In this document: in pieces, positions 1 through 64,000 of the stretch
Position numbering within the stretch: the stretch's first letter is position 1
Layout of the letters: every line of letters begins with the position of its first letter
Virus record (IMG/VR): IMGVR_UViG_3300045996_000936
Location: 523-64,522 of that record
Origin: a virus
Lineage: Duplodnaviria > Caudoviricetes
DNA length: 64,000 nt
Reading direction: 5' to 3' (one strand)
Translations under genes and position numbers: made by a program
The notes under the pieces: model-generated
Databases searched by the model: none
Seen by the model: only the letters and a program-made list of their open reading frames with translations
Told to the model about the DNA's origin: nothing

Positions 1-1
1 C

Positions 2-163
2 TCTATGGTCAAGTTCGCCAAGAGGTACGTATTCCACCTCCACGGTCCAATCCTGGAGTGCTATCCGTGCTTGCCACCACCAGCAGAGAGCTTGCACGCC
101 CTCCAAGTCAGGGCGGTTCTCGGCGGTAGCCCGAACTCTCTCTGGAGAAGAGGGACGCTCCGG
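2..163 (-). CDS. Partial hypothetical phage protein running off the left edge (start uncertain)
   Basis: Open frame reads ...LCWWWQARIALQDWTVEVEYVPLGELDHR with no stop before base 1; follows the 165-419 gene. Confidence 0.35.
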
Positions 164-164
164 C

Positions 165-419
165 TCAGGCGTCGAGGAATGGACCTCTAGTAGATCCTGG
201 GCGGGGAGTCGGCTCCGAACCTTCCTCCGAGCGAATGACAGCCGGTCGGACCATGACGTAACGATCTGAGCTCCCCGTCGCCACATAGAAGCCTTCCTTT
301 CCGTGGTGGTTCAGGTGCTCTTCTAGGATGGCACCTTCTCGGTGTGGGCAATTCGGGTCAGCGCAGCCCCACCGATCGTGAATTCCGAAGATGACGCGGT
401 GTTCTTGGTGTAGTTTCAC
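165..419 (-). CDS. Hypothetical protein
   Basis: 84-aa ORF; start overlaps the upstream stop (GTGA). Confidence 0.6.
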   Translation of the reverse strand: MKLHQEHRVIFGIHDRWGCADPNCPHREGAILEEHLNHHGKEGFYVATGSSDRYVMVRPAVIRSEEGSEPTPRPGSTRGPFLDA

Positions 420-1276
420 TTCTGGTACCTTCGATGTCCTCTTGGTGTTAGGGACTTACCTCTGCGCTCGGACCGGCTGGGCATCTTGGATCCGTCCAGA
501 ACCGGGTCGACGGAATGGAGGGGATTAATTGCAAGCCTCCCATCCAGCTTGTCGTAGATTTCCTGGGGTACGGCAGCCGACTCCGTTTCTACGAATAGGA
601 TCTGGCGAGGGATTTTATGCGTCTCCCGCTCGACCAGGGTTACCTCGTTCTCCGCACGCGGCGAGACCCGGACCAGTCCGCGCTGGATCAGGCGGTTGAA
701 GGCGGTGACGAGGGTCAGCCTGGAGTAGATCTTCTTCTCCGGGATGTCCTCCTTCTCGTCCACGACGATACCCGCCTTGTCGCAGACCCGCTTAGTGGAT
801 GGGGAGCGTCCCAGCTGACGCATGGCGTCGATCAGCATTCCCTCCAAAGCCTCCTCTGGAGAAGAGGTTCGCCCCTCGACCATTGCTGCGCTCAGCCTAG
901 CGGTTATCTCCTCTTCAGGGAGTGGCTCCTCAACGAGACGCTGCTTCACCCGCTTCAGCTCGGCCATGCCTGCCGCCAGCTCCGGGCAGAGCTTTACTCG
1001 GTGCGCTTCCATCCATTCTTCGTCCTCGAAGGATTCAGGCTTCACGCCCCGAGCGATTAGCTTCTGTACGTCGTTAGGGTAGAGGACCACGTAGGGCAAC
1101 TCAGGGTTATCGCCATTGTCTCGCAATCTCTCTCTCATTGCGACGATGTCCCCGTAAGGGTCTGAGCCGTAGTTCCAGCGATTGTCCGCTTCCGAGACTC
1201 TCTCGCTGAGCGCGTTATTCGCTTTCGCCTCTGCGGCGTCAGCGAGCTTACTGGTCAGAGTGTTGTCGGGGTTCAC
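416..1276 (-). CDS. Hypothetical protein, possible winged-HTH in the C-terminal half
   Basis: 286 aa, GTGA-coupled; GRSPSTKRVCDKAGI...AFNRLIQRGLVRV resembles a wHTH. Confidence 0.7.
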   Translation of the reverse strand: MNPDNTLTSKLADAAEAKANNALSERVSEADNRWNYGSDPYGDIVAMRERLRDNGDNPELPYVVLYPNDVQKLIARGVKPESFEDEEWMEAHRVKLCPELAAGMAELKRVKQRLVEEPLPEEEITARLSAAMVEGRTSSPEEALEGMLIDAMRQLGRSPSTKRVCDKAGIVVDEKEDIPEKKIYSRLTLVTAFNRLIQRGLVRVSPRAENEVTLVERETHKIPRQILFVETESAAVPQEIYDKLDGRLAINPLHSVDPVLDGSKMPSRSERRGKSLTPRGHRRYQK

Positions 1277-1530
1277 TGCTCAATCTCCTCGTACTTCCGT
1301 TCGAAGATGTCGGGCTTACAGGGGTAGTAGTGCTCGCCATCTCCTTCGGGGATGATGTAGTCGCCTTCCACAAGGCGAACGGCCTGCTCCTGATGGAGAG
1401 TGTGGACGTGAGGGGCAGATCCGCACTCGTCTGAGGAGCATTGGCAGACGCCTCGCATACTTCCGGCGTCTTCTCCCTCGTACTGCTCCGCTTCAATCTC
1501 TACCGGCTTGGACCGGTATCTCTTAACCAT
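1273..1530 (-). CDS. Conserved small phage protein
   Basis: YRSKPVEIEAEQ...GDYII...YYPCKPDIFERKYE pattern common in phage proteins. Confidence 0.8.
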   Translation of the reverse strand: MVKRYRSKPVEIEAEQYEGEDAGSMRGVCQCSSDECGSAPHVHTLHQEQAVRLVEGDYIIPEGDGEHYYPCKPDIFERKYEEIEQ

Positions 1531-2533
1531 TAATCCGCTCTCCTTTGGCGTTGTAGCGTGGGATTACCTCGTCTTGGGCGAGTCCCTCGCGGATGATCAC
1601 CTCGGCGTCTATGATCGGTTCTCCGGTCCGCTCATAGATCTCTATGGCTTCCTGACGTCCCTCTACCCCAGGAGGAAGAAGGCTCGCTCGGGCACCGTGA
1701 ACCGTCTTATTGTAGTAGCGGTGAATCGCTTCCATCGCCATCTGCTGCTCGACGGGGTCCTTCATACACTCCAGGATCAGGTTGATGATGTGGTCGATTA
1801 CCTGCAAGGCGTTCCCTGCAGTAATCGCCTCCGCATCCATCTGGTCCTTCTTGCGTTCCACCTCCACGAGCCGGGTGCGGTGCTGCTGTGCGGCCTGGAG
1901 GTCGTTCCAGGTTTCTCGGTAATTCCTCTCACTGGAAGAAAGCTTCTTGAGAGCTTCGAGCCGCTTCTTGAGGTTGCGGTAAGTGATGAGAGGGTCTGGG
2001 TTCTCGAAGTCCTCCTCCATCCGCGCCACCAGGACTTCTAGGCGAGCCACCGTGCGGTCAGAGAGTTGCTCCGCGAGTTGACTGGAGAGTTCTTCGATCC
2101 GAGCGTCCCAGATGGCAATGTCTGGGCGCATGCTGAGAATGTCCTCGGCGTGCATCGCTCGGAACGCTCCCTCCGCAATGCGGCTGGGGAGCAGACTGTA
2201 GCGTCCGCCGAGAGTTGCTGCTGGAGCATCGGCTCCTATGAGTTGCGTTCCGCCATGCAAGTTGCACCTTCCGTTCATTTTCACGTCTGTACGTCTACAA
2301 CGAATGCCGTTGTTGTTGGGTCCGTTGCAGACCGCGATTCCCCAACGATTGTAGGCGTAGACGACCTGACCGTTGGGGCGTATATGTAAGTAGCGGTCCC
2401 CGACAGTGGCGATTCGGTAAGTGCCTCGCCTCTCCCTCAACCAGGACGCTCCACCTTCGCTGGGTTTGGTGGGTCCTACTCCGGGACCGCTACGATCTGT
2501 CCACTTCTGTTCTGAACTCGGCTGAGTACCCAT
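1523..2533 (-). CDS. HGGxSTG-type protein, probable terminase small subunit
   Basis: C..RC..NGRCNLHGG motif followed by a helical/coiled-coil region; start set to the ATG at 2533 just after a class II promoter motif. Confidence 0.7.
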   Translation of the reverse strand: MGTQPSSEQKWTDRSGPGVGPTKPSEGGASWLRERRGTYRIATVGDRYLHIRPNGQVVYAYNRWGIAVCNGPNNNGIRCRRTDVKMNGRCNLHGGTQLIGADAPAATLGGRYSLLPSRIAEGAFRAMHAEDILSMRPDIAIWDARIEELSSQLAEQLSDRTVARLEVLVARMEEDFENPDPLITYRNLKKRLEALKKLSSSERNYRETWNDLQAAQQHRTRLVEVERKKDQMDAEAITAGNALQVIDHIINLILECMKDPVEQQMAMEAIHRYYNKTVHGARASLLPPGVEGRQEAIEIYERTGEPIIDAEVIIREGLAQDEVIPRYNAKGERING

Positions 2534-2539
2534 ACTGTT

Positions 2540-2570
2540 GTTAGGTTCCTCCCACAACGCAAATAGACCT
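2540..2570 (-). promoter_or_regulatory. Class II promoter motif (AGG-N18-SGAA-N0-2-CTAAC)
   Basis: AGGTC-N16-GGAACCTAAC; one of six copies with the same spacing. Confidence 0.6.
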
Positions 2571-2709
2571 GCTAATTCAGTCTCTGGTAGGTTGCTGCTT
2601 GCTTGGTCAGCTTAAATTGGGTCGATTTGCGTTGCTTAACAAGCTTTTGCCCCAACAACGTGAATTTGCGTCATTTTACGCATTTTCGCCTCTCCGATAG
2701 CGGTATTGG

Positions 2710-3296
2710 AAGATTGACACGGGAAAACGGGAAGGTTTGGAGGGGTGAAAACTCCAAATCGACCCCACCGCGACAGCCTTACCCCTCAATGCCGGATTCC
2801 CCTCAATTGAGCATCCCACGTGCGCGCCCTCGCGCGTGGAGGCGTATATGATCCTCGGTGAGAACCGTTTTATAAGCTCAAGCAAGCTTACGATAACTGT
2901 AATAACAATTAACATTATTGTTGTTTAAGAGAGGAATTAATCCTCAAGATAGAATAAGAATATAGGTCACTTGTAACGTAAGTAAGAGTTTTTATTGTTA
3001 TTAATTAGACTTAGTTCGTCGATATACCCTTAAGATAAGCGTTTCAATAACTGGAAGTAACAAGCTCTGGAATTACCCCTCAATGAGGGTTTTCCCTCAA
3101 TTCAGCTTGCTTGCCCTGCTATACATCGAAGGGCATTTTGCTGTTTTCGCCCCCCTCAACCCTGCGGTTTTCCCGTGTCAATCTTACGACAACGGTATTT
3201 TGGCGTTTTCGGGCTGTTCGGAGCGAGCCTGAAACGACAAGCTTTCGGGTATCCAAAATTACCCCTCAATGAAGGAAACCCCTCAATCTGAGGGTT
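2710..3296. repeat. Origin-like module A: 19-bp inverted repeat, AT-rich core, CCCTCAAT iteron pairs
   Basis: AAGATTGACACGGGAAAAC at 2710-2728 with its reverse complement at 3167-3185; (C)CCCTCAAT pairs at 2782/2799, 3076/3093, 3262/3279; AT-rich ~2870-3060; adjacent to primase-helicase. Confidence 0.75.
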
Positions 3297-3343
3297 CCGT
3301 AAGCTCTGGAAGCGTCAGCTGCGCTGCGCTTCTCTGGAAGGAA

Positions 3344-3379
3344 GGCCACTCCTACGCAATCTCAAGCGTAGGAGTGGCC
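3344..3379 (-). terminator. 14-bp perfect hairpin after primase-helicase
   Basis: GGCCACTCCTACGC / GCGTAGGAGTGGCC, followed on the - strand by TTCCTTCCAG. Confidence 0.7.
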
Positions 3380-3393
3380 ACCTGGGTGCGATC

Positions 3394-5481
3394 CTAGGCC
3401 TTGCGGCCAGGAACCTTCCGGCGGACCGTGGCAGGCTTCTCTACCATTCCAGCACCCTCCCAATAGGCGGTCAGCTGGCGGCTGAGTTCGTACTCGTAGG
3501 TCCCACCGCCCTGCTTCCCTTGCAGCTGGACCAGCGAACGGGTGACCGCGCCGACCCAGTAGAGAGTGTCGAGCTGATCCCGAACGGTGGACTCGGGGAT
3601 GTTGCAGGCCTTGCTGATGGACTGAACGCTGCCGCCTGGGACCCGGTGGAGGTAATGCAGGACCTCCAAGTTCCAAGCCGCACAGGAGTCCAGAGCCACT
3701 CGACGCACGATCCGACGGTCGTCATCCGTCACTGTCGCAGGCCATCGCTGGAGAGAGAGACCCAGGAGCAACTTCGCGAGCTGCTTGGCGAGGCGAGTTC
3801 CCATCTCCGGCTGTGGGCGATACATCAGCCGAGTGCGGTCTCCCCGATCGCGGGTTACCGTAGCTCGGAGGATGCTGACTAACTCCGCCAAGTTGATCAG
3901 GAAGTCCAGGTCCCTTTCTTCCAGAGAGGGAACGTCCTCCGGTTCGATGCGGTAGCGGAAGAACGCGTTGGCATACTCCTGCAGCTTTTCCCGCATGCCG
4001 GTTTCGGTTCCTACGTTCCGCAGTGCCGCTCGGATTTGCCGAGCATTGTGCGCACCGGGAACATGGTTCACCTTAAGGACCAGGAACCTTTCTCCCAGAG
4101 AGGCTTGGCTCTCCCCGAAGATCGCATGCGTTACGCCGGTCAGCATGTTGAAGAAGCCTCGGTATTCACGCAACGTGCCCGTGCCGAAACTCTTCTCCAC
4201 TCGACCGTCGTAAGCTCCTCGGAAGATCGCGTAGATCTCCTCCCTCTGCGTCACGTTCATCTGCAGGATCTCGGTCCAGTCCTTCAGTAGGAACGTCTTG
4301 CTATAGAGCAAGGGGAGGAGGCTCGGGTCCTTCTGTCCCTTGTCTTGGTATCCACTTGCCAGCGAGTGCACCGTGACTGTGGACCGCATAATGGTGTTGC
4401 CCACTTCCGCCAGGGAGTTGATCACCTCGGACTTGCCACTCCCAGCCGGAGCTGCGATGTGCATCCAGAGAGGATCTCCGTCGAGCTGCGCAGTCAGGAC
4501 CACTGCGCCTCCCACTCGGAGCATGTCCCGCATGTCCGGAGTGAACTCCAAGAGGGAGCGATACTGATCCTCCAGCCACTCCCAAGTGGGGCGGGTCCCA
4601 CTCGCCAACGCAGGCCATCCCTTGAGCAGCTCGGAGGCTTTGATGGTCTCCTTGGCCGGAGGACCCATGTCCTCGTCGCGACCCGGCTCGACCATGCCGA
4701 GCAACTTATCCAAGGTGCCACCTTCTCGGACGAAGTCCCTCAAGTCGAACTTAGGAGGGAACTCCGGTGGCCAGTAGACCGCTCGAACGCGCCGAGCCGT
4801 GCCGATGGCCTTGAAGGCTTTCTTCACCGCCATCTCACCAGCCGCGTCGTTGTCGTAGACGAGGATGACGTCCTTCCCCTCGAAGAGTTCGAGCCACTCC
4901 GGCTTGAGGACATTGCTTCCAGGAGTTGCCACCGCGATGGCGTTCACCTCCGCATCCGCCAGGAGCTGAATGCAGGCAATCCGATCCCACTCGCCCTCGC
5001 AAAGGAAGACGGGTAGGTCCGGATCGCTTCCAGCCAGTTCCTCCGCACCGTAGAGACCCAGGGCGAATCCGCCCTTCATCCCCCAGAGCTTGCCATCCGG
5101 ACCGAAGTAACGGAAGTTGATCAGCGTGCCCTTGGCATTCCGAATTGGAATATACCAGTTGTCGCCGTCGTAGACCAACCCCGCACCCTTGAGCGTCTCC
5201 TTCCGGATGCCTCGGTTCGCAGCGAGGTTGTCCCACACGCCCTCGCCTGGTGGCTCCAGCAGACGCGCTGCATACCATTCCTTGAAGAACGAGTAGATGT
5301 TCCCTTGCGAACCACAGCGTCCGGCCTTGCAGCTATACATCCCGGAGACGGGGTTGACGTAGAACTTATTATGACCCCTGCAGATCGGACAGTTCCCGTA
5401 CTTCTCGCCTCCGGACTCACCGGCTTCATCGAATCCCAGCTTCTCGTAGGCTGGCATCCGATTCGGATTCGTGTCCGCCAT
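3394..5481 (-). CDS. DNA primase-helicase (Zn finger + TOPRIM + P-loop ATPase + wHTH)
   Basis: CPIC...CKAGRC Zn finger; CEGEWD and YDND TOPRIM motifs; APAGSGKS Walker A; C-terminal HTH. Confidence 0.9.
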   Translation of the reverse strand: MADTNPNRMPAYEKLGFDEAGESGGEKYGNCPICRGHNKFYVNPVSGMYSCKAGRCGSQGNIYSFFKEWYAARLLEPPGEGVWDNLAANRGIRKETLKGAGLVYDGDNWYIPIRNAKGTLINFRYFGPDGKLWGMKGGFALGLYGAEELAGSDPDLPVFLCEGEWDRIACIQLLADAEVNAIAVATPGSNVLKPEWLELFEGKDVILVYDNDAAGEMAVKKAFKAIGTARRVRAVYWPPEFPPKFDLRDFVREGGTLDKLLGMVEPGRDEDMGPPAKETIKASELLKGWPALASGTRPTWEWLEDQYRSLLEFTPDMRDMLRVGGAVVLTAQLDGDPLWMHIAAPAGSGKSEVINSLAEVGNTIMRSTVTVHSLASGYQDKGQKDPSLLPLLYSKTFLLKDWTEILQMNVTQREEIYAIFRGAYDGRVEKSFGTGTLREYRGFFNMLTGVTHAIFGESQASLGERFLVLKVNHVPGAHNARQIRAALRNVGTETGMREKLQEYANAFFRYRIEPEDVPSLEERDLDFLINLAELVSILRATVTRDRGDRTRLMYRPQPEMGTRLAKQLAKLLLGLSLQRWPATVTDDDRRIVRRVALDSCAAWNLEVLHYLHRVPGGSVQSISKACNIPESTVRDQLDTLYWVGAVTRSLVQLQGKQGGGTYEYELSRQLTAYWEGAGMVEKPATVRRKVPGRKA

Positions 5482-5482
5482 C

Positions 5483-6220
5483 CTACCCGCCTCCGTCACA
5501 ACCTGGAGAATCTTCGATCACAGAGCCAGGCACCGGCTGGTAAGCACCGGCGTCGACCAACTGGAGAATCCGAAGCGCACGCCGGATTACTGCTTGAGGA
5601 GAGCAGTCGTACACTTCACGCATTCGGTAGAGAACTGCGTACTCCTCCTGGGAGAGAGGCAAGAGGACGCTCTGCGTCTTCTCCCACTCTCCAAACTCGA
5701 AGCGATTCGGGAGGAAGACGTCTGAGCCCACTTCTCGACTCTTCTCGTTGAACTTCTCAACGACTTCCTTCTCCAGGATGAGACCGGCTCGCGCAGCAGC
5801 CAGGTCGTTGTAGGTCTGGACGTCGGCTAGTTCCTCTCCGAACTTCTCGGTCAGTTCGGCTCGTGTTGCTCCCATGTCCTGCTCGGCGACATTGTCCAGG
5901 CGTCGGATCTTCTTGGCGAGGTTTGCAGCCTCGCCTGCCTCGCCGCAGAGAGCACCACACCACTCCAGAAGGTTCCACTTGTCGCATCCCTGATAGGAGA
6001 GAGCGTTTCGAAGCTGGTTTGCGGCAGCGAAGTGTTCGAAGGTGAGGGGTTCTCCCCCGTCTATGGATGCGGACTCGATAGAGATTCGCTGGCACATCTC
6101 CTCCTGGAGAGAAGCAGCTCGTTCGAGGAGAGCCGCGAGGGACTTCGTCTCTTCGGTGACGTGCGGCTTCGCGTAGTATTCCTCTAGGATCTCTTTAACT
6201 CGTTGCGGACTGATAGCCAT
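5483..6220 (-). CDS. MazG-like nucleotide pyrophosphohydrolase with a C-terminal ribbon-helix-helix-like segment
   Basis: GEAGEAANLAKK...EELADV...KFNE; tail SVLLPLSQEEYAVL...SPQAVIRRAL. Confidence 0.8.
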   Translation of the reverse strand: MAISPQRVKEILEEYYAKPHVTEETKSLAALLERAASLQEEMCQRISIESASIDGGEPLTFEHFAAANQLRNALSYQGCDKWNLLEWCGALCGEAGEAANLAKKIRRLDNVAEQDMGATRAELTEKFGEELADVQTYNDLAAARAGLILEKEVVEKFNEKSREVGSDVFLPNRFEFGEWEKTQSVLLPLSQEEYAVLYRMREVYDCSPQAVIRRALRILQLVDAGAYQPVPGSVIEDSPGCDGGG

Positions 6221-6245
6221 TCGTTTACTCCGGGCACACTGGCCC

Positions 6246-8411
6246 TTACGCGGTCAGACTGAACTCGGCTTTCTCGTCCCATCCATTGACGATGCGATTA
6301 GGCTCGACTGGCATGGGGACTTCTAGCCTGCCTTGCGTGTCTTCCATAATCCGAGCCAATCCTCGGAGCAGTGGGATATAGGCATGCTTGGCGAGTATCT
6401 CGAACACGATTTCATCGTGGATGGTCATAACAACATGAGCGTCCAGGCCGGTTCCTTTCAGGTAATGATGGCAGCGATAAACCGCCATCTTCATCATGTC
6501 AGCAGCCGTCCCTTGGACCATGTAGTTAACGGCGCGATAGCTGAAAGCGGAGTCGATGTCCAGCCTTCGCCCGTACCGGGTGGTAATGAAGCCGTCACGC
6601 TCCCCTTGAGCGGAGAGGGTCTTCATGTAGGGTTTGATGCCAGGGAAGGCATCGAGGATTGCCTGTAGTGTGGCTCTTGCCTCCTTCTCGCTGCACTTCA
6701 ACAGCTCCATCACGGCGCGTGCACCTCCGCCGTAAATCAGGTTGAACATCGTGATCTTACCCTTGTTACGGGTGCGCTTCAAGCCGAGTGTCTTCTCCGC
6801 TTTCACGATGTCGTAGTCGAACCGAGCCAGGAACGAGTCCGCGACCTCCAAGGCCAGGTTGCTAGTCACGCCCTTGCGTGCCTTGTCCATACTCCAGCCG
6901 TACTCCTCCCAGACGCCGAGGATAGCCTTCTGGTCGTCGGACATGGCTGTCTCTCTGGAGAAGGAGGAGTTGCCCAGCTCCAGGGAGTGGGCCATGGCGT
7001 CGAGAGCGGCGTGGTTCCCCTTCCCTCCCCAGGCTCGGTTAGCAATCTCGGTATTGATATCCCGCCCTTCCATCAGAGCAGCCATCAGCAGAGGCTCCTC
7101 GCTTACCTCCGCGAAGATGCGCACCTCCTGCTGCGCGTAGTCGAACGCGTACCAGAGGTAGCCCGGACGCGGACCAAATGGTATGCGTGAGTTAATGTAT
7201 TCAGCAGACCTCGCGGACTTGGATGTGTCCGCAGCCTGCTGCATGTTCGGATCCTGGCAACTGAACCTACCCGTCTTCGCTCCCGCTTGATTAAAGCTGG
7301 GATGGATAACCAGACTGCCAGTGCCGAGATCGTCAGCAACGGCCAGAAGCTTGTACTTCTCATAGAACTCGGTGCCTTTCTTCGCTGCCCTCCAGCTGAT
7401 CAACTGGCTGACGAATTCGTGGTTCTCGTAGACTGCCAGGACGTCCGCATCGCAGCAAGGCTTAGGAGGATTCGCCTTCGTCCACTTGACTACTTCCAGC
7501 TCATAAGGTTCGCCTCCGAAGAGTACCTTCCCGACCTGTTGTGGGGAGCCGGGATTGAACTTCGGGTTCTTGATGATATCCCTGAGAACCTGAGTCTTCT
7601 CCTCCTTCTTGGCAGCGTACGCCTGACGTTCCTTCTCTCCAGAGATAGGATCGTATCGGATGCCTCGCCCCTCCATTTCCCAGACCACATGCCAGAGCTT
7701 CATCTCCTGCTTGTATGTGGCGTGTCGGACGGGGTCATCTCCCAGCTGAACTCGAAGGCAATCCCAGACCTTGATGGTACGGAAGGCGTCTCGCAGGCCA
7801 TAGTTCCGGCAGGCGGTCTCCCATTCGTCCGGGATCTCAGGCCACTCCATGCCATCCGGCAGGTAGTCGAGCATGTCCTCGTTCTTGGCGGTCCAGAGCA
7901 TTCCTGGGAGCCAGTAGTCCGCCTTGGCTGGAGAATCCCCGAATCGGTCCCCAGTGGCCAGTGCCCATCCGAGCTTTTTCGCCACGCGGCGAGCTTTCTC
8001 AACGATGGCACCCAGCTCTTCTTCGTCATCGCGAGGGATGCCCATGAAACTCCAGGCCATGTCCTTCAGGCCGTAACTCCAGCGGAGCGTGTTGCAGACC
8101 CGACCCGCAATCAGCACGTCGTGGATCGGACCGGCATAGCCCACTCCCGCGTGGCTCAGGTGACGGAGGTCGAACTTGGAGTTATGGAATACCTTAGGGA
8201 GCTTCGGGTCTTCCAGCAGGTTGCGAATGAACTTGATGTCCTTGGGATCGTATCGAACCTTGCGATCGAACGGGTCCACGTCCCACTCGCAGAACCAGAC
8301 CCCGCCATCCTGGTCCGCCATTGTTACCATGAAAGGGCGGTCACCGAGCCAATGATAAAGGCCAGTGGTCTCACAGTCCACCGCGAGGTAAGTCTTCGGA
8401 TTGAACGCCAT
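6246..8411 (-). CDS. polA: Family A DNA polymerase with 3'-5' exonuclease
   Basis: DCETTG, HNSKFD and YGLRDA exo motifs; TGRFSC..PN, DYAQQEVR, RNKGKITMFNLIYG, NYMVQGTAAD, IHDE. Confidence 0.97.
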   Translation of the reverse strand: MAFNPKTYLAVDCETTGLYHWLGDRPFMVTMADQDGGVWFCEWDVDPFDRKVRYDPKDIKFIRNLLEDPKLPKVFHNSKFDLRHLSHAGVGYAGPIHDVLIAGRVCNTLRWSYGLKDMAWSFMGIPRDDEEELGAIVEKARRVAKKLGWALATGDRFGDSPAKADYWLPGMLWTAKNEDMLDYLPDGMEWPEIPDEWETACRNYGLRDAFRTIKVWDCLRVQLGDDPVRHATYKQEMKLWHVVWEMEGRGIRYDPISGEKERQAYAAKKEEKTQVLRDIIKNPKFNPGSPQQVGKVLFGGEPYELEVVKWTKANPPKPCCDADVLAVYENHEFVSQLISWRAAKKGTEFYEKYKLLAVADDLGTGSLVIHPSFNQAGAKTGRFSCQDPNMQQAADTSKSARSAEYINSRIPFGPRPGYLWYAFDYAQQEVRIFAEVSEEPLLMAALMEGRDINTEIANRAWGGKGNHAALDAMAHSLELGNSSFSRETAMSDDQKAILGVWEEYGWSMDKARKGVTSNLALEVADSFLARFDYDIVKAEKTLGLKRTRNKGKITMFNLIYGGGARAVMELLKCSEKEARATLQAILDAFPGIKPYMKTLSAQGERDGFITTRYGRRLDIDSAFSYRAVNYMVQGTAADMMKMAVYRCHHYLKGTGLDAHVVMTIHDEIVFEILAKHAYIPLLRGLARIMEDTQGRLEVPMPVEPNRIVNGWDEKAEFSLTA

Positions 8412-8431
8412 GCCATTCCCTGGAGGAAAGG

Positions 8432-8466
8432 AAGCCGCCCCAACCCGGAGAAGGGCGGAGCGGCTT
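8432..8466 (-). terminator. Intergenic hairpin between the thyX-like gene and polA
   Basis: AAGCCGC...GCGGCTT stem followed on the - strand by CCTTTCCTCCAG. Confidence 0.45.
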
Positions 8467-8490
8467 GTCTAGAGGTTGTAGAGGTGAGAG

Positions 8491-9729
8491 TTAGACGGTC
8501 GCCGGGTCAATGGGATGCCCGTCGTCCACGTCGCGACTCCAAAGCTTCGTGAAGCCTTCGCGCTCGCGGTCCATGTGCTCGGCTTGAGTCCTTGCCGTGG
8601 TGAGCCAGCCGCCTGGGTACGGAAGGGTCGGAACGGACTCGTCCTGTGCCGTTCGCCAGCCGAAGTACTCTTCCTCCGGATGCTCGACCAGTCCGGTGTC
8701 TAGCTGATCAATATTCACCCAGCAGGAGCCGGAAGCTTCCTTCGCGGCTTCGAGTGCCTCCTCTCGGTGGTGATGCAGGAAGAGAGGACACGGAGGCAGT
8801 TCGTCCTTACCCTTGATGCGCTCGATGTTGCTCAGGCTGACTGGGCATCCTACGAAGGTGTCGCCCTTGATGCAAGGCGGGTTGACCATCGCTCGGAAGA
8901 GCGGATCAATCTGCGCCAGCTCACTAACCATTCCGAGGATGAGTTCCTCCCAGAGACCGCGTTGCAGGATCCAACAGGAACGCTTCCCGATGACATGCTT
9001 CAGCGCCATCGCGTTGATCGCCCAGGTGGTCCGGTGAGTCGTTCCGAGAGGGATGAGGTTGCGAGCCTCCTCCTTCGGCACGCCGGAGCGAACGAGGGTG
9101 GCGTACGCTTCCTGGATCACTTTCATTGTGCGGAGGTAGACCTCTCCTCGGTCCAGAGCAACGTGAGTCTCGTATTCGTTGTTCTTCCCGGTCCTGTAAG
9201 TTCGAGTCTGATCAGTTATCGTGTCGTCCATGGATTCCGGAGTAATGAACATCCCGTCATCCGCGAACGTCGAGAGGTCCAGGACCCGATGGCTCTGGGA
9301 CCACCAAGCCGACTGGGCCAAGTCCGGCACGATATCCGCACCGAGGCGTTGCCCCACCTTCGCTCCCACCCGATGCCGGACCATCTGCTCCCGCAAAGCA
9401 ATCGGGATGCCTTCGATCTGGAACACGAACTCCAGGTGGTCGAGCACGGGCACTGCCTCGCTGAAGAGCTTGATCACCGTGTCCCGGTAGTAGGCCTTGA
9501 ACTCCGTGCGGCTCAGTCGCTTGCCCTGCGCATCAATGTAATAGTTAGGGGTCTGATTCACGAGGTAGCGATCTTCATGTATGAACGGCTTGACTCCGTT
9601 CTCCACGTCGCTAACCGCTACGGACACTTCCCAGGGATCTGGAATCATTCCGTTATGTCGGCTCTGCTCCCAGACGCAGAAGAGCGTCTCCAGGGGATAC
9701 ATAGGATGGGTGAGTAACTTGACTTGCAT
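8491..9729 (-). CDS. thyX: Divergent FAD-dependent thymidylate synthase (ThyX family)
   Basis: LDHLEFVFQIEG, REQMVRHR, SQSHR, GVPKEEARNLIP, KRSC; insertion within the ThyX motif and a Cys-containing C-terminal extension. Confidence 0.82.
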   Translation of the reverse strand: MQVKLLTHPMYPLETLFCVWEQSRHNGMIPDPWEVSVAVSDVENGVKPFIHEDRYLVNQTPNYYIDAQGKRLSRTEFKAYYRDTVIKLFSEAVPVLDHLEFVFQIEGIPIALREQMVRHRVGAKVGQRLGADIVPDLAQSAWWSQSHRVLDLSTFADDGMFITPESMDDTITDQTRTYRTGKNNEYETHVALDRGEVYLRTMKVIQEAYATLVRSGVPKEEARNLIPLGTTHRTTWAINAMALKHVIGKRSCWILQRGLWEELILGMVSELAQIDPLFRAMVNPPCIKGDTFVGCPVSLSNIERIKGKDELPPCPLFLHHHREEALEAAKEASGSCWVNIDQLDTGLVEHPEEEYFGWRTAQDESVPTLPYPGGWLTTARTQAEHMDREREGFTKLWSRDVDDGHPIDPATV

Positions 9730-9765
9730 TATTTCCTCCAGAGGATGCCCTTCCTGGAAGGAAGG

Positions 9766-10851
9766 TTAGGGCATCGAGAGATGGGTCTCTGTTATGAAGT
9801 TCCCCAAGCGATTCATAGACGCCTGCTTCCACAGGCAGATCTTCGTGCAAGGAGATTCCGGATCGTCGTAGACGTTGACCGGCTGGTTAAGAACGCGAAG
9901 CTCGTCGATATGACGTCTGATTACATTCCCCTTCGCGAACTCCGTACGGGTTGCAATCGCCTCTCCACCCATGAGGCAGCAGGGGTAAAGCGTGCCGTCG
10001 TACTTCACGTGGAAGGTAATCTTACTGACGTGGCAGTCCACGCCCTTGTATTGACTAAGCTCACCTTCTTCGACTTGTTCGCCGAGCGAAGTCCACCCGG
10101 CATAGCGCGGTTCCTGCGCGAACTCCCGGATCTCCGCCCACTTCTCCTGGTAGGTCCCTGGGCGGAGGCTGAGCTCCAGAAGGGCGCGGTCGTTCATGTC
10201 CCGGATGGGAATGAAGATCGCCTTACGGACGTGGAGTCCTTCGTCCCTGGCGTTCGCGATCCGGTTCATGATCGTCAGGACGTGGTCGATGTTCTTCTGG
10301 CTGACGCAGGTGAGGAAGACCAGGGAGTCATGGTCGACGCGCTTGAGCCATCGGAAGATCTCCTCCGGGTCGCGCTCGACTCCGCGCATTCTCCGGTAAT
10401 AGTCGGGGTGAACCCCGTCCAGGCTGATCCGAAGCTCGTGGAAGACTTCCTTCCAGAGAACCTGGTCGTCCCAGCTGGGACGGAGAGGCAGAGCGGTATT
10501 CATACGCAACCTGAACCCGTTGGATCCTACTCTTCGATGGTAGAAGAGCAGCAACTCCTCCAGGTGCGGCCAGGATTGTGGATCTCCTCCAGTGAGGGAG
10601 AGATGCTCGAAGGTTGGTATGTCTCGCAGGTTCAGGAAGAACTGCTGCGCATTTTCCAAGCTCCACTCGCCGCGTTGCGTTCCCTTCGTATGGTCGATCC
10701 AGCTCTGGCAGGATCCGCAACGCTGCTCACACGCGCTGGTCAGTTCCATCTGACCGGCGATATACCCGCTGGAGGAGAGCATGGACTTGCCGTACGTCAA
10801 CAAGTCCACGCGTCCCGCATCCAGCAACTCCTGAATCGGGTTGCTGTTCAT
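9766..10851 (-). CDS. Radical SAM protein with SPASM/twitch-like C-terminus
   Basis: CEQRCGSC, LTGGDP, ISLDG, C..DGTLYPCC..GNV..CTKIC. Confidence 0.92.
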   Translation of the reverse strand: MNSNPIQELLDAGRVDLLTYGKSMLSSSGYIAGQMELTSACEQRCGSCQSWIDHTKGTQRGEWSLENAQQFFLNLRDIPTFEHLSLTGGDPQSWPHLEELLLFYHRRVGSNGFRLRMNTALPLRPSWDDQVLWKEVFHELRISLDGVHPDYYRRMRGVERDPEEIFRWLKRVDHDSLVFLTCVSQKNIDHVLTIMNRIANARDEGLHVRKAIFIPIRDMNDRALLELSLRPGTYQEKWAEIREFAQEPRYAGWTSLGEQVEEGELSQYKGVDCHVSKITFHVKYDGTLYPCCLMGGEAIATRTEFAKGNVIRRHIDELRVLNQPVNVYDDPESPCTKICLWKQASMNRLGNFITETHLSMP

Positions 10852-10856
10852 GTTCG

Positions 10857-12425
10857 TTAGAGTCCCATCTTATCCTGAACGGGAGCTGCAGCTGCCTGCG
10901 CTGCCGCTTTCTCCTCCATTGCCCTGCGCTCGGCCACGCGAGCCGCTTCGAACTTCTGGTCCTCGGTCGGCACCGGCTCGGTGATGATCTCTTCCACGGC
11001 TTCCTGGTAAGCGTTGACTCGCTCCCGAACCGCGTCTTCGGCCGAACGGTCGGATTCTTCCCTGGTGGGAGTTCCTCCGCCTACCTTCCCTGTTCCGGAT
11101 CCGGCCATCGCTCCCAGCCGTTCCAGCCGCTCGATAGTGGACTCCGTGGAGTTATTCACTGGAGGAGGAGAGACGCCGGGTGCTGGTCCCTGCGCTGCTT
11201 TGTCACGAGCCTTCTCAGAGCGGAGCTGGAGCAACTCCCGTAGGAGCCGAGCCTGGCACTCCAGAGGGTCCTCCACGCTTCCGTTATCGCCAGCGAACGG
11301 CATCAGCATCTCGACGATGGCGTTGGAGTGCTCGAAGGAGCGAGCCTTGGACAGGTCTTCCTTCCAGCGGTCAGCTCCCGCCTCGAACTCAACGCATTCC
11401 TGGGCGATGCGTGTGTAGTTCACGCTGTCGTCGTAGGAGTCTGCGAGGAGACGTCCTCCTGGAAAGGAGGCACGCAGTGTCTTCACCGTGACCATCATCA
11501 GCGCGACGACGCTCGCCGGAATTTCGGGGATGTCGGGCAGGTCCCAAGCATGCTGCAGCAGACCTCGCCACATGATGCCCAGGTTCTTATGGTTCGGGTA
11601 GAAGTGACCGTACGTCTTCATCCGCTGCTCTCGGATGGACTCCGGCGAGGATCCGCTTTGGACATCCGCACAGTCCTTCGGACCATTGCTCGCGTTCTCA
11701 GACGAACAGCTGAACCGGCCAGTCTCCACGCTTTGCGTGCTGATTGTCTTCTTCAGCTTGGCAGAGCGGTTTTCGCAGGCCTGCCGGTCATGGCAGAACC
11801 AAGGACTGCCATCTGTCCTCTGATCCATGTCCACGTCGAACGCACTGGCACCGCAGTCCCGACACTTCGGGTACTCTGACATGCTCTGGACTCGGGCGGT
11901 GTTCAGAGGATCCACGCTGGCAGGCCTTGAGAGACCCGCACTCTGCCACCCCCAGCCGGGAAGGCCACCGGGTCGGTTCTCTTCCAGCGGACGCGTGTCG
12001 AGTCCCTCTGCGTCTTGGGACGCGGCATCTGCCGCGTCGAACGCTTGCTCGGAGGCGTCCTTCCCTCCAGGAAGGCGACCGCTCGCCTCGCACCACTTGA
12101 TCACTTCCAGGACCGCGTCGATCCAGGCGTCTTGCCTCGCTTCTCCGATCATGGCGAACGGGGTAATCTCGATACCAGGGTATGCTTCAGCTTCATACTT
12201 CCGGTAGACCATTTCGGCCACCGCCGGAGCGTCGGCACAGCCGAGGAACTGAGCCACGCTTTGCATGTCGTAGATCTGACCGAGTGCTTGCTTGACGATG
12301 CTCTCCGCCGTCTCCCTCGGCGTGTACTGGGTGTCGGAGAAGTTGGCGCGACTGGCGAGGTAGTTGACTATACTCTGCCACTCCAGCGCTTCCAGTTTCC
12401 GCTCGATGAATACGCTACGCTCCAT
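10857..12425 (-). CDS. Multidomain protein with a DUF6378-like (possible dNTP diphosphohydrolase-like) domain and a Zn finger
   Basis: R.KTYGHF..N..LGIMW...VALMMVTVKTLR...DSYDDSVNY; CRDC...FCHDRQAC; start reset to MERSV. Confidence 0.6.
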   Translation of the reverse strand: MERSVFIERKLEALEWQSIVNYLASRANFSDTQYTPRETAESIVKQALGQIYDMQSVAQFLGCADAPAVAEMVYRKYEAEAYPGIEITPFAMIGEARQDAWIDAVLEVIKWCEASGRLPGGKDASEQAFDAADAASQDAEGLDTRPLEENRPGGLPGWGWQSAGLSRPASVDPLNTARVQSMSEYPKCRDCGASAFDVDMDQRTDGSPWFCHDRQACENRSAKLKKTISTQSVETGRFSCSSENASNGPKDCADVQSGSSPESIREQRMKTYGHFYPNHKNLGIMWRGLLQHAWDLPDIPEIPASVVALMMVTVKTLRASFPGGRLLADSYDDSVNYTRIAQECVEFEAGADRWKEDLSKARSFEHSNAIVEMLMPFAGDNGSVEDPLECQARLLRELLQLRSEKARDKAAQGPAPGVSPPPVNNSTESTIERLERLGAMAGSGTGKVGGGTPTREESDRSAEDAVRERVNAYQEAVEEIITEPVPTEDQKFEAARVAERRAMEEKAAAQAAAAPVQDKMGL

Positions 12426-13047
12426 CTGATTTCCCCTCTCTGGAGAAAATCTCCACCACAATCGTCTGTAACTCGTCGACGATCGGGCGGAGGAAGTCGA
12501 ACTCGGACCGATTGAACTCGTGGGAGTAAGCCACGACGCTCTCGCGGTAACGGTCCATGGTGTGGTTGGCGGAGGCAAGCTCCTGCCAGATGTAACTGAC
12601 GACGGACATGAAGTCCGCCAGAGCGACTATGCAGCCGTTGGGTGTGCCGTCCTTGGCGTGAACCCAGCGTTGATGCATGCTGGCTCTCGCTGCCGTGGTG
12701 TCTCCCTGGGAGAAAGGGTAGACCTCCTCACAGAGAGCGTAATGCTCCTCGATCGCCGCTTGCTCGATCGAGCTAGCAAGTTCCCGGTTGGAGTGCTTGA
12801 AGAGTCGGTTGATGTCTCCCGTCCGGCACTCCTCGGTGTCGTGGAGAACGGCACCGGCCAATACCATCGCCATGTCTACCCTGGCGTTCGTATTCTCCTC
12901 GGCCCACCGGACGAGGAAGTACGAGTAGAGAGTCACGTAGAACGAGTGCTCCGCCGTGCTCTCCCGATGGACAACCCGGACCATACTGAAGCGGTAGACG
13001 TCGCTCAGCCGGACCAGGTCGCCGTTGAGAATTGCTCTCAGGTTCAC
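12415..13047 (-). CDS. HD-domain 5'-deoxynucleotidase (YfbR-like)
   Basis: RF...RESTAEHSFYV...LHDTEECRTGDI...VALAD. Confidence 0.9.
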   Translation of the reverse strand: MNLRAILNGDLVRLSDVYRFSMVRVVHRESTAEHSFYVTLYSYFLVRWAEENTNARVDMAMVLAGAVLHDTEECRTGDINRLFKHSNRELASSIEQAAIEEHYALCEEVYPFSQGDTTAARASMHQRWVHAKDGTPNGCIVALADFMSVVSYIWQELASANHTMDRYRESVVAYSHEFNRSEFDFLRPIVDELQTIVVEIFSREGKSDGA

Positions 13048-13787
13048 TAGATGATCTTCCCTTCGAACTTGCTGAGGGCATCCCAGGCGAAGTCTGGGTG
13101 ACTACGCTTCAGAACCTCAACGGACATCATGTCCTCCGCCGCCTCCATCAGCTCCATTAAGTCTTCCGGACTGGTCTGAGGATGGACTCCCGGCGTGAGG
13201 AAGTCCTGCAGCTGTTCGGGACCGGAGATTACCCCGACCACTCCCTGCGCCAGCATCAGATTCATCGCCTCCGGCCTTGCCGTGGGCAAGTAGCCGACCA
13301 CCGGTGTCATGCTGGCTTGGGCGAATCCCATCTCCCAGACCGTGCCTGTGTCGGGGATGGCGAGGGGACGGAAGCGGTGCGGCCACATGAATCGACGGGA
13401 TTCCCTGATCTGACGATGACCGTGACACTCGAAGATGTTCGGGTCCGGAGTAGTGTAGCTCTCCTCGGGTTCGATAGGGGTCAACACACCGGAGAGCACG
13501 TCCGGAGGGAGGACATACTCAATGACGGCCAGGACGAGAGAGCTGATGCCGATCTGGATGCAGTTGCTCTCGAAGACAGGCTTCCAATTCGACATGACCT
13601 TGCGCTCTTCCGGAGTCATATCGGCGGAGCCGGAATCTCGGCGTGGACTGAAGTGTTCGTACTTCCGCTCGGTCAGGATGCCTTCGATCTCCTCGATCAC
13701 GGCGACCTGGGCGGGATTGAAGAAGGGACCGGCGATATACACCGGACTTCGGAGTTCTTCACCGACGTATTGTATCACGGCGGACAC
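13047..13787 (-). CDS. Nucleoside 2-deoxyribosyltransferase / nucleotide N-glycosidase family
   Basis: VYIAGPFFN, FSPR, DTGTVWEMGFA, NLML. Confidence 0.9.
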   Translation of the reverse strand: MSAVIQYVGEELRSPVYIAGPFFNPAQVAVIEEIEGILTERKYEHFSPRRDSGSADMTPEERKVMSNWKPVFESNCIQIGISSLVLAVIEYVLPPDVLSGVLTPIEPEESYTTPDPNIFECHGHRQIRESRRFMWPHRFRPLAIPDTGTVWEMGFAQASMTPVVGYLPTARPEAMNLMLAQGVVGVISGPEQLQDFLTPGVHPQTSPEDLMELMEAAEDMMSVEVLKRSHPDFAWDALSKFEGKII

Positions 13788-13804
13788 ATCTCCTGGAGGA
13801 AAGG

Positions 13805-13834
13805 GGAGCGGAGCCTCCGAAGAAGCTCCGCTCC
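13805..13834 (-). terminator. 10-bp hairpin after the SSB-like gene
   Basis: GGAGCGGAGC / GCTCCGCTCC, then CCTTTCCTCCAG on the - strand. Confidence 0.55.
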
Positions 13835-13878
13835 AGGTTGTTCTTGCCGCTCGTTACAGGGAGCTTGTCCCCTTAAGG

Positions 13879-14700
13879 TTACTTGCGGGTCGCGGGCTTG
13901 CGAGCGGCTGGCTTCGCGGCTGGCTTCGGTGCGGGAGCTTCCTCCTCCTCGATCACCTCTTCCTCTTCCGGAGCTTCTTCCTCCGGAGCCGACGCCATGT
14001 ACATCCCTTCCAGAGGAATCGTCCGGCGGACCTTCTTCCCAGCCGCGTTGATGGAGTCGACCTTGACCTTGCTCTCGTCCCCGTCCGGGTCGAGCACCGC
14101 GATCTCGCCTTCAACGTCCTCGCCCTGCCACGGGTACATCACCTTCAGGCCGACTTCGAGGGTTGCCTCGGCGGGAGCTGCTTCTTCCTCGACGACTTCC
14201 TCGCCCTCCTCGGTCGGCTCTTCGTCCTCGGAGTTGCCACCGCGCTCCACAGTGCTGATGTAGATGTTGGTGTACTCGCCCTTGGTGTGGACGCGGAAGT
14301 CCAGCTCCGGAGCTTCCTCCACCAACTGCTCCAGGACCGCAGGCAGGGTGCCGAGGTCTTCCGGAGCCAGGTCAACTCCGTAGCAGAGCAGTTCAGCCGC
14401 GAGGTATTCGCGAACCCGATCCATGTTCTCGCCTTCGAGACCCTGGTACTTATTGACCGTCTCTCCTTCGTATTCGCCTTCGGTTACCGCGTAAGACCAG
14501 ACGATCTGCAGCCGGTTGCTGCTCTGGGACTTGACGATCTCCGCACCGGCCAGTCGGCCATGATAGCGACCATCTGGAACAGAGGCACCGAATCCGGGAC
14601 GATTGCGAGCCGCTTCCTTCGCATCGTTCCAGGAGCCTTTGTTCCCTTTAACCCACTTATCGAAGTCCGGGATTCCGGACGATCCTGCTCGCGCAGCCAT
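13879..14700 (-). CDS. Single-stranded DNA-binding protein-like (DUF669-type) with acidic and PAAK tail
   Basis: VPDGRYHG..AEIVKSQSS..LQIVW...EGEYEG..V; lies downstream of a Sak4-like ATPase. Confidence 0.7.
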   Translation of the reverse strand: MAARAGSSGIPDFDKWVKGNKGSWNDAKEAARNRPGFGASVPDGRYHGRLAGAEIVKSQSSNRLQIVWSYAVTEGEYEGETVNKYQGLEGENMDRVREYLAAELLCYGVDLAPEDLGTLPAVLEQLVEEAPELDFRVHTKGEYTNIYISTVERGGNSEDEEPTEEGEEVVEEEAAPAEATLEVGLKVMYPWQGEDVEGEIAVLDPDGDESKVKVDSINAAGKKVRRTIPLEGMYMASAPEEEAPEEEEVIEEEEAPAPKPAAKPAARKPATRK

Positions 14701-14805
14701 TGTCTAGTGTGTCCTTTTCTCCAGAGGATGTCTGGAGTTGTGACGATGCCAGGGTTGATAATCCTCCGGACGAGGCATCAGGGGACATCCGGAGGAATGC
14801 TTGGA

Positions 14806-15741
14806 CTAGCGACGCCTGGATTCTCGCTTAACCGGGATCTCGCTGAGTTGCGCCACTTCGTCCGGATCGCAAACGTCGGCCTGCTTGTTATTGAAAGCAC
14901 GCTCGAAGTTAGCGTAGGCTTCCTTGGCACTGTTGCCCATAGGAATCGAGTGAATCGGCAGGCCTTCCGGAGTCCGGAAGCGTTCGCCCATCCGATGACC
15001 GGCGTCCAATTCGTCGGAGCCGGAGATTGTCAGGTACCGCTCCTTGCCATAGTACCCGTAGTAAGCGATGATGTCCGCCACGCCGGTAACGTAACGTCGA
15101 GCCTGGGTGGACATCGTCGGGCAGAGTTTATGGTAAGTGCCGCCTGTACGACTTGTGAATTCCTTCGGCTCAGCATGGGACACCAAGATGACGCCGCGTC
15201 CACACTTCATCAGACGGGACATCTGGAAGGTGAACTCCTTGTCGATCGCTGCCCATCCCTTACCGTGACTCTCATCGCCGGGGTTATCTATGCCAAGCTT
15301 TTCGCACGTTGCCCGACTGCAGGTGGTGTAGCAGAGATCCATCGTGTCGATGGCGACGTTCTTGAACTGACCTGGGTTCTTGATCAGTAGATCGACGTAG
15401 CCGACGAAGTCTCGCCAGGAGTTAACTTCGCGAGCCTTGAGCCGGAGACCTTTGCCTCCCGGCTCGAACTGCATCACGAAGCAGTCCTCGAATTCCCCTA
15501 GCAGGGAAGTCTTACCGATCTTCTTCTCGCCGAACAGGGCGATGATCAGATCCTGGAGAGAAGTGGACGGCTCGGAGAGTTGCGTTGGCAGTGTCAGTGC
15601 CGTCCGATTCGGAGGGGACGTTCGATTCGCTCCAGGCTTGGTAGCGGGAGTGCTCGGAGAGACCCGGCTCACCGGCATTCTTGCTCCTGGAGCAGAGGCG
15701 ACTGCGGGTCGCGCTCCTATCGTTCTCTTAACTTCGGCCAT
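14806..15741 (-). CDS. AAA_24 / Sak4-like recombination ATPase
   Basis: LFGEKKIGKTS, VAIDT, GKGW, ILVSH, ADIIAY. Confidence 0.88.
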   Translation of the reverse strand: MAEVKRTIGARPAVASAPGARMPVSRVSPSTPATKPGANRTSPPNRTALTLPTQLSEPSTSLQDLIIALFGEKKIGKTSLLGEFEDCFVMQFEPGGKGLRLKAREVNSWRDFVGYVDLLIKNPGQFKNVAIDTMDLCYTTCSRATCEKLGIDNPGDESHGKGWAAIDKEFTFQMSRLMKCGRGVILVSHAEPKEFTSRTGGTYHKLCPTMSTQARRYVTGVADIIAYYGYYGKERYLTISGSDELDAGHRMGERFRTPEGLPIHSIPMGNSAKEAYANFERAFNNKQADVCDPDEVAQLSEIPVKRESRRR

Positions 15742-15787
15742 TGAAAGTTCCTTAGTAGTGGGCAATGGGTGCGAACCCCTCACCATT

Positions 15788-15818
15788 GTTAGATTCGCCG
15801 GAGGGCCGCGTTACACCT
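15788..15818 (-). promoter_or_regulatory. Class II promoter motif
   Basis: AGGTG-N16-CGAATCTAAC. Confidence 0.65.
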
Positions 15819-16374
15819 TCTTGAAGAGGTGGGACGGTGTCGCGCTGGTCTGGCCGTGGTAGTGGGAGCCGAGTCCCGGAGTTCCGTAAGAGCGATCGCA
15901 GGGTCGGTCCAGGCAGAGGAATGATATGTGGCAGATCATGTCACCCGCACGTACAGTTACAGGGAACGGGGAGAGGTTCGTCATCTCCAGAGTAAGTTGT
16001 CCAGAGAAGCCTGGATCTATGTTCCCAGCCGCATGCACGATTAGTCCCATGCGTGCCCAACGCGACTTCCCCTCCAGCCGCCCGGTGATGTAATTGGGAA
16101 GGGTGATCTTCTCCAAGGTGTGAGCCAGGACGAACTCCCCTTGTCTAATCTCCAGCTCTACCGCTTCGTTCAGCGTGAGGATTGTTGCTCCGTCGTAGAA
16201 ATGCCCGTCGCAAGGAAGCCGATGAGGGTCCATCTTACGATGGATTATGAAGTCCGCGCCGAGTGTCAGGTCTAGGCTCGCCGGTTGGAGCTGAGCTTCC
16301 CAATTCGGTTCCGGCTCCACCTTGAGGTCCATCCCTAGGTAGAGGTCTCTTATCGTTCCGTCTGATAGTACCAT
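15811..16374 (-). CDS. dcd: dCTP deaminase
   Basis: LSDGTI, QLQPASLDLTL, EGKSRWARMGL, IDPGFSGQLTLE, YHGQ. Confidence 0.96.
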   Translation of the reverse strand: MVLSDGTIRDLYLGMDLKVEPEPNWEAQLQPASLDLTLGADFIIHRKMDPHRLPCDGHFYDGATILTLNEAVELEIRQGEFVLAHTLEKITLPNYITGRLEGKSRWARMGLIVHAAGNIDPGFSGQLTLEMTNLSPFPVTVRAGDMICHISFLCLDRPCDRSYGTPGLGSHYHGQTSATPSHLFKKV

Positions 16375-17483
16375 TACTCTTCTTCGTCCTCCAGCTCTGG
16401 GAAGAGCTTCTCGCGCACCTGAAAGCCGGTGCGATCGCCGCGTGAGCAGATCTTCAGGAACTCACACGCTCCGAACTTACCAAGACATGTCGCTGAGTTG
16501 CGGAAGTGGAACTTCCCTTCGCTCCAGTCGATGATCGTTCGCATAATCCCATCGAACTCCAGGAGCCAGCGTTCCTGCTCACTGGGAGAGATGGACACTT
16601 CATACCGCATGAAGTAGAAGCCTGGACGTTCGGCGATGTCGAGCCGCACACGCTCGGCGAACTGCTGCATCGATTCTGTCTTCCGGCGTCTCAACTGCGG
16701 ACGTCGAATGATATTGTAGACCACGCCCTGAGGGATTTCAGCATACTCCACCGACTGTGAGAGGAGGTAGAGGTTAACCTGGAGGTCCAGCGGGATCATG
16801 TCGATGATGTTGTCTTCCTCGACCTGCCCCTTGGTCTTGGTCTCGAAGAGCCAGAGTCCCTTACCGATTCGCAGGTCGCCGTCGCGCTTCCCTCGCAACG
16901 GGATGTCCTCGATCTCCCTCTGCAGGCGTTGCCTTGCGGAGTAGTTCACGGAGAACTTCCTCTCCAAAGCCAGCCACTTGTACCGGGATAGATCCTCCTC
17001 CCAGTGCTCGAAGTATGCCTCCAGTACCGGCTCTGCCAGAGCGTAGTTATCCTCCAGGTCCTGCTGAGCATTCGGGTCCGAGGGAGGGAAGAGTCGGAAC
17101 TTCTCCATATCCCGCTCGTACATTAAGTCCAGCACGCCCTTGACTGCGGCACGGTAACCTGTGTCCTTCTGGTAGGTATAGACGCGGTCCAGGGCATTGT
17201 GAACGATGTTCCCGAAGGCTAAGGCACCGGAGCCTCTCCCGGTGGTCAGTCCCTCGTTCATCGTCAGACGGTGTCTCTCCGGGCAGCCGAGGAATCTCTG
17301 GAGAAGACCCTGGGTCACCCCGTCCCGGTGCAGCATCCACATTGGCGTAGGAGTAGCCTTGAGGGCGCAAGGCTTCCCTCGAACCGGCATCGCAGCCAGG
17401 GCGTCCAGGTTCGCTTGATGGGCGTGAGGCTTTCTGGGAGGCAGGGCAGTGCCTGGCTTAATCAACGGGATAGTTCTTCGCAT
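16374..17483 (-). CDS. PD-(D/E)XK exonuclease (Cas4/AddB-like)
   Basis: CP..H, FGNIVHNAL, LE..F, GKRD, FETKT, QVNLY, C-terminal C..C..C. Confidence 0.88.
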   Translation of the reverse strand: MRRTIPLIKPGTALPPRKPHAHQANLDALAAMPVRGKPCALKATPTPMWMLHRDGVTQGLLQRFLGCPERHRLTMNEGLTTGRGSGALAFGNIVHNALDRVYTYQKDTGYRAAVKGVLDLMYERDMEKFRLFPPSDPNAQQDLEDNYALAEPVLEAYFEHWEEDLSRYKWLALERKFSVNYSARQRLQREIEDIPLRGKRDGDLRIGKGLWLFETKTKGQVEEDNIIDMIPLDLQVNLYLLSQSVEYAEIPQGVVYNIIRRPQLRRRKTESMQQFAERVRLDIAERPGFYFMRYEVSISPSEQERWLLEFDGIMRTIIDWSEGKFHFRNSATCLGKFGACEFLKICSRGDRTGFQVREKLFPELEDEEE

Positions 17484-18030
17484 ATCTCAGCTCCTTGATG
17501 TAATCCTTTAGACGTTCGACCCACTGCTTGTAGAGTTCTGTTTCGACGCCTCCCTCGCGAAGGATATGGGATGGGTGGTAGGCTCCTCGGTACTCCACCC
17601 AGTCTTGAGTTACTGTGTAGTTCTGGCTGAGGTGGCCGAGCTGCAGGACCATGCGAGGGCGGAGGATCTCCAACAACCCGACCAGCCTGGGTCGACACGC
17701 CAGGATCTCCTCCTCGCTTGCCGTGCGGTTCTTCAGCGCGTTCCTCCGCTCCTGCGGACGGCAGGCCAGGAGGTTCGTGTAGCAGATCGTCAGGTCCTGA
17801 ACTCCGATGGCTTTAAGCGTCCGGCGTAGCAGCCGACCAGACCTCCCGTAGAATGGCCGACCCTGGAGGTTCTCGACCATGCCTGGTCCCTCCCCGACGA
17901 TCATGAGGTCCACCGTCTCACTCTCTGGAGAAGACAACTCGTAGAGCACGTGATGCCGAGCGAGTTCGCCCAGTGGACAGCGTCGGCATTCCGACCAATC
18001 CTCGTTCAGTACTTCAAGTGGTGTCTTCAT
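17458..18030 (-). CDS. Uracil-DNA glycosylase, family 4 (Fe-S)
   Basis: CRRCPL, VGEGPG, GRPFYGRSG, TNLLACRP, YHPS. Confidence 0.93.
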   Translation of the reverse strand: MKTPLEVLNEDWSECRRCPLGELARHHVLYELSSPESETVDLMIVGEGPGMVENLQGRPFYGRSGRLLRRTLKAIGVQDLTICYTNLLACRPQERRNALKNRTASEEEILACRPRLVGLLEILRPRMVLQLGHLSQNYTVTQDWVEYRGAYHPSHILREGGVETELYKQWVERLKDYIKELRYAKNYPVD

Positions 18031-18533
18031 CTTACGAACTTAAACCCCTTCGCGTGTAAGCCAATTCCTATGGCGTCCCAAGAGTGACTTTGCGGCTTGA
18101 GCCGGTTCACCGTTGGTATCCTCCCTATGATCCTCCGCGTGACGATGTTCTTCGGAAGCTGACCCTTCCACTCATGAACTGGATAGAATGTCATAGGAAT
18201 GCCGAGCTGCTCGACAGCGTAGGCGCAGGCTCCGAAGAAAAACGTTAACTTGATCAGGTCGCCGGTCTTCGCGGCCATGTGACCACCTGCCGTATCGAAG
18301 AACTCCGGCTGCTCGAAGTATGCGTGTCGTACGTCGTACTTAGCCAGGTCCTTCTGCATCCGGGCAACGATTCCGAACGTCTTCTCCCTCCAGTGCTCGT
18401 TGATCGGAGCTGGCATGAAGTTCCGCACTTCGATCGGCGGAACTAAGGCGTCCCACTCTTCTTCTCTCCAGAGAGCGATGCCGGTCCCTGTTGATCCAGG
18501 GTCAATGGAGACTCGAACGGCAACCCTCTTCAT
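18027..18533 (-). CDS. RuvC-like Holliday junction resolvase
   Basis: SIDPGSTGTG, FEQP, WKG..K, DAIGIG; ATGA-coupled start at 18533. Confidence 0.82.
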   Translation of the reverse strand: MKRVAVRVSIDPGSTGTGIALWREEEWDALVPPIEVRNFMPAPINEHWREKTFGIVARMQKDLAKYDVRHAYFEQPEFFDTAGGHMAAKTGDLIKLTFFFGACAYAVEQLGIPMTFYPVHEWKGQLPKNIVTRRIIGRIPTVNRLKPQSHSWDAIGIGLHAKGFKFVR

Positions 18534-18904
18534 GGTCCTTGTGTGTCCTTCATGCTCCAGTAGTCCATGTGATCCTGCGGCCAACCTGACGCCTCGACTC
18601 GCTTCTCCAGCTCGCCTCGGACCGCCTCGTGCATTCCGTTCTTCCGGTCCTCGACCTCGTCCTCGATCCAAACCAGGTACCAGGTCGGGATTTCCTCCAG
18701 CCGGTAACCTCGAAACTTCTTCCCAAATTTGAGGATGTACTGCGAGGGGTCGTCCGGATCTTGCCGTGGCCTTAGGTTCTCTGGACGAGATGGCCTGCGC
18801 GGCGTAGGGACCGGCTTCTCCACCGACTCGTCGACGAACGGATCCACCCATCGCTCGCCTGCAGGTTTCGGCTTACCGATTGGTATCTTGCGACGCTCGG
18901 TCAT
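18530..18904 (-). CDS. DUF3820-like small protein
   Basis: LKFGKKFRGYRLEEIPTWYLVW; start at MTERRK. Confidence 0.75.
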   Translation of the reverse strand: MTERRKIPIGKPKPAGERWVDPFVDESVEKPVPTPRRPSRPENLRPRQDPDDPSQYILKFGKKFRGYRLEEIPTWYLVWIEDEVEDRKNGMHEAVRGELEKRVEASGWPQDHMDYWSMKDTQGP

Positions 18905-19079
18905 TGTCTCCTCCAGCAGAGCAGTACGGGCAGTTATGGAACTTAACCCTCGCAGGCTGACTCGCACAGCCGCAATGCTTAAGCGACGTCTTGCATGTGA
19001 CGCAGCGCATCTGGAAGTGCACATGGTCGACTCTGCCCGGTGCCCAGACCTTCTTATTTGTTAGCCCTACGGTCGGCAC
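18873..19079 (-). CDS. Small Cys-rich (Zn-binding) protein
   Basis: CVTC, HCGC and CPYC motifs; fills the gap between neighbours. Confidence 0.5.
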   Translation of the reverse strand: MPTVGLTNKKVWAPGRVDHVHFQMRCVTCKTSLKHCGCASQPARVKFHNCPYCSAGGDNDRASQDTNR

Positions 19080-20547
19080 GTTCGTATCTCCTTTCCAGTA
19101 CCAGCTGGTCTACGCTCTTCATCATATGCTGCGCTTTCCAGACCTTCTTCTTCACCTTGGCGAGGACGCCCTCTCCGATCAACCCCTTGAAGACCAGGTC
19201 CACAATGAGAATGTTGGTCTTCTTCAGAGGATGATAAAGCCGGTCCTCGCTTTGGGCGCGAGCTTCGCAACTCCACGGGTTAGAGTAGTAAATCTCGGCG
19301 TCCGCCACGGAATAATCGCTTCCGTACTTCGCCACTTCAGCCGTAGCCAGCAAGATCCTTGCCCCTCGACCTCGGAACGCTTCCATCGCCGCCTTCCTGG
19401 AGAGAAGGGAATCTCCGCCCAGGATGGAGGCACATGGAATCTTCGCCTTCAGGAGAGCTTGTCGAACGAACTCGACTTCGTGCCGGAAGGCGAACCAGAC
19501 GACTACCTTCTGCTGGGACAACTCGCCCTTGAGGAGAACCATCAGCTCCTTCAGTAGGCCGTCGTCTATCAGGTTGCGCTCCGGGTCGAAGCCACCGGCC
19601 AAGTGCCGGAGCCAGCTGACCTGCTCCAGCTTCCATCCGGTCTCTCGGACTCCTCCGGAGATCAGGTCGATCGCATACTCCTCCTCCACCTGTTCGTGGA
19701 GTCGGCGCAGGCGAGGACACGGAAGGATCTGACGCTTATGGTAGACCTTGAGTTCCGGCATCCCGGCGTCCGCTCGACGCTTGAAGAAGGCACGCCGATG
19801 CAAGTAAGTACGCATCCGCATTGCCGTGCCCGGTTTCGGGTACCATCCGTATCCGTTGTAGTCCTGGGTGAAGAGCTTGTCGCGGAGATGGTAGTAGTTC
19901 CTGAAGCCCATGCAGTGGCCGTCGAGGAAGATCATCTGCTGCACCGCGTCCAGCTCGCCTTCCGGCGTGGGGAGACCGCTCAGGATTGCCCGGTGTCGAG
20001 CCTCTCGGAAGCCTTCGCAGAGGAGGATGCTGGTCCAGGCGGCTGGCGACTTGATCCGGGTGCTCTCGTCCAGGATGACCGCGTCCCAGGGTATCTTCGC
20101 CATGTGTGGGAGGAGGTAACTACGCTTGAGGTACTCCTCCATCTTGCCATCCTTCCATCGTCGCCGACGCGAGAGCTTAACCGGCGCGGAGGCGAGGAAG
20201 GCTTCGTAGTTCATCAGAAGCCATGTTCGCCTCCCGGCACCGAATGCTCGGATGACCGCCAGGTCTCGACCTATCTGGTTCTTACCATAAGCCGTGACGA
20301 TGGTCTCGCCTTCCCGGCGTAACTCCGCTTCCCATGCCTCCAGGACGGTCACTGGCGCCATGACGATGATGGTGCGGAGACCCTTAGCAATGGCCCATCG
20401 GATCGCGACCAGGGTCTTACCCAGTCGCATCTCCATGAACCACGCCGGGTGGTCCCATTCCATCCCGTAGCTGAACGCCTCTTCCTGATGAGTGAGAAGG
20501 TGTCTGAACGGAACGGTCGGAACTGGCCGAGCCGGGATTGTCCGCAC
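19054..20547 (-). CDS. SNF2-like (SF2) helicase/ATPase
   Basis: MEMRLGKT, NYE, ILDES..IK, LSGLP, QSEDRLYH. Confidence 0.92.
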   Translation of the reverse strand: MRTIPARPVPTVPFRHLLTHQEEAFSYGMEWDHPAWFMEMRLGKTLVAIRWAIAKGLRTIIVMAPVTVLEAWEAELRREGETIVTAYGKNQIGRDLAVIRAFGAGRRTWLLMNYEAFLASAPVKLSRRRRWKDGKMEEYLKRSYLLPHMAKIPWDAVILDESTRIKSPAAWTSILLCEGFREARHRAILSGLPTPEGELDAVQQMIFLDGHCMGFRNYYHLRDKLFTQDYNGYGWYPKPGTAMRMRTYLHRRAFFKRRADAGMPELKVYHKRQILPCPRLRRLHEQVEEEYAIDLISGGVRETGWKLEQVSWLRHLAGGFDPERNLIDDGLLKELMVLLKGELSQQKVVVWFAFRHEVEFVRQALLKAKIPCASILGGDSLLSRKAAMEAFRGRGARILLATAEVAKYGSDYSVADAEIYYSNPWSCEARAQSEDRLYHPLKKTNILIVDLVFKGLIGEGVLAKVKKKVWKAQHMMKSVDQLVLERRYERADRRANK

Positions 20548-20549
20548 GT

Positions 20550-20843
20550 CTACTCTCTGGAGGTAAGGGTCTTGATCGCCTTGCGGATCCGCTTCAAGTT
20601 GCGGTCGTAGCGCGGCAGGGAGTTGCGGATATAGGAGACTTCGCGGTCAAGCTGGATGGTCCAGCCTTCGGCTGCTCCAAGGAAGTCCTCACGGGTTACA
20701 TGAGGGTCCCGAGCAAGGAACTCAAGGTCGTCCTGCAGTCGGCGTATACGCTGGCAGGCGAGAGAGATGCCGGAGATCTTGGAGAGCGTCGAGGAGACTT
20801 CGTCCATGACCGGCTTGTTACGCTTAAGGATTCTGTTAGGCAT
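20550..20843 (-). CDS. Hypothetical protein
   Basis: 97-aa ORF abutting the helicase start. Confidence 0.6.
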   Translation of the reverse strand: MPNRILKRNKPVMDEVSSTLSKISGISLACQRIRRLQDDLEFLARDPHVTREDFLGAAEGWTIQLDREVSYIRNSLPRYDRNLKRIRKAIKTLTSRE

Positions 20844-20862
20844 GTTAGTTCAAAATGAAATA

Positions 20863-20895
20863 GGGACCGAAGCAGTAAATCCTGCAGTCGGTCCC
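20863..20895 (-). terminator. Hairpin with T-rich tail (terminator or attenuator)
   Basis: GGGACCGA...TCGGTCCC stem, then TATTTCATTTT on the - strand. Confidence 0.6.
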
Positions 20896-20923
20896 GCTTT
20901 CGGTGGGGAGGGAGTTACCAAGT

Positions 20924-20953
20924 GTTAGTTCGCCGGAACCAACCGGGATACCT
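20924..20953 (-). promoter_or_regulatory. Class II promoter motif
   Basis: AGGTA-N16-CGAACTAAC. Confidence 0.6.
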
Positions 20954-20964
20954 TCTTCGATACT

Positions 20965-21702
20965 CTAAGCGTGAGCTCCCTCGTACTTCATGTACAGGTT
21001 GTAGACTCCGTCCTTCTTCTCTACCCGATGAATCCGGGTTCGGGCACCTCTTCCCAGAAGAATTTCGGACTCCCCTTTGATCCCGAACATATTCTGGGTA
21101 ACTGAATCGTTCGCTCCTAAAGGCAGGGTAGGGGTTCTGGCAGGAAGCTGAATGTACATACGTACAATGTTCGTTCCACGCTTGTGACCGTCAGACGCAG
21201 TGGTGGAGCTGTATCCAGCATGCTCCATCAGATGCCCTGGCCCTACCTCCCCACTCTCCAACTTTGCGAGCAGGCCTTTCCCTCCGATCTGAGTAGTTCG
21301 TATGTCCCGAACCACGATCATCTCGCCGTTATTCTTGTAGGACTTCCGGAGAGCGGAGTCGATGTTCGAGACCCTATCCTCAACGAACGGAGTAAGAGGC
21401 TTACCGGATACCAGTCCTCCGTTAATAGTCTTGAACTCTATCCCTTTGTAATCAGCAAGGGAAGCTTCCTCAGCCTGAGTTAGGTTCTTGGTCATGTTGT
21501 ACTTCGCGTCTCGACTCCATCGCTGAGCTTCGGATCTTTGGCGCTTGAATTCTTCGCTCCCTACCTCAGGGAATTCATCCTTGAACGCCGGGAGGAAAGG
21601 AGTTGATGAAGGTCCTGGGGGATTTGGCGTTGGCGGTGGAGTTGACGCGCCCGGTGCAGCTCTAACTCCCGCAGTTGTACTTGCCGTACCTCTACTACCC
21701 AT
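20965..21702 (-). CDS. MGSRG-leader ADP-ribosyltransferase (VIP2/C3-like R-S-E clade) no. 2
   Basis: Y...F..IN..L, IDSAL, VVRD, GYSSTT, GESEILL; likely start MGSRGTAS at 21702. Confidence 0.88.
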   Translation of the reverse strand: MGSRGTASTTAGVRAAPGASTPPPTPNPPGPSSTPFLPAFKDEFPEVGSEEFKRQRSEAQRWSRDAKYNMTKNLTQAEEASLADYKGIEFKTINGGLVSGKPLTPFVEDRVSNIDSALRKSYKNNGEMIVVRDIRTTQIGGKGLLAKLESGEVGPGHLMEHAGYSSTTASDGHKRGTNIVRMYIQLPARTPTLPLGANDSVTQNMFGIKGESEILLGRGARTRIHRVEKKDGVYNLYMKYEGAHA

Positions 21703-21703
21703 C

Positions 21704-22072
21704 TTACTGCCTCCATGCCTTGCGGATCTCGGCCTTCCGATCGGCGAGCGCTTTCTGGAGAAGAGCACGCTCCCGTTCAGTCAGACTCTTGCGGCGGAGG
21801 AGCTGCTCGATCCGGATGGCGCCATCGACGAAGGTCTGCCCATCCTCCGAGTTGAGGGTTTGTAGCCCTCTCGCGCTGATGTCGGACGTATTCTCTCCAG
21901 CGAGTCGAGCGGCCTGAGCGGTCGTGACGGAGTTCCGCCAGCGGGTTGCCTGCGCTGCCGAGACGCCGGGTGGACGCCGACCCTCCGCAACTGCCGTAGA
22001 CTCGTTGCTACGGTCCCCGCCTCCTGGACGCGCTGCCGTGGGCCTGGTTGATGCGCTTCCTCGACTACCCAT
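21704..22072 (-). CDS. MGSRG-leader protein of unknown function
   Basis: 122 aa starting MGSRGSAS; 1-2 nt from both neighbours. Confidence 0.8.
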   Translation of the reverse strand: MGSRGSASTRPTAARPGGGDRSNESTAVAEGRRPPGVSAAQATRWRNSVTTAQAARLAGENTSDISARGLQTLNSEDGQTFVDGAIRIEQLLRRKSLTERERALLQKALADRKAEIRKAWRQ

Positions 22073-22074
22073 GA

Positions 22075-22731
22075 TTACTGCTCCAGCGTCACGTAAAGAG
22101 TAGGCCGAGTTCCGTTCTTTATCGGACGCTCCTCAAACCTCTGAATCTTGAACTTCGAGTTCCTAGGGAGGAGTATCTCGCGCTCATTCGGGGACTCCGA
22201 CAACGCCTGCAGAGGCAGAGCCTTAGAACCCTTCGGAACCAAGATCTGAATTCTCAAGACTTCCTTCTCGGCTCGGAAGGACTTACTGGCGGTGGTGGAG
22301 CTATAACCCTTGTAGGAGATAACGGCTCCGGGTTCGATAGTACCATTCCGTAACCCGTCAACTAGACTACTGCCGTGCCCTCCTACACGCTCGGTCGTGA
22401 GATCTCTAGTTACAACCATGTCCTCCGGAGTAGAAGATCTCGCAAGAGCGGAGTCGATGTTCTTGATTTTCGCGTCCGTCTTCGGACCGGGAGACCTCTC
22501 TTCCAATAGGGACCTATTAATTGTAATATAGTCCTCGCCGGTGTAGTCGGATAGAGCACTCCTCTCTCCAGGTGAGAGCTGAGTAGCCTGGAGCACTGAC
22601 CCGGAGAAGTTATCGTAAGCCTCGGAGGAGGACCTGAGGGCAGCATATTCCGCGCTGCCCTCCTCCGGGATCCGAGTACCAATCGCGGCACGAGTCCCGG
22701 AGGTGCCGCTTGCCGCGCCGCGACTGCCCAT
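22075..22731 (-). CDS. MGSRG-leader ADP-ribosyltransferase (VIP2/C3-like R-S-E clade) no. 1
   Basis: YTGEDYITINRSL, IDSAL, VTRD, GYSSTT, NEREILLPRNSKF. Confidence 0.92.
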   Translation of the reverse strand: MGSRGAASGTSGTRAAIGTRIPEEGSAEYAALRSSSEAYDNFSGSVLQATQLSPGERSALSDYTGEDYITINRSLLEERSPGPKTDAKIKNIDSALARSSTPEDMVVTRDLTTERVGGHGSSLVDGLRNGTIEPGAVISYKGYSSTTASKSFRAEKEVLRIQILVPKGSKALPLQALSESPNEREILLPRNSKFKIQRFEERPIKNGTRPTLYVTLEQ

Positions 22732-22732
22732 C

Positions 22733-22885
22733 CTACTTGCCCTTCCCCTTACTCGTCCGCCCCTTCGGTGCAGGCGTGATCTTGACGTCCGACTCCTTCA
22801 TGACGAACCGGTCCGGGATCTTCGCTCCGGACTTGGTCGAGCTGGACTTCCCGCTTGCCGTAGTACCCTTCTTCGCTGCTGCCAT
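22733..22885 (-). CDS. 50-aa basic peptide (not in the ORF track)
   Basis: MAAAKKGTTASGKSSSTKSGAKIPDRFVMKESDVKITPAPKGRTSKGKGK*; AGAGGA RBS; stop 1 nt before the ART start. Confidence 0.8.
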   Translation of the reverse strand: MAAAKKGTTASGKSSSTKSGAKIPDRFVMKESDVKITPAPKGRTSKGKGK

Positions 22886-22921
22886 GGTCGTTCATCCTCT
22901 GGAGGAAAGGAGTCCTCCGGC

Positions 22922-23701
22922 TCAGCGTAGGCGAATGCCTCGCTCCTTCTTGTAAGCTTCGAGCACCTGCATGCTGGTCGACCCGGCGCGGAGATCGAAG
23001 ACACCTTTGTTCTCCTCTCCGTGCTCTTTCCACCAAGCTGCTCCGCCAGGACGAGAGAAGAGGTCGTGAGTATCCTTTACTCCAGAGAATCCTGCTCTCT
23101 CCGCACGCTTCTGCACCGGCTCCTTGATCGGGATATTATATCCTAGCCTGGCCCAGGTGTAGAATCCGTTGTACGACTCCTTCTTGCTCCAGGTGGGATG
23201 CTCTTTCCCTACGCCTGCAGCGAAGGTTTCAATCCTGTCTACACCCTGCCTGGCCGCACCTTCCGCCTGTGCAGCGAAGAGTCGGGTACCGATTCCGGAC
23301 CCTCGATTCGCTTTCATCTCGAAGCTGTCGTTATACAAGACTAGCTTGCCATCTTCCCTCTTGATCGTTCGTTCCTGAACGAAGTCAGGATGGGTAATCT
23401 TCAGGTAGACGACTTTCGGAGTGAGAGGGTTGGCGACAACGTCGACCCGTGCTCCGGTAGGCGCTCCTGTAAGTTCCAGGATTTTGTCTCCTCTCATCTC
23501 AGTGCCGACAATGGCGCTAAGATTATTGAGAGCTTCGGCGTGACCGTAGACCCTAGCCTTCTCTTCAGAGTACAGACTTGCCGTGACCTCATCAGGACCC
23601 TGCGGACCCTGCGGAGCCGGTGGTTCATTTACTGGAGCAGAGGCATTGGAGCCGATCGCGGCTCTCCCGGCGTCTCCGCTTCGTGTGCCTCTACTTCCCA
23701 T
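22922..23701 (-). CDS. MGSRG-leader GNAT-family acetyltransferase
   Basis: NRGSGIGTRLF (acetyl-CoA motif A), NGFYTWARLGY. Confidence 0.82.
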   Translation of the reverse strand: MGSRGTRSGDAGRAAIGSNASAPVNEPPAPQGPQGPDEVTASLYSEEKARVYGHAEALNNLSAIVGTEMRGDKILELTGAPTGARVDVVANPLTPKVVYLKITHPDFVQERTIKREDGKLVLYNDSFEMKANRGSGIGTRLFAAQAEGAARQGVDRIETFAAGVGKEHPTWSKKESYNGFYTWARLGYNIPIKEPVQKRAERAGFSGVKDTHDLFSRPGGAAWWKEHGEENKGVFDLRAGSTSMQVLEAYKKERGIRLR

Positions 23702-23857
23702 CTACTTACCTTTTCCCTTCTTCGGGAGGACGGACTTCCAGGCCTTGTCCAGAGCCTTCTCGTCCGTGCCGGTCAGGCGAGGAGCCTGCTCCACCTTCTT
23801 CGGAGTGGCCTTTGCTCCAGAGGAGGTCTTACCCTTCGTGCTTGCCGTACGTGCCAT
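23702..23857 (-). CDS. 51-aa basic peptide
   Basis: MARTASTKGKTSSGAKATPKKVEQAPRLTGTDEKALDKAWKSVLPKKGKGK*; TAATG overlap with DUF4417; stop abuts the GNAT ATG. Confidence 0.8.
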   Translation of the reverse strand: MARTASTKGKTSSGAKATPKKVEQAPRLTGTDEKALDKAWKSVLPKKGKGK

Positions 23858-24531
23858 TACATGATCCCCTTTCCGTGGTAGTACTCGTCCCACTTGGACG
23901 GGTAGACTTGCAAGATGCTCAGCTTCCGGAGGGACTCTGGCACCCTTCCGTAGAAAACAATGCGTCTGGGTTGGAGTCGCTCTCGCATGGCAGCGAATCC
24001 GTGGAGGAAGGCTTCCCTGGTCTCGGGGTACTTGTACGTACCGACGCTGGAGACCGCGACGGTCGCCCTGCGTGGAAGACCAAGGAAGCACCATTCGTAG
24101 GAAGTAGGGTCGCTCCAGCAAATGCTCGGAATAACATCAAGTCCCTCCGCCTGCCATAAAGCCATGCACCAGCAGTTACGATACCAATTGTACTGCTGGA
24201 CAACCAACGGCCAGTCACAGAAAAGGCTGAAGTCCGGACCGAGCGCCATGCCGACCTCAAGGAGCCGAGTCAGAGCCACCGCCGGACGGCTCCATACTGT
24301 CTCGAACTTGTTGTCGCTGAGGAAGAAGTGGACCGCCGTCCTCCCCTCCCTCGGCACACGGGTTAGCTGGTTATACGCGACCATCCCGGAGGGTAGCTCA
24401 CCCTTGTACGCCTTAACGTCCGCGAATCCATATGGGTTGCTGCTGGGGAACTTGACGCTGAGCTGGCGACCCAGGAAGCCGTCGCCTCCCTGGAGAGAAG
24501 CGAACTCGGACGCGGAATACTTACGGTACAC
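23857..24531 (-). CDS. DUF4417-family protein
   Basis: VHFFLSDNKFETVW..P, PDFSLFCDWP..VQQYNWYRN, Q..G.DVIPSICW, CFLGLP, VAVSSVG, L.P..IVFYG. Confidence 0.88.
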   Translation of the reverse strand: MYRKYSASEFASLQGGDGFLGRQLSVKFPSSNPYGFADVKAYKGELPSGMVAYNQLTRVPREGRTAVHFFLSDNKFETVWSRPAVALTRLLEVGMALGPDFSLFCDWPLVVQQYNWYRNCWCMALWQAEGLDVIPSICWSDPTSYEWCFLGLPRRATVAVSSVGTYKYPETREAFLHGFAAMRERLQPRRIVFYGRVPESLRKLSILQVYPSKWDEYYHGKGIM

Positions 24532-24551
24532 TGGCGAGGGACCTCCGTTTG

Positions 24552-24582
24552 GTTAGGTTCGGCAAGGGCGAGCAAGATTCCT
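24552..24582 (-). promoter_or_regulatory. Class II promoter motif upstream of the DUF4417/MGSRG operon
   Basis: AGGAA-N16-CGAACCTAAC followed by a GGAGGT RBS. Confidence 0.7.
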
Positions 24583-24590
24583 GCAGGCAC

Positions 24591-24827
24591 CTACTCCAGC
24601 AGCTGATAGGCCGAGATCGAGATCACCTCCACGCGACGGATCTCCACCCGACAGCTCTGTCTCTCCTCAGGATTGAAAGTACCGAGCAGGATGGTAATCG
24701 TACGCTCAATGTCCTCCATACTCCCTGCAAGCACTGTACTTTCCAGAGGCTCCACGCCGGGAGTGTATACGATGATCTTCGCCTCGATTGGCTTAGAGTT
24801 GTCGGGAGGATAGGACCTCCTTACCAT
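24591..24827 (-). CDS. Hypothetical protein
   Basis: 78 aa with GGAGGT RBS. Confidence 0.6.
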   Translation of the reverse strand: MVRRSYPPDNSKPIEAKIIVYTPGVEPLESTVLAGSMEDIERTITILLGTFNPEERQSCRVEIRRVEVISISAYQLLE

Positions 24828-25081
24828 TCGATACCTCCGAGAGGAGGTCGGTCCATGTCTATCTCAAGAAGAGGATTCTCTCGAACCATCTTAGCGACGG
24901 TCGGCTCTCCGGTATCGATAAGGAGCTTGAAGCCAGCGATCATACTCTTGTAGTCCTGCTCGTCGGAGACTTCGGTTAGTATGACCTGTCCTCGAACCGG
25001 GCAGACGTAGCATATGATAACTCGGCCTAGGTTCGAGTAGCGTTCATAAGCTACAACCCATCCTGCGGGTATCTCTATCAC
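24821..25081 (-). CDS. Hypothetical protein
   Basis: 86 aa with GGAG RBS. Confidence 0.6.
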   Translation of the reverse strand: MIEIPAGWVVAYERYSNLGRVIICYVCPVRGQVILTEVSDEQDYKSMIAGFKLLIDTGEPTVAKMVRENPLLEIDMDRPPLGGIEW

Positions 25082-25136
25082 TTCTCTTCTCCAGAGGGAG
25101 GCACTCCCTGGAAGAAAGCGCCTCCCTAACGTCGGC

Positions 25137-25352
25137 TTAGAAATCGCAGATCTTGAGAGTACCGTCCGTCCGGAGGAATGACATCTTCCGGTTCTCCTCG
25201 TCTGTCTCGACTGCGGTGATCTCGAAGTCGATTCCTACGTTCCTCAGCTCAACTGCCTTACTTACTCGGGCGTCGGACACTTCGAGGAGTTCCCTTATTA
25301 GCTCCCTCCTCCTCGCGCTCAACTCCATGTATTCTTCCACCAGCGGGTTCAT
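25137..25352 (-). CDS. Hypothetical protein
   Basis: 71 aa with AGGAG RBS. Confidence 0.6.
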   Translation of the reverse strand: MNPLVEEYMELSARRRELIRELLEVSDARVSKAVELRNVGIDFEITAVETDEENRKMSFLRTDGTLKICDF

Positions 25353-25815
25353 GTGCCGTCTCCTGACGGAGTACTGTCCGTCTCAGGTTCGCTCCTACGG
25401 TCTGCGGGTTGACTTCAAAGCCTTCCAGCAGCTGCTCCTCCAAGATGAAGTCTAGGAAGAGAGGGTCGTCGGCGTGGTTCCGACAAAGACTCAGTACGAT
25501 CTCGTAAGCGTAGATCCAGTCGCTCGCCTCGACTACCTGCGGGTTCATTGGTGTAGTCTTCATCTCCGCTGAGCAGTACCGCGTGTAGACTCCCCAACGA
25601 ATCCCATGCTCACCGAACACCCGGACCATGACCAGGGATGGGCTGATATGGGCGTAGTCCGTCTCGGACTCCAGGTACTGCGCGTTCCAGGTTTCCCGCA
25701 CCCTCTGAGCCACCGCCTCAGCGAAGTCCCCGACTCCGTTAGGCCGGAACTCGAATAGACGTTGCGGTGTGAATCTCTGACCTCCAAACATGGGCTGTTT
25801 ATTGCCGTACAGCAT
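25258..25815 (-). CDS. Hypothetical protein
   Basis: 185 aa; 3' end overlaps the next gene. Confidence 0.6.
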   Translation of the reverse strand: MLYGNKQPMFGGQRFTPQRLFEFRPNGVGDFAEAVAQRVRETWNAQYLESETDYAHISPSLVMVRVFGEHGIRWGVYTRYCSAEMKTTPMNPQVVEASDWIYAYEIVLSLCRNHADDPLFLDFILEEQLLEGFEVNPQTVGANLRRTVLRQETAHEPAGGRIHGVEREEEGANKGTPRSVRRPSK

Positions 25816-26431
25816 TCTGGTCTACCTTCCTAGCGGGTACCGTCCGCCGGTTCACTCCCTGGAGAGAATGGATCAGGGTCGCCCACTCGTAAGCGGACTC
25901 GGTCACTTCGAAGGCTGAGCCTTCCGCCAACGCCGCGTAGTCTTCTTCCAGGAAGTCGTAATCCCAAGGGAAGACCGTGGCGTACTCCCGGACGATATCG
26001 CGCAGTGGCGTCTTCGAGGGCCAGACGTAGGGGAGGTCCGGACCCTCTGTCCATCCCCACTGCCCGTACCAAGCTGGGTCCTTCCGGAGGAGGTTGCTGC
26101 GATGGCTCGCATGGTAGCTGACTGAGCACATCCACGCCGGAGCGTTGGAGCCTTCCCGGACGACCGGAAAGGCTCGGAAGCGTCCCAGCAGGTTTGCGCT
26201 GTCCGAACCGCCGATGTCCAGCCAGACCTTGCAAGCGCAGACGCCATAGAAGCGCAGGTAGTTCTCACTGCCGCGCCACTGCTGCACAGCCGGATGGTTC
26301 TGCCAGCCGTAGTCCGGACGAGTCAGAGCCTGGAGGATCTGCCAGGCTTCAATGCGCTGCTTGTTCAGGCGACGCCGGTCCAGCACATGCATGGACCGAA
26401 TAAAGTCAGGGTAAGGGAGGAAGGTTTGCAT
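25799..26431 (-). CDS. Pyrimidine-dimer DNA glycosylase-like protein (MSMEG_6728 / endonuclease V-like)
   Basis: MQTFLPYPDF..S..VLD.RRLNKQRIEA.QI, NHPAV..W, HASHRSNLLRKDP..Y, LPYVWP. Confidence 0.85.
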   Translation of the reverse strand: MQTFLPYPDFIRSMHVLDRRRLNKQRIEAWQILQALTRPDYGWQNHPAVQQWRGSENYLRFYGVCACKVWLDIGGSDSANLLGRFRAFPVVREGSNAPAWMCSVSYHASHRSNLLRKDPAWYGQWGWTEGPDLPYVWPSKTPLRDIVREYATVFPWDYDFLEEDYAALAEGSAFEVTESAYEWATLIHSLQGVNRRTVPARKVDQNAVRQ

Positions 26432-26433
26432 CG

Positions 26434-26520
26434 TTATGGCTTCGAGAGAGCGAAGAGGACCAGCATACCGATAACCAGCCCGAACGTGAAGCAGATAACT
26501 CCAACAAGGATATAGTCCAT
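26434..26520 (-). CDS. 28-aa single-pass membrane peptide (not in the ORF track)
   Basis: MDYILVGVICFTFGLVIGMLVLFALSKP*; AGAGGT RBS; exactly fills the gap. Confidence 0.65.
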   Translation of the reverse strand: MDYILVGVICFTFGLVIGMLVLFALSKP

Positions 26521-26522
26521 GA

Positions 26523-26975
26523 TTACCTCTCGTAGAATTCGTAGTGAGCCTGGGAGTGGCCGACCTGCGCAACGCGGTCGGCGAAGACCTTCTGGAAACG
26601 AGCCTCTCGCTCGGCCTGCTCCTCACGGTAGCCTCGCTGCTGGCGGCGATACTCGTACTCGACCGGCTCGATGTTCTCGCCTTCCCAGGTTAGACCGTCT
26701 TCCAGCCAACCCATTAGGGTGTTCGCTCGGGTCTCCGGGTCGGCGTTCAGGAAGCGAGAGCCTTCGTGATCCTCGTGATCGCAGACCGCCCAGAAGTATA
26801 GACCGATGTCGGTTACCGCGTTGAGCGTCCGCCGGATCCTCCCCATCGCGTCGCACCGGAAGGTGACCAGCTCGTCTTCAGTCAGGTCTCCCCAGCTGTC
26901 CTTCTCGCCGTTCTCCTTCAGCCACGCCCACTCGTTCAGGAGCACGTTCAGGATCTCAGGTCGCTCGCGGTCCAT
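26523..26975 (-). CDS. Hypothetical protein
   Basis: Start MDRERP after GGAGGTGCAGT of a class I cassette. Confidence 0.7.
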   Translation of the reverse strand: MDRERPEILNVLLNEWAWLKENGEKDSWGDLTEDELVTFRCDAMGRIRRTLNAVTDIGLYFWAVCDHEDHEGSRFLNADPETRANTLMGWLEDGLTWEGENIEPVEYEYRRQQRGYREEQAEREARFQKVFADRVAQVGHSQAHYEFYER

Positions 26976-27432
26976 ACTGCACCTCCACTTGCTCGGCGAG
27001 AATGCCGAGGCAAGCTTGTTGTGACGCAACCCGGCAAGCGAGGGTCCTTTTTGCTGCGAACTGGCAGGCATCGACCCACTCCTGCCAGCCGTATCTCTTA
27101 ATCAAGGTATCCATGGAGGAGACCGCACCTCCATGGCAGAGTTGGTACAACAGCCAGTAATCCCCTTGCCGTGCAGGCACGAAGCCTCCTCGACCGCCGT
27201 AGGATTCAGGGCAGTGGTAGTAGCCTCCGGCGATGGCAGCGAGGGAGTAGGCCGTCGCCTCGGTCCACCGGCTCCAGTGCTGGAGGCTCTGGTCGTAGGG
27301 AGGGCAGGCGATGATGTCCCTCAAGCTCCAACGTTCCGCGTCCCGCTCGACGATGTCGCGGAGAGCCTCGCTGCTCAGCCGGGCGAAGGCTTCGAGGAAC
27401 GGACGCATGTCCCGGTCGGTTAGTATCTTCAT
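26956..27432 (-). CDS. Hypothetical protein
   Basis: ATGA-coupled start MKILTD. Confidence 0.6.
   Translation of the reverse strand: MKILTDRDMRPFLEAFARLSSEALRDIVERDAERWSLRDIIACPPYDQSLQHWSRWTEATAYSLAAIAGGYYHCPESYGGRGGFVPARQGDYWLLYQLCHGGAVSSMDTLIKRYGWQEWVDACQFAAKRTLACRVASQQACLGILAEQVEVQYGPRAT
26973..27038 (-). promoter_or_regulatory. Class I early cassette (CTTGCCGGG box, -10, 5' hairpin, RBS), degenerate -10
   Basis: CTTGCCGGGTTGCGTCACAACAAG-hairpin-GGAGGTGCAGTATG. Confidence 0.65.
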
Positions 27433-27659
27433 GGCCTTCCAAATCCCTTTCGTTCGAACGACTCCGTCCAGGTCTTCTTGCACTCAGAGCACGCGCAGTG
27501 CAGCTCCTCCCCTTCTCTCCAGATAGCGATCGCTTCGCTGAAGCAGCGCGGACATTCCTTCGGGATCCAGCGCCGGTTGACCAGGTTATCGTTATCTCCG
27601 AGTCGTCCCACGGACAGAACTCCATACATCCCCGCTCCAACGCGGGTTGTCTTTGACAT
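27429..27659 (-). CDS. Small Zn-ribbon protein
   Basis: CPRC...CACSEC; GGAGGTGCAGGATG RBS. Confidence 0.65.
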   Translation of the reverse strand: MSKTTRVGAGMYGVLSVGRLGDNDNLVNRRWIPKECPRCFSEAIAIWREGEELHCACSECKKTWTESFERKGFGRP

Positions 27660-27674
27660 CCTGCACCTCCTCGG

Positions 27675-27953
27675 CTATCCCTCACGTTGAGAGAACCGCA
27701 GACCACGCTTCCGGTTCCGACGTATGCCCGTCGGAGTTGGCTCTCCTCTTGGAGGAGAAGAATTCGGACGCTTGAGCGGAGCAATGGGAAGCTCCGTGTG
27801 GAGCAGTTCCATTCCCTGACCCGAGACCCACTCGGAGTAGATCCTGAAGTCGCCCAGAGGATGCCGATGCAGAGCCTCCCGCCTTGCCGTCTCAAGGTCC
27901 GGCTGGTTCCCTAGGGAATCCCAGCTCCCTCGCCGTTCGATCGTGTACTCCAT
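27675..27953 (-). CDS. Hypothetical protein
   Basis: TAATG-coupled start MEYTIE. Confidence 0.55.
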   Translation of the reverse strand: MEYTIERRGSWDSLGNQPDLETARREALHRHPLGDFRIYSEWVSGQGMELLHTELPIAPLKRPNSSPPRGEPTPTGIRRNRKRGLRFSQREG

Positions 27954-28600
27954 TACCTTCGCCCTTCTCCTTGTCCTTCTTCCTCCAACGCGGCGAGATA
28001 CTCGATCTGTTTCCTGGAGAGGATGATGTGGTTCCCTCCGTTCCGGATCTCGACTAACCCTTCGTACTCTCCCGGTAGAAGCCGCTTCGGGTAGGTCGCT
28101 ATCTTGCAGTCCTTCGGACGATCTTCCCATTCGAGGACCAGGATCTTGTTGATACCGGCCACCTGAACCGCGTGAGGGAACTGCGACTCGACGATCTCCA
28201 TCTGCAGCCGACCCAGCTCGTCCTGGAATGAGATTGCCGTGACCTCGGAACTGGGCACTGCCGGGTCGATCCCGACGATCCTAGGTAAGAGCTCAGACTT
28301 GGTCAGATCCCTCTTCCAGCTCCCTGGTCGGTATTCGTAGGACTCCATCTCTCGACGTAGGATCTCGGCGGCTTCAGGGTTCGAGAGCATACCCTCAGAG
28401 AAGAGCCGGAATAGACGGTGGAGAGGGGTATCCTCCTCCTTGTCAAGTTCTAGGGTCGCCGGGTCCAGGGACTTCATCTCATACCAGTTTCCGAACTGAT
28501 CCTGGACCTGAAGAGGGTTATCGTAACCCTGCCGCTTGAAAGCCTCGCGGAGTGCGCTGAGAACCATGAGAGATGAGAATCGGAACTTTTGGTCTGCCAT
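27953..28600 (-). CDS. Hypothetical protein
   Basis: Start MADQKF after AAGGAG. Confidence 0.65.
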   Translation of the reverse strand: MADQKFRFSSLMVLSALREAFKRQGYDNPLQVQDQFGNWYEMKSLDPATLELDKEEDTPLHRLFRLFSEGMLSNPEAAEILRREMESYEYRPGSWKRDLTKSELLPRIVGIDPAVPSSEVTAISFQDELGRLQMEIVESQFPHAVQVAGINKILVLEWEDRPKDCKIATYPKRLLPGEYEGLVEIRNGGNHIILSRKQIEYLAALEEEGQGEGRR

Positions 28601-28658
28601 CGGTCGTTCTCCTTCTGGAAGAAAGATGTCGGTCTTCTCTACGAGCTGGAAGTGGTTC

Positions 28659-30599
28659 CTAGGAGCCGGGGACCAGGAAGAGCGTGTCCTTGGCACGGGT
28701 TACGGCCACGTATCGGAGGTTGGTCTCCTGCCGACGCTGCCACTCCTGGCTGCTCTTGCATTCGATCTCCGGGTTGAGCCAGAAGACGCGCTCAGCTTCC
28801 AGACCCTTCGCTCGGTGAATCGAGGACATGACCACCGCGTTCCGGCTGGAGGCATCTCCGCTCTCGAAGAGCGTGTTGATCCGAGCGATCAGGTCGGTCA
28901 CTGAGTCGGCGTCTTCCGCCAGAACTCGGACGCATTCCGCCTTGTCGGAGATCAACTGCACGGCGGTCTCCTCTCGGTTGGTTCCGGCGACCTTCGCGGT
29001 CTCCTTCGCTACCCAGGCGTCCACCTTGATCAGCAGGTCGTTCACGTCGGTCGCCTGGAGCTTCTGAACCAGGGTGACCAGACCCTGCCCGATATCGCGT
29101 CCCCGAACCACCGCCTTCATCCCGCGACGGACCAGCCGGAAGGCTACGCTAAGTAGCGGAGCGTTGCAACGGCAGACCATCATATCCCCTGGAGAGAGGA
29201 GAGCTTCAGCGCGGCTCTCGGAGACAGTCTCCACATTGCCGTGCTTCGCTTCAGGGAGTGCCTGGATCGAGGGAACATACTGCTGAGCCTTCGTCACCAC
29301 CGCCTTCGGGCAGCGTCGGGTCACGGTCAGCGGGAGCTGCTGAATACGCTTATGCGTTCCCTCCAGCAGCTTGCAGAAATTGTCGATACTGTTCACGTCG
29401 CTACCTCGGAACCCGTAGATCGCCTGGTGGTCGTCCCCGACCACAACCACGCGTCCACCCGGTGCCAGCAGCCGGAGAACCAGAGCATGCTGGACCCGGT
29501 TCAGATCCTGCGCTTCGTCCACGAAGATCACGTCATACTTCCGAGTCGGCAGGTTCAGGACCACCGGGAGCCAGAGCTGGTCGTTGTAGGACACGACGCC
29601 GGTTCGCTCTCTGGAAGAAAGGAGCACCTGAGGGACCAGCTCCAGAGCAGCATCTTGGTGTCCGCCTAGCTCCACCTCGTGCCGCTCGGCGATGTCCAGT
29701 AGGGCGTTCGGGTTAGTTCCGTCCAGGAGGTAACCCTGCGCCAGCTCTACCAGCCTCTGGGTTACGGAGAGCATCTCCCGGTAGTCCTCGTTGGTCAGCC
29801 GACCCGGAGGACACAGCTCGGTGATCAGGTTCTTCACCTTGGAATCATCCACCAAGACGCCAGGAAAGGCCGACTTAACCGTGCGGAAGCCGATCGAGTT
29901 CAAGGTGCAGACCGTGGCGTTGTCCGGAGCACCTTCTTCAAACTCCCGGACGATCTGCTTGTTGAAGGCGAGGTAGAGGATCCGAGCGGACTTCGGGAGG
30001 ACGCCCATACCAACACGGCAGGTGAAGGACTTCCCTGTTCCAGCGAGTGCCTTGACCACCACATGGTCGTCGCTGTTGGCGAGAGCGTTCCAGATCGTCT
30101 CCTGCTCCGGCGAACCGACCACGCCTTCGGGTAGCTCGACCGACTTAGCGGGAGCAGGAGCCTTCCACTGGCCGACCTTCTCTGGAGCAGAGGGAGTCTC
30201 CACCGGATTGATCCAGATCTTGCTCTTATAACCCTGGCCGTTGGTCCCCCACTGCGAACCGTTCGCGTCCGGCTTCATGTCGAAGCCTTGGGAGCGGCGG
30301 AGTGTCAGGTGCTTATTGTAAGCCTCGGCGCAAGTGGACCAATCGCCGCGAGCCACCTCAACGACGGAGTGCTCGTTCCATCCGCCCTTCCCGTCGCTCT
30401 TGTAGCGGAACTCGGTGACGGCCCAGAGGGTGGAGGGTCCGACCTCGACGTGCTTCGGGCAGTGCTCGTGGACAGTCTTGCGCGTCTCCGGATCCCACAG
30501 GATCGAGTCGCCCTTGGAGATCGGAGTGGGGCAGTGCTCGCACTTGCCTCCAGAGAACTTCGAGACGATCAAGCGAGCATTGGTCAGGTCCATCGACAT
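28659..30599 (-). CDS. UvrD/Rep-like SF1 helicase
   Basis: ALAGTGKS, LAFN, TLNS, FVDEAQD, VGDDHQAIYGFRG, RCP, SIHRAKGLE, YVAVTRA. Confidence 0.95.
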   Translation of the reverse strand: MSMDLTNARLIVSKFSGGKCEHCPTPISKGDSILWDPETRKTVHEHCPKHVEVGPSTLWAVTEFRYKSDGKGGWNEHSVVEVARGDWSTCAEAYNKHLTLRRSQGFDMKPDANGSQWGTNGQGYKSKIWINPVETPSAPEKVGQWKAPAPAKSVELPEGVVGSPEQETIWNALANSDDHVVVKALAGTGKSFTCRVGMGVLPKSARILYLAFNKQIVREFEEGAPDNATVCTLNSIGFRTVKSAFPGVLVDDSKVKNLITELCPPGRLTNEDYREMLSVTQRLVELAQGYLLDGTNPNALLDIAERHEVELGGHQDAALELVPQVLLSSRERTGVVSYNDQLWLPVVLNLPTRKYDVIFVDEAQDLNRVQHALVLRLLAPGGRVVVVGDDHQAIYGFRGSDVNSIDNFCKLLEGTHKRIQQLPLTVTRRCPKAVVTKAQQYVPSIQALPEAKHGNVETVSESRAEALLSPGDMMVCRCNAPLLSVAFRLVRRGMKAVVRGRDIGQGLVTLVQKLQATDVNDLLIKVDAWVAKETAKVAGTNREETAVQLISDKAECVRVLAEDADSVTDLIARINTLFESGDASSRNAVVMSSIHRAKGLEAERVFWLNPEIECKSSQEWQRRQETNLRYVAVTRAKDTLFLVPGS

Positions 30600-30662
30600 T
30601 CTACACCTCCTCGGCCTGCCCGGATCGGCAGGACCACGCTTATTATGGCGCAACCCGGCAAG
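30597..30662 (-). promoter_or_regulatory. Class I early cassette
   Basis: CTTGCCGGGTTGCGCCATAATAAG-CCTGCC/GGCAGG hairpin-GGAGGTGTAGAATG. Confidence 0.8.
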
Positions 30663-30672
30663 TTTGACTTGG

Positions 30673-31245
30673 CTACTTTCGCTGGTCGAGTTCCTCGCGG
30701 CTTGCGCTGGAGTAACCACACTTGCAGACAGATCCGAGCGGACAGCCGCAACGACCGACCGGCTCCCTCTCCTGACGCTCCCTCTCGGCCTGCTCCTTCT
30801 CTCGCTGATCCTCGTCCAGGCGAGCCGTAATTCTCTGGAGAGGAGTGACCTTGATCCCGTAGATGTCAGCGAGGACCTCCCGAATGTAGTCCTCCACTGG
30901 CCTGCTCTCCAGGAGGTTCTGGACGCGGGTCCAGAAGGCGTCCTCCTCCGGGTCCGGAGGCTCTTCTGTCACCCTCAGCTCCAGGAGACTCGCCGGAGGC
31001 TCAGGGATCCGCTGACTAACGACCGCATCCCAGACGTGGCCGAGAAGGCAGGGAGCCTCAATCCGGTCTCGAACAATTGCACCGGTCTCGGTGACAATGA
31101 AGACAGAGTGTCCGCTGCCACGCTCAACGGCAACCACGGGACCGGAGACATCCCACTCGCGGTCATGCAGGCGGACCTCAGCGTGAGCTCCCCAAACCCT
31201 CCGCATCTCCTGCAGCTCGGAGATTAAGGCGTCTAGGTCAGCCAT
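30673..31245 (-). CDS. Hypothetical protein
   Basis: 190 aa, coupled to the upstream gene. Confidence 0.6.
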   Translation of the reverse strand: MADLDALISELQEMRRVWGAHAEVRLHDREWDVSGPVVAVERGSGHSVFIVTETGAIVRDRIEAPCLLGHVWDAVVSQRIPEPPASLLELRVTEEPPDPEEDAFWTRVQNLLESRPVEDYIREVLADIYGIKVTPLQRITARLDEDQREKEQAERERQEREPVGRCGCPLGSVCKCGYSSASREELDQRK

Positions 31246-31660
31246 CGGTTCGCCCCAGGTAGTGCGTGATACCTCTCATCACGCCGGTGATGCCTCCATG
31301 GACCGAACCGCCGTAGATCTTACCTTCCGGCGAGACTTGCTTCAGTTCGTAGTGATCCTCGTAAGTATCCAGGATCAGTATGGGTTTATTGTTCCTCCAC
31401 CACTGGAAGGTGAAGATGGTCTTGTTATACTTGCCGTACTGAGGGGCGTACATCCTAGGCATGTCCAAGCCTCCGGCTCGACACTCTCGGAGAACCGCTC
31501 CGGCGCGGAGGCAGATGCTCTCCGGGAAGCATTCATCATACTTCGCCTCAACCTCTGCGATCAGCTCCGCTGCTGTACGCTGGTAACGCGGCTCCCGGAT
31601 TAAGCTGAGGATGGCCTCTCGTACCGATTCGCAGGCGAGTACAAACTTGGTCTTCTTCAC
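31238..31660 (-). CDS. Hypothetical protein
   Basis: 140 aa, GGAGGT RBS, TAGTG overlap. Confidence 0.65.
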   Translation of the reverse strand: MKKTKFVLACESVREAILSLIREPRYQRTAAELIAEVEAKYDECFPESICLRAGAVLRECRAGGLDMPRMYAPQYGKYNKTIFTFQWWRNNKPILILDTYEDHYELKQVSPEGKIYGGSVHGGITGVMRGITHYLGRTDG

Positions 31661-32028
31661 TAGGAACCTCCCGGCTTACGTAGAGGGATGGTGCGGCGAG
31701 GTTGGGGAGCACTCGCCGGTTGTTTCTCAGCCTCGGTCCGACGCAGCAATTCTTGCTGGTTGTGCCAGTCGGCGAGGGGACAGTCCAGCTCTCGAACGAG
31801 GATAACTGTCTCGTTCATCTGGAAGGTGCCGGATATCCAGTCGTGTCGAGGATGATCGAGCTGGAGACCGACAGTCTTGAAGTGGTAGTTCCCGTCCTGG
31901 TCAGGCCTGGGGAGGGAGACAGACTTCACCCGAACGACGTCCACCTGGGCGTAGGTGTCTTCGAAGACGAAGCAATCGTTGGGCTGAAGCTGGGAGGCGA
32001 GTTTCCTCCCAACGAAGATAACACACAT
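31660..32028 (-). CDS. Hypothetical protein ending in RRTIPLRKP
   Basis: 122 aa, GGAGGT RBS. Confidence 0.65.
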   Translation of the reverse strand: MCVIFVGRKLASQLQPNDCFVFEDTYAQVDVVRVKSVSLPRPDQDGNYHFKTVGLQLDHPRHDWISGTFQMNETVILVRELDCPLADWHNQQELLRRTEAEKQPASAPQPRRTIPLRKPGGS

Positions 32029-32101
32029 ACTAGACCTCCTCTGGAGGGAGAGGAGGTGCCTCTCCTGGAGAGAAGAGGCACCGGAGACGGAAGCCGGAGG
32101 G

Positions 32102-33040
32102 TTACTTCGCGGCGGCTGCAGGCTTGGCCGGGATCCGGCGACCTCCCGCAGGACTTGCCGTCGCTGCCGGCTTCGCAGCAGGCTTCGCAGCAGTCGCGGG
32201 CTTCGCAGCTGCTGCAGGCTTGGCCGCAGGCTTAGCGGCTGGCTTCGCAGCCGGTTCGGTCGGAGCCGGTGTCGCGATCGCCTTGAACTTGAAGTGCTCC
32301 CGCAGGCCAGACTCGACCCCGTTCAGGCTGCGGTTGAAGCCAGCACCTCGAATGCCGTGCTCCTTGAACTTTGCACGCAGAGCCGGAATCGCTCCGTAGA
32401 ACGTGGTTGCCGTGTCCTTGTTGAAGGGGACGTACAACCAGCTGGAGATGTCAGCCGCCTTGCCCCAGCTGCCGTCCACGATCGCAGCCGCTCCCTCGAT
32501 CGCGTCCTTCCCCTTCGCCTTCAGGATCTCCGCCACTCCGAAGTAGAACTTGTCCGCCACTCGGAGCACGATCCCGCCCTTACCCGGTTCCGGCATCTGG
32601 CTGATACCCGTCCGGCTCGCCTTCTTCGTCCGAACCGCCTTCTCGGCCACCGGCTCTTCCGTTGCTGCTGCTGTCGTCTTCGCCACGCTTGCCTTACCCT
32701 TCTCCGCAGGCTTACCTGCGGCTGTCGCTGCCTTCCCGGCTGGTGCCGGTTCCGGCGTTTCCTTCTTCTTCCCTGCTGGCTTCTCTGGAGTCGCCCGGAG
32801 TTCCGCCAGTACCGGCTCTGGCACCCTCCAGCCGGTCTCAGGTACTGCCCCTACCGCCCTGCCCGTCTTGACATCGAATCGGATATCCAGAGCAGGCTCG
32901 CTCGGGTCCGCCTTGTTCTCGAACTTCAGGACGACATGCTTGTCGTCCAGTCCGGCTACAGTTACGCTCTCGGATTTACCCGCCAGCTTGCCATAGCCTT
33001 CGATAACAACTTCCGTCCCGACCGCTTTCTTGTTCGCCAT
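32102..33040 (-). CDS. Ala/Lys/Pro-rich protein with PAAK repeats (histone H1/AlgP-like tail)
   Basis: C-terminal PAAKPAAKPAAKPAAAAKPATAAKPAAKP; start MANKK. Confidence 0.75.
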   Translation of the reverse strand: MANKKAVGTEVVIEGYGKLAGKSESVTVAGLDDKHVVLKFENKADPSEPALDIRFDVKTGRAVGAVPETGWRVPEPVLAELRATPEKPAGKKKETPEPAPAGKAATAAGKPAEKGKASVAKTTAAATEEPVAEKAVRTKKASRTGISQMPEPGKGGIVLRVADKFYFGVAEILKAKGKDAIEGAAAIVDGSWGKAADISSWLYVPFNKDTATTFYGAIPALRAKFKEHGIRGAGFNRSLNGVESGLREHFKFKAIATPAPTEPAAKPAAKPAAKPAAAAKPATAAKPAAKPAATASPAGGRRIPAKPAAAAK

Positions 33041-33063
33041 AGTTATTCTCCGGGTGAGAGGGG

Positions 33064-33130
33064 AGGAACGCTCAGCGTTACCAACCTGGGCGAGTGGTGC
33101 TCCTGGTGAGGCGCAACACTGAACGCTCCT
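33064..33130 (-). other. Structured 5' leader: 18-bp stem with four G-U pairs
   Basis: AGGAGCGTTCAGTGTTGC pairs with GTAACGCTGAGCGTTCCT on the - strand; the G-U pairs are A-C mismatches on +. Confidence 0.65.
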
Positions 33131-33136
33131 GCCATT

Positions 33137-33167
33137 GTTAGGTTCGTTACTCGCACACACGCTTCCT
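33137..33167 (-). promoter_or_regulatory. Class II promoter motif
   Basis: AGGAA-N16-CGAACCTAAC. Confidence 0.7.
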
Positions 33168-33181
33168 GCATACGCAGGAGA

Positions 33182-33562
33182 TTATTCCGGTAGATCCATT
33201 CCCATCGCTCGAACGAGGGCGTCCTCTGCCTTAGCCAGGTGACGCGCCAGCTCTTCCAGCACATCCTCAAAGCCTACATAGAGGCTCTCCAGGTCGGAGA
33301 TCCGAGTGAGCCGGAGTGAGAGGATCTCCTGCTCTTCGGTCATCTCGCTCGGCATGTGCTCGTTCCAGTCCTCGTAGGCTTGACGATGTACCTCCAGCTG
33401 CCCTGTTGCCTCTTGCACTTGACTCAAGGTAACGGCCAACTTAGTTAGATCATGACGGGCATCCGACAGGATCCGACCCAGACACTCCCGACCCTCTCTT
33501 ACCTTCGCTGCTCGCGCTGCTGCGCTCATCGCTCTCGGCATGGTTATCTCCGTTTCGGCCAC
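33182..33562 (-). CDS. Hypothetical coiled-coil protein
   Basis: 126-aa helical ORF. Confidence 0.6.
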   Translation of the reverse strand: MAETEITMPRAMSAAARAAKVREGRECLGRILSDARHDLTKLAVTLSQVQEATGQLEVHRQAYEDWNEHMPSEMTEEQEILSLRLTRISDLESLYVGFEDVLEELARHLAKAEDALVRAMGMDLPE

Positions 33563-33609
33563 CTTGCAGGCCTAGTCGAGACCCGGTTCGCGCCGGGTAG
33601 ACGGAGGGA

Positions 33610-33747
33610 CTAGCGTCCCTTCCGAAAGGTGAGGACTCGAACGCCTCGGTATCTTCTAGACTTCTGACGCTTCTCCTCAACCCGTTCCATTCGAGCCAAC
33701 TCCTCGATCATCCACTTCCTGTCCTGGTCAGTTAGTTGCAGCCTCAT
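33610..33747 (-). CDS. Small basic hypothetical protein
   Basis: Start MRLQLTD after the GGAGG of a class I cassette. Confidence 0.55.
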   Translation of the reverse strand: MRLQLTDQDRKWMIEELARMERVEEKRQKSRRYRGVRVLTFRKGR

Positions 33748-33808
33748 CGGAATCCTCCTCGCCGCCGGGAACATTCCCGACACCCTTATTATGACGCATC
33801 CCGGCAAG
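33745..33808 (-). promoter_or_regulatory. Class I early cassette
   Basis: CTTGCCGGGATGCGTCATAATAAG-GTCGGGAA/TTCCCGGC hairpin-GGAGG. Confidence 0.78.
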
Positions 33809-33849
33809 GGTGGCTGGAATATTCTCCGAGCCACCCTCTGGAAGGAAGG

Positions 33850-34998
33850 CTACTCCGGGAGCTTGTCGTCCACGCGGAGGTCGGCCTTCTCGCCTTCCGC
33901 CTTGCCACCGAAGTAAGCATCCAGATCCAGCTTGCCCGAGTTGCTGCGGCTCGGAGCTGGCTTGATCCCCATCTCCGCCAGGACCGCATCCAGCCAAGCA
34001 CCCTTGGACGCCCGAACCAAGGCGAAGGTCTCGGCGTTGCCCGTCGCCTTCCCGTAAGCCTTGCCACTACGCTCAGCCTCGATCTCCACGGCACGCTTGT
34101 GGATCGACACGGTGAACCCCTCGGCGAAGGAGCGGTGCTTCGGAGTCCAGCCGCTCCCGCAAGCCTTCCGAGCCAGATGCCGGACACTCTTCAGGAGCAT
34201 CTCAAAGGTGGCTGCTGCGATCGCCACGTCCAGAGCCTCCCCAATGAAGGACAGGATGCTGGCCTTCTCTCCAGGAGAAGTCGCGTGCCGGACCCGGCTG
34301 ATCATGGGTCGGGTTTCGGTCAGGACCCCGACGGCGACCGCCAGGTTCTGCTCGAAGAAGGCGATGTGCTGCCGCTTGCGGTTCTCTCCTGCGGCGGTCT
34401 TCTCGCCCTTCTTGTAGGCCTTCTTGCCTTCGGCGACCGGGTCAACCTTGAGTGCCTCGACGTCGGCCATGGACACACCCCACTTGTCCATCAGCTTCCG
34501 AGCCGTCGCCATGGCCGCGAGTGCTTCGTTCTCACCGGCGTTGTCCGCCAGGTTCAAGAGGTCCCTGACCGCCTTCACCTTCTCTTCGCCCTGCAGTCCG
34601 CCTTTCCCCTTCGGTGCGTCCGGAGTAAGCTCCGGCTCGACTACTGGATCAGCCACCGGCTCAGCGACAGGAGCTTCGACCACCGGCTCGCTCTCTGGAG
34701 CAGAGGACTCCTCCGCCACGGGAGCAGGCTCCAGGGCGGCTCGGAGAGCGTCCTTCGCCTCATCCTTGAAACCGCAGAACGTCTGACCCTTCTCATACTC
34801 TTGCTGAAAGCAGACCCCCTTGCGAATAAGGGAGCCGAGCACTGCTGCTGAGGACTTGTCACCGCAAGCAGCGAACGTCCAGGGCGTGCTGTCCACTCCC
34901 TTGTCGGAGTAGTCCGTGCCGTGGTGGATCGTGTTCACCAGGGCGGCTTCCTTCACGGTCAGGGTCACTTCAGTTCCGTTAGTCAGTACGAGCTTCAT
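33850..34998 (-). CDS. DUF2786-domain protein
   Basis: KVKAVRDLLNLADNAGENEALAAMATARKLMDKWGVS; C-terminal SFAEGF...AY..G...G. Confidence 0.8.
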   Translation of the reverse strand: MKLVLTNGTEVTLTVKEAALVNTIHHGTDYSDKGVDSTPWTFAACGDKSSAAVLGSLIRKGVCFQQEYEKGQTFCGFKDEAKDALRAALEPAPVAEESSAPESEPVVEAPVAEPVADPVVEPELTPDAPKGKGGLQGEEKVKAVRDLLNLADNAGENEALAAMATARKLMDKWGVSMADVEALKVDPVAEGKKAYKKGEKTAAGENRKRQHIAFFEQNLAVAVGVLTETRPMISRVRHATSPGEKASILSFIGEALDVAIAAATFEMLLKSVRHLARKACGSGWTPKHRSFAEGFTVSIHKRAVEIEAERSGKAYGKATGNAETFALVRASKGAWLDAVLAEMGIKPAPSRSNSGKLDLDAYFGGKAEGEKADLRVDDKLPE

Positions 34999-35070
34999 CC
35001 TACACCTCCAGAGTCTTGGGCGGACTGGACTGTCGCCCACCTTATTATGCCTCAAGTCAGCCTTGCCGGG
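34996..35070 (-). promoter_or_regulatory. Class I early cassette (box inverted)
   Basis: CCCGGCAAG-N12-CATAATAAG-hairpin-GGAGGTGTAGGATG. Confidence 0.78.
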
Positions 35071-35078
35071 TTGGATTA

Positions 35079-35579
35079 TTATTCAGCCGACCCTCGATAG
35101 AACCATTCTATACCCTGCTCTCGCAGGAGCGTCCGGCGAAGGTTCGCTCGGATCGCCCTCCGCTGCCGGTCGGCCAAACGCCCGACCTGCCCGATACACC
35201 CCCTCAGGAGCATCTGCTCAAGGAGGTAGTCTTCCCAGTCCTGGTCCTCATCCACGTAGCCTAGCTCGCAGTAAACCAGCCCCTCCAGTAGGATCCTCTC
35301 CTCCAGGCTACGCATCGTCTCCTTAGAGATCGCGTTGCAGTCACGCCAGGGATGCTCCTCCTCCATCCAGGCTGCAAATCTGCCGTATCGGCCTGGGCTG
35401 CGATCGAAGACTTCCTGGATCGCGGCAGCGACAGAATCCGAGTTCAGGACTGCGCCCTTCTGTCCGAAACCAGCGCACAGCTCCCTCGTCTTCATGAAGT
35501 CCAGACGGAGCCGGGTTCCGGCATCCTGGACCAGCAGCTGTTTTCCGTTCGACTGGAAGGTGAAGTATCTGACACGCAT
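35079..35579 (-). CDS. Hypothetical protein
   Basis: 166-aa ORF. Confidence 0.6.
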   Translation of the reverse strand: MRVRYFTFQSNGKQLLVQDAGTRLRLDFMKTRELCAGFGQKGAVLNSDSVAAAIQEVFDRSPGRYGRFAAWMEEEHPWRDCNAISKETMRSLEERILLEGLVYCELGYVDEDQDWEDYLLEQMLLRGCIGQVGRLADRQRRAIRANLRRTLLREQGIEWFYRGSAE

Positions 35580-35634
35580 GGCGTCTCTCTGGAAGGAAGG
35601 GGAGCCGGGTCAGTCCCCGGCTCAGGAGTGGGAA

Positions 35635-36318
35635 CTAATGGAAGAAGATCCAGGTAGAACCGGCGGAGGTATTCAGGCAGGCGAGGTACTCCTTCATACG
35701 CTCCAGGTCTTCACCCATCCAAGCCCAGGCGTTCAGCAAGATGTCGTCCTTGTTGGAGCCACCCTTGATCCCCAGCATCCGGTTGGCGCGGAGGAGGTCC
35801 TTACCGCGAGCGTCGTACCGGAGGCAGCGCTTGAACCTCGCGATCTGCTGGACGAGCTTCTGCTTCTCGGCGTAGGCTTCCTCGCCGCCAGCCTCAGCGA
35901 TCGCCTGCTCCTGGAGCAGAGCACACTCCAGGTCGGAGTGGAACCGCTCCAGCTCGTCGGAGCACTCGGCGAAGGCCTTGACCTCGGCCACCTCAGCCAG
36001 GTGCTGCAGAGGCTGGTTGGTGCGGAGGAGGTTCCCGGAGAGGATCCGGTCGGTGCGACGCTGGATGTACTTCGCGGCGAGAGTCTGGAATTGCTCCTCG
36101 CTCTCGGAAGCGTAGGCCACTTCGACCAGATCCAGGGACTGACGCCAGACCATCTCCTTCAGGAGAAGGCTCTCGCCTTCCCAGCCCAGGACGTAAGCGA
36201 AGCCTTGGTTCTCAACACGAGCAGCGAACTCCGCAGCCTTCTTGTCGTAAGCCTCGCGGAGCCGGCTGGCAAAGCGGATCATGTCGGTGGACTTCAGGGA
36301 CTTCAGTCGGGCGAACAT
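35635..36318 (-). CDS. Hypothetical protein
   Basis: Start MFARLK after GGAGGTGTAGA. Confidence 0.7.
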   Translation of the reverse strand: MFARLKSLKSTDMIRFASRLREAYDKKAAEFAARVENQGFAYVLGWEGESLLLKEMVWRQSLDLVEVAYASESEEQFQTLAAKYIQRRTDRILSGNLLRTNQPLQHLAEVAEVKAFAECSDELERFHSDLECALLQEQAIAEAGGEEAYAEKQKLVQQIARFKRCLRYDARGKDLLRANRMLGIKGGSNKDDILLNAWAWMGEDLERMKEYLACLNTSAGSTWIFFH

Positions 36319-36390
36319 TCTACACCTCCGGACCAGGGCGGAGGGAAGATTCCCTCCGCCCTTATTATGCCTCAATTCATCCTTGCCGGG
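36316..36390 (-). promoter_or_regulatory. Class I early cassette (box inverted)
   Basis: CCCGGCAAG-N12-CATAATAAG-GGGCGGAGGGAA/TTCCCTCCGCCC hairpin-GGAGGTGTAGAATG. Confidence 0.8.
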
Positions 36391-36400
36391 TTGCGTTATT

Positions 36401-36679
36401 CTAGCTCGCCAGAGGATTCTTCGTCCCCGCCTCGTATCCCAGCTGGTACGCTCCAGCTGCGCAAGTGGCGCACTGCTTAAGAGTATCCACCCAGTCCAAC
36501 GCCACGTCCTCTGCTGGGACCAGTACGATATACTTAGCTGGACCGTCCCCCTTAACCACGTCTACGGTCTCCAGCTCCGCATTGCGGAAGCCGAGCACCG
36601 TCTGTATTGACTTCAGTACCGCCTGCGCTTCCCCTTCTTCATGGTACCTCCCTGCCTCTATCTTAGCTGCGTCTGCCAC
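36401..36679 (-). CDS. Hypothetical protein
   Basis: 92 aa, AAGGAG RBS. Confidence 0.6.
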   Translation of the reverse strand: MADAAKIEAGRYHEEGEAQAVLKSIQTVLGFRNAELETVDVVKGDGPAKYIVLVPAEDVALDWVDTLKQCATCAAGAYQLGYEAGTKNPLAS

Positions 36680-36863
36680 GTCTCGGCTCCTTCCTCTTCG
36701 TAACCTGGGAGAGAATCTCCCACTCTTCCGGGTTGGTCACATCTTAGGTCTGCACGACAGTGACCCGGCTCCCGTAGTTCCCCGAGACCAGGACGGGCAT
36801 TCCTCCACTCTTGTGCCGGATGACGTCGCCCACCTGCAGGTCTCTCATTTCCTCTGGCTTCAA
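36663..36863 (-). pseudogene. Small ORF interrupted by an in-frame TAA
   Basis: MKPEEMRDLQVGDVIRHKSGGMPVLVSGNYGSRVTVVQT*DVTNPEEWEILSQ...; stop at 36744-36746; the frame fills the intergenic gap. Confidence 0.5.
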
Positions 36864-36876
36864 CTCCTGGTCCTCT

Positions 36877-37098
36877 CTAGCGATAGGTCGCTTCTTCGAA
36901 TTCGTCTACCAGGTCATTCACCTGGGACTGGCTGAACGGAGTACCCTTCGGAACGCTAATCGTAAGCTTCTCTTCATTGTACAGGAATCCGTACCCGTAG
37001 GTGTCGGCTATCCAACGCTGGAATCCTTTCAGGTCCCTGAGAGATTCGAAGTCGTACCCGATGGGTGCCGTCTCGACCGTCTGCTCTTCTTCCTTCAC
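36877..37098 (-). CDS. Hypothetical protein
   Basis: 73 aa, GGAGGT RBS. Confidence 0.65.
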   Translation of the reverse strand: MKEEEQTVETAPIGYDFESLRDLKGFQRWIADTYGYGFLYNEEKLTISVPKGTPFSQSQVNDLVDEFEEATYR

Positions 37099-37102
37099 CG
37101 CG

Positions 37103-37321
37103 TTACCTCCCTAATATAACCAGGTGAGGGTGAGCGTTCGTATGATCGCTCATAATTAGAATACTGCCGGACTGCCAGCGTCCACTCAGGCCTGGGTGAA
37201 TCTCCATCTGCTGGACCTCCTCCCAGATTTCGTGGATATGCTCCTTCTCGGACTCGTACTCCCCCTCAGCGTAGTACTTCCCGCTCGGCTTGAAGTAGGT
37301 GAGGGTTACTTTCGTCTTCAT
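37103..37321 (-). CDS. Hypothetical phage protein
   Basis: LTYFKPSGKYY motif; GAGGA RBS. Confidence 0.7.
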   Translation of the reverse strand: MKTKVTLTYFKPSGKYYAEGEYESEKEHIHEIWEEVQQMEIHPGLSGRWQSGSILIMSDHTNAHPHLVILGR

Positions 37322-37330
37322 CGCGTCCTC

Positions 37331-37597
37331 CTACCAGCCGGTAAGGTACCCGGCGACGAACCCGCCTGCCCAGGTAGTGAGGTGCTGGATCATCGGCTTC
37401 CCTTCGTCTTCGGGAGCGAACTCCAGCTGGATCCCAATGCCGCTTGCCAGATCCCAGACGTCCACCGCCAGCTGAGGATGGACCTCTTGCACCTTCAGGA
37501 AGTCCGGATGCTGCCTCAGCTCCTTCACTGCCTCTTCCGCCTGCTCCGGGTCCAGGCTCTCCGCTAGGACCGCGTGCTTCATGTCTTCGTGCGCCAC
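37331..37597 (-). CDS. Hypothetical protein
   Basis: 88 aa, AAGGAG RBS. Confidence 0.65.
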   Translation of the reverse strand: MAHEDMKHAVLAESLDPEQAEEAVKELRQHPDFLKVQEVHPQLAVDVWDLASGIGIQLEFAPEDEGKPMIQHLTTWAGGFVAGYLTGW

Positions 37598-37658
37598 TCG
37601 CTTCTCCTTCTCAAGAGCCGGGTGTCCTCTGGAAGGAAGGACACCCGGCGTGTTCTAT

Positions 37659-37690
37659 GTTAGACTTCGTCGAGGAACGCTTGTATCCCT
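37659..37690 (-). promoter_or_regulatory. Class II promoter motif
   Basis: AGGGA-N16-CGAAGTCTAAC. Confidence 0.55.
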
Positions 37691-37692
37691 TC

Positions 37693-37977
37693 CTACTCCA
37701 GTTCGAGTAGGACGCTGGTCGCCAGCCGATGGATCCGGGCACTCGCCGCTCTCATGGCAATGTTATAACCGGCGATCAGTCCGGCGACTTCACCACGGTA
37801 GTAGTCCTCCGAGTGCTGCAGATCATCAGACCGCATGTTAAGGTAGTACCCGTTAGGGACGTTCTCGTGGATCCCTTCAATCGGCTCGACCAGGACGCGG
37901 ATTGCGTGACCTTCCCAGATAGCTTCAAGGACCATCTCCGCCGCGTCTTCCTTGGTGACCTCTCCGACTCGAACCAT
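37693..37977 (-). CDS. Hypothetical protein, first gene of the early region
   Basis: Start MVRVGE after GGAGGTGTAGA. Confidence 0.7.
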   Translation of the reverse strand: MVRVGEVTKEDAAEMVLEAIWEGHAIRVLVEPIEGIHENVPNGYYLNMRSDDLQHSEDYYRGEVAGLIAGYNIAMRAASARIHRLATSVLLELE

Positions 37978-38044
37978 TCTACACCTCCGAACTGGCGACA
38001 AGAGCGTCGCCCACCTTGTTATGGCTCGAACTAGCCTTGCCGGG
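37975..38044 (-). promoter_or_regulatory. Class I early cassette (box inverted)
   Basis: CCCGGCAAG-N12-CATAACAAG-GGCGAC/GTCGCC hairpin-GGAGGTGTAGAATG. Confidence 0.72.
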
Positions 38045-38069
38045 TCGCGACACGCTCCAAGAGCTTATG

Positions 38070-38279
38070 GTAAGATTGACACGGGAAAACCGGAACCTTT
38101 GGTGGGCCGAATCAGCGATTCAACCCCTTAATGACAATAAGTATTAAGAAAGAAATAATCCTTAAGATAGTAAAACAATAAGGCTGTCGAATTGAGGGAA
38201 TTCCCGCAATCCAACAGCCTTTTGAGGGGTAGTTTTCCCGTTTTGGGGGGTCAAACCTTCCCGTTTTCCCGTGTCAATC
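38070..38279. repeat. Origin-like module B: shorter, inverted relative of module A
   Basis: GATTGACACGGGAAAAC at 38074 with its reverse complement ending 38279; AT-rich core; TTGAGGG copies at 38192 and 38222. Confidence 0.75.
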
Positions 38280-38292
38280 CGGGAATTCCGCG

Positions 38293-39117
38293 TTATACCG
38301 TCTTCGGAATGGTCAGCTCAACAAGCTTTTCGGCGCTGTTGTAGACCACCTTGAAGCCCATGACAGCTCCCAGTTCACTCACCCGGACGAATGCCCTTCC
38401 TTCCAGGAGACGAACCTCCACCGGCTTGACGACGCCGTCGATGGTCAGCCGAGCGATTCCCGAAGGCTTCGGAACGTCGTCGCCAGCTTCCGAAATCGCC
38501 TTGCCGTCCATGATCTCCTGCACCCACCGGAGGTAGGTCTTCCAAGGGAAGCTCCCGCCTGGGTCGGTGTGTCCTCCAGGGATGGCCAGAGCGCGGCTGA
38601 CGTCGCCATGACCGCAGAACCCTCGAACGTCTCGGTCGGTCTTGACCCTCCGGATTTCGGTGTCCGTCAGTCGACGCGCCGGGATGCCGTACTTCGGGCA
38701 GATCACCGTCGCCGCCAGGTAGGCCGAGTTCAAGAGCATCTGCTCGGAGTACTCGTCTCCCCAGTCCGAGACGTTCTGCTTCGCGTACCCGGCGTGCTCG
38801 ATGTGGATGCCGTGGGTGTTCATGCCCTTGGCTCCAGCGCAGAGATCCTTCATCTGAGCGGTCTGGACCACTGAGTTCGAGTCTACGCAGAAGTGCACAC
38901 TGGCAGTGCGACCCCCCGCGCCGTTCTTGAAGTAGTTCGCCACCGACTCGGCGGTGTCTCCCTTCTCCGGTGCTTCCATCGTATGGATAACGATGGCTCG
39001 CTCATCCCTCGCGCCTTCCGACTTGGTCGTGACGCTCCGACTCTGCACGAACTTGCGGTCAACCGCCGCCTTCTGGGCTATTATTAACGACGCCATTGCC
39101 TGCTCCTTCCCGAACAT
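38293..39117 (-). CDS. Endolysin: Amidase_2 N-acetylmuramoyl-L-alanine amidase with a copper-amine-oxidase-N-like C-terminal domain
   Basis: IVIHT, SVHFCVD, IHIEHAG, GHGDV, HTDPG; GRAFVRVSELGAVMGFKVVYN; start may be 39096. Confidence 0.92.
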   Translation of the reverse strand: MFGKEQAMASLIIAQKAAVDRKFVQSRSVTTKSEGARDERAIVIHTMEAPEKGDTAESVANYFKNGAGGRTASVHFCVDSNSVVQTAQMKDLCAGAKGMNTHGIHIEHAGYAKQNVSDWGDEYSEQMLLNSAYLAATVICPKYGIPARRLTDTEIRRVKTDRDVRGFCGHGDVSRALAIPGGHTDPGGSFPWKTYLRWVQEIMDGKAISEAGDDVPKPSGIARLTIDGVVKPVEVRLLEGRAFVRVSELGAVMGFKVVYNSAEKLVELTIPKTV

Positions 39118-39322
39118 TGACGGTATCGACCGAGTCGGTCTGAACCGTCGGGTGCTGCTTCGGCTCGCTCTGCTTCATGAAGCCGATCAAGCCTGTCGGT
39201 ATCCCGGCTGCTGTAATGATTAGAGCCTCCGAGACGTCCTTCCCGATGGAGTAGAGGTAGAATATCCCTACCCACAGGAGAAGATCGATCAGTAACAGCC
39301 CGAGGATGATGATCAGATTCAT
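39059..39322 (-). CDS. Holin-like membrane protein
   Basis: Two hydrophobic segments; immediately upstream of the endolysin. Confidence 0.65.
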   Translation of the reverse strand: MNLIIILGLLLIDLLLWVGIFYLYSIGKDVSEALIITAAGIPTGLIGFMKQSEPKQHPTVQTDSVDTVNVREGAGNGVVNNSPEGGG

Positions 39323-39326
39323 CGTC

Positions 39327-39773
39327 TCATTGGCTGTCCTTCTGCATTTGGCTTCTTGCATCCTCCAGTTCCTTTCCCCAGAATGGAGCATCGAGCTTCG
39401 CGTACTCCTGCTGGAGCATGATCTCCACCGTATCGATTCGATGTATGACCTCTTCCAGTCTGAGTCGAATCTGGTCCATATGCATGTCTGGCATCTGTAT
39501 CAGACTCAGAATTGCTCCGGTCAACGCTCTTACGAACACCATCTCCGCGAATATGTAGCTATTCATCCTGAGAAGCTTGTCGTACTTTACGTCCAGATTG
39601 TCGAGTCGGGTCACCTCCCGTTCTAGCCTTGTTAGCAGCTCTTGGTTGATTCGACCTCGGTCGTCAAGCTGCTTCTCTCCCAGAGATTGCTTCCCCTTCA
39701 TAAGCTGAAGGAGAAGATTAGCTACCGCGACGATCAGGGCACCTATGACCCCGTAAGTGACCTTGTCTTCCAT
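39327..39773 (-). CDS. Membrane-anchored coiled-coil lysis-module protein
   Basis: N-terminal TM GVIGALIVAVANLLLQL followed by coiled coil. Confidence 0.6.
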   Translation of the reverse strand: MEDKVTYGVIGALIVAVANLLLQLMKGKQSLGEKQLDDRGRINQELLTRLEREVTRLDNLDVKYDKLLRMNSYIFAEMVFVRALTGAILSLIQMPDMHMDQIRLRLEEVIHRIDTVEIMLQQEYAKLDAPFWGKELEDARSQMQKDSQ

Positions 39774-39782
39774 TCCGTTCCT

Positions 39783-40742
39783 TTAGTTCCTAAGCGCGAC
39801 CCAAGGGATAATCGTGTTGGCTGTTCCTCCTCCTAGAGTAAGCGTGGACGGGAGAGGGAATTGTGCAGCGTAGTATCGATGCAGGTAATTCCCGTTCAGT
39901 CCCCTCGCCTGCTCGGTGCTAGACAACGCGACGCCATTGATTCGAGCGACCGTGTTATCGAAGACGATGGCGAGATAGTAAAGTCTCCCAGCTCGAAGCT
40001 GAACTGCAGCGAAAGCAGCCGAAACGGATCCTGCAGCTGGGCAGGCCGTAGACCCGAGGGAGACCAGCCGGTTCCCGTCTTCGTCGTAGATCCCGATGTC
40101 GTAGTTCCCGCTCTGAACTCCGCAGGACCAGTTGAAGGTGTCCACCAGCTGATCATCTGTAGGACGAACCGGAGAGAGGTAGGCTCGGTTGGCCGTCGGA
40201 GTAAGGCTGGTGAGTGCCTGGAGACAGGGGTCGTTCCCGGTGAGGGTATTCAAGGCATCGTTCGTCGGCTTCGCTCTCCTCTGGGGAAGATCCAGGTTGA
40301 TCCGCCCTTGAGGTAGGTTGTTGATCGAGGTGGACTGCGAAACGCCCATGACCACTGAGCTGCAGAGCACGCTCCCCGAGACCGGAGCCACGTTGGTTGC
40401 CGTCGCCGCAAACGTGCCGTCCGGCTTCCTCCATACATACCGGGTGGTGCTCGCTGCTAGCCCGTCGGCAGTAGTGATCCGTACGACGCTGGAGGTCTTC
40501 TGGAGCTTCACTCCAGCCGCCCCTCCGACGAAACCTCGACCTGTAGACATGTCCAGGGCGACCTGCCCGACCACCTGGGAGGCGTTCCAGTCCGCAGCAG
40601 CCAGGATTCCGATCCCGGTCCTCTCGGCCAGCCCGACCAGGAAGTCCTCGGCTTCCTGGACCACCTTATCCCAGTCCGTCCGGGTGACAGGGACATCCAC
40701 TCCTCCGGAGAGGAGCCATTCCATAATTGCCGTGTTAGCCAT
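39783..40742 (-). CDS. Tail fibre / minor tail protein
   Basis: Position at the end of the tail module; beta-rich; TAATG-coupled start MANTA. Confidence 0.65.
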   Translation of the reverse strand: MANTAIMEWLLSGGVDVPVTRTDWDKVVQEAEDFLVGLAERTGIGILAAADWNASQVVGQVALDMSTGRGFVGGAAGVKLQKTSSVVRITTADGLAASTTRYVWRKPDGTFAATATNVAPVSGSVLCSSVVMGVSQSTSINNLPQGRINLDLPQRRAKPTNDALNTLTGNDPCLQALTSLTPTANRAYLSPVRPTDDQLVDTFNWSCGVQSGNYDIGIYDEDGNRLVSLGSTACPAAGSVSAAFAAVQLRAGRLYYLAIVFDNTVARINGVALSSTEQARGLNGNYLHRYYAAQFPLPSTLTLGGGTANTIIPWVALRN

Positions 40743-40954
40743 TAATAGCCTCCGTCGCAGAGAGTTGCCTGCCCTAGAGGAGTAACTCCCAGGACCCAGC
40801 AAGCGTGGATCGTGCCGGAGTCCGAAACTCCTCCAGCAGTGATGAAGCTGTCCGAGCCAGCTTGCGATGGCATTCTCTGGGAGAGAGGGACCATTCTATC
40901 CAGAGAGAGATGTAGGATGCGCTGCTCCGTCCTACGCATCGGGTTTCTCAGCAT
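40742..40954 (-). CDS. Small hypothetical tail-region protein
   Basis: TAATG overlaps at both ends. Confidence 0.6.
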   Translation of the reverse strand: MLRNPMRRTEQRILHLSLDRMVPLSQRMPSQAGSDSFITAGGVSDSGTIHACWVLGVTPLGQATLCDGGY

Positions 40955-43032
40955 TACCTTAACCTCCGAGCACCAGCGATGGTGCCATGCTGCCAGACTC
41001 CGGTTTCCGGGCTGATGGCAACTTCATGCTTCACCGTCTCCACTACCAGTCGGACTCCGTCGGGGAGTCCTTCGCTCTCCATGCCGGAGACCTCCAGCTC
41101 GTCCTTCCTCCCAACAGCCGGGTTGACCCAGAAGGGGAAGGTCGCGTCGTCCTTCAGAGCGAGCAATTCCTGGGAGAGAGAGTTCGCCTTACCCGTTACG
41201 CGAGCGCGATCGGTCGTACCAGGCATGTCCTCTTGGTGGTAGATCCGGAATGGGGAGTACCTACCGCTCAGGATGGAGTTCTCGGCAGGCCAGTCTACTA
41301 CCCAGGCGGCGACTTCCTGATCTCCGATGTCCTTCCCTGTAACTGCCACCGCCGTCGCGCTATCGAGATAGTCCGTTGTTACGGTCACACTCCTCGGACG
41401 CTCCTTCTTAACCGCCCACGCCCTTGCCGTGACCTGATGTACCACGCCAGTGGTATAAAACCTCGGCACCGTGAAGAGCACACCTAAGTCGTCTGCACCG
41501 CACTCCAGCTGGAGCGGATCGAACATCTCCTGGAGAGAACCGAACTTCGGACTCCCAGGCTTGGTCATAATCGTTGGGCGTTCGGGTCGACCCTGCTCGA
41601 TCAACTGGTTCCCGAAGAAGTGCCAGCTCCGACGGCTGGCGTCCCATCCTTCACTGGAGAGCACCCAGTCCGCTGCCGCGTTGGCGGTGAGAACGTCGAG
41701 CGAGCGGACATCGAAGAGGGTCCACTTCAGGGCGTTCCAGAGTCCGGCCGCAGAGATTGCCGTGAGCACCACCTCGGTGTATCCCAGATGCAACTCGCGG
41801 GTTATCGCGCTGACGTAACCGGTGAAGACGCGGGTCGTGGTCGTCACCCCGTCGACGATCTCTTTGATGTCCACCGCGATCTTACGCAGTCGGAGGTTCT
41901 GATCCCAGTCCGAGACCGGCACTCGGAACTTCAAGGTGCAGGTGCCTCCGGAGAGTTCCTTCGGCTTGTCCACGCTGGCGTAATAGAGGAAGGAGTCCCA
42001 AGGCGTCGAAGTGCCGGAGCCGAGTAGGCTGCTGATGAAAGGGTAGTAGAAGTACGTTGCCTCCAAGACAGGAGAGTCATGGAAGACGAAGGGAGTTCCC
42101 GCGACGTCGCTCTTGGTGAAGATTGCGCTAAAGCTGGCTATCCGGTCTACTCCTACGCTGGTGTCCGAGTAGGTGACGGAGGTGCCGGAAGGCTCATGGC
42201 TGATCGAAGCAAAGCTTGCCGTTGCAGCCGGACGACTAACGCCGGTGTTCCTCTGCGGACTCTGCCAGTCTGAGTTGACGAAGTCGACCTCATGCACTCC
42301 GAAGAGGAAGCTTGTCCCCTCGCTGGTAATCTCGAACTTACCTGCTGGCACCTCCGCTCGGTAGATGCTCTTATTCTTCGGGTAGTTCTTGTAGTTCCGA
42401 CCTTCGTCGGTGCTGATCGAGATCCTGCCGTTGAGGCAACGGATGATCATCCGCATCTCGTCGACCTTGCCGTATCCCCCTTGGTAGGAGACACTCCCCA
42501 GATCCATCGCCGTCTGCATCCCCCCGGCTCCGTCTTCTTCCAGGAGGCTGGCCGTGCCATGGGCGAAGAGGATAGCGAAGGCTCCGGTTCCGAAGGTGAA
42601 AACGAAGTACGGAGCGACCCCGTAGTCGTAATCCACCGGAGGCTTACTCGCCTGCAGCGTCAGACAGAAGGTGGGGTTCTCCTTGACCGTGTAGTTCGAG
42701 ATCGCGGTGGTGTAGGGTCCATCCGCATCGGGCTGACTCAGCCGACTTACGTACTCTCCAGAGTCGGAGTACCACTCCTCCAGGTAACCGCTGTTGACCG
42801 TCCAGTCGCTGAGAAGATTGTCCGACATGTAGACGAACGGAGACATTACCAATCCGATGCCGTCGATTCTCTGGAGAAGAGGAACCCCGTCCGCATCGAC
42901 AGGGAAGGCACCCATCTCGCATAGCTCATCCATAGGGTACCACCACTGGAACCCTCGGTCGAGCATGCGCGGCTCTCCGTGCGCTTCGTCGCTTACCGTT
43001 ACACTGACACTCCAGCCGTTGTTTACAGCCAT
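40954..43032 (-). CDS. Tail tip / baseplate hub-like protein
   Basis: 692 aa; C-terminal half has hub-like CTLKF..VFTGYV..I.R and VETVKHE patterns. Confidence 0.65.
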   Translation of the reverse strand: MAVNNGWSVSVTVSDEAHGEPRMLDRGFQWWYPMDELCEMGAFPVDADGVPLLQRIDGIGLVMSPFVYMSDNLLSDWTVNSGYLEEWYSDSGEYVSRLSQPDADGPYTTAISNYTVKENPTFCLTLQASKPPVDYDYGVAPYFVFTFGTGAFAILFAHGTASLLEEDGAGGMQTAMDLGSVSYQGGYGKVDEMRMIIRCLNGRISISTDEGRNYKNYPKNKSIYRAEVPAGKFEITSEGTSFLFGVHEVDFVNSDWQSPQRNTGVSRPAATASFASISHEPSGTSVTYSDTSVGVDRIASFSAIFTKSDVAGTPFVFHDSPVLEATYFYYPFISSLLGSGTSTPWDSFLYYASVDKPKELSGGTCTLKFRVPVSDWDQNLRLRKIAVDIKEIVDGVTTTTRVFTGYVSAITRELHLGYTEVVLTAISAAGLWNALKWTLFDVRSLDVLTANAAADWVLSSEGWDASRRSWHFFGNQLIEQGRPERPTIMTKPGSPKFGSLQEMFDPLQLECGADDLGVLFTVPRFYTTGVVHQVTARAWAVKKERPRSVTVTTDYLDSATAVAVTGKDIGDQEVAAWVVDWPAENSILSGRYSPFRIYHQEDMPGTTDRARVTGKANSLSQELLALKDDATFPFWVNPAVGRKDELEVSGMESEGLPDGVRLVVETVKHEVAISPETGVWQHGTIAGARRLR

Positions 43033-44687
43033 GTTCCCGTCCCGTCCTTCTTTAGGTTTCGGCAGCGGAGGTCGTGAAGGTCCACGTCCGTGTCCGCATA
43101 CACGACATGCAGGATGGAGTCGTCACCTTGGACGAAGGAACCCGACCCGAGGCTGTCGTCGGCGATCACTGTAGGACCTCCGACGATGTCCAGCACAGCC
43201 GCCGAGGTAACCTGGCTGACTGCAATGCATAGCTTCTCATCCGACACCCGATGTAGTAGTAAGACCTGCCCTCCCTTGAACTTGGTGCGGTTAATGTCAA
43301 GGATTCGATAACCAGGCAGCGCGGAGACTATAGTGGCCACACTCCAGCTCCCTCCTGCGTTGCGGCTGACAGTCTGGTAGACGTCCCCGCCCTTCTCGTA
43401 TATTATGAAATGATGGTTGGCGTCGCTGACGAAGTGCCCTACGCTATCAACCCCTGTTTCCAGGACGATGCTGCTTACTCGAACCTGCGGATTGTCGGAG
43501 TTATACTTATGAACCCGCAGGTCGTCGTTCTCTTCGATATGAGCCAGGATCTTCCGACCGCCCATACTCTTCGCCATCGCCATCCGGTTGGTGTCCTGGC
43601 GAACGCAAAGGCCGAGCACTGGATCGTAAGTGAATCCTTCCGGACAGGTCGGCGCAGCACAGTCCACGAAGCAGGGAGGACCTGTGAAGCCGGGAGGACA
43701 TCCAACCCTGGGATCCTCGAAGCATCCGAGTGGAGTGCTGTGAGTTCGGGTTAGGTACCCGATCGAGGTACACTCATCCTGACTGTTGTCGTCCACTCCA
43801 GGCCGATAAGCGTGCGAGTCGAACTGAATCGAGCTGCACCAGTAAGAGCTAGGAGTCGGAGTACCAGGCATCCCTGGGATCTCTAAGTTGTCCGCCACGG
43901 TATAGGCTGCTCGGTGGTCCGCTGGGCAGTTATAGGATCCATCTGCTCCAGGAGGTTCCGAGGGGTCCGCCGGAGTGGCGTGCTCCCCGAATCCCGTCGG
44001 GCAACCCTTCCAGATGTAACCTCCCTGCGAATCATCAGCAATAGTAAGATCCTTGCAGGTCTTATTATAGCGACCGAATCCGGTGTAGCTTGAGTTCCGA
44101 TGCTCGTTGACGCTGCTGACCAGCATCGCGCATCCGTACTCCAACCAAACCGGCGTCATGATCCAGATTGCGTCGGGATTCGTACGCCAGGGATCCGTTG
44201 GTCGATCCTCTGAACATGCTGGAGAGAAGTCGTTATAGCAGGGGTTATCGATACGGCAGTCGATGTAGACTCCGTCCTTGTCCACGCAGTAACTATAGAA
44301 CCCGTTCGAGAGTCCCTCCGGCATGTTCAGAGGCAAGCTAACCGGTGCGAGTGAGAGGCAGTAGGGAGTGTAGTCCATCCGCTTGTTCCTGGATGGAAAC
44401 GTCGGGTGATCCAGCGCTCCAGCAGTCTCGCACGCGGTTAGGGTCGGTCCGGCCTGGAAGTAGCCACTATAAGGAGACTCATCCCAGTGGTTGGTTTCTC
44501 CAGCGTTCAGGTGGTAGTTGTCGCACTGCATACGGCAGGTGTCGAAGCTCTCGCAGGCCAGAACACCCGGCCCACAAGAGGTGCCGTGAGTATACTCATA
44601 GCAACACTCCTTCTCGGTCGGGTTCCAGACCCAGCCGAGGGTGTTGCCTACGGTAATGTGACTGCAGAGCGGCGTGCTGGTGGCCAC
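43023..44687 (-). CDS. Cysteine-rich tail-region protein with a C-terminal BNR-like part
   Basis: 25 Cys in the first ~360 aa; CPPGFTGPPC, CPEGFTYDPVLGLC; SRNAGGSW Asp-box-like motif. Confidence 0.7.
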   Translation of the reverse strand: MATSTPLCSHITVGNTLGWVWNPTEKECCYEYTHGTSCGPGVLACESFDTCRMQCDNYHLNAGETNHWDESPYSGYFQAGPTLTACETAGALDHPTFPSRNKRMDYTPYCLSLAPVSLPLNMPEGLSNGFYSYCVDKDGVYIDCRIDNPCYNDFSPACSEDRPTDPWRTNPDAIWIMTPVWLEYGCAMLVSSVNEHRNSSYTGFGRYNKTCKDLTIADDSQGGYIWKGCPTGFGEHATPADPSEPPGADGSYNCPADHRAAYTVADNLEIPGMPGTPTPSSYWCSSIQFDSHAYRPGVDDNSQDECTSIGYLTRTHSTPLGCFEDPRVGCPPGFTGPPCFVDCAAPTCPEGFTYDPVLGLCVRQDTNRMAMAKSMGGRKILAHIEENDDLRVHKYNSDNPQVRVSSIVLETGVDSVGHFVSDANHHFIIYEKGGDVYQTVSRNAGGSWSVATIVSALPGYRILDINRTKFKGGQVLLLHRVSDEKLCIAVSQVTSAAVLDIVGGPTVIADDSLGSGSFVQGDDSILHVVYADTDVDLHDLRCRNLKKDGTGTWL

Positions 44688-44690
44688 CTT

Positions 44691-45284
44691 CTACTCCTCG
44701 TTCCCTTCCTGGAGAGAAGCCTGCGCAGCTGCTGCAGCTTCTTGCTCTTGCCTGCGCTTCTTCGCCAGGGCGCACTCCTCGCAGTGGAAGCGAAGGTAGT
44801 AGATAACGTAGCGCAGCTTCCTCCCGCCAGGATCGACGCTGGGAGTGTCTAGAGGTTGTAGAGTGACCACGCGGGTCTCCGCTCGCCCTTCGGGGTCGTC
44901 TACGAAAGCGGAGACGTTGAGCGCGTCCAGAGCGGAGAAGGTCTTGCCGTCCGGGGACGCCTTCACTACCCACTCCAGGAACATCCTCCCACCCTCGACG
45001 AAGACCGCCAGGTCTCCTCCTTGCGCCTTTGCGTTGGCCGGTATGACATCCCAGCCCACCTGCTGGAGGAGAGAGACCATCTCCACCGGCTTGGTCGTGT
45101 AGGGGATGTGAATTCCAGCTGCCCAGGCTGTTCTCCAGAGGAACATCGCCCCTCCTCCCGCAGGGAAGGGAGGATGCTCCGTGCGGCACCATTTCGTCAC
45201 CTCACCCATTAACTGGCGATCGCGAAGGGTTGCTGCCAGTATTGCCAGATTCGTCATCTCCATCGCCGCTCTCCTATCCTCCAC
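44691..45284 (-). CDS. Hypothetical protein after the tape measure, possibly a degenerate CHAP/NlpC-like fold
   Basis: AMFL...W.AG..IP...GW...GDLAVF pattern without the catalytic Cys/His. Confidence 0.55.
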   Translation of the reverse strand: MEDRRAAMEMTNLAILAATLRDRQLMGEVTKWCRTEHPPFPAGGGAMFLWRTAWAAGIHIPYTTKPVEMVSLLQQVGWDVIPANAKAQGGDLAVFVEGGRMFLEWVVKASPDGKTFSALDALNVSAFVDDPEGRAETRVVTLQPLDTPSVDPGGRKLRYVIYYLRFHCEECALAKKRRQEQEAAAAAQASLQEGNEE

Positions 45285-48200
45285 CGTACGGAGTCACTCC
45301 TCCGTCGATCTGCCGCTCCATCTCATTGTAGAGATTCCAGAACTCCTGCCTTCGAGCTTCACCATTAGCGTAGGGGTCGATAACCGCCTGGAATATGGTC
45401 ACCCCTCCACCGGCTGCGCTCTGTGCCTGCTTCGAAGCCCACTGATGGTATTGGTAGTTATAGTTCCGCTGCTCCACCTCACGAGCTTTCATAGTGTAGC
45501 GTGGGTCATATTGCGAAGTGATCGCAGCCGGGTCAGGGATGTTACCTGCAACCGGTGCGGCCTGGTTCGGGAATGGAATGTCTCCCTGGAGAGGATCAGA
45601 ACCCCGCCCTAGGCTAATCGCCTGGTTGATTTGCTCAATGATTGCGCGAGGATTACTCGCGGACAGACCGTACCCCGCTGCTCCAGCGAAGGCACCTCGG
45701 ATGCCTCGGAAGTTCTGCAAACCTCGGCGTCCTCGCCGACCCTGTCCGCTCATGTTCGCGCCCTGCAACTCCAGGGCGTTGCGCAGCGTCGAGCCTCCTA
45801 GGTTCTGGATCTCGATCTCCCGGTTGACTCGGTCCAGCTCAGTCTCTCCTTCCACCGGTCGGGAGAGAGCCGCCAGCTTCCGCAGGTTAACCTGGAGCAA
45901 GGCCGAGGCACGTTGCCGTGGGTTCAAGAACGGATTATTCTGGACCTGAGCCTCCTGCAACCGAAGATGTGCGGACTGGAGGTCTTGCGCTTCCTTCGCG
46001 GACTTCTTCGCTTCGTCCGTGGCCTTCTTCAGTTCGCTCCCACGCTCCTTGTTCGCGTTGCGGGTTAGCTCCTGGATCTGCCGCTCTACGCTGGCATACT
46101 GTCGAACCGCCTGGAAGTACTCCAACGTTCCCGGCTGCAGCTGGCTCGCCTCGGCCAGGATCTGAGCCTGTTCGCCCTGCAGGATCGGCAGCATATTCTG
46201 CAACGAGGACCTTGCCGTAGTCCCCTCAGGAGCCTGCGCGACCCTCGCCATCGCCGAGTCCTTGTAGATTCCAAGGATCTCCTTGTTGATCTTGAGCTTC
46301 TTGTCCGCAGCTTCCTTAGCCATCCGCTGCTCGGCTTGCTGAGCTTTCTGATGTAGGCTGTTCACCTGGTTCTGGATGTCCCAATACTCCTGCTGGAGAG
46401 AATGGTACTCCTTCGTCAGCTCCTCATCGCCGGGTGCCAGCTTCGCGACTTCCTTCGCGACCTTGACCACTTCCTGCTGCTTGGCAAGCAATGCAGGGAT
46501 CATCATCGCGCTTTCTCGAATTTGCTCGACGTTCGCGTCTCCGCTGCCTTCTCCCGCGAACGCCTTCTGCATGGAGATCATGGTGTCGTACTGCTGGACA
46601 CGCATCTCCCGCTCGCGCCGAGCGGACTTCAGGGCAGCTTCCTTCTTCTGCTTGGCTAGCCTTAGTTCCTCGTCCTGCGCACGCTCCCGGAGACCACCGA
46701 TTCTCTCTTGGAGTTCGCTGGCTTCCTTGACCAGACCCCAGTATTTCTCCTGTTCCTCGGCGGTGGTCATCCCCTTCGCCTTGACCTCCTCCGCTCTGGA
46801 GGAAAGGTCCTTGTAGCGAGCCTCCATTAGAGGGATTACCGCCTGCGCTTCTCGTAGCGCACGTGTCTCCTTATCGCCGCCACTGGCCTTCGCCTTGGCC
46901 TGCTGGAGCATCGCCTGATACTCCATCTCACGAGCCTGAGCGAACATCTCCCACTGACGAGCCTTCTCCTGCGCGTCCTCGGCCTGCTTCTTCGCGTCAA
47001 CCGCCAAAGGAGCGAAGTCAGGAGCCTTACCATTCTTCTCCAGAGACTCGGTTGTCTTAGTGAACTGCTCCTGAGCTTGTTCCCTGGTGATACCCTGCTC
47101 CCGCATCATGCGGTCAATGTGACTGGCTACGGCTTTACGTTCGAAGAGAGGCTTCGCTCGACGGGTTGCTAGGTTCCGGTTCTGGATGCCGACCGCGTGA
47201 TCGTTCAGCTCCTCGAACTTACTGTCTCCCCAACGCTCCACCGCTGGCAGCACGAACGGCTTGGTGACCAGTTCTTCGGTGCCCTTATAGGCAATATAGC
47301 CTACGGCAGCAGCCGCCGCCGCAGTGGGAACCGCCCGACCCACAGCTGCCAGTCCGTTCCCTATCATCCCCATCGCGCCGACTCGACCACCTGCCGCCAG
47401 GGCGTTCGCGCCGAGTGCTCCGGTGTTCGTTCCGACGGCGGTGGTGTTGATCCCGAAGGCACCGGTGTTAGCGGTCAGGGCGGTGGTCGCCCGACCCCGC
47501 GCCACGATCGCCGCTTCCAGAGCCAGCAGGTTCACCCCGCTTGCCGTCGAGCTACCACCCACCGCCAGCGTGTTCAGTCCGATCACACCGGTCTGAGCAG
47601 CAGTTGCGGCGGTTGTCCCCGTCAGCATGCCTAGAACGGCAGGTCCGATGGCTGTCAGGGTCATGTAAGCGACCCTGGTCTCCAGGATGACCTTGCCCAA
47701 CGTGCCGAGTCCGAGAAGTAGAGGACCCAGTACTGCCGTAATCCCTAGCAGTCCGACAATCGTCTGCTGCATGCCGGGAGGGAGCTTGCTGAAGCCGTCC
47801 GCCAATCCCTCGACCATCGGCGTGACCATCTTCGTCACCGCCGTAACCGCAGGGAGGATGGAAGAGCCAACCTTCGCCATGCTGAGGAAGACGGTGTCGC
47901 TCAGGTCCTCGAACGTCTCCTTCGCTCCAGCAACAGGCTTGTTGAGCTTCTCCATCTGGGCGACAACCTTGGTCGAGAATTCCTCGACGGAGACGCCCAT
48001 CTTCTCCAGCTGCTGCGGATCACTCGTCCCGAAGACCTCTCGGACGATGCTCCGAATTCGTGGGATCTTCTCTGCGAGCTGATTCAGCTCCTCGCCGGTT
48101 ACCTTCCCTGCGCCCTGCATTTGCGTCAGCGCGAGGATGACCCCTTCCAGCTCCTGCCTTCCCAGTCCAACCTCAGCCAGCGCAGTGCCGTAGGCCTTCA

Positions 48201-48915
48201 GCTGACGGGTGGCCATTTCAGCGGAGAAACCTGCCGCTTGCAGGCGAACGGAACCCTGGACGGCTTCCTGGAAGCCTAGACCGGGCTGCTTGGCAACCTC
48301 TCGCAGTTCCGCAAGTTGCTTCTCCGCTGCTTCCGTTGAGCCGGTAACGCTGACGAGGGAACGCCGGAGATTCTCCATCTCCACCGCACTCTTGACCAGT
48401 CCACCTCCCAATGCTACGATAGGGAGCGTCAGACCAGCTGTAAGACCCGCGCCCATTCTCTGGAGAGAAGAGGCAGCAGAGTCCAGCTGCTTCATCCGAC
48501 GCTCGGCCTTCTCCGCTGCTTCGGCGACTTCGTCCAGCTCGTCCGAGGTCTCCTGGAGAGGAGCATTGTTCAAGCCTGGGAGCTTGGCTGCAGCGAGAAG
48601 CTTGGAGAAGTTCGCTTCCGCTGCAGCTGCTTTCGCGCTGGCTTCGGAGACGACCCCGCCCAGGGCGTCCACCTTGCTCGTGGCGGTAGCCGACGCGTTA
48701 CCCATCGCGTCGATCGTTTCACCTGGGCGTGAGTTCGCGAGGCGATCAGCTTGCTGCTGAAGATCCTGAGTGGCCTTGGCGAGTCCCTGGTAGGACTTGC
48801 CTGCGCTTTCCGCCACGCTGGCGGACTGCCTGACCTTGCGATCGCCTGCATCCAGTGCACTAACTAGACCGGTCGAGTCGCCTCCGATGAGGACTTCCAA
48901 GTATCCAATGTTCAT
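45274..48915 (-). CDS. Tape measure protein
   Basis: 1213 aa; IGYLEVLIGGD start; ALTQMQGAGKVTGEELNQLAE; Ala/Gly-rich; follows the chaperone. Confidence 0.96.
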   Translation of the reverse strand: MNIGYLEVLIGGDSTGLVSALDAGDRKVRQSASVAESAGKSYQGLAKATQDLQQQADRLANSRPGETIDAMGNASATATSKVDALGGVVSEASAKAAAAEANFSKLLAAAKLPGLNNAPLQETSDELDEVAEAAEKAERRMKQLDSAASSLQRMGAGLTAGLTLPIVALGGGLVKSAVEMENLRRSLVSVTGSTEAAEKQLAELREVAKQPGLGFQEAVQGSVRLQAAGFSAEMATRQLKAYGTALAEVGLGRQELEGVILALTQMQGAGKVTGEELNQLAEKIPRIRSIVREVFGTSDPQQLEKMGVSVEEFSTKVVAQMEKLNKPVAGAKETFEDLSDTVFLSMAKVGSSILPAVTAVTKMVTPMVEGLADGFSKLPPGMQQTIVGLLGITAVLGPLLLGLGTLGKVILETRVAYMTLTAIGPAVLGMLTGTTAATAAQTGVIGLNTLAVGGSSTASGVNLLALEAAIVARGRATTALTANTGAFGINTTAVGTNTGALGANALAAGGRVGAMGMIGNGLAAVGRAVPTAAAAAAVGYIAYKGTEELVTKPFVLPAVERWGDSKFEELNDHAVGIQNRNLATRRAKPLFERKAVASHIDRMMREQGITREQAQEQFTKTTESLEKNGKAPDFAPLAVDAKKQAEDAQEKARQWEMFAQAREMEYQAMLQQAKAKASGGDKETRALREAQAVIPLMEARYKDLSSRAEEVKAKGMTTAEEQEKYWGLVKEASELQERIGGLRERAQDEELRLAKQKKEAALKSARREREMRVQQYDTMISMQKAFAGEGSGDANVEQIRESAMMIPALLAKQQEVVKVAKEVAKLAPGDEELTKEYHSLQQEYWDIQNQVNSLHQKAQQAEQRMAKEAADKKLKINKEILGIYKDSAMARVAQAPEGTTARSSLQNMLPILQGEQAQILAEASQLQPGTLEYFQAVRQYASVERQIQELTRNANKERGSELKKATDEAKKSAKEAQDLQSAHLRLQEAQVQNNPFLNPRQRASALLQVNLRKLAALSRPVEGETELDRVNREIEIQNLGGSTLRNALELQGANMSGQGRRGRRGLQNFRGIRGAFAGAAGYGLSASNPRAIIEQINQAISLGRGSDPLQGDIPFPNQAAPVAGNIPDPAAITSQYDPRYTMKAREVEQRNYNYQYHQWASKQAQSAAGGGVTIFQAVIDPYANGEARRQEFWNLYNEMERQIDGGVTPYGGG

Positions 48916-49591
48916 TGTATCTTCAGCAACAAGTTCCAGCGAGCGGTCTCCACTTGTTGGAGTACTCTCGCCGCCAGGGACGCTCTAGTTGTGAGCTCCA
49001 AGGGAAGGCTGGGCAGTAGCGTTACGTCTATACCCAGGAACCTTGCCGTTCGGAAGTCATCGTACCATGCAGGTTCTTCAGACGAAGGAAGTTGTCCTAG
49101 AAGGACTCCCGCCAGTCTTCCTCCGTCTCCCCGTTTGGGAGTGAATCCGAGGTGATCTTATTCACGATCAGCTGCGCCCAGGGAATCGGGAAAGCGAAGA
49201 GAGCGTACTCCTCCTTGTGAGGGTAAGACAGCTCGACGTCGCCTTCAACCGGCGATTCCGGAGCCTCTTCTGGAGGAGAGAACTTCCCGATTTCCAACAG
49301 CTTCGCAGCACGCTCCTCGGTCCCGACCTCCAAAGCTCGCGCTTCGGTGATCAGAGCCTTGAGCTTTTCGCGACGGTCCTGCTCACGCTGCAGCCATTCG
49401 AGTCGGCTCTTCCAGATTGTCAGGTCGGTCGCCTCGACCAATACCTGCACCATCTGCAACACACCCTCACCGGTCATCTTCTCCAGGAAGTCGCCGGTGT
49501 ACTTAGCGGGAGCGTACTCGAAGTTGATCTCTCCTCCAGGGATGGCCACCTTCAGCTTACGGGTGGATTCCTGGGCGGTTCCGATGTTCAT
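48912..49591 (-). CDS. Tail assembly chaperone, -1 frameshift fusion (gpGT-like)
   Basis: C CCA AAC slippery site at 49133-49139; the -1 frame stays open to a TGA overlapping the tape measure ATG. Confidence 0.85.
49097..49591 (-). CDS. Tail assembly chaperone (gpG-like)
   Basis: Lies between tail tube and tape measure genes. Confidence 0.85.
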   Translation of the reverse strand: MNIGTAQESTRKLKVAIPGGEINFEYAPAKYTGDFLEKMTGEGVLQMVQVLVEATDLTIWKSRLEWLQREQDRREKLKALITEARALEVGTEERAAKLLEIGKFSPPEEAPESPVEGDVELSYPHKEEYALFAFPIPWAQLIVNKITSDSLPNGETEEDWRESF

Positions 49592-49622
49592 TTAAAGGGT
49601 CTCCGGGTGGTGAAGGGTCGCT

Positions 49623-50573
49623 CTAGTAAGCGACCATGGTGTTCGTTACGACCACCTCGATTGCGGAAAGCAGTGAGGAGTCGTTCAGCGGTCGCAGGTC
49701 GTAGGCCACCGTGTCCAGGTTGTCCGTGTCAACGAAGTCGTCGTCGGAAAACTTGAACGGCATGGTGAACTGCGCCGAGTAACCGCTGGGACCGTAGCTG
49801 ATGATCCGGAGGAACTTCAGAGTCGAGTTCCGGAGATCAGTTAGGTATCCGTTGGCGACGGAGTCATTCTCTACGACCAGGCGTGCCCCTACGGTTGGTG
49901 CCAGAGCTACGACCTTGCCATAAGTAGTGTCAGCGTCGTCCAGGTAGAACTGCGGACCGTGGGTTCCTCGGATGGAGAGACCCGCCTGTACGCAGCCGGT
50001 GATCTTCGCCAGTCCGCCGATGGAGGTTCCGACCATGACCCGGACCTTGCCAGGAATAGCCAGAGCCTTCGTCGTCTTCGTGACGGAGGTCGTGTTCATC
50101 GTCTGCCCCGGAGTCAGAACCTGCCCGAAGACAGTTCCACGCATATTCGCCTGGGTGCGGTTCCAGGTGAACTCCAGGGAGTCACAACATACGAAGGAAG
50201 CACGCTCTCCGGTAGTGCCGGTGCCGCGCTCCATCGTGTAGGTCGTGATGGTGTTCGGGTTGTAGTTGTCCGGTAGGAACGTCCAGGTGCCGGGTACAGC
50301 CGCCTCCATCAGGAGAGAGCTGAGCCAGTACACCAGGTCCCCGCCGATGTTGATCCGGCCATCCAGGATGGAACCGGTCATCATTTCCTTCTGCGGAGTG
50401 CTGTCTTCATCGAACCGGGAGCCTTCCGGACGGAAAGCATCGGTCGGAATCGCCGCTTTCATACGGATCGCGGAAGCGATCAGTTGACGGTTGCAGGTTA
50501 CTGCAGTGCCAGCCGTTACTTCCTTCCCGATCTGTGGGCGATTGAAGACTACTGATCTTCCAGGAGTGGCCAT
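49623..50573 (-). CDS. Major tail (tube) protein
   Basis: QIGKEVTAGT start, TYTMERG; position. Confidence 0.85.
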   Translation of the reverse strand: MATPGRSVVFNRPQIGKEVTAGTAVTCNRQLIASAIRMKAAIPTDAFRPEGSRFDEDSTPQKEMMTGSILDGRINIGGDLVYWLSSLLMEAAVPGTWTFLPDNYNPNTITTYTMERGTGTTGERASFVCCDSLEFTWNRTQANMRGTVFGQVLTPGQTMNTTSVTKTTKALAIPGKVRVMVGTSIGGLAKITGCVQAGLSIRGTHGPQFYLDDADTTYGKVVALAPTVGARLVVENDSVANGYLTDLRNSTLKFLRIISYGPSGYSAQFTMPFKFSDDDFVDTDNLDTVAYDLRPLNDSSLLSAIEVVVTNTMVAY

Positions 50574-50587
50574 CTCTTACCTTACCT

Positions 50588-51052
50588 CTAGGGGTTTACT
50601 ATGACCGTGTAAGCCCCACCAACGTGATTAAACCGAACGGCTCCTCGGTTCTCGATGTACCTAATTTCACTATCGCAGTACGAGGATGCCACCCAGTAGT
50701 TCCGGCCTTCGTATTCGATATAACCTTCCGAGCCGGACAGCGCACCGAAAATAGCATTTGCAATGCGGTCTGCCCGTTTGTAACCTCTCTCCTCTCTGGT
50801 GATGACCTTGATGTTGTAGACCTTCGTGGTCTGATTCCACTCAGTCTCACCAAGGGCTTGCACCTTGTTGTCACTCCTCTGAGTGAAGATTATGTAAGGC
50901 AGAGGGGTAGTCTCCGGAGCCTCGTCCTCGAAGACGCGGTCAGCGACTTCAGCCACAACAACAGCAGCCGCAGCCTCCGCCTCAGGCGTTGTAACGTACG
51001 TCCCACTGAACACTCCCTTCAGGAACTTAGCTGCTGGTGCTGCCGCGTTCAT
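50588..51052 (-). CDS. Tail terminator (DUF3168-like)
   Basis: RVFEDEAPE..PLPYIIF, A..IANAI..AL. Confidence 0.8.
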   Translation of the reverse strand: MNAAAPAAKFLKGVFSGTYVTTPEAEAAAAVVVAEVADRVFEDEAPETTPLPYIIFTQRSDNKVQALGETEWNQTTKVYNIKVITREERGYKRADRIANAIFGALSGSEGYIEYEGRNYWVASSYCDSEIRYIENRGAVRFNHVGGAYTVIVNP

Positions 51053-51423
51053 CTTAAACTCCCTGGAAGAGAGACGGACATCTTGATCGTTCCCTGCTGG
51101 AATACGGCAGTTAGGCGCTGCACGAAGAGCGTCTGGAACTCGTCCACATTAGGACCCACGAAGGGACGCGGAGCCTTATGGGTGGTGCCGAACTCAATGA
51201 AGACCGCGTAGAACTGCCCGACCATCACACGCTTGAAGTAAGGATAGTAGAAAACGGAGTTGAGCATTGCTCCGGTCTGGATCAGGTTCTTCTCGACAAT
51301 CGTTTCCTTGATCGCGCCAGCTAGCTCTTCTCCAGTGATATCCTCGACGAGCGAGATCTCATCGGCGAAGCGTTCGCCGAGTCTTGGCTCGAAGTAAGAT
51401 TGGACGCCGTAGCTGATAATCAC
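51049..51423 (-). CDS. HK97 gp10-like neck/tail completion protein
   Basis: TGAMLNS, YAVFIEFGT, PRPFVGP. Confidence 0.85.
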   Translation of the reverse strand: MIISYGVQSYFEPRLGERFADEISLVEDITGEELAGAIKETIVEKNLIQTGAMLNSVFYYPYFKRVMVGQFYAVFIEFGTTHKAPRPFVGPNVDEFQTLFVQRLTAVFQQGTIKMSVSLPGSLR

Positions 51424-51761
51424 TCGATTGTCTCGCAGTAAACACTGAGAGCGTATCGCTCTTCGACCTTGTTATTCATGCCCTTGATTTCGTACATCTG
51501 ACCGTCGACCTGGAGCCTCTTGGTAGCGTCAACCCTGGCATTCCAGGGGAGCTTAATAACCCAGGTCCCGACGAGGGAGGTGCGATCAGAGACGTCTATC
51601 TCGTTCTGCTCTGCGGCTTGCTGGACGGAACAAGGGTAGGACTGCCCGTTGAATTTCCAGGTCGTATCCTCGTCGACCGTTTCCGAGGTGAATACCCTTG
51701 CCATGCTGGCCAGGGTACCTTCGATAACCTCCCGGTTGAACTGTAGGAGTGCGGCGTCCAC
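51420..51761 (-). CDS. Head closure / head-tail adaptor
   Basis: YPCSV, WVIKLPW.A.V...RLQVDGQMYEI; GTG start at 51761. Confidence 0.75.
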   Translation of the reverse strand: MDAALLQFNREVIEGTLASMARVFTSETVDEDTTWKFNGQSYPCSVQQAAEQNEIDVSDRTSLVGTWVIKLPWNARVDATKRLQVDGQMYEIKGMNNKVEERYALSVYCETIE

Positions 51762-51762
51762 G

Positions 51763-52179
51763 TTAACCACCCTTCCCAACCGGGTACGGAATCCAGCTGC
51801 TATCGTCCAACAACTGCAAGTCCGCGTCGGAGTACTCCCAGTTATGGCCGAGGTCCGTACAAGCCACACTGACTGCGGTATTCTGAGAGCTGGCAGGGTT
51901 GGCTTCGTCGCAGTCCGCCTTCGCGTCCTTGATCATCTCCTGGACGTTCTTGAAGGCCTGGTTCGCCTTCACTGACTCATCACCCTTGACCGTGTCCACG
52001 GCCTTCTTCAGCTTCCCTCGGAGGAGGGTGAGCATCTTCAGCCGGGTGTAGAGATAAGTCAGTTCCGAGTTACCGGGAAACTTCGCAGCATAGAATCCCC
52101 ACCAAGCTCGCGTATGCGTCTGCAGTTCGCTATCGCCGAGTTCATGATTCACTGCCTGCTGCATCTGCGAGTCGGTCAT
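51763..52179 (-). CDS. Head-tail connector-like protein
   Basis: Position after the capsid genes; 138 aa. Confidence 0.6.
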   Translation of the reverse strand: MTDSQMQQAVNHELGDSELQTHTRAWWGFYAAKFPGNSELTYLYTRLKMLTLLRGKLKKAVDTVKGDESVKANQAFKNVQEMIKDAKADCDEANPASSQNTAVSVACTDLGHNWEYSDADLQLLDDSSWIPYPVGKGG

Positions 52180-52199
52180 CGTTCATCTCCTGGAGAGAA

Positions 52200-52236
52200 G
52201 GGAATCGGAGTCACCCGGAGAAACCCTCCGATTCCC
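52200..52236 (-). terminator. 11-bp hairpin after the capsid operon
   Basis: GGGAATCGGAG / CTCCGATTCCC, then TTCTCTCCAG on the - strand. Confidence 0.6.
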
Positions 52237-52258
52237 CTCATCTACTCCGTGGGCACCA

Positions 52259-52606
52259 TCACGCGGAGTTCTTCTCCTGGAGCAAGTCGAAGATCTCATC
52301 CTTCGTCTTGCCTGCAGGATCAATTCCGTGCTGCTCGGCGACACTAACTGCACGCTCCCGGCTCAGCTTGCGAAAGCTCTTACGAGCCGCCTCAATTTCG
52401 AGAGCTTCCTTATCTTCATCGGAGAGTTCTTCGACGACTTCCTCTTCCTCAGGAAGTTCTTCGCCGTTCTTCTCCGCGTCGATCCGGCGAAGACGCTCAG
52501 CGTTCTTCTCCAGACCTTCCGCCAGACTGTCCTTCACTTGATGGACACCAGGCGAATACCGCACGCCCTTGTACAACATCCAGCGAGGGATCTCAACTAC
52601 CTTCAT
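52259..52606 (-). CDS. Hypothetical protein with a C-terminal HeH/Rho-N-like motif
   Basis: LSRERAVSVAEQHGIDPAGKTKDEI. Confidence 0.65.
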   Translation of the reverse strand: MKVVEIPRWMLYKGVRYSPGVHQVKDSLAEGLEKNAERLRRIDAEKNGEELPEEEEVVEELSDEDKEALEIEAARKSFRKLSRERAVSVAEQHGIDPAGKTKDEIFDLLQEKNSA

Positions 52607-52684
52607 CGGGGTCTCCTTCAGCTCGGAAGGGGAGCCTCTCTCTGGAAGAAAGGGACTCCCCTTCGCAGGCGTGGTTGATGCTTC

Positions 52685-53794
52685 CTATTCGATGTCGGTG
52701 ATGACGCCCATCGCCTTCGGATCGGTCGGAACAGGGAAGCCAGTCCCCCATCCTTCACCCTCGATCCGAGGAGGCTTGGAATCGTCGATCACGCGAGTCT
52801 TCAGGACGCGACCCGGCTTGTTCTGGCCGGATGGAGTGCCGATGCTGAAGTAGCCCAGGGTGTTGGGAACGTTGAACACGTTCTCGTCGCCCAGGTCCAG
52901 GTTCTCGTCGCGGCCAGTGGTCGCAGCAAAGAACATGACGTCGCGAGCCAGGTAAGGGGTCGTGCCACCTTCCTGATCACGCCATCGAGCATCGTAGATC
53001 TCGATCGGAGGCAGCTCGTCCTCGGCCAGAGCCGCGTTGAGTGCCGCAGTCGAGAGGATCCCAGGAACGCCGACGGCAGTTCCCGCAGCCACGCTGATAC
53101 GACCGATGCGCTGCCGCATCTTCTCGTTCCGCTTCAGCTTGCTCAGAACCGGCGTGCCGGTGATGATCCGGTTGACCGTGTACCCTTCGTCCGCCATCAA
53201 CTGGATCATCGCCGTGATGTCGTCGTAAGGGTCGTAGGTGTCGTCGGACCAGGCATCGCCAGCCGCCACGCGGTGACCATCTGGGTTCTCGAACTCGACG
53301 GTCTCCTCGTAGTTGTTGTCGCCGATTCGGATCACCTGGCAGTCGATCATGGCCTGCCATCGCTGGATCTCGTTGCGGATTAGCAACGGACGCAGGATCG
53401 CTCGGTCGACCCAGCTCAGGAGAGCGTTGACACCGGCCAGAGGGACTCCGGCCGCACCAGCCCGAGCCAGGATACGAAGCAGAGCATCGTAGTCCTCACC
53501 CTTGAAGTGCGCACCGATGTCGGTGTTCCCCAGTTCGACGTCCATGCTGAACGCCTGGGCGCTACCCTTGATCTGCACCGGAGAATGCCGAGCAGCATCA
53601 TTCGCAGCGACCACCCGAATCTGAACACCTTCCTCGCGGAACTTGTTACTGATGTCGGGACGGGTCTTCTCTGGGAGCAGAGTTGCCCCCAGGAACCGGG
53701 CGGTCTTCGGACCGAACTGGGCCAGAGGGTTGCTCAGCAGCTGGGTGATCTGGCCTTCAGCCTGCAGCTGGTCTAGGAGGGTTCTAATATCCAT
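52685..53794 (-). CDS. Major capsid protein (phage capsid E-like)
   Basis: 369 aa; FLGATLLPE, RNEIQRWQA, WSDDTYDPYDDI, LPPIEIYD, GFPVP; follows scaffold and decoration genes. Confidence 0.9.
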   Translation of the reverse strand: MDIRTLLDQLQAEGQITQLLSNPLAQFGPKTARFLGATLLPEKTRPDISNKFREEGVQIRVVAANDAARHSPVQIKGSAQAFSMDVELGNTDIGAHFKGEDYDALLRILARAGAAGVPLAGVNALLSWVDRAILRPLLIRNEIQRWQAMIDCQVIRIGDNNYEETVEFENPDGHRVAAGDAWSDDTYDPYDDITAMIQLMADEGYTVNRIITGTPVLSKLKRNEKMRQRIGRISVAAGTAVGVPGILSTAALNAALAEDELPPIEIYDARWRDQEGGTTPYLARDVMFFAATTGRDENLDLGDENVFNVPNTLGYFSIGTPSGQNKPGRVLKTRVIDDSKPPRIEGEGWGTGFPVPTDPKAMGVITDIE

Positions 53795-53800
53795 AATTGG

Positions 53801-54733
53801 TTACTTAACCCCCACAATGCACTGGTAGAGCTCTCGGATTTTGGTCTTCAGCCCACTCGCCATAGAGGTCCATCCTGGGAGGTAGTTCTCCTTCACCAAG
53901 GAAGTGTGCCGGTACGCGACGCCGTCCGCGTTGGAGTTGACGTCGGATACCTCGTCCGCTAGGAGATAGATCTCGAAGTCGGTGTCGACTGCCGGACCGA
54001 ACGGACTCTTGGAAGTCCGCTCTGCCTCTGAACGCCCGATCGGCGTGCCGGAAGGAATGCTCTTCAGGGTGGTGTCAGCGCCAGCGTACGTTGCCGTCGC
54101 CGCCGCAGGAACCTGCTTCGTCAGAGCTGCCGTGGTCAGCGAAGTAGCGCCAGTAATGGCACCAGCTGCCAGCTTCACCAGGACACCGTTGCCGAAGTCC
54201 AGGATCTTGCCATTCGGGATCGGTCCGGACAAGGCGTTCACTGCGAGTGAGGTGTCGCCCACGTCACCCGCAATCGCCGTGACGATCGTAACGGAGGGAG
54301 CGGTCCCACCGGTTAGTGACGGGGTCGCAGTCAGAGCCGCCACGTCCGTTCCTTCCAGAGAGCCTCCGAACTCGACCACGAACGCCGGGTTTGCTCCGCC
54401 CACGTGGACATCGCCTGGAGCCAGATTGCTCAGAGCCTCCAGCGCAGCCTGAACGGCAGCAGCGTCCGCGTTCCAAGCGATCGCAGCAGTCGTCTGGCCG
54501 GAATACGTCAGGGTGAACGTACCGCCAGTAGGGATACCGGTAATGGTAACCTGCTGGACTTCGTTCGTCCCCTGGTCGCCTGCAGCGGACGCAGTGACGA
54601 TTACCGCGTCCGGCTTATTGAATGCGTCCGGATCGAGGCGGATCGGGAACGCGAACAAATGCTCGCGCCCTCCGAAGTCCCCCATCCAGACGGGTGGAGT
54701 CTTACGAACTCCACTCCACTGTACTTTCGCCAT
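53801..54733 (-). CDS. Head decoration protein with an inserted beta-rich module
   Basis: IPSGTPIGR...YLLA...VKENYLP; internal NEVQQVTI..TGGTFTLTY.GQTT..IAWNA....VQAALEAL. Confidence 0.75.
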   Translation of the reverse strand: MAKVQWSGVRKTPPVWMGDFGGREHLFAFPIRLDPDAFNKPDAVIVTASAAGDQGTNEVQQVTITGIPTGGTFTLTYSGQTTAAIAWNADAAAVQAALEALSNLAPGDVHVGGANPAFVVEFGGSLEGTDVAALTATPSLTGGTAPSVTIVTAIAGDVGDTSLAVNALSGPIPNGKILDFGNGVLVKLAAGAITGATSLTTAALTKQVPAAATATYAGADTTLKSIPSGTPIGRSEAERTSKSPFGPAVDTDFEIYLLADEVSDVNSNADGVAYRHTSLVKENYLPGWTSMASGLKTKIRELYQCIVGVK

Positions 54734-54780
54734 TGTTCGTCCTTGTCCGGTCCTTCAACTGCTCAGCTGGATTGCTAAGC

Positions 54781-55458
54781 TTACTTCAGGTCCGGTGCCT
54801 CGTATGTCGCCTTCATATAAGCGTTGGCTGCATCAGAAGGCTTTGCGCTGGAACCTTGTCCGCCTTGAAGATTCGGAGCCTTGTCCAGATTCTTCAGCCG
54901 AGCAGCAAGACCACGAGACTTTTCCACCCAGACCATTCGCTCGTCGAGGTTATTGGAGCCGGGATCGAGGTCCCGGAGTTCCTTCGGCCAGTCCTTGATC
55001 TCGCCTTCGATGAGGGTATTGATCCGACCGGCGTACTTCTCGGCACGCGCTGCCACAGGCTTATGCTTCTCGTCGATCTCCTGCTGAAGAGCGTCCGCTC
55101 TCGCCTTCTCACTCTTGTATAGCGACTCGAACTCACCCTTAGCCTCATCGGCCTTGCGCTGAGCTTCCGCCTTCTCGCGATCTGCTTCGGCTTGCAGAGT
55201 TTCCTTGACGGTCTTGGTAACCGTCTCGGTGGCCGTCTTCCGCACCTCTCCCATGATGCGGTCGATCTCCTTCTGCTGATCCGGAGTCCACTCGATCTTC
55301 TTGGGTCCACCTCCGTTAGGGTCGGAGTTACCCTCTCCCGGCTTCGGGTCCGTTTTATTACCGGGGTCGTCTCCCGTATTACCCGAAGCACCACCGCCCG
55401 GAGGATCGCCTTCTGGAGAGAAGAAGACTCCGCCTTCGAGCAGTCGCAGGATATTCAT
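54781..55458 (-). CDS. Capsid scaffolding protein
   Basis: G/D/P-rich N-terminus, WTPDQQKEIDRI, charged coiled coil. Confidence 0.85.
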   Translation of the reverse strand: MNILRLLEGGVFFSPEGDPPGGGASGNTGDDPGNKTDPKPGEGNSDPNGGGPKKIEWTPDQQKEIDRIMGEVRKTATETVTKTVKETLQAEADREKAEAQRKADEAKGEFESLYKSEKARADALQQEIDEKHKPVAARAEKYAGRINTLIEGEIKDWPKELRDLDPGSNNLDERMVWVEKSRGLAARLKNLDKAPNLQGGQGSSAKPSDAANAYMKATYEAPDLK

Positions 55459-55519
55459 CTGATGCAGTCCCTCACGACCATTTTGACATCGAGCTTAGGT
55501 CGCCTCAGCTCGAATACTT

Positions 55520-56161
55520 CTACCCAGCGACGAGATCCTTCAAGAGGACTTCGCTCTGGGCAGGAATAGTAATCTCCTCGTAGATGCCGTTACCCGGCGC
55601 GTCCACGAGATACTTCGCTCCCTGGGCCAGTTCAACGGTCCAGGTGCCGTCAGGTCCGGCGTAAATCGTGTAAGGTTCCGTTCCGATGAATCCTCCTCCC
55701 GTCTCGTGAGGAGCTTCCACCAACGTGAAGGTCACTGGCCGATATGGCGCAGGCTTAATTCCAGAAGCAGTCCACTCCGCGCTGGAAAGGAGGCATCCGT
55801 TCTCGTAGGTGGGGATCCATTTCCCCCAGAGACCTCCACCGTGAATCCCGACCAGGTAGTTGTCCACTGCGGACAGGAAGGAGGGCGGAACGTCCAGAGC
55901 GATCGGGAAGGAGGTAATGAAGTTGCTCCCTCCGTCCACGCTGACCTCCACATAACCTGTAGTGAAATCATCCCCTAGGGTTACTCCGCCGTCGATGCGG
56001 TAAGTGCCTGGAGTCCGAGTCTCGACCACGCTTCCCGCACCAGCAATTGTATCCTCCAGAATCGTCTCATCGGACATACTCCTAATGCCGTAGACGATCG
56101 AAGCGGCGACGCCTGCATGTCCAGGTCCCAGAGGAAGCATCAACGGAAATTGGTATGGCAT
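55520..56161 (-). CDS. Hypothetical virion-associated protein
   Basis: 213 aa, beta-rich, in the head module. Confidence 0.6.
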   Translation of the reverse strand: MPYQFPLMLPLGPGHAGVAASIVYGIRSMSDETILEDTIAGAGSVVETRTPGTYRIDGGVTLGDDFTTGYVEVSVDGGSNFITSFPIALDVPPSFLSAVDNYLVGIHGGGLWGKWIPTYENGCLLSSAEWTASGIKPAPYRPVTFTLVEAPHETGGGFIGTEPYTIYAGPDGTWTVELAQGAKYLVDAPGNGIYEEITIPAQSEVLLKDLVAG

Positions 56162-56171
56162 ATTTGTTCCT

Positions 56172-56786
56172 CTAACCGGACGTAACCGTCTCCCAGGCTG
56201 TGGTTCCAGCCAGCTGGAGCTTTCCGAGTGTGGAATTCCAGATCACGGAACCCTTAGGAATCAGGGCGTAGTTTCCTCCAGCGAGAGCATCCCGCTGGGT
56301 AGTGGTTAGCGTAGGCCAAGGCTTGCTGACCTTCACCCCGCCCGAGGAGAGAACCTCGAACGCCAGGTAACTGGTGGTACTCCCCGTCGGTATGTTCCCG
56401 CCCACCACCAGCGGGTTACCGCTAGAGCAGAGGTAGGAGTAGTAAGCTCCTCCTACTCCCGTATTGAGAACGTGAACGAGAGTAGATCCCTGGTAGAAAG
56501 CCGTCTGGAAGTTGAGAGGAACCGTGTTCCTTCCGAAGCGTACTGTCGCCACGGACGTTCCGGCGAGCATGTCCGGGAAGTCAATCTCCAGCCGAGCGAT
56601 AATGTCCGCTCCGGCGCGGTAGACCATAATCCTGCTGGGGTTGTTCCCTTGCAGCGCCAGGTTACCCATCCGCACACGCGGCTGATTGGTAGGAATCTCC
56701 CAGGGATCCGCCTCACCATAGATAGCGAGAGGAACCATATCCTGCAACCGGTTAGCAACGGGAGGTAGCGGAGTATTCAGGAACAC
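56172..56786 (-). CDS. Hypothetical fibre-like protein
   Basis: C-terminal PTLTTTQRDAL...GSVIWNSTLGKLQ...W motif typical of fibre repeats. Confidence 0.65.
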   Translation of the reverse strand: MFLNTPLPPVANRLQDMVPLAIYGEADPWEIPTNQPRVRMGNLALQGNNPSRIMVYRAGADIIARLEIDFPDMLAGTSVATVRFGRNTVPLNFQTAFYQGSTLVHVLNTGVGGAYYSYLCSSGNPLVVGGNIPTGSTTSYLAFEVLSSGGVKVSKPWPTLTTTQRDALAGGNYALIPKGSVIWNSTLGKLQLAGTTAWETVTSG

Positions 56787-57049
56787 TAGGATTCCTCCGG
56801 AGCCTGCTCAACCGGCTCAGGCACGAGTATCAAGCGATCTCTCTCAGCCTCAATTCGACGCAGGGATTCCAGGGCATGCTGGTAGGAGAACTTCGCTACC
56901 GGATCCTGAGGAGTGGTCTGAAGCTGGATCCATCTCTGGAGGCAAGTAACTTCCAGCTGTGAAAGCGCAGGCTGGAAGACCTGTACGATCTCCATAGGGT
57001 CGAGGTAGACCCGCTCTATTCTCTCTACCTGCAGTTCCGGATCAATCAT
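56786..57049 (-). CDS. Hypothetical protein
   Basis: 87 aa, coupled on both sides. Confidence 0.6.
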   Translation of the reverse strand: MIDPELQVERIERVYLDPMEIVQVFQPALSQLEVTCLQRWIQLQTTPQDPVAKFSYQHALESLRRIEAERDRLILVPEPVEQAPEES

Positions 57050-58068
57050 TCCCAGTCTCCCAGCATTAGAACCTCTGCGGCGTAGACCTTGGTCTCGCCG
57101 GAAATCTGTTCGTTGTAGTAGAGAATCCTACCGAAGTTTTTATCCCAGACCGCGCCGGGGTAAGCCGTGTCACCAGTTGGAGATCTCGCAATTTCCAAGA
57201 CTTCGGTCAACGTCGCCTGTTCGATATCAAGGAAGGACACGCTCGTGCGGCTGGGACTATAATAGCGTCCGCAGACGACCACGCGGCCATCTTCCATCCG
57301 AACCGTCACCGGGCAAGCGTGCCTTATTCCGAGATCCTGTGAGGTCCAGCTCACATACGGATGCGGAGCGGAGACCAGCAGAGCGGTAGTCGGGTGTCCC
57401 AGGCCACCGCTATCTCGACGAACGAGGATATGCATCGTCTCGTCGTCATCCCAAATCATGTCGACTTCGTTCGGGTAGTAACCGTAGACAGGGTAGGAGA
57501 CCGGACGCCAGGTGTAACCCCAGTCATCGCTGGCGTACAGCCGGATGAAGCCGTTCGCCGGGTCCACCGCATACCCGACCGCGTAGAGCACGCTTCCACG
57601 CTGCCGCACTCTCCAGATCCAAACGTTAGGATCTCCGATAGAATACTGAGCGTCCCAGTTGATTCCGTCTCTGGAACGCCAGAGCACGCTCTGATGTGTG
57701 ACCGAAGCAGGGGATTCGGTGTACTCAACACCGGCCAGGAGTAGCTCGTTCTCCAGTGGGATGAGGTGTCCGTCCCTCAGGCCGTGCGGAGTTCGGGAGG
57801 TGAACGTTGAGGTAACCTCCCAGTCTCGGAAGTTCGCACTCCGCATTACCTTCGTAATGTGGTCCGGGCTGGCATGCAGCGTACCTTGGCTGAAGCAACC
57901 CCAGAACTCGTCGTTCCATTCCACCGCGTCCACGAAAGCGTTATGTGGCGCGTCGTTGGGTCCAGCCTCTGCTCTACGCAAAATGCGAGGCACTGGCCGA
58001 CCTTGACGCCTCGGAGGAACGTTCGTCTGTCCGAGGTTCGGAGCTAGTGGAGAAGCGAGTCTCTGCAT
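57046..58068 (-). CDS. BNR/Asp-box beta-propeller (sialidase-like) protein
   Basis: RSANFRDW, RSRDGINW, ASDDWGYTW, LRDGHL, PNE, GDTAYPG. Confidence 0.82.
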   Translation of the reverse strand: MQRLASPLAPNLGQTNVPPRRQGRPVPRILRRAEAGPNDAPHNAFVDAVEWNDEFWGCFSQGTLHASPDHITKVMRSANFRDWEVTSTFTSRTPHGLRDGHLIPLENELLLAGVEYTESPASVTHQSVLWRSRDGINWDAQYSIGDPNVWIWRVRQRGSVLYAVGYAVDPANGFIRLYASDDWGYTWRPVSYPVYGYYPNEVDMIWDDDETMHILVRRDSGGLGHPTTALLVSAPHPYVSWTSQDLGIRHACPVTVRMEDGRVVVCGRYYSPSRTSVSFLDIEQATLTEVLEIARSPTGDTAYPGAVWDKNFGRILYYNEQISGETKVYAAEVLMLGDWE

Positions 58069-58069
58069 G

Positions 58070-58429
58070 CTACTGACCGGGCTGCTCCTGGAGCTTGCAG
58101 GTCGCAGAGACCTGGATAATCTTCAGGATTGCCGTTTCTCCCAGAGAGAGAACAATCGGATCTCGATCCACGGCCAGGTAGTGGCCGTGAGTGGCAGTGG
58201 GAGCGGAGCCGTCCAAGGTATAGCGAGCGGCTGCTCCCGTGCAGCTCAGCGCTATGCAGCTTGCCCCATCCGGCAGTTCAATCGTCTGCGCAGTAAGGAT
58301 AACCCGGTCACTCTTATGAGCACCTACCGGGACAAAGGGTGGAGGTGCAGCCGGCAGAGGGTGCGCTTGATCAACGTATTGACCCCTCCCATTCGGACCA
58401 GGAGGGTCGATTCTGTACTGCGCCAACAT
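58070..58429 (-). CDS. Hypothetical virion protein
   Basis: ARYTLDGSAPTATHG motif. Confidence 0.65.
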   Translation of the reverse strand: MLAQYRIDPPGPNGRGQYVDQAHPLPAAPPPFVPVGAHKSDRVILTAQTIELPDGASCIALSCTGAAARYTLDGSAPTATHGHYLAVDRDPIVLSLGETAILKIIQVSATCKLQEQPGQ

Positions 58430-58463
58430 AGCTTCGAACCTCCAAGTTCCTTCCGAATTGCGA

Positions 58464-59561
58464 TCACTCTCTGGAGGAAAGGACCTCAGATAATGGGACT
58501 CCTAGAGCCTCCGAACCGGGATCATATCTCCCAGCGCGGAGGTCTCCTAGGCTACGTTCCCATCGTGTTGGTCCCCATTCAGCGTCGACTCTGTATGCGA
58601 CTAGGTCAGTTAACCTCAAGGTACCAGTTCGGTACCGGCCTAACTTTTCCCTTCCCAGGACCTTGGCTTGGTCCTCTTCAGAGAGGTTAGCGAACCAATC
58701 CTCGCCATTACCAAGCCTCGGACGCCGGTCAGGGAAGTCAATTCCGAGCTCAGACCAGGGTCGCATGACCGGAACCATAGTACACCTACAGTTCGGGTGG
58801 CTCCCTTGCCTTTCACTCGTCGGGAAGACCCTCCCGTCCAATGCTATGCAGACTACGCACGTACGCAAGGAGCGCGCACTACGCCAGGTCCAACCCTGAA
58901 CGAAGCGATCATTATCCTCGAAAGACTGCCGAGTAGAGTCCCTGTAGGCTCCCAGGACCTCAGTACGGGTGATGGTCCGAGCGCGGCGGAGGGGGATTTC
59001 CAGCTCGGTGGAGACCAGGCGAGCAGTCTCCGCTAGGGGACGACCCTGGACGACCTGAGGGACGAAGATCTGACGTACGCTTTCGACTGCCTCGTCCTTA
59101 AGAGGGGCGATCAACCTCTGGAGAGGAGCACCGTCACTTAGGCGAGCCTGAATCTGCTCCACATTGCTCGGATTGAAGGCGTTCGCGAAGGCTGGGACGG
59201 TTCGACCAGCCGGTACGGGTCCGCGAGCTGCTGCCATCAGGCCGTGCGAAGCGTCCAGAGCTTGTAGAGCTGAGTTATAGACCGCATCCGACGCCGCCCG
59301 CTCGGCGTAGCTCGAAAAGCTCAGGATTTGGCTCTCCACAAGCTGGAGCAGCCCTCCTAGGCGTCCGGCCTGGGCGAACCAGCCCTCTGTGATGATCTGA
59401 CCGGCTCGAACGGCTTTCTCAGCCTGCTCAATGAGAGCGTTGAGCCGGTTGGTGATCACCACAGAGGTGGCTTGGTAGACCTGGATCAGGCCGGACTCGA
59501 CTTCCGCCTCTCTGGAGAGAAGGGCACGCCGGTATTCTTCAATTGCCTCCAGGAGGGTCAT
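58464..59561 (-). CDS. MuF / SPP1 gp7-like minor head protein without a long C-terminal extension
   Basis: RARTITRTE, W.W.SA...TC..CIALDG, HPNCRC. Confidence 0.93.
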   Translation of the reverse strand: MTLLEAIEEYRRALLSREAEVESGLIQVYQATSVVITNRLNALIEQAEKAVRAGQIITEGWFAQAGRLGGLLQLVESQILSFSSYAERAASDAVYNSALQALDASHGLMAAARGPVPAGRTVPAFANAFNPSNVEQIQARLSDGAPLQRLIAPLKDEAVESVRQIFVPQVVQGRPLAETARLVSTELEIPLRRARTITRTEVLGAYRDSTRQSFEDNDRFVQGWTWRSARSLRTCVVCIALDGRVFPTSERQGSHPNCRCTMVPVMRPWSELGIDFPDRRPRLGNGEDWFANLSEEDQAKVLGREKLGRYRTGTLRLTDLVAYRVDAEWGPTRWERSLGDLRAGRYDPGSEALGVPLSEVLSSRE

Positions 59562-59576
59562 GGAAGTCGTCCTCTC

Positions 59577-59978
59577 TTAGAAGATCTGGTCGGTGAGGGA
59601 CTCGACGATCATCTCCAGAGCGCGAGTCGGGGACTCCAGACTAGGGAAGTGGCGCTGCACGTCGAAGACGATCTGGTCGTCGTAGTGGTCTCGGAGCAGG
59701 TCCGCTACCAAGTTCCCTCCCTGCGGCAGGTTGAGACTCTCCTTGATCAGCAGATAGATCGCGCTGCGGATCCACTGCCGGGAGAGATCCGGATTGCGCT
59801 TGGCCGCGTCGAAGTCCAAGTCGGCTTCGAGTCGCGCTTCAACGTCCGGAATCTGCTTCTCCATCAGCTGCTCCAGCTGACGATTCTCGAACTTCTTCAC
59901 CGTCTCAGCGGGGTCTAACCCGAAGCTTGCGAGGATTCCGGTCGCCAGTCCGAGTATTCGAGTTGTCAACGCTTTCAT
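59577..59978 (-). CDS. Hypothetical protein
   Basis: Start MKALTT after AAAGGA. Confidence 0.6.
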   Translation of the reverse strand: MKALTTRILGLATGILASFGLDPAETVKKFENRQLEQLMEKQIPDVEARLEADLDFDAAKRNPDLSRQWIRSAIYLLIKESLNLPQGGNLVADLLRDHYDDQIVFDVQRHFPSLESPTRALEMIVESLTDQIF

Positions 59979-59988
59979 GTCATTCCTT

Positions 59989-60414
59989 TCAGGAGGGTGC
60001 TCCACCCTCGCATATGTATAGCACGCAATCCGGCTTGCCTTCGAACCCATTCCCTCCTAGATGAGGGTCATGAATTGTCATGTAATCCCAGAGGACGTGA
60101 TACCTTCCGTCTACGAGCTTCTTGCCTCGGGTGACGGTATAACCCACCACCGCATGCGGACCTTGCTCCTCTGTGAGTCCGCACAGGATTACCCAGCATC
60201 CGACGGGGTAGGCCGCGTCGTCGTTCGGGTATTTGATGTGGAGTAGACCCTTTCCTCGACTTCTCAGCCAGTCGGATAACCTCTCCAGCCAGTCGCGAGC
60301 GTCTCCCTCAATCGGTCGGACGAAATTCGGCACCTCGTCGAGGTCGATCTCCAGTATGGAGGCTACGCAGGCCGATAGGCAGTCGTCCTTGGCTTTCTGA
60401 TGAACCGGGTTCAC
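59989..60414 (-). CDS. Papain-fold / C39-like cysteine peptidase-like protein
   Basis: Q....DCLSACVAS (Cys), PHAVVG (His), IHDP (Asp). Confidence 0.6.
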   Translation of the reverse strand: MNPVHQKAKDDCLSACVASILEIDLDEVPNFVRPIEGDARDWLERLSDWLRSRGKGLLHIKYPNDDAAYPVGCWVILCGLTEEQGPHAVVGYTVTRGKKLVDGRYHVLWDYMTIHDPHLGGNGFEGKPDCVLYICEGGAPS

Positions 60415-61880
60415 TTGTTACCACCTCCTGGCTTTGGCTGAGGAGTTCCAGGCTTCGCCGGACCGGCTCCTCCGCTCGCTCCGGGTAATCCCGGTCCCTT
60501 ACCAGGCATTCCCGTGCCAATGCCTAGGCCGCGAGCCATCATCGTCTCCTGACGATCCATCGCTTCGTCTAGCGCGGCGTCCTTCTCCTTCTTGTTCTTC
60601 TCGATGTCCTCGTCCGACATGCCGATCATACGGAGCGCCATCTCTGGAGAGAGGAGATCCTTCAAGTTCATCACGATGATGCTGCGAGTCAGCATGTCGC
60701 GGCGATCCGGAGGAGCGAACAATGAGGAGACCAGCGCGTTCTCGGCATCCTCTGGAAGAGACTCCCCTCCGAAGACGTTGTTCAGGACGATTACCATTCG
60801 CCCCATCCGGGTGTAGGAATCCTTCATCCGGTTGATTTGCCGGGTAGCTTTGCCCACTGCGGGTTGTTCCGCTCGCAGCAGAGCTTCCCCACTCGGCCAG
60901 TCGCCGCCGGTAATCATGTAGTGCGGGGTTGAGGTGATCTGGGCGAATCGCTGGAGCTTCGTGTTATAGATGGAGAGGAGTCCAGCCGGATCTCCTGCAG
61001 GAATATGCCCGAAGCTAGCCTCCTTGTTCTTACTCCGCCAGAGCTTCCCTGCGCCGACGGACATCTTTGTTTCCTCGTCCACTCCGGTTGCGGTGTAGAT
61101 CTGGAATGCGCCCATCCGAGCGGCAGCGGACATGTCCCATTGTAGGCCGGTCAGCTGATTCTGCAGTCCGAGAACGTTGATCAGTTCGCTGGTGCCGTAG
61201 TTCTTCTTGTCTCGGCCTGCGTTCCCGAAGTGGACCACAGGCAGGCCGATGGGGGAGCCGTCCTTCTTCTTCCAAGGGACTGGCCACTGGCCTTCGTCTT
61301 CCTCCAGGATGTCATGCACCCACTCGGCTCCGGTAGTGTTCGCTCCTCCCTTCCAGCGTTCAATGCGGTCCGGCCAGTAGATGGTGCGTCGGGAAAGGTC
61401 GTCGTCTCCCATCCAGTCCTTCACGGCATACTTAGGGCGGTCGTTCTGGTCGTAGCAGACGAACATACCGCAAGAACCGTCGTACCAAGGCTCCTGCTGC
61501 ATCTCGGCGCGTCCGCTCTCTTCGTTCCAGGAGACGATGGCCGCGAAGTTCCCGTCTCGCAAGGCGTCGTAGTGAATGCTACCGCTCCGGTCTCGCAAAC
61601 GAGAAGTGGTCATGAACTCGTTGAGCTTCTTGGCAACTCCGTCGTTCGGGCACTTCCAGCCCTCGAATTCCAGCCGGTTACCCGCCTCCGCTACGACGGT
61701 GTGGCAGGCGTTGTCAACGAAGTTCTCGCCCCAGAGACCCGCGAGAATCTCCTTCATCCCCTCTGTGAGTAGGAATTCCTGCTCCCCGTCGGCGAAGAGA
61801 CGGTACTTCTTAACCGCCATCCAGGTCTTACGCTGACGCCAGCGGTCCTTATGTATCTGATCATGGATGGAGTCGGCCAT
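60411..61880 (-). CDS. Portal protein (SPP1-like)
   Basis: 489 aa after TerL; NAC..VV..., PVVHF.N, YGTSEL, SGEAL. Confidence 0.92.
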   Translation of the reverse strand: MADSIHDQIHKDRWRQRKTWMAVKKYRLFADGEQEFLLTEGMKEILAGLWGENFVDNACHTVVAEAGNRLEFEGWKCPNDGVAKKLNEFMTTSRLRDRSGSIHYDALRDGNFAAIVSWNEESGRAEMQQEPWYDGSCGMFVCYDQNDRPKYAVKDWMGDDDLSRRTIYWPDRIERWKGGANTTGAEWVHDILEEDEGQWPVPWKKKDGSPIGLPVVHFGNAGRDKKNYGTSELINVLGLQNQLTGLQWDMSAAARMGAFQIYTATGVDEETKMSVGAGKLWRSKNKEASFGHIPAGDPAGLLSIYNTKLQRFAQITSTPHYMITGGDWPSGEALLRAEQPAVGKATRQINRMKDSYTRMGRMVIVLNNVFGGESLPEDAENALVSSLFAPPDRRDMLTRSIIVMNLKDLLSPEMALRMIGMSDEDIEKNKKEKDAALDEAMDRQETMMARGLGIGTGMPGKGPGLPGASGGAGPAKPGTPQPKPGGGNK

Positions 61881-63547
61881 CAGTTTATGTAACTCTCTTC
61901 CTGCACTTCGTCATCCCCTTCGGGACGCGGTGCTTCCTTCAAGGCCAGGGACATGAACCGGTCCGGAGAGCGTCCGAGCTTCTCCTTCATCTTCTCCGTG
62001 GTCATGATCTTAATGCGACCCTTGGGATTGGCGGTGCTGTAAGTCGGAACGACCAGCTCCTCCCGTAGCATCTTACTCGGCGGGATCATGGTGGAGGTAT
62101 CGGTGCGAAACTTCTCTCGGAGCTTCCAGCACATTAAGTCGCGTACCAGGTCGCACTGAGGCTCGTCAATTGGAGGCTGCTCATCCTCTGGAGCAGAGTT
62201 AGTTACCATGATGCGGTAGGCTTTCTTGAAGCCCTTCCTTCGCATCTGTGGCGCTACGGCTGCGCCAACCCCGTTGGAGTCAACCTTACACCAGAGAGCG
62301 TTGCGGTTAATGCATTCCTGCGCAGCGCGGTCTCCGGTGACGAGAGGGTCGGCTCCTTTCCAGAAGATCTGCTCCTCGGTCCAGCCTCCGTAGGTGAAGG
62401 TGAGAACGGAGTCGTCCGTGCCCTTCTCGCCGACGTCCAGGCTGGCCACTGGGCGGATTCCCCAACGCCGAGGGTTGGGTCCATGCTTGCTGACGTAGTT
62501 CTCCCATCGCTGCTCGGCTTCCTGGATCCAGACGAGGGAGATTAGCTGGTCCTCGCCTTCCGCAGGGAACGTTCCCAGGACCATGTAATTGAAGGCTGGG
62601 TTCGTAACGCGTCGGTAACCCTTCTTCAGAGGAGGATAGGCCTTGCCTCCATGGCTCTCCACAGAGACTCCCACCAGGAAGCTCGGCACCTCGAAGCACT
62701 CGGCATCCGGAACCTCTCCTGGAGCCAACTCTCGGCTCCACATGTTGATACGGCGGACGGTAATCGTCCGGTCCACCGCGCCAGGGAAAAGGTCCTCTCC
62801 GGTGACGACGTTCGGATGGGTAAATGCGCTCAGATGGCAGACCTTACCTCGGCCTTCGCTCTCGATCCGGTCCGGCTCGCCGCCCTTCATTCGAGGGTTG
62901 TACATCACGAAGACGCGGTTATGCTTACCCGACGTGCAGGACTCGATGCCGTTGTAAACCCCTTGAGGGATTGCGTCCCCTTCGTCCAGGATGAAAGCGA
63001 GGTCGGGAGCATGCTTCCCGGCGAACTTCGCCTCGATCTCCTTCTGATTACTGCTGACGGGGATCGTAACGCCGGTGAGGAAGCTCTGCGGGTTGCGCTG
63101 GATATGCATACCCGCGATCGAGACTGTGAAACCTCTGAGTAGTTCGCGGTTCCGCTCGACCAATCCGCCGATTTCGCCCCACAGAACGCGCTTGAGGTTG
63201 TCCTCTGGCGGTGCGGCCGCAGTATAGACCTTGCTCTCCTCGAAGCAGAGGAAGAACCAGAACGCCAGTCGGGCTGCAGCGTGGGTTTTACCCGTCGCGT
63301 TGGCGGAACGGGCGACGACCTTCTCGTAGTCTCTGAAGGAAAGGCAGACCTCTTCGACGTCCGGAGTAATTCTCTCCTTCAGGACGACGTTGATGAAACC
63401 AATTGGGTCCTTCTGCCAACGGGTCAGGTCACCTGGGCGTCCGTGCGCTGTAACATCAATGAATTGGCCCATGCGGGTCATCGCACGAGCTACCATTTGC
63501 GCTGCTATGGACGAAGATTGCATGTTCTTGCTCGACAGGACGTACAC
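61880..63547 (-). CDS. terL: Terminase large subunit
   Basis: RSANATGKT Walker A, ILDE Walker B, NP, VLGTFP, LDVG..G.D.S, VD.NGVG, RSPD. Confidence 0.96.
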   Translation of the reverse strand: MYVLSSKNMQSSSIAAQMVARAMTRMGQFIDVTAHGRPGDLTRWQKDPIGFINVVLKERITPDVEEVCLSFRDYEKVVARSANATGKTHAAARLAFWFFLCFEESKVYTAAAPPEDNLKRVLWGEIGGLVERNRELLRGFTVSIAGMHIQRNPQSFLTGVTIPVSSNQKEIEAKFAGKHAPDLAFILDEGDAIPQGVYNGIESCTSGKHNRVFVMYNPRMKGGEPDRIESEGRGKVCHLSAFTHPNVVTGEDLFPGAVDRTITVRRINMWSRELAPGEVPDAECFEVPSFLVGVSVESHGGKAYPPLKKGYRRVTNPAFNYMVLGTFPAEGEDQLISLVWIQEAEQRWENYVSKHGPNPRRWGIRPVASLDVGEKGTDDSVLTFTYGGWTEEQIFWKGADPLVTGDRAAQECINRNALWCKVDSNGVGAAVAPQMRRKGFKKAYRIMVTNSAPEDEQPPIDEPQCDLVRDLMCWKLREKFRTDTSTMIPPSKMLREELVVPTYSTANPKGRIKIMTTEKMKEKLGRSPDRFMSLALKEAPRPEGDDEVQEESYIN

Positions 63548-63652
63548 GAATGGGGTAGAATCCCTCCAGCCCCTTCCTCTGGAGAAAATCTACCCCTATT
63601 CGCGGAGCATGGCAGCACTTAAGCTCAGCGCACGCTCTCGTCCCGATCGTTG

Positions 63653-63994
63653 TTAGGCCGTGACAGGAGGAGCGGCGGTTTTCCCGTCCGGTACAGTAAC
63701 GATCGGAACTCCGGAAGGCGTCGCTTCGGCTGCGGAGTCAAAGCCGACCGCCTCAAGGGTGAGCTTCAGGACCGCGCCGGGTCCGAAGTCCCTGACCGAC
63801 GCATTCTTGCCTAGAACAGCGTTCAGCTGCGCCAGGTGCTCGTCGCTCAGGGAGAGCCGGTCACCAGCCTTCGCCTTCCCTTCCGTGAGGATTCCCTCGG
63901 GGATCTGACGTGCAGTAAGGCGGTGACCTTCCGCGTTCGAGCCTTCCGGATCCAGAGAGACGACCAGCAGGGTCGCCACGAGCAATTTCGACAT
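63653..63994 (-). CDS. Hypothetical protein
   Basis: 113-aa ORF upstream of TerL. Confidence 0.6.
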   Translation of the reverse strand: MSKLLVATLLVVSLDPEGSNAEGHRLTARQIPEGILTEGKAKAGDRLSLSDEHLAQLNAVLGKNASVRDFGPGAVLKLTLEAVGFDSAAEATPSGVPIVTVPDGKTAAPPVTA

Positions 63995-64000
63995 AGATTT

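Follow-up and report, generated by a model that had tools for sequence, protein, structure and literature searches.

A widespread phage module in which DUF4417 precedes effector genes sharing a short N-terminal tag

The window, a stretch of 64,000 nucleotides of phage DNA, carries on its minus strand a DUF4417 gene and, downstream of it, four genes whose products begin with an MGSRGxxS leader (Table 1), all four starting as the initial annotation had stated. Scanning the whole 64 kb in six frames for MG[SGAT][RK]G gave four sites only, every one an ORF start, with the leader conserved inside this phage over ~18 residues (MGSRGxxS[GT]xx[GT]xRAA[IP]G). As had been stated, its codons differ among the genes (AGA, CGC, or CGA for Arg, and GGA, GGC, or GGT for Gly). 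The stop/start junctions of the leader genes are TAGATG, TAGgATG, TAAtcATG, and TAAgATG, in line with the tight coupling described earlier, and a purine-rich, Shine-Dalgarno-like stretch lies upstream of each start; however, two small Lys-rich ORFs, sK1 and sK2, had been overlooked, and as each sits directly before a leader gene, the four leader genes are not contiguous. The ATG of sK1 overlaps the DUF4417 stop codon (TAATG), with the sK1 stop abutting the ATG of the GNAT-like gene, and a single base separates the end of sK2 from the ATG of ART1. A promoter proposed at 24552-24582 was not recovered, with a sigma-70 scan of positions 19000-27000 finding no site there and one site in all, within the GNAT-like gene, against a chance expectation of 2.1. 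The neighbours of the module are DNA-metabolism genes (UvrD-like and SNF2 helicases, UDG, and Pyr_excise), and the head genes lie ~30 kb away, so late expression is not to be assumed.

Table 1. Genes of the module and the MuF gene of the window.
Feature	Position	Strand	Description
DUF4417	23857..24531	(-)	224 aa, GTG start; Pfam PF14386
sK1	23702..23857	(-)	51 aa, Lys-rich small protein
GNAT-like	22922..23701	(-)	259 aa; MGSRGTRS leader, linker, and GNAT-like domain
sK2	22733..22885	(-)	50 aa, Lys-rich small ORF, C-terminal end KGKGK
ART1	22075..22731	(-)	218 aa; MGSRGAAS leader and R-S-E ADP-ribosyltransferase
122-aa protein, no known family	21704..22072	(-)	MGSRGSAS leader
ART2	20965..21702	(-)	245 aa from ATG at 21702; MGSRGTAS leader, Pro-rich linker, R-S-E ADP-ribosyltransferase
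MuF (SPP1 gp7-type minor head protein)	58464..59561	(-)	365 aa; PHROG matches, TIGR01641

Both ADP-ribosyltransferases (ARTs) match PF03496 (E = 1.9e-28 and 99.6 bits for ART1, E = 3.2e-15 and 56.4 bits for ART2, cut-off 23.4), and their translations contain VVTRD/VVRD, YSSTTAS, and ERE/ESE, which we take to be the catalytic Arg, Ser-Thr-Ser/Thr (here S-T-T), and Glu-x-Glu motifs, upholding their earlier assignment to the R-S-E type. ART1 matches ART and MuF-fusion families in PHROG, with MuF-ART fusions of Microbacterium phages its closest relatives in GenBank, and ART2 matches phrog_595 and phrog_3895. The label "GNAT" given previously to a third payload was not confirmed as it stood, with no match in Pfam, PHROG, or NCBIfam; the protein is GNAT-like only in its predicted fold, with the top PDB Foldseek matches all being GNATs (E about 4e-4, TM about 0.3), and in the stretch RGSGIG, which resembles the acyl-CoA-binding motif A of GNATs (R/Q-x-x-G-x-G/A). 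The AF2 model of this protein has a pLDDT of 73.9, with residues 1-36 forming a disordered linker (pLDDT below 50). Its homologues include P0006 (MGGRGSAS) and P0007 (MGSRGTSS), and its profile matched 3531 representative proteins. The 122-aa protein, which has no family match by Pfam, PHROG, or NCBIfam, shares only the leader with ART2. Relatives of sK1, with the core VE.PP.L(S/T)..DE..L..W, adjoin GNAT-like genes in other loci (L008, L002, L052/L053, and L127), making sK1 a conserved partner of that domain in its own right and a candidate inhibitor, immunity protein, or substrate. For sK2, no relatives were found among 29,616 locus ORFs and no family match by Pfam, PHROG, or NCBIfam.

The tag is not a peculiarity of this phage. 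Among 80 IMG/VR loci fetched with DUF4417 (80 kept of 88 confirmed relatives; 595 kb), tagged ORFs, defined as ORFs of at least 50 aa with a start codon followed by G[GSK]R[GS], numbered 73 in same-strand, DUF4417-adjacent windows totalling 204 kb, compared with 3 in all other sequence on both strands (about 1 Mb), strongly bearing out a prediction, set beforehand, that MG[SG]RG starts would be enriched next to DUF4417 homologues. A tagged ORF lies beside DUF4417 in 63 of the 80 loci and in 15 of 24 DUF4417 clusters (60% identity), with its start overlapping the 3' end of DUF4417 or falling within tens of bases of it, and six loci have two to three consecutive tagged genes. The strict tag is missing from the other 17 loci, some of which have variant Gly-rich MG starts and three of which are cut contigs. 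Searching in reverse, a DNA pattern for MGGRSGQS gave 13 matches in IMG/VR, 11 of them beside a DUF4417 ORF, the remaining two looking like chance matches; furthermore, whilst only 3 of the 160 loci retrieved through the GNAT-like domain contain DUF4417, all three have it immediately upstream of a GNAT-like gene that stands alone and starts MGGRSGQS. Eight of ten named phages examined (Journey13, Faith1, L5, D29, Remus, A25, Javan258, and Dulem virus 39) carry the tag directly after DUF4417, and 7 of 11 DUF4417 loci in prokaryote genomes follow the pattern, the other four having MG[TG]G[FL][HY]GGFG starts. The gene association of DUF4417 and the tag is thus shown, and no description of the pairing was found in the literature searched.

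Arg is present in every tag, with small residues on both sides, and the tag is kept in AT-rich as well as GC-rich phages with varying codons. The motif is internal rather than N-terminal in SpGS-1 gp30 and in ORFs of L018/L020 and L061, so a free N-terminus is not always encoded, and one locus (L008) has an MGGRG GNAT-like gene with no DUF4417 on its 41.9-kb contig, which is 42% complete by CheckV. We define the module by a tagged ORF that shares the strand of DUF4417 and lies no more than about 1.5 kb from it, with payloads differing between phages. The window, whose four tagged ORFs all fall in the 2.9 kb downstream of DUF4417, contains one copy of this widespread phage module, which comprises a DUF4417 gene and, after it, one to four M-G-[G/S/K]-R-[G/S] genes. 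Each tagged protein consists of the tag, a disordered Gly/Ala/Ser/Pro-rich linker, and an interchangeable effector domain at the end. The earlier proposal of a leader with swappable payloads is well supported, with 21 payload clusters found behind the same tag, comprising ARTs, a glutamine deamidase, GNAT-like domains, and many of no known family. Pfam names among them are ADPrib_exo_Tox, Gln_amidase, DUF3626, DUF6883, and, weakly, Tox-ART-HYD1, with 13 of the 20 clusters scanned against Pfam lacking a family match.

The DUF4417 protein of the window matches PF14386 over profile positions 3-173 of 183 (E = 1.8e-45; 155.1 bits, gathering cut-off 28.9) and phrog_940, named "nuclease", over the C-terminal half of that profile only (E = 6.8e-55). 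Its AF2 model (pLDDT 88.3) confidently predicts a TIM-barrel-like fold, and the family has invariant Asp/Glu/Ser residues. In a Foldseek search of BFVD, the name queuine tRNA-ribosyltransferase belongs to the top non-family neighbour, a phage protein (E = 3.2e-4, TM 0.53), and to three more proteins within the first 11 ranks; searching the PDB gave no match at E 1e-3 or better, with TGT chains at TM 0.42-0.44 and E 0.2-0.4. Membership of the TGT/DpdA transglycosylase family was considered and rejected, with the TGT profile PF01702 matching nowhere in the genome and hhalign of DUF4417 against a DpdA-like ORF giving E = 0.16, no sequence-level link to TGT/DpdA, leaving a likeness at the level of the fold only. 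The substrates of these neighbours are nucleic acids or nucleotides rather than proteins, a point against the reading preferred below. ParB-DUF4417 fusions are reported in a recent preprint (bioRxiv 10.1101/2025.10.10.680097), with a further one seen here in SpGS-1 gp29, and in loci L051/L081 the module lies beside ParB and deazaguanine genes, adjoining DpdA-like, QueC-like, and QueD-like genes in L081. Neither ParB_N nor preQ0 genes were found in the window.

As DUF4417 is the constant part of the module, its role should concern the constant tag and not any single payload. The reading that we tentatively prefer, at a little short of an even chance, is that, on recognising the tag, DUF4417 marks the effectors to be delivered together with the phage genome. 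N-terminal Met removal is expected when residue 2 is Gly, and would expose a G-x-R-G end on the tagged protein; this end would be bound or modified by DUF4417, with the invariant tag Arg between small residues the likely handle. The marked effectors would be loaded into the head, co-injected with the genome, and modify what are presumably host proteins early in infection of the new cell, those of the window being a putative GNAT-like acyltransferase, two arginine-type ARTs, and the 122-aa domain. That DUF4417 physically recognises the tag is, from the gene association and co-folding, an even call. Co-folding of DUF4417 with the 40-residue leaders (three runs, three controls) gave a score of 0.37 (runs 0.31, 0.41, and 0.37) against 0.00 for the best of the three controls, with at least 68% of contacts in agreement between runs and a partner pLDDT of 45-47, at which the fold of the partner is uncertain. 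This passes the mark used in calibration, where 58 of 80 solved complexes passed it, as did 2 of 110 mismatched pairs; at 0.37, however, the support is weak, with scores of 0.60 or lower comprising only 7 of the 80 solved complexes plus both mismatched pairs. That the pairing recurs in many unrelated phages suggests a tagging system for phage effectors not hitherto described.

Loading into the virion as the purpose of the tag, suggested by MuF-fused payload families and by the frequent position of the module in the packaging block, is possible but somewhat doubtful. The MuF of the window, at 365 aa with no extra domain, lacks a payload as previously described, and the window was rejected as a MuF polymorphic toxin locus, its payloads being separate genes about 35 kb from a bare MuF. 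In its closest relatives among the fetched loci, the 553-609-aa MuF+GNAT-like ORFs of L030, L006, L045, L007, and L044 (phmmer E 1e-37 to 1e-44), the GNAT-like domain is fused at the C-terminus, and across 80 IMG/VR loci this domain mostly forms the C-terminal part of ORFs 450-1700 aa long, among which are several MuF fusions. Published analyses (PMC9503650 and PMC5512222) take MuF-fused ARTs to be head-packaged. The module lies just before TerS/TerL/portal in A25, SpGS-1, and Javan258. In cluster-A-type phages it precedes HNH-TerS, in others it adjoins TerL, and 42 of the 80 loci have it at packaging genes as judged with a limited set of queries. No stand-alone prohead-protease match was found in the ten head-module ORFs scanned with PHROGs, four of which had no match at all, and "head maturation protease" labels arose only from MuF matching MuF-fusion families. 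No virion proteomics covering any tagged protein was found in the literature searched.

These same fusions of MuF to the payload families, and the closeness of the window's MuF to MuF+GNAT-like proteins, would also be expected if a structural protein (MuF, portal, scaffold, or capsid interior), and not DUF4417, read the tag as a signal for head targeting or ejection. DUF4417 would then be a DNA-acting nuclease or a TGT-like base-exchange or base-flipping enzyme with ParB-like partners, merely sharing a gene block and timing just before packaging, a role consistent with its fold neighbours and ParB fusions, which point to nucleic acid, and with the tag lacking DUF4417 on the L008 contig. We consider this unlikely, as the adjacency of DUF4417 and the tag is very tight, extends outside packaging blocks (in the window and L051/L081), and persists as the payload changes, with so few tagged ORFs away from DUF4417.

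It is less probable still that DUF4417 is a generic keeper, a chaperone or antidote that, by binding the common end of the toxins, would keep them inactive or stable in the producing cell, with no role in delivery. A tag of 5-8 residues on a disordered linker of 30-90 residues is ill placed to block a catalytic domain, payload-specific small neighbours such as sK1 look more like immunity partners, and the DUF4417 fold with its invariant residues resembles an enzyme, although one constant protein facing many toxin-type payloads, and the weak co-fold pass, would suit such a keeper.

Slightly further down, and in our judgement very improbable, is covalent joining of the tag to nucleic acid by DUF4417. 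A TGT-derived DUF4417 would take the tag Arg, through its guanidino group, or the amine of the N-terminal Gly into the former guanine pocket and couple the effector to a nucleic acid or nucleotide handle, so that effectors travel on phage DNA. The TGT/DpdA-like fold neighbours, a ParB fusion paralleling DpdA/DpdB, the Arg flanked by small residues in every tag, and the gene neighbours in L081 are all compatible with this, and if true, both the conjugation of protein to nucleic acid and the delivery of protein on the incoming genome would be of a new kind. The sequence-level searches for TGT argue against it, however, we know of no precedent for such chemistry, and it is difficult to see how protein-laden DNA would pass through a portal, except with the protein at a DNA end. 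Finally, a translational device (coupling or re-initiation after the upstream stop) with no role for the peptide could explain the abutting or overlapping codons and the purine-rich stretches, but can practically be set aside, since the peptide is kept while codons vary in AT-rich and GC-rich genomes alike, and the motif is linked to a single family of neighbouring genes and is also internal in fused proteins.

The module has partial parallels in three known systems. In 7-deazaguanine DNA modification (PMC10164549), a TGT-fold DpdA works with a ParB-fold partner, DpdB. DUF4417 is similar in having TGT-named phage proteins as its nearest structural neighbours and in its frequent fusion to a ParB-like domain, but it lacks sequence-level membership, the window lacks ParB_N and preQ0 genes, and Dpd systems have no tagged protein partners.

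In MuF polymorphic toxins, a single polypeptide starts with a MuF domain and ends with the toxin. They and the phage polyvalent proteins (PMC5512222) resemble the present module in pairing a constant part with a swappable C-terminus and in sharing its payload repertoire of Alt/VIP2-type ARTs, the GNAT-like domain, and deamidase- and peptidase-type toxins. In contrast to those payloads, which are linked covalently to MuF or to one another within one giant protein, the window encodes its payloads in genes of their own, tagged by a few residues, and has a bare MuF, with DUF4417 as the linked gene.

The internal-protein (IP) locus of T4 and Alt carry an N-terminal capsid-targeting sequence of ~10 residues that is cut by the prohead protease. 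Alt is packaged in the virion, according to PMC5512222. The likeness lies in a variable gene cluster, a short common N-terminal peptide, and an ART, with the effectors of T4 being delivered with the DNA, whereas delivery by the window's module is a proposal. In place of the cleaved T4 signal, the window has MG[GSK]R[GS] followed by a Gly-rich linker, with no stand-alone protease family match among its scanned head ORFs, and in contrast to T4, which lacks DUF4417, the tagged genes have DUF4417 as their constant neighbour.

Downstream of DUF4417, the window encodes four proteins that begin MGSRG, as the initial annotation had claimed, and when all six frames of the window were scanned with a relaxed motif, only these four ORF starts matched. 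The common leader extends over up to ~18 residues and, again as claimed, its codons vary from gene to gene. The four leader genes of the proposed operon stand, with the addition of two small Lys-rich ORFs that had been overlooked (sK1 and sK2), and the promoter placed before DUF4417 was not reproduced by a sigma-70 scan. An ORF of 97 aa without a family, lying between the second ADP-ribosyltransferase (ART2) and an SNF2-type helicase, may or may not belong to the operon. The neighbourhood of the module is unusually rich in repair genes, with a UDG-superfamily protein, a Pyr_excise glycosylase and two helicases around it.

Coordinates of the DUF4417 module, its surroundings in the window, and relatives of sK1 on other contigs
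Feature	Position	Strand	Family match
UDG-superfamily protein	17458-18030	-	
SNF2-type helicase	19054-20547	-	
97-aa ORF	20550-20843	-	
MGSRGTAS ART (ART2)	21702-20965	-	PF03496, E 3.2e-15
MGSRGSAS protein, 122 aa	22072-21704	-	
MGSRGAAS ART (ART1)	22731-22075	-	PF03496, E 1.9e-28
sK2, 50-aa Lys-rich ORF	22885-22733	-	
MGSRGTRS protein, 259 aa, GNAT-like	23701-22922	-	
sK1, 51-aa Lys-rich ORF	23857-23702	-	
DUF4417	24531-23857	-	PF14386, E 1.8e-45
Pyr_excise (T4 endoV-like) glycosylase	25799-26626	-	
UvrD-like helicase	28659-30719	-	
sK1 relative, L008	9731-9877		
sK1 relative, L002	11488-11619		
sK1 relative, L052	10653-10823		
sK1 relative, L127	6926-7093		

The record is a complete 64.5-kb phage genome with direct terminal repeats, of which the window covers nearly all, with genes on the minus strand throughout, no tRNA genes found, and head genes at 52.7–63.5 kb (TerL, portal, the minor head protein MuF, a scaffold-like protein, and the major head protein). 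The closest relatives of TerL are from Salinibacter phages, at 38% identity. Searches of GenBank phages and, separately, of IMG/VR revealed no close relative of the phage; a 20-kb part of the window had zero megablast matches among GenBank phages, and scanning IMG/VR with DUF4417 or the SNF2 helicase as single protein queries gave no usable relatives, the latter returning one locus only (L001, 21% identity). An NCBIfam search with 10 window proteins yielded nothing beyond MuF and sub-threshold ART names.

The neighbourhood survey proposed by the initial annotation, run in 80 IMG/VR loci obtained with a DUF4417 alignment, shows that M-G-[G/S/K]-R-[G/S] starts cluster at DUF4417, with 73 such ORF starts beside it versus 3 elsewhere. 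Tagged ORFs cover 63 of the 80 loci and 15 of the 24 DUF4417 clusters (60% identity), with two or three tagged genes in tandem in some loci, and some of the loci without a tagged start are cut contigs or have variant Gly-rich MG starts. Run in reverse, from a DNA pattern encoding MGGRSGQS, the search gave 13 matches, 11 of them beside DUF4417 and two that look like chance, a test spanning one leader lineage only, in 5 DUF4417 clusters. Among 160 loci fetched via the GNAT-like domain, DUF4417 was found in three, in each case immediately 5' of a standalone GNAT-like gene with an MGGRSGQS start, and in one of the three a small Lys-rich ORF lies between the two, as in the window. In one such locus (L081, 2858-6786) the order is DUF4417, a small ORF, the MGGRSGQS GNAT-like gene, a ParB-like gene, and DpdA-like, QueC-like, and QueD-like ORFs, these last three labels being assigned by eye from motifs; this order therefore places the module inside a 7-deazaguanine DNA-modification block.

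DUF4417 is present in at least 505 GenBank phage records, including mycobacteriophages L5 and D29 and streptococcal phage A25. In 8 of 10 named phages the tag follows directly after DUF4417 (Journey13, Remus, Faith1, L5, D29, A25, Javan258, and Dulem virus 39), the tagged gene of Journey13 and Remus being an annotated VIP2-like ART toxin; in SpGS-1 the motif is internal rather than at the start, and Hanem has no tagged start. In loci from prokaryote genomes the tag pattern occurs in 7 of 11, and the remaining four carry a second Gly-rich class, MG[TG]G[FL][HY]GGFG. This second class has no Arg at position 4 and comes after DUF4417 in prophage loci of Clostridia type (L270–L273, with MGGCAGGGGFGG in L221). 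One counter-example is L008, which has an MGGRG GNAT-like gene yet no DUF4417 on a contig that is 42% complete. An origin of the tag as a side effect of overlap with the 3' end of DUF4417 was rejected, as the window's four tagged genes are clear of DUF4417 and the tandem arrays of L165, L169, and L201 do not overlap. The DUF4417 proteins nearest to that of the window, at 41–42% identity, are on contigs of Chloroflexota MAGs (Chloroflexi and Anaerolineae; L264, L265), where one downstream ORF starts (TTG)GSRG, resembling the window tag, which gives a hint as to the host of the phage.

The tag rule also corrects published annotations. The annotated start of A25 gp23 (L257, 4151-4561) lies 9 codons downstream of an MGGRG start, that of D29 ORF03 (L259, 1072-2106) 29 codons downstream of the tag start, and that of Faith1 gp116 (L243, 4119-4475), a GTG, one codon upstream of it. 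In L5 (L256, 1081-2084) the MGGRG ORF and annotated gp2 occupy different frames within a Gly-rich stretch; either a frame break or an error in the old sequence could account for this.

Swappable payloads behind a common leader, also put forward by the initial annotation, are borne out by 21 payload clusters that share the tag. Pfam matches among the 20 clusters scanned comprise ADPrib_exo_Tox (2), Gln_amidase (1), DUF3626 (1), and DUF6883 (1), with weak matches in two more (Tox-ART-HYD1, VapB) and no Pfam family for 13. In a 29-row leader alignment M1, G2, and R4 are invariant, residues 6–30 are 26% Gly, 16% Ala, 12% Ser, and 8% Pro, and the codons vary freely from AT-rich to GC-rich phages. 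The 122-aa protein was rejected as a remnant of an ART N-terminal region, the leader being the sole part it shares with ART2. Eukaryote-style N-myristoylation and histone-tail mimicry, considered from their consensus motifs, were dropped with no sign of a eukaryotic setting.

The MGSRGTRS protein, named a GNAT in the initial annotation, has no family match, and its predicted fold is GNAT-like: the AF2 model (pLDDT 73.9) is disordered over residues 1–36 and GNAT-like thereafter, and every top PDB match is a GNAT (E about 4e-4, TM about 0.3). Sequence searches of the PDB and of GenBank phages (tblastn) with this protein gave no match; two homologues from metagenomes (45% and 39% identical) start MGGRGSAS and MGSRGTSS. 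A profile of the domain matched 3531 representative proteins (E up to 1e-3), a large family outside every Pfam, PHROG, and NCBIfam model, with the top matches mostly multidomain proteins of 800–3900 aa carrying up to 4 copies. Within the best 150 matches, 9 of the 45 shorter than 420 aa have an MG[SG]RG start, 8 of these 9 lying outside the window. In the giant relatives (P0009–P0155; L002–L081) short inter-domain motifs recur ahead of each domain, namely [FW]DPxQPRDxxG[RK]W..GGGG (28 occurrences in the best 150 matches, 7 within one protein), GNFGHAGRPGEVGGS, and GHPFHGNQY, possibly another type of handle or cleavage site.

Across 80 IMG/VR loci, the GNAT-like domain is mostly a C-terminal module of ORFs of 450–1700 aa, several of which are MuF + GNAT-like fusions. 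The window's MuF, which carries no payload, has its closest relatives in the MuF parts of those fusions (E 1e-37 to 1e-44). In GenBank, ART1 is closest to MuF-ART fusions of Microbacterium phages; a set of 5.8 billion proteins contained three weak relatives of ART1, none tagged. Since their homologues are MuF-fused, the window payloads match the repertoire that passages of PMC5512222 and PMC9503650 assign to head-packaged, injected proteins.

sK1 belongs to a small family of Lys-rich proteins of roughly 45–55 aa with the core VE.PP.L(S/T)..DE..L..W and no Pfam, PHROG, or NCBIfam match. Its members adjoin GNAT-like genes in five loci on unrelated phage contigs, upstream or downstream and with or without the tag, which argues that sK1 is a partner of the GNAT-like payload and not of the tag. 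No relatives of sK2 or the 122-aa protein were found in the sequences searched.

The AF2 model of DUF4417 (29-sequence alignment, pLDDT 88.3) has an alternating beta/alpha fold, with D73, E77, W80, S102, and P188 invariant in the alignment. PDB matches all fall short of E 1e-3, with EAL phosphodiesterases ranking first (E 8e-3), and TGT chains align with TM 0.42–0.44. In BFVD the first neighbour outside the DUF4417 family is a phage protein named queuine tRNA-ribosyltransferase (E 3.2e-4, TM 0.53), with three more so named within the first 11 ranks; sequence-level tests of TGT membership failed, and hhalign of DUF4417 with a DpdA-like ORF was not significant. In a PDB sequence search the DUF4417 profile gave only short Argonaute matches (E 0.009 or worse), taken as chance, and an ESM Atlas search gave no usable match. 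A ParB-type domain is often fused to DUF4417 according to passages of bioRxiv 10.1101/2025.10.10.680097, as it is in SpGS-1 gp29, a fusion that recalls the DpdA-DpdB pair described in PMC10164549; ParB_N has no match in the window.

As the payload swaps while DUF4417 stays, the role of DUF4417 should concern the constant tag. Co-folding of DUF4417 with 40-residue leaders lends weak support, scoring 0.37 compared with 0.00 for the best of 3 controls, in a range (≤0.60) that held only 7 of the 80 solved complexes and both passing mismatches in a calibration passed by 58 of 80 solved complexes and 2 of 110 mismatched pairs. Partner pLDDT was 45–47, with contact agreement between runs of at least 68%. 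We favour a reading in which DUF4417 would recognise the tag and the effectors would be delivered together with the phage genome, because the module is frequently within the packaging gene block and its payload families are otherwise found MuF-fused. Against this, the window module sits among DNA-metabolism genes, the motif is internal in some proteins, the DUF4417 fold has a nucleic-acid flavour, and virion proteomics of tagged proteins did not appear among the papers listed by a literature search.

Full-text searches for DUF4417 and the leader strings found no description of the pairing and no phage paper with the leader strings, and as far as searched the tag, like its partnership with DUF4417, is new. 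The tie to a tag on interchangeable toxin-type enzymes gives DUF4417, a family without an assigned role, a testable function, and explains the VIP2-like toxins at the left end of cluster A genomes, whose role is called ‘unclear’ in a passage of PMC7302621. The tag is also a simple sequence rule for finding phage effectors without a family and, if it directs protein delivery, could be used as a portable handle by which cargo is loaded into phage particles. A constant targeting part joined to swappable effectors is the same logic already known from MuF toxins, polyvalent proteins, and the internal proteins of T4.
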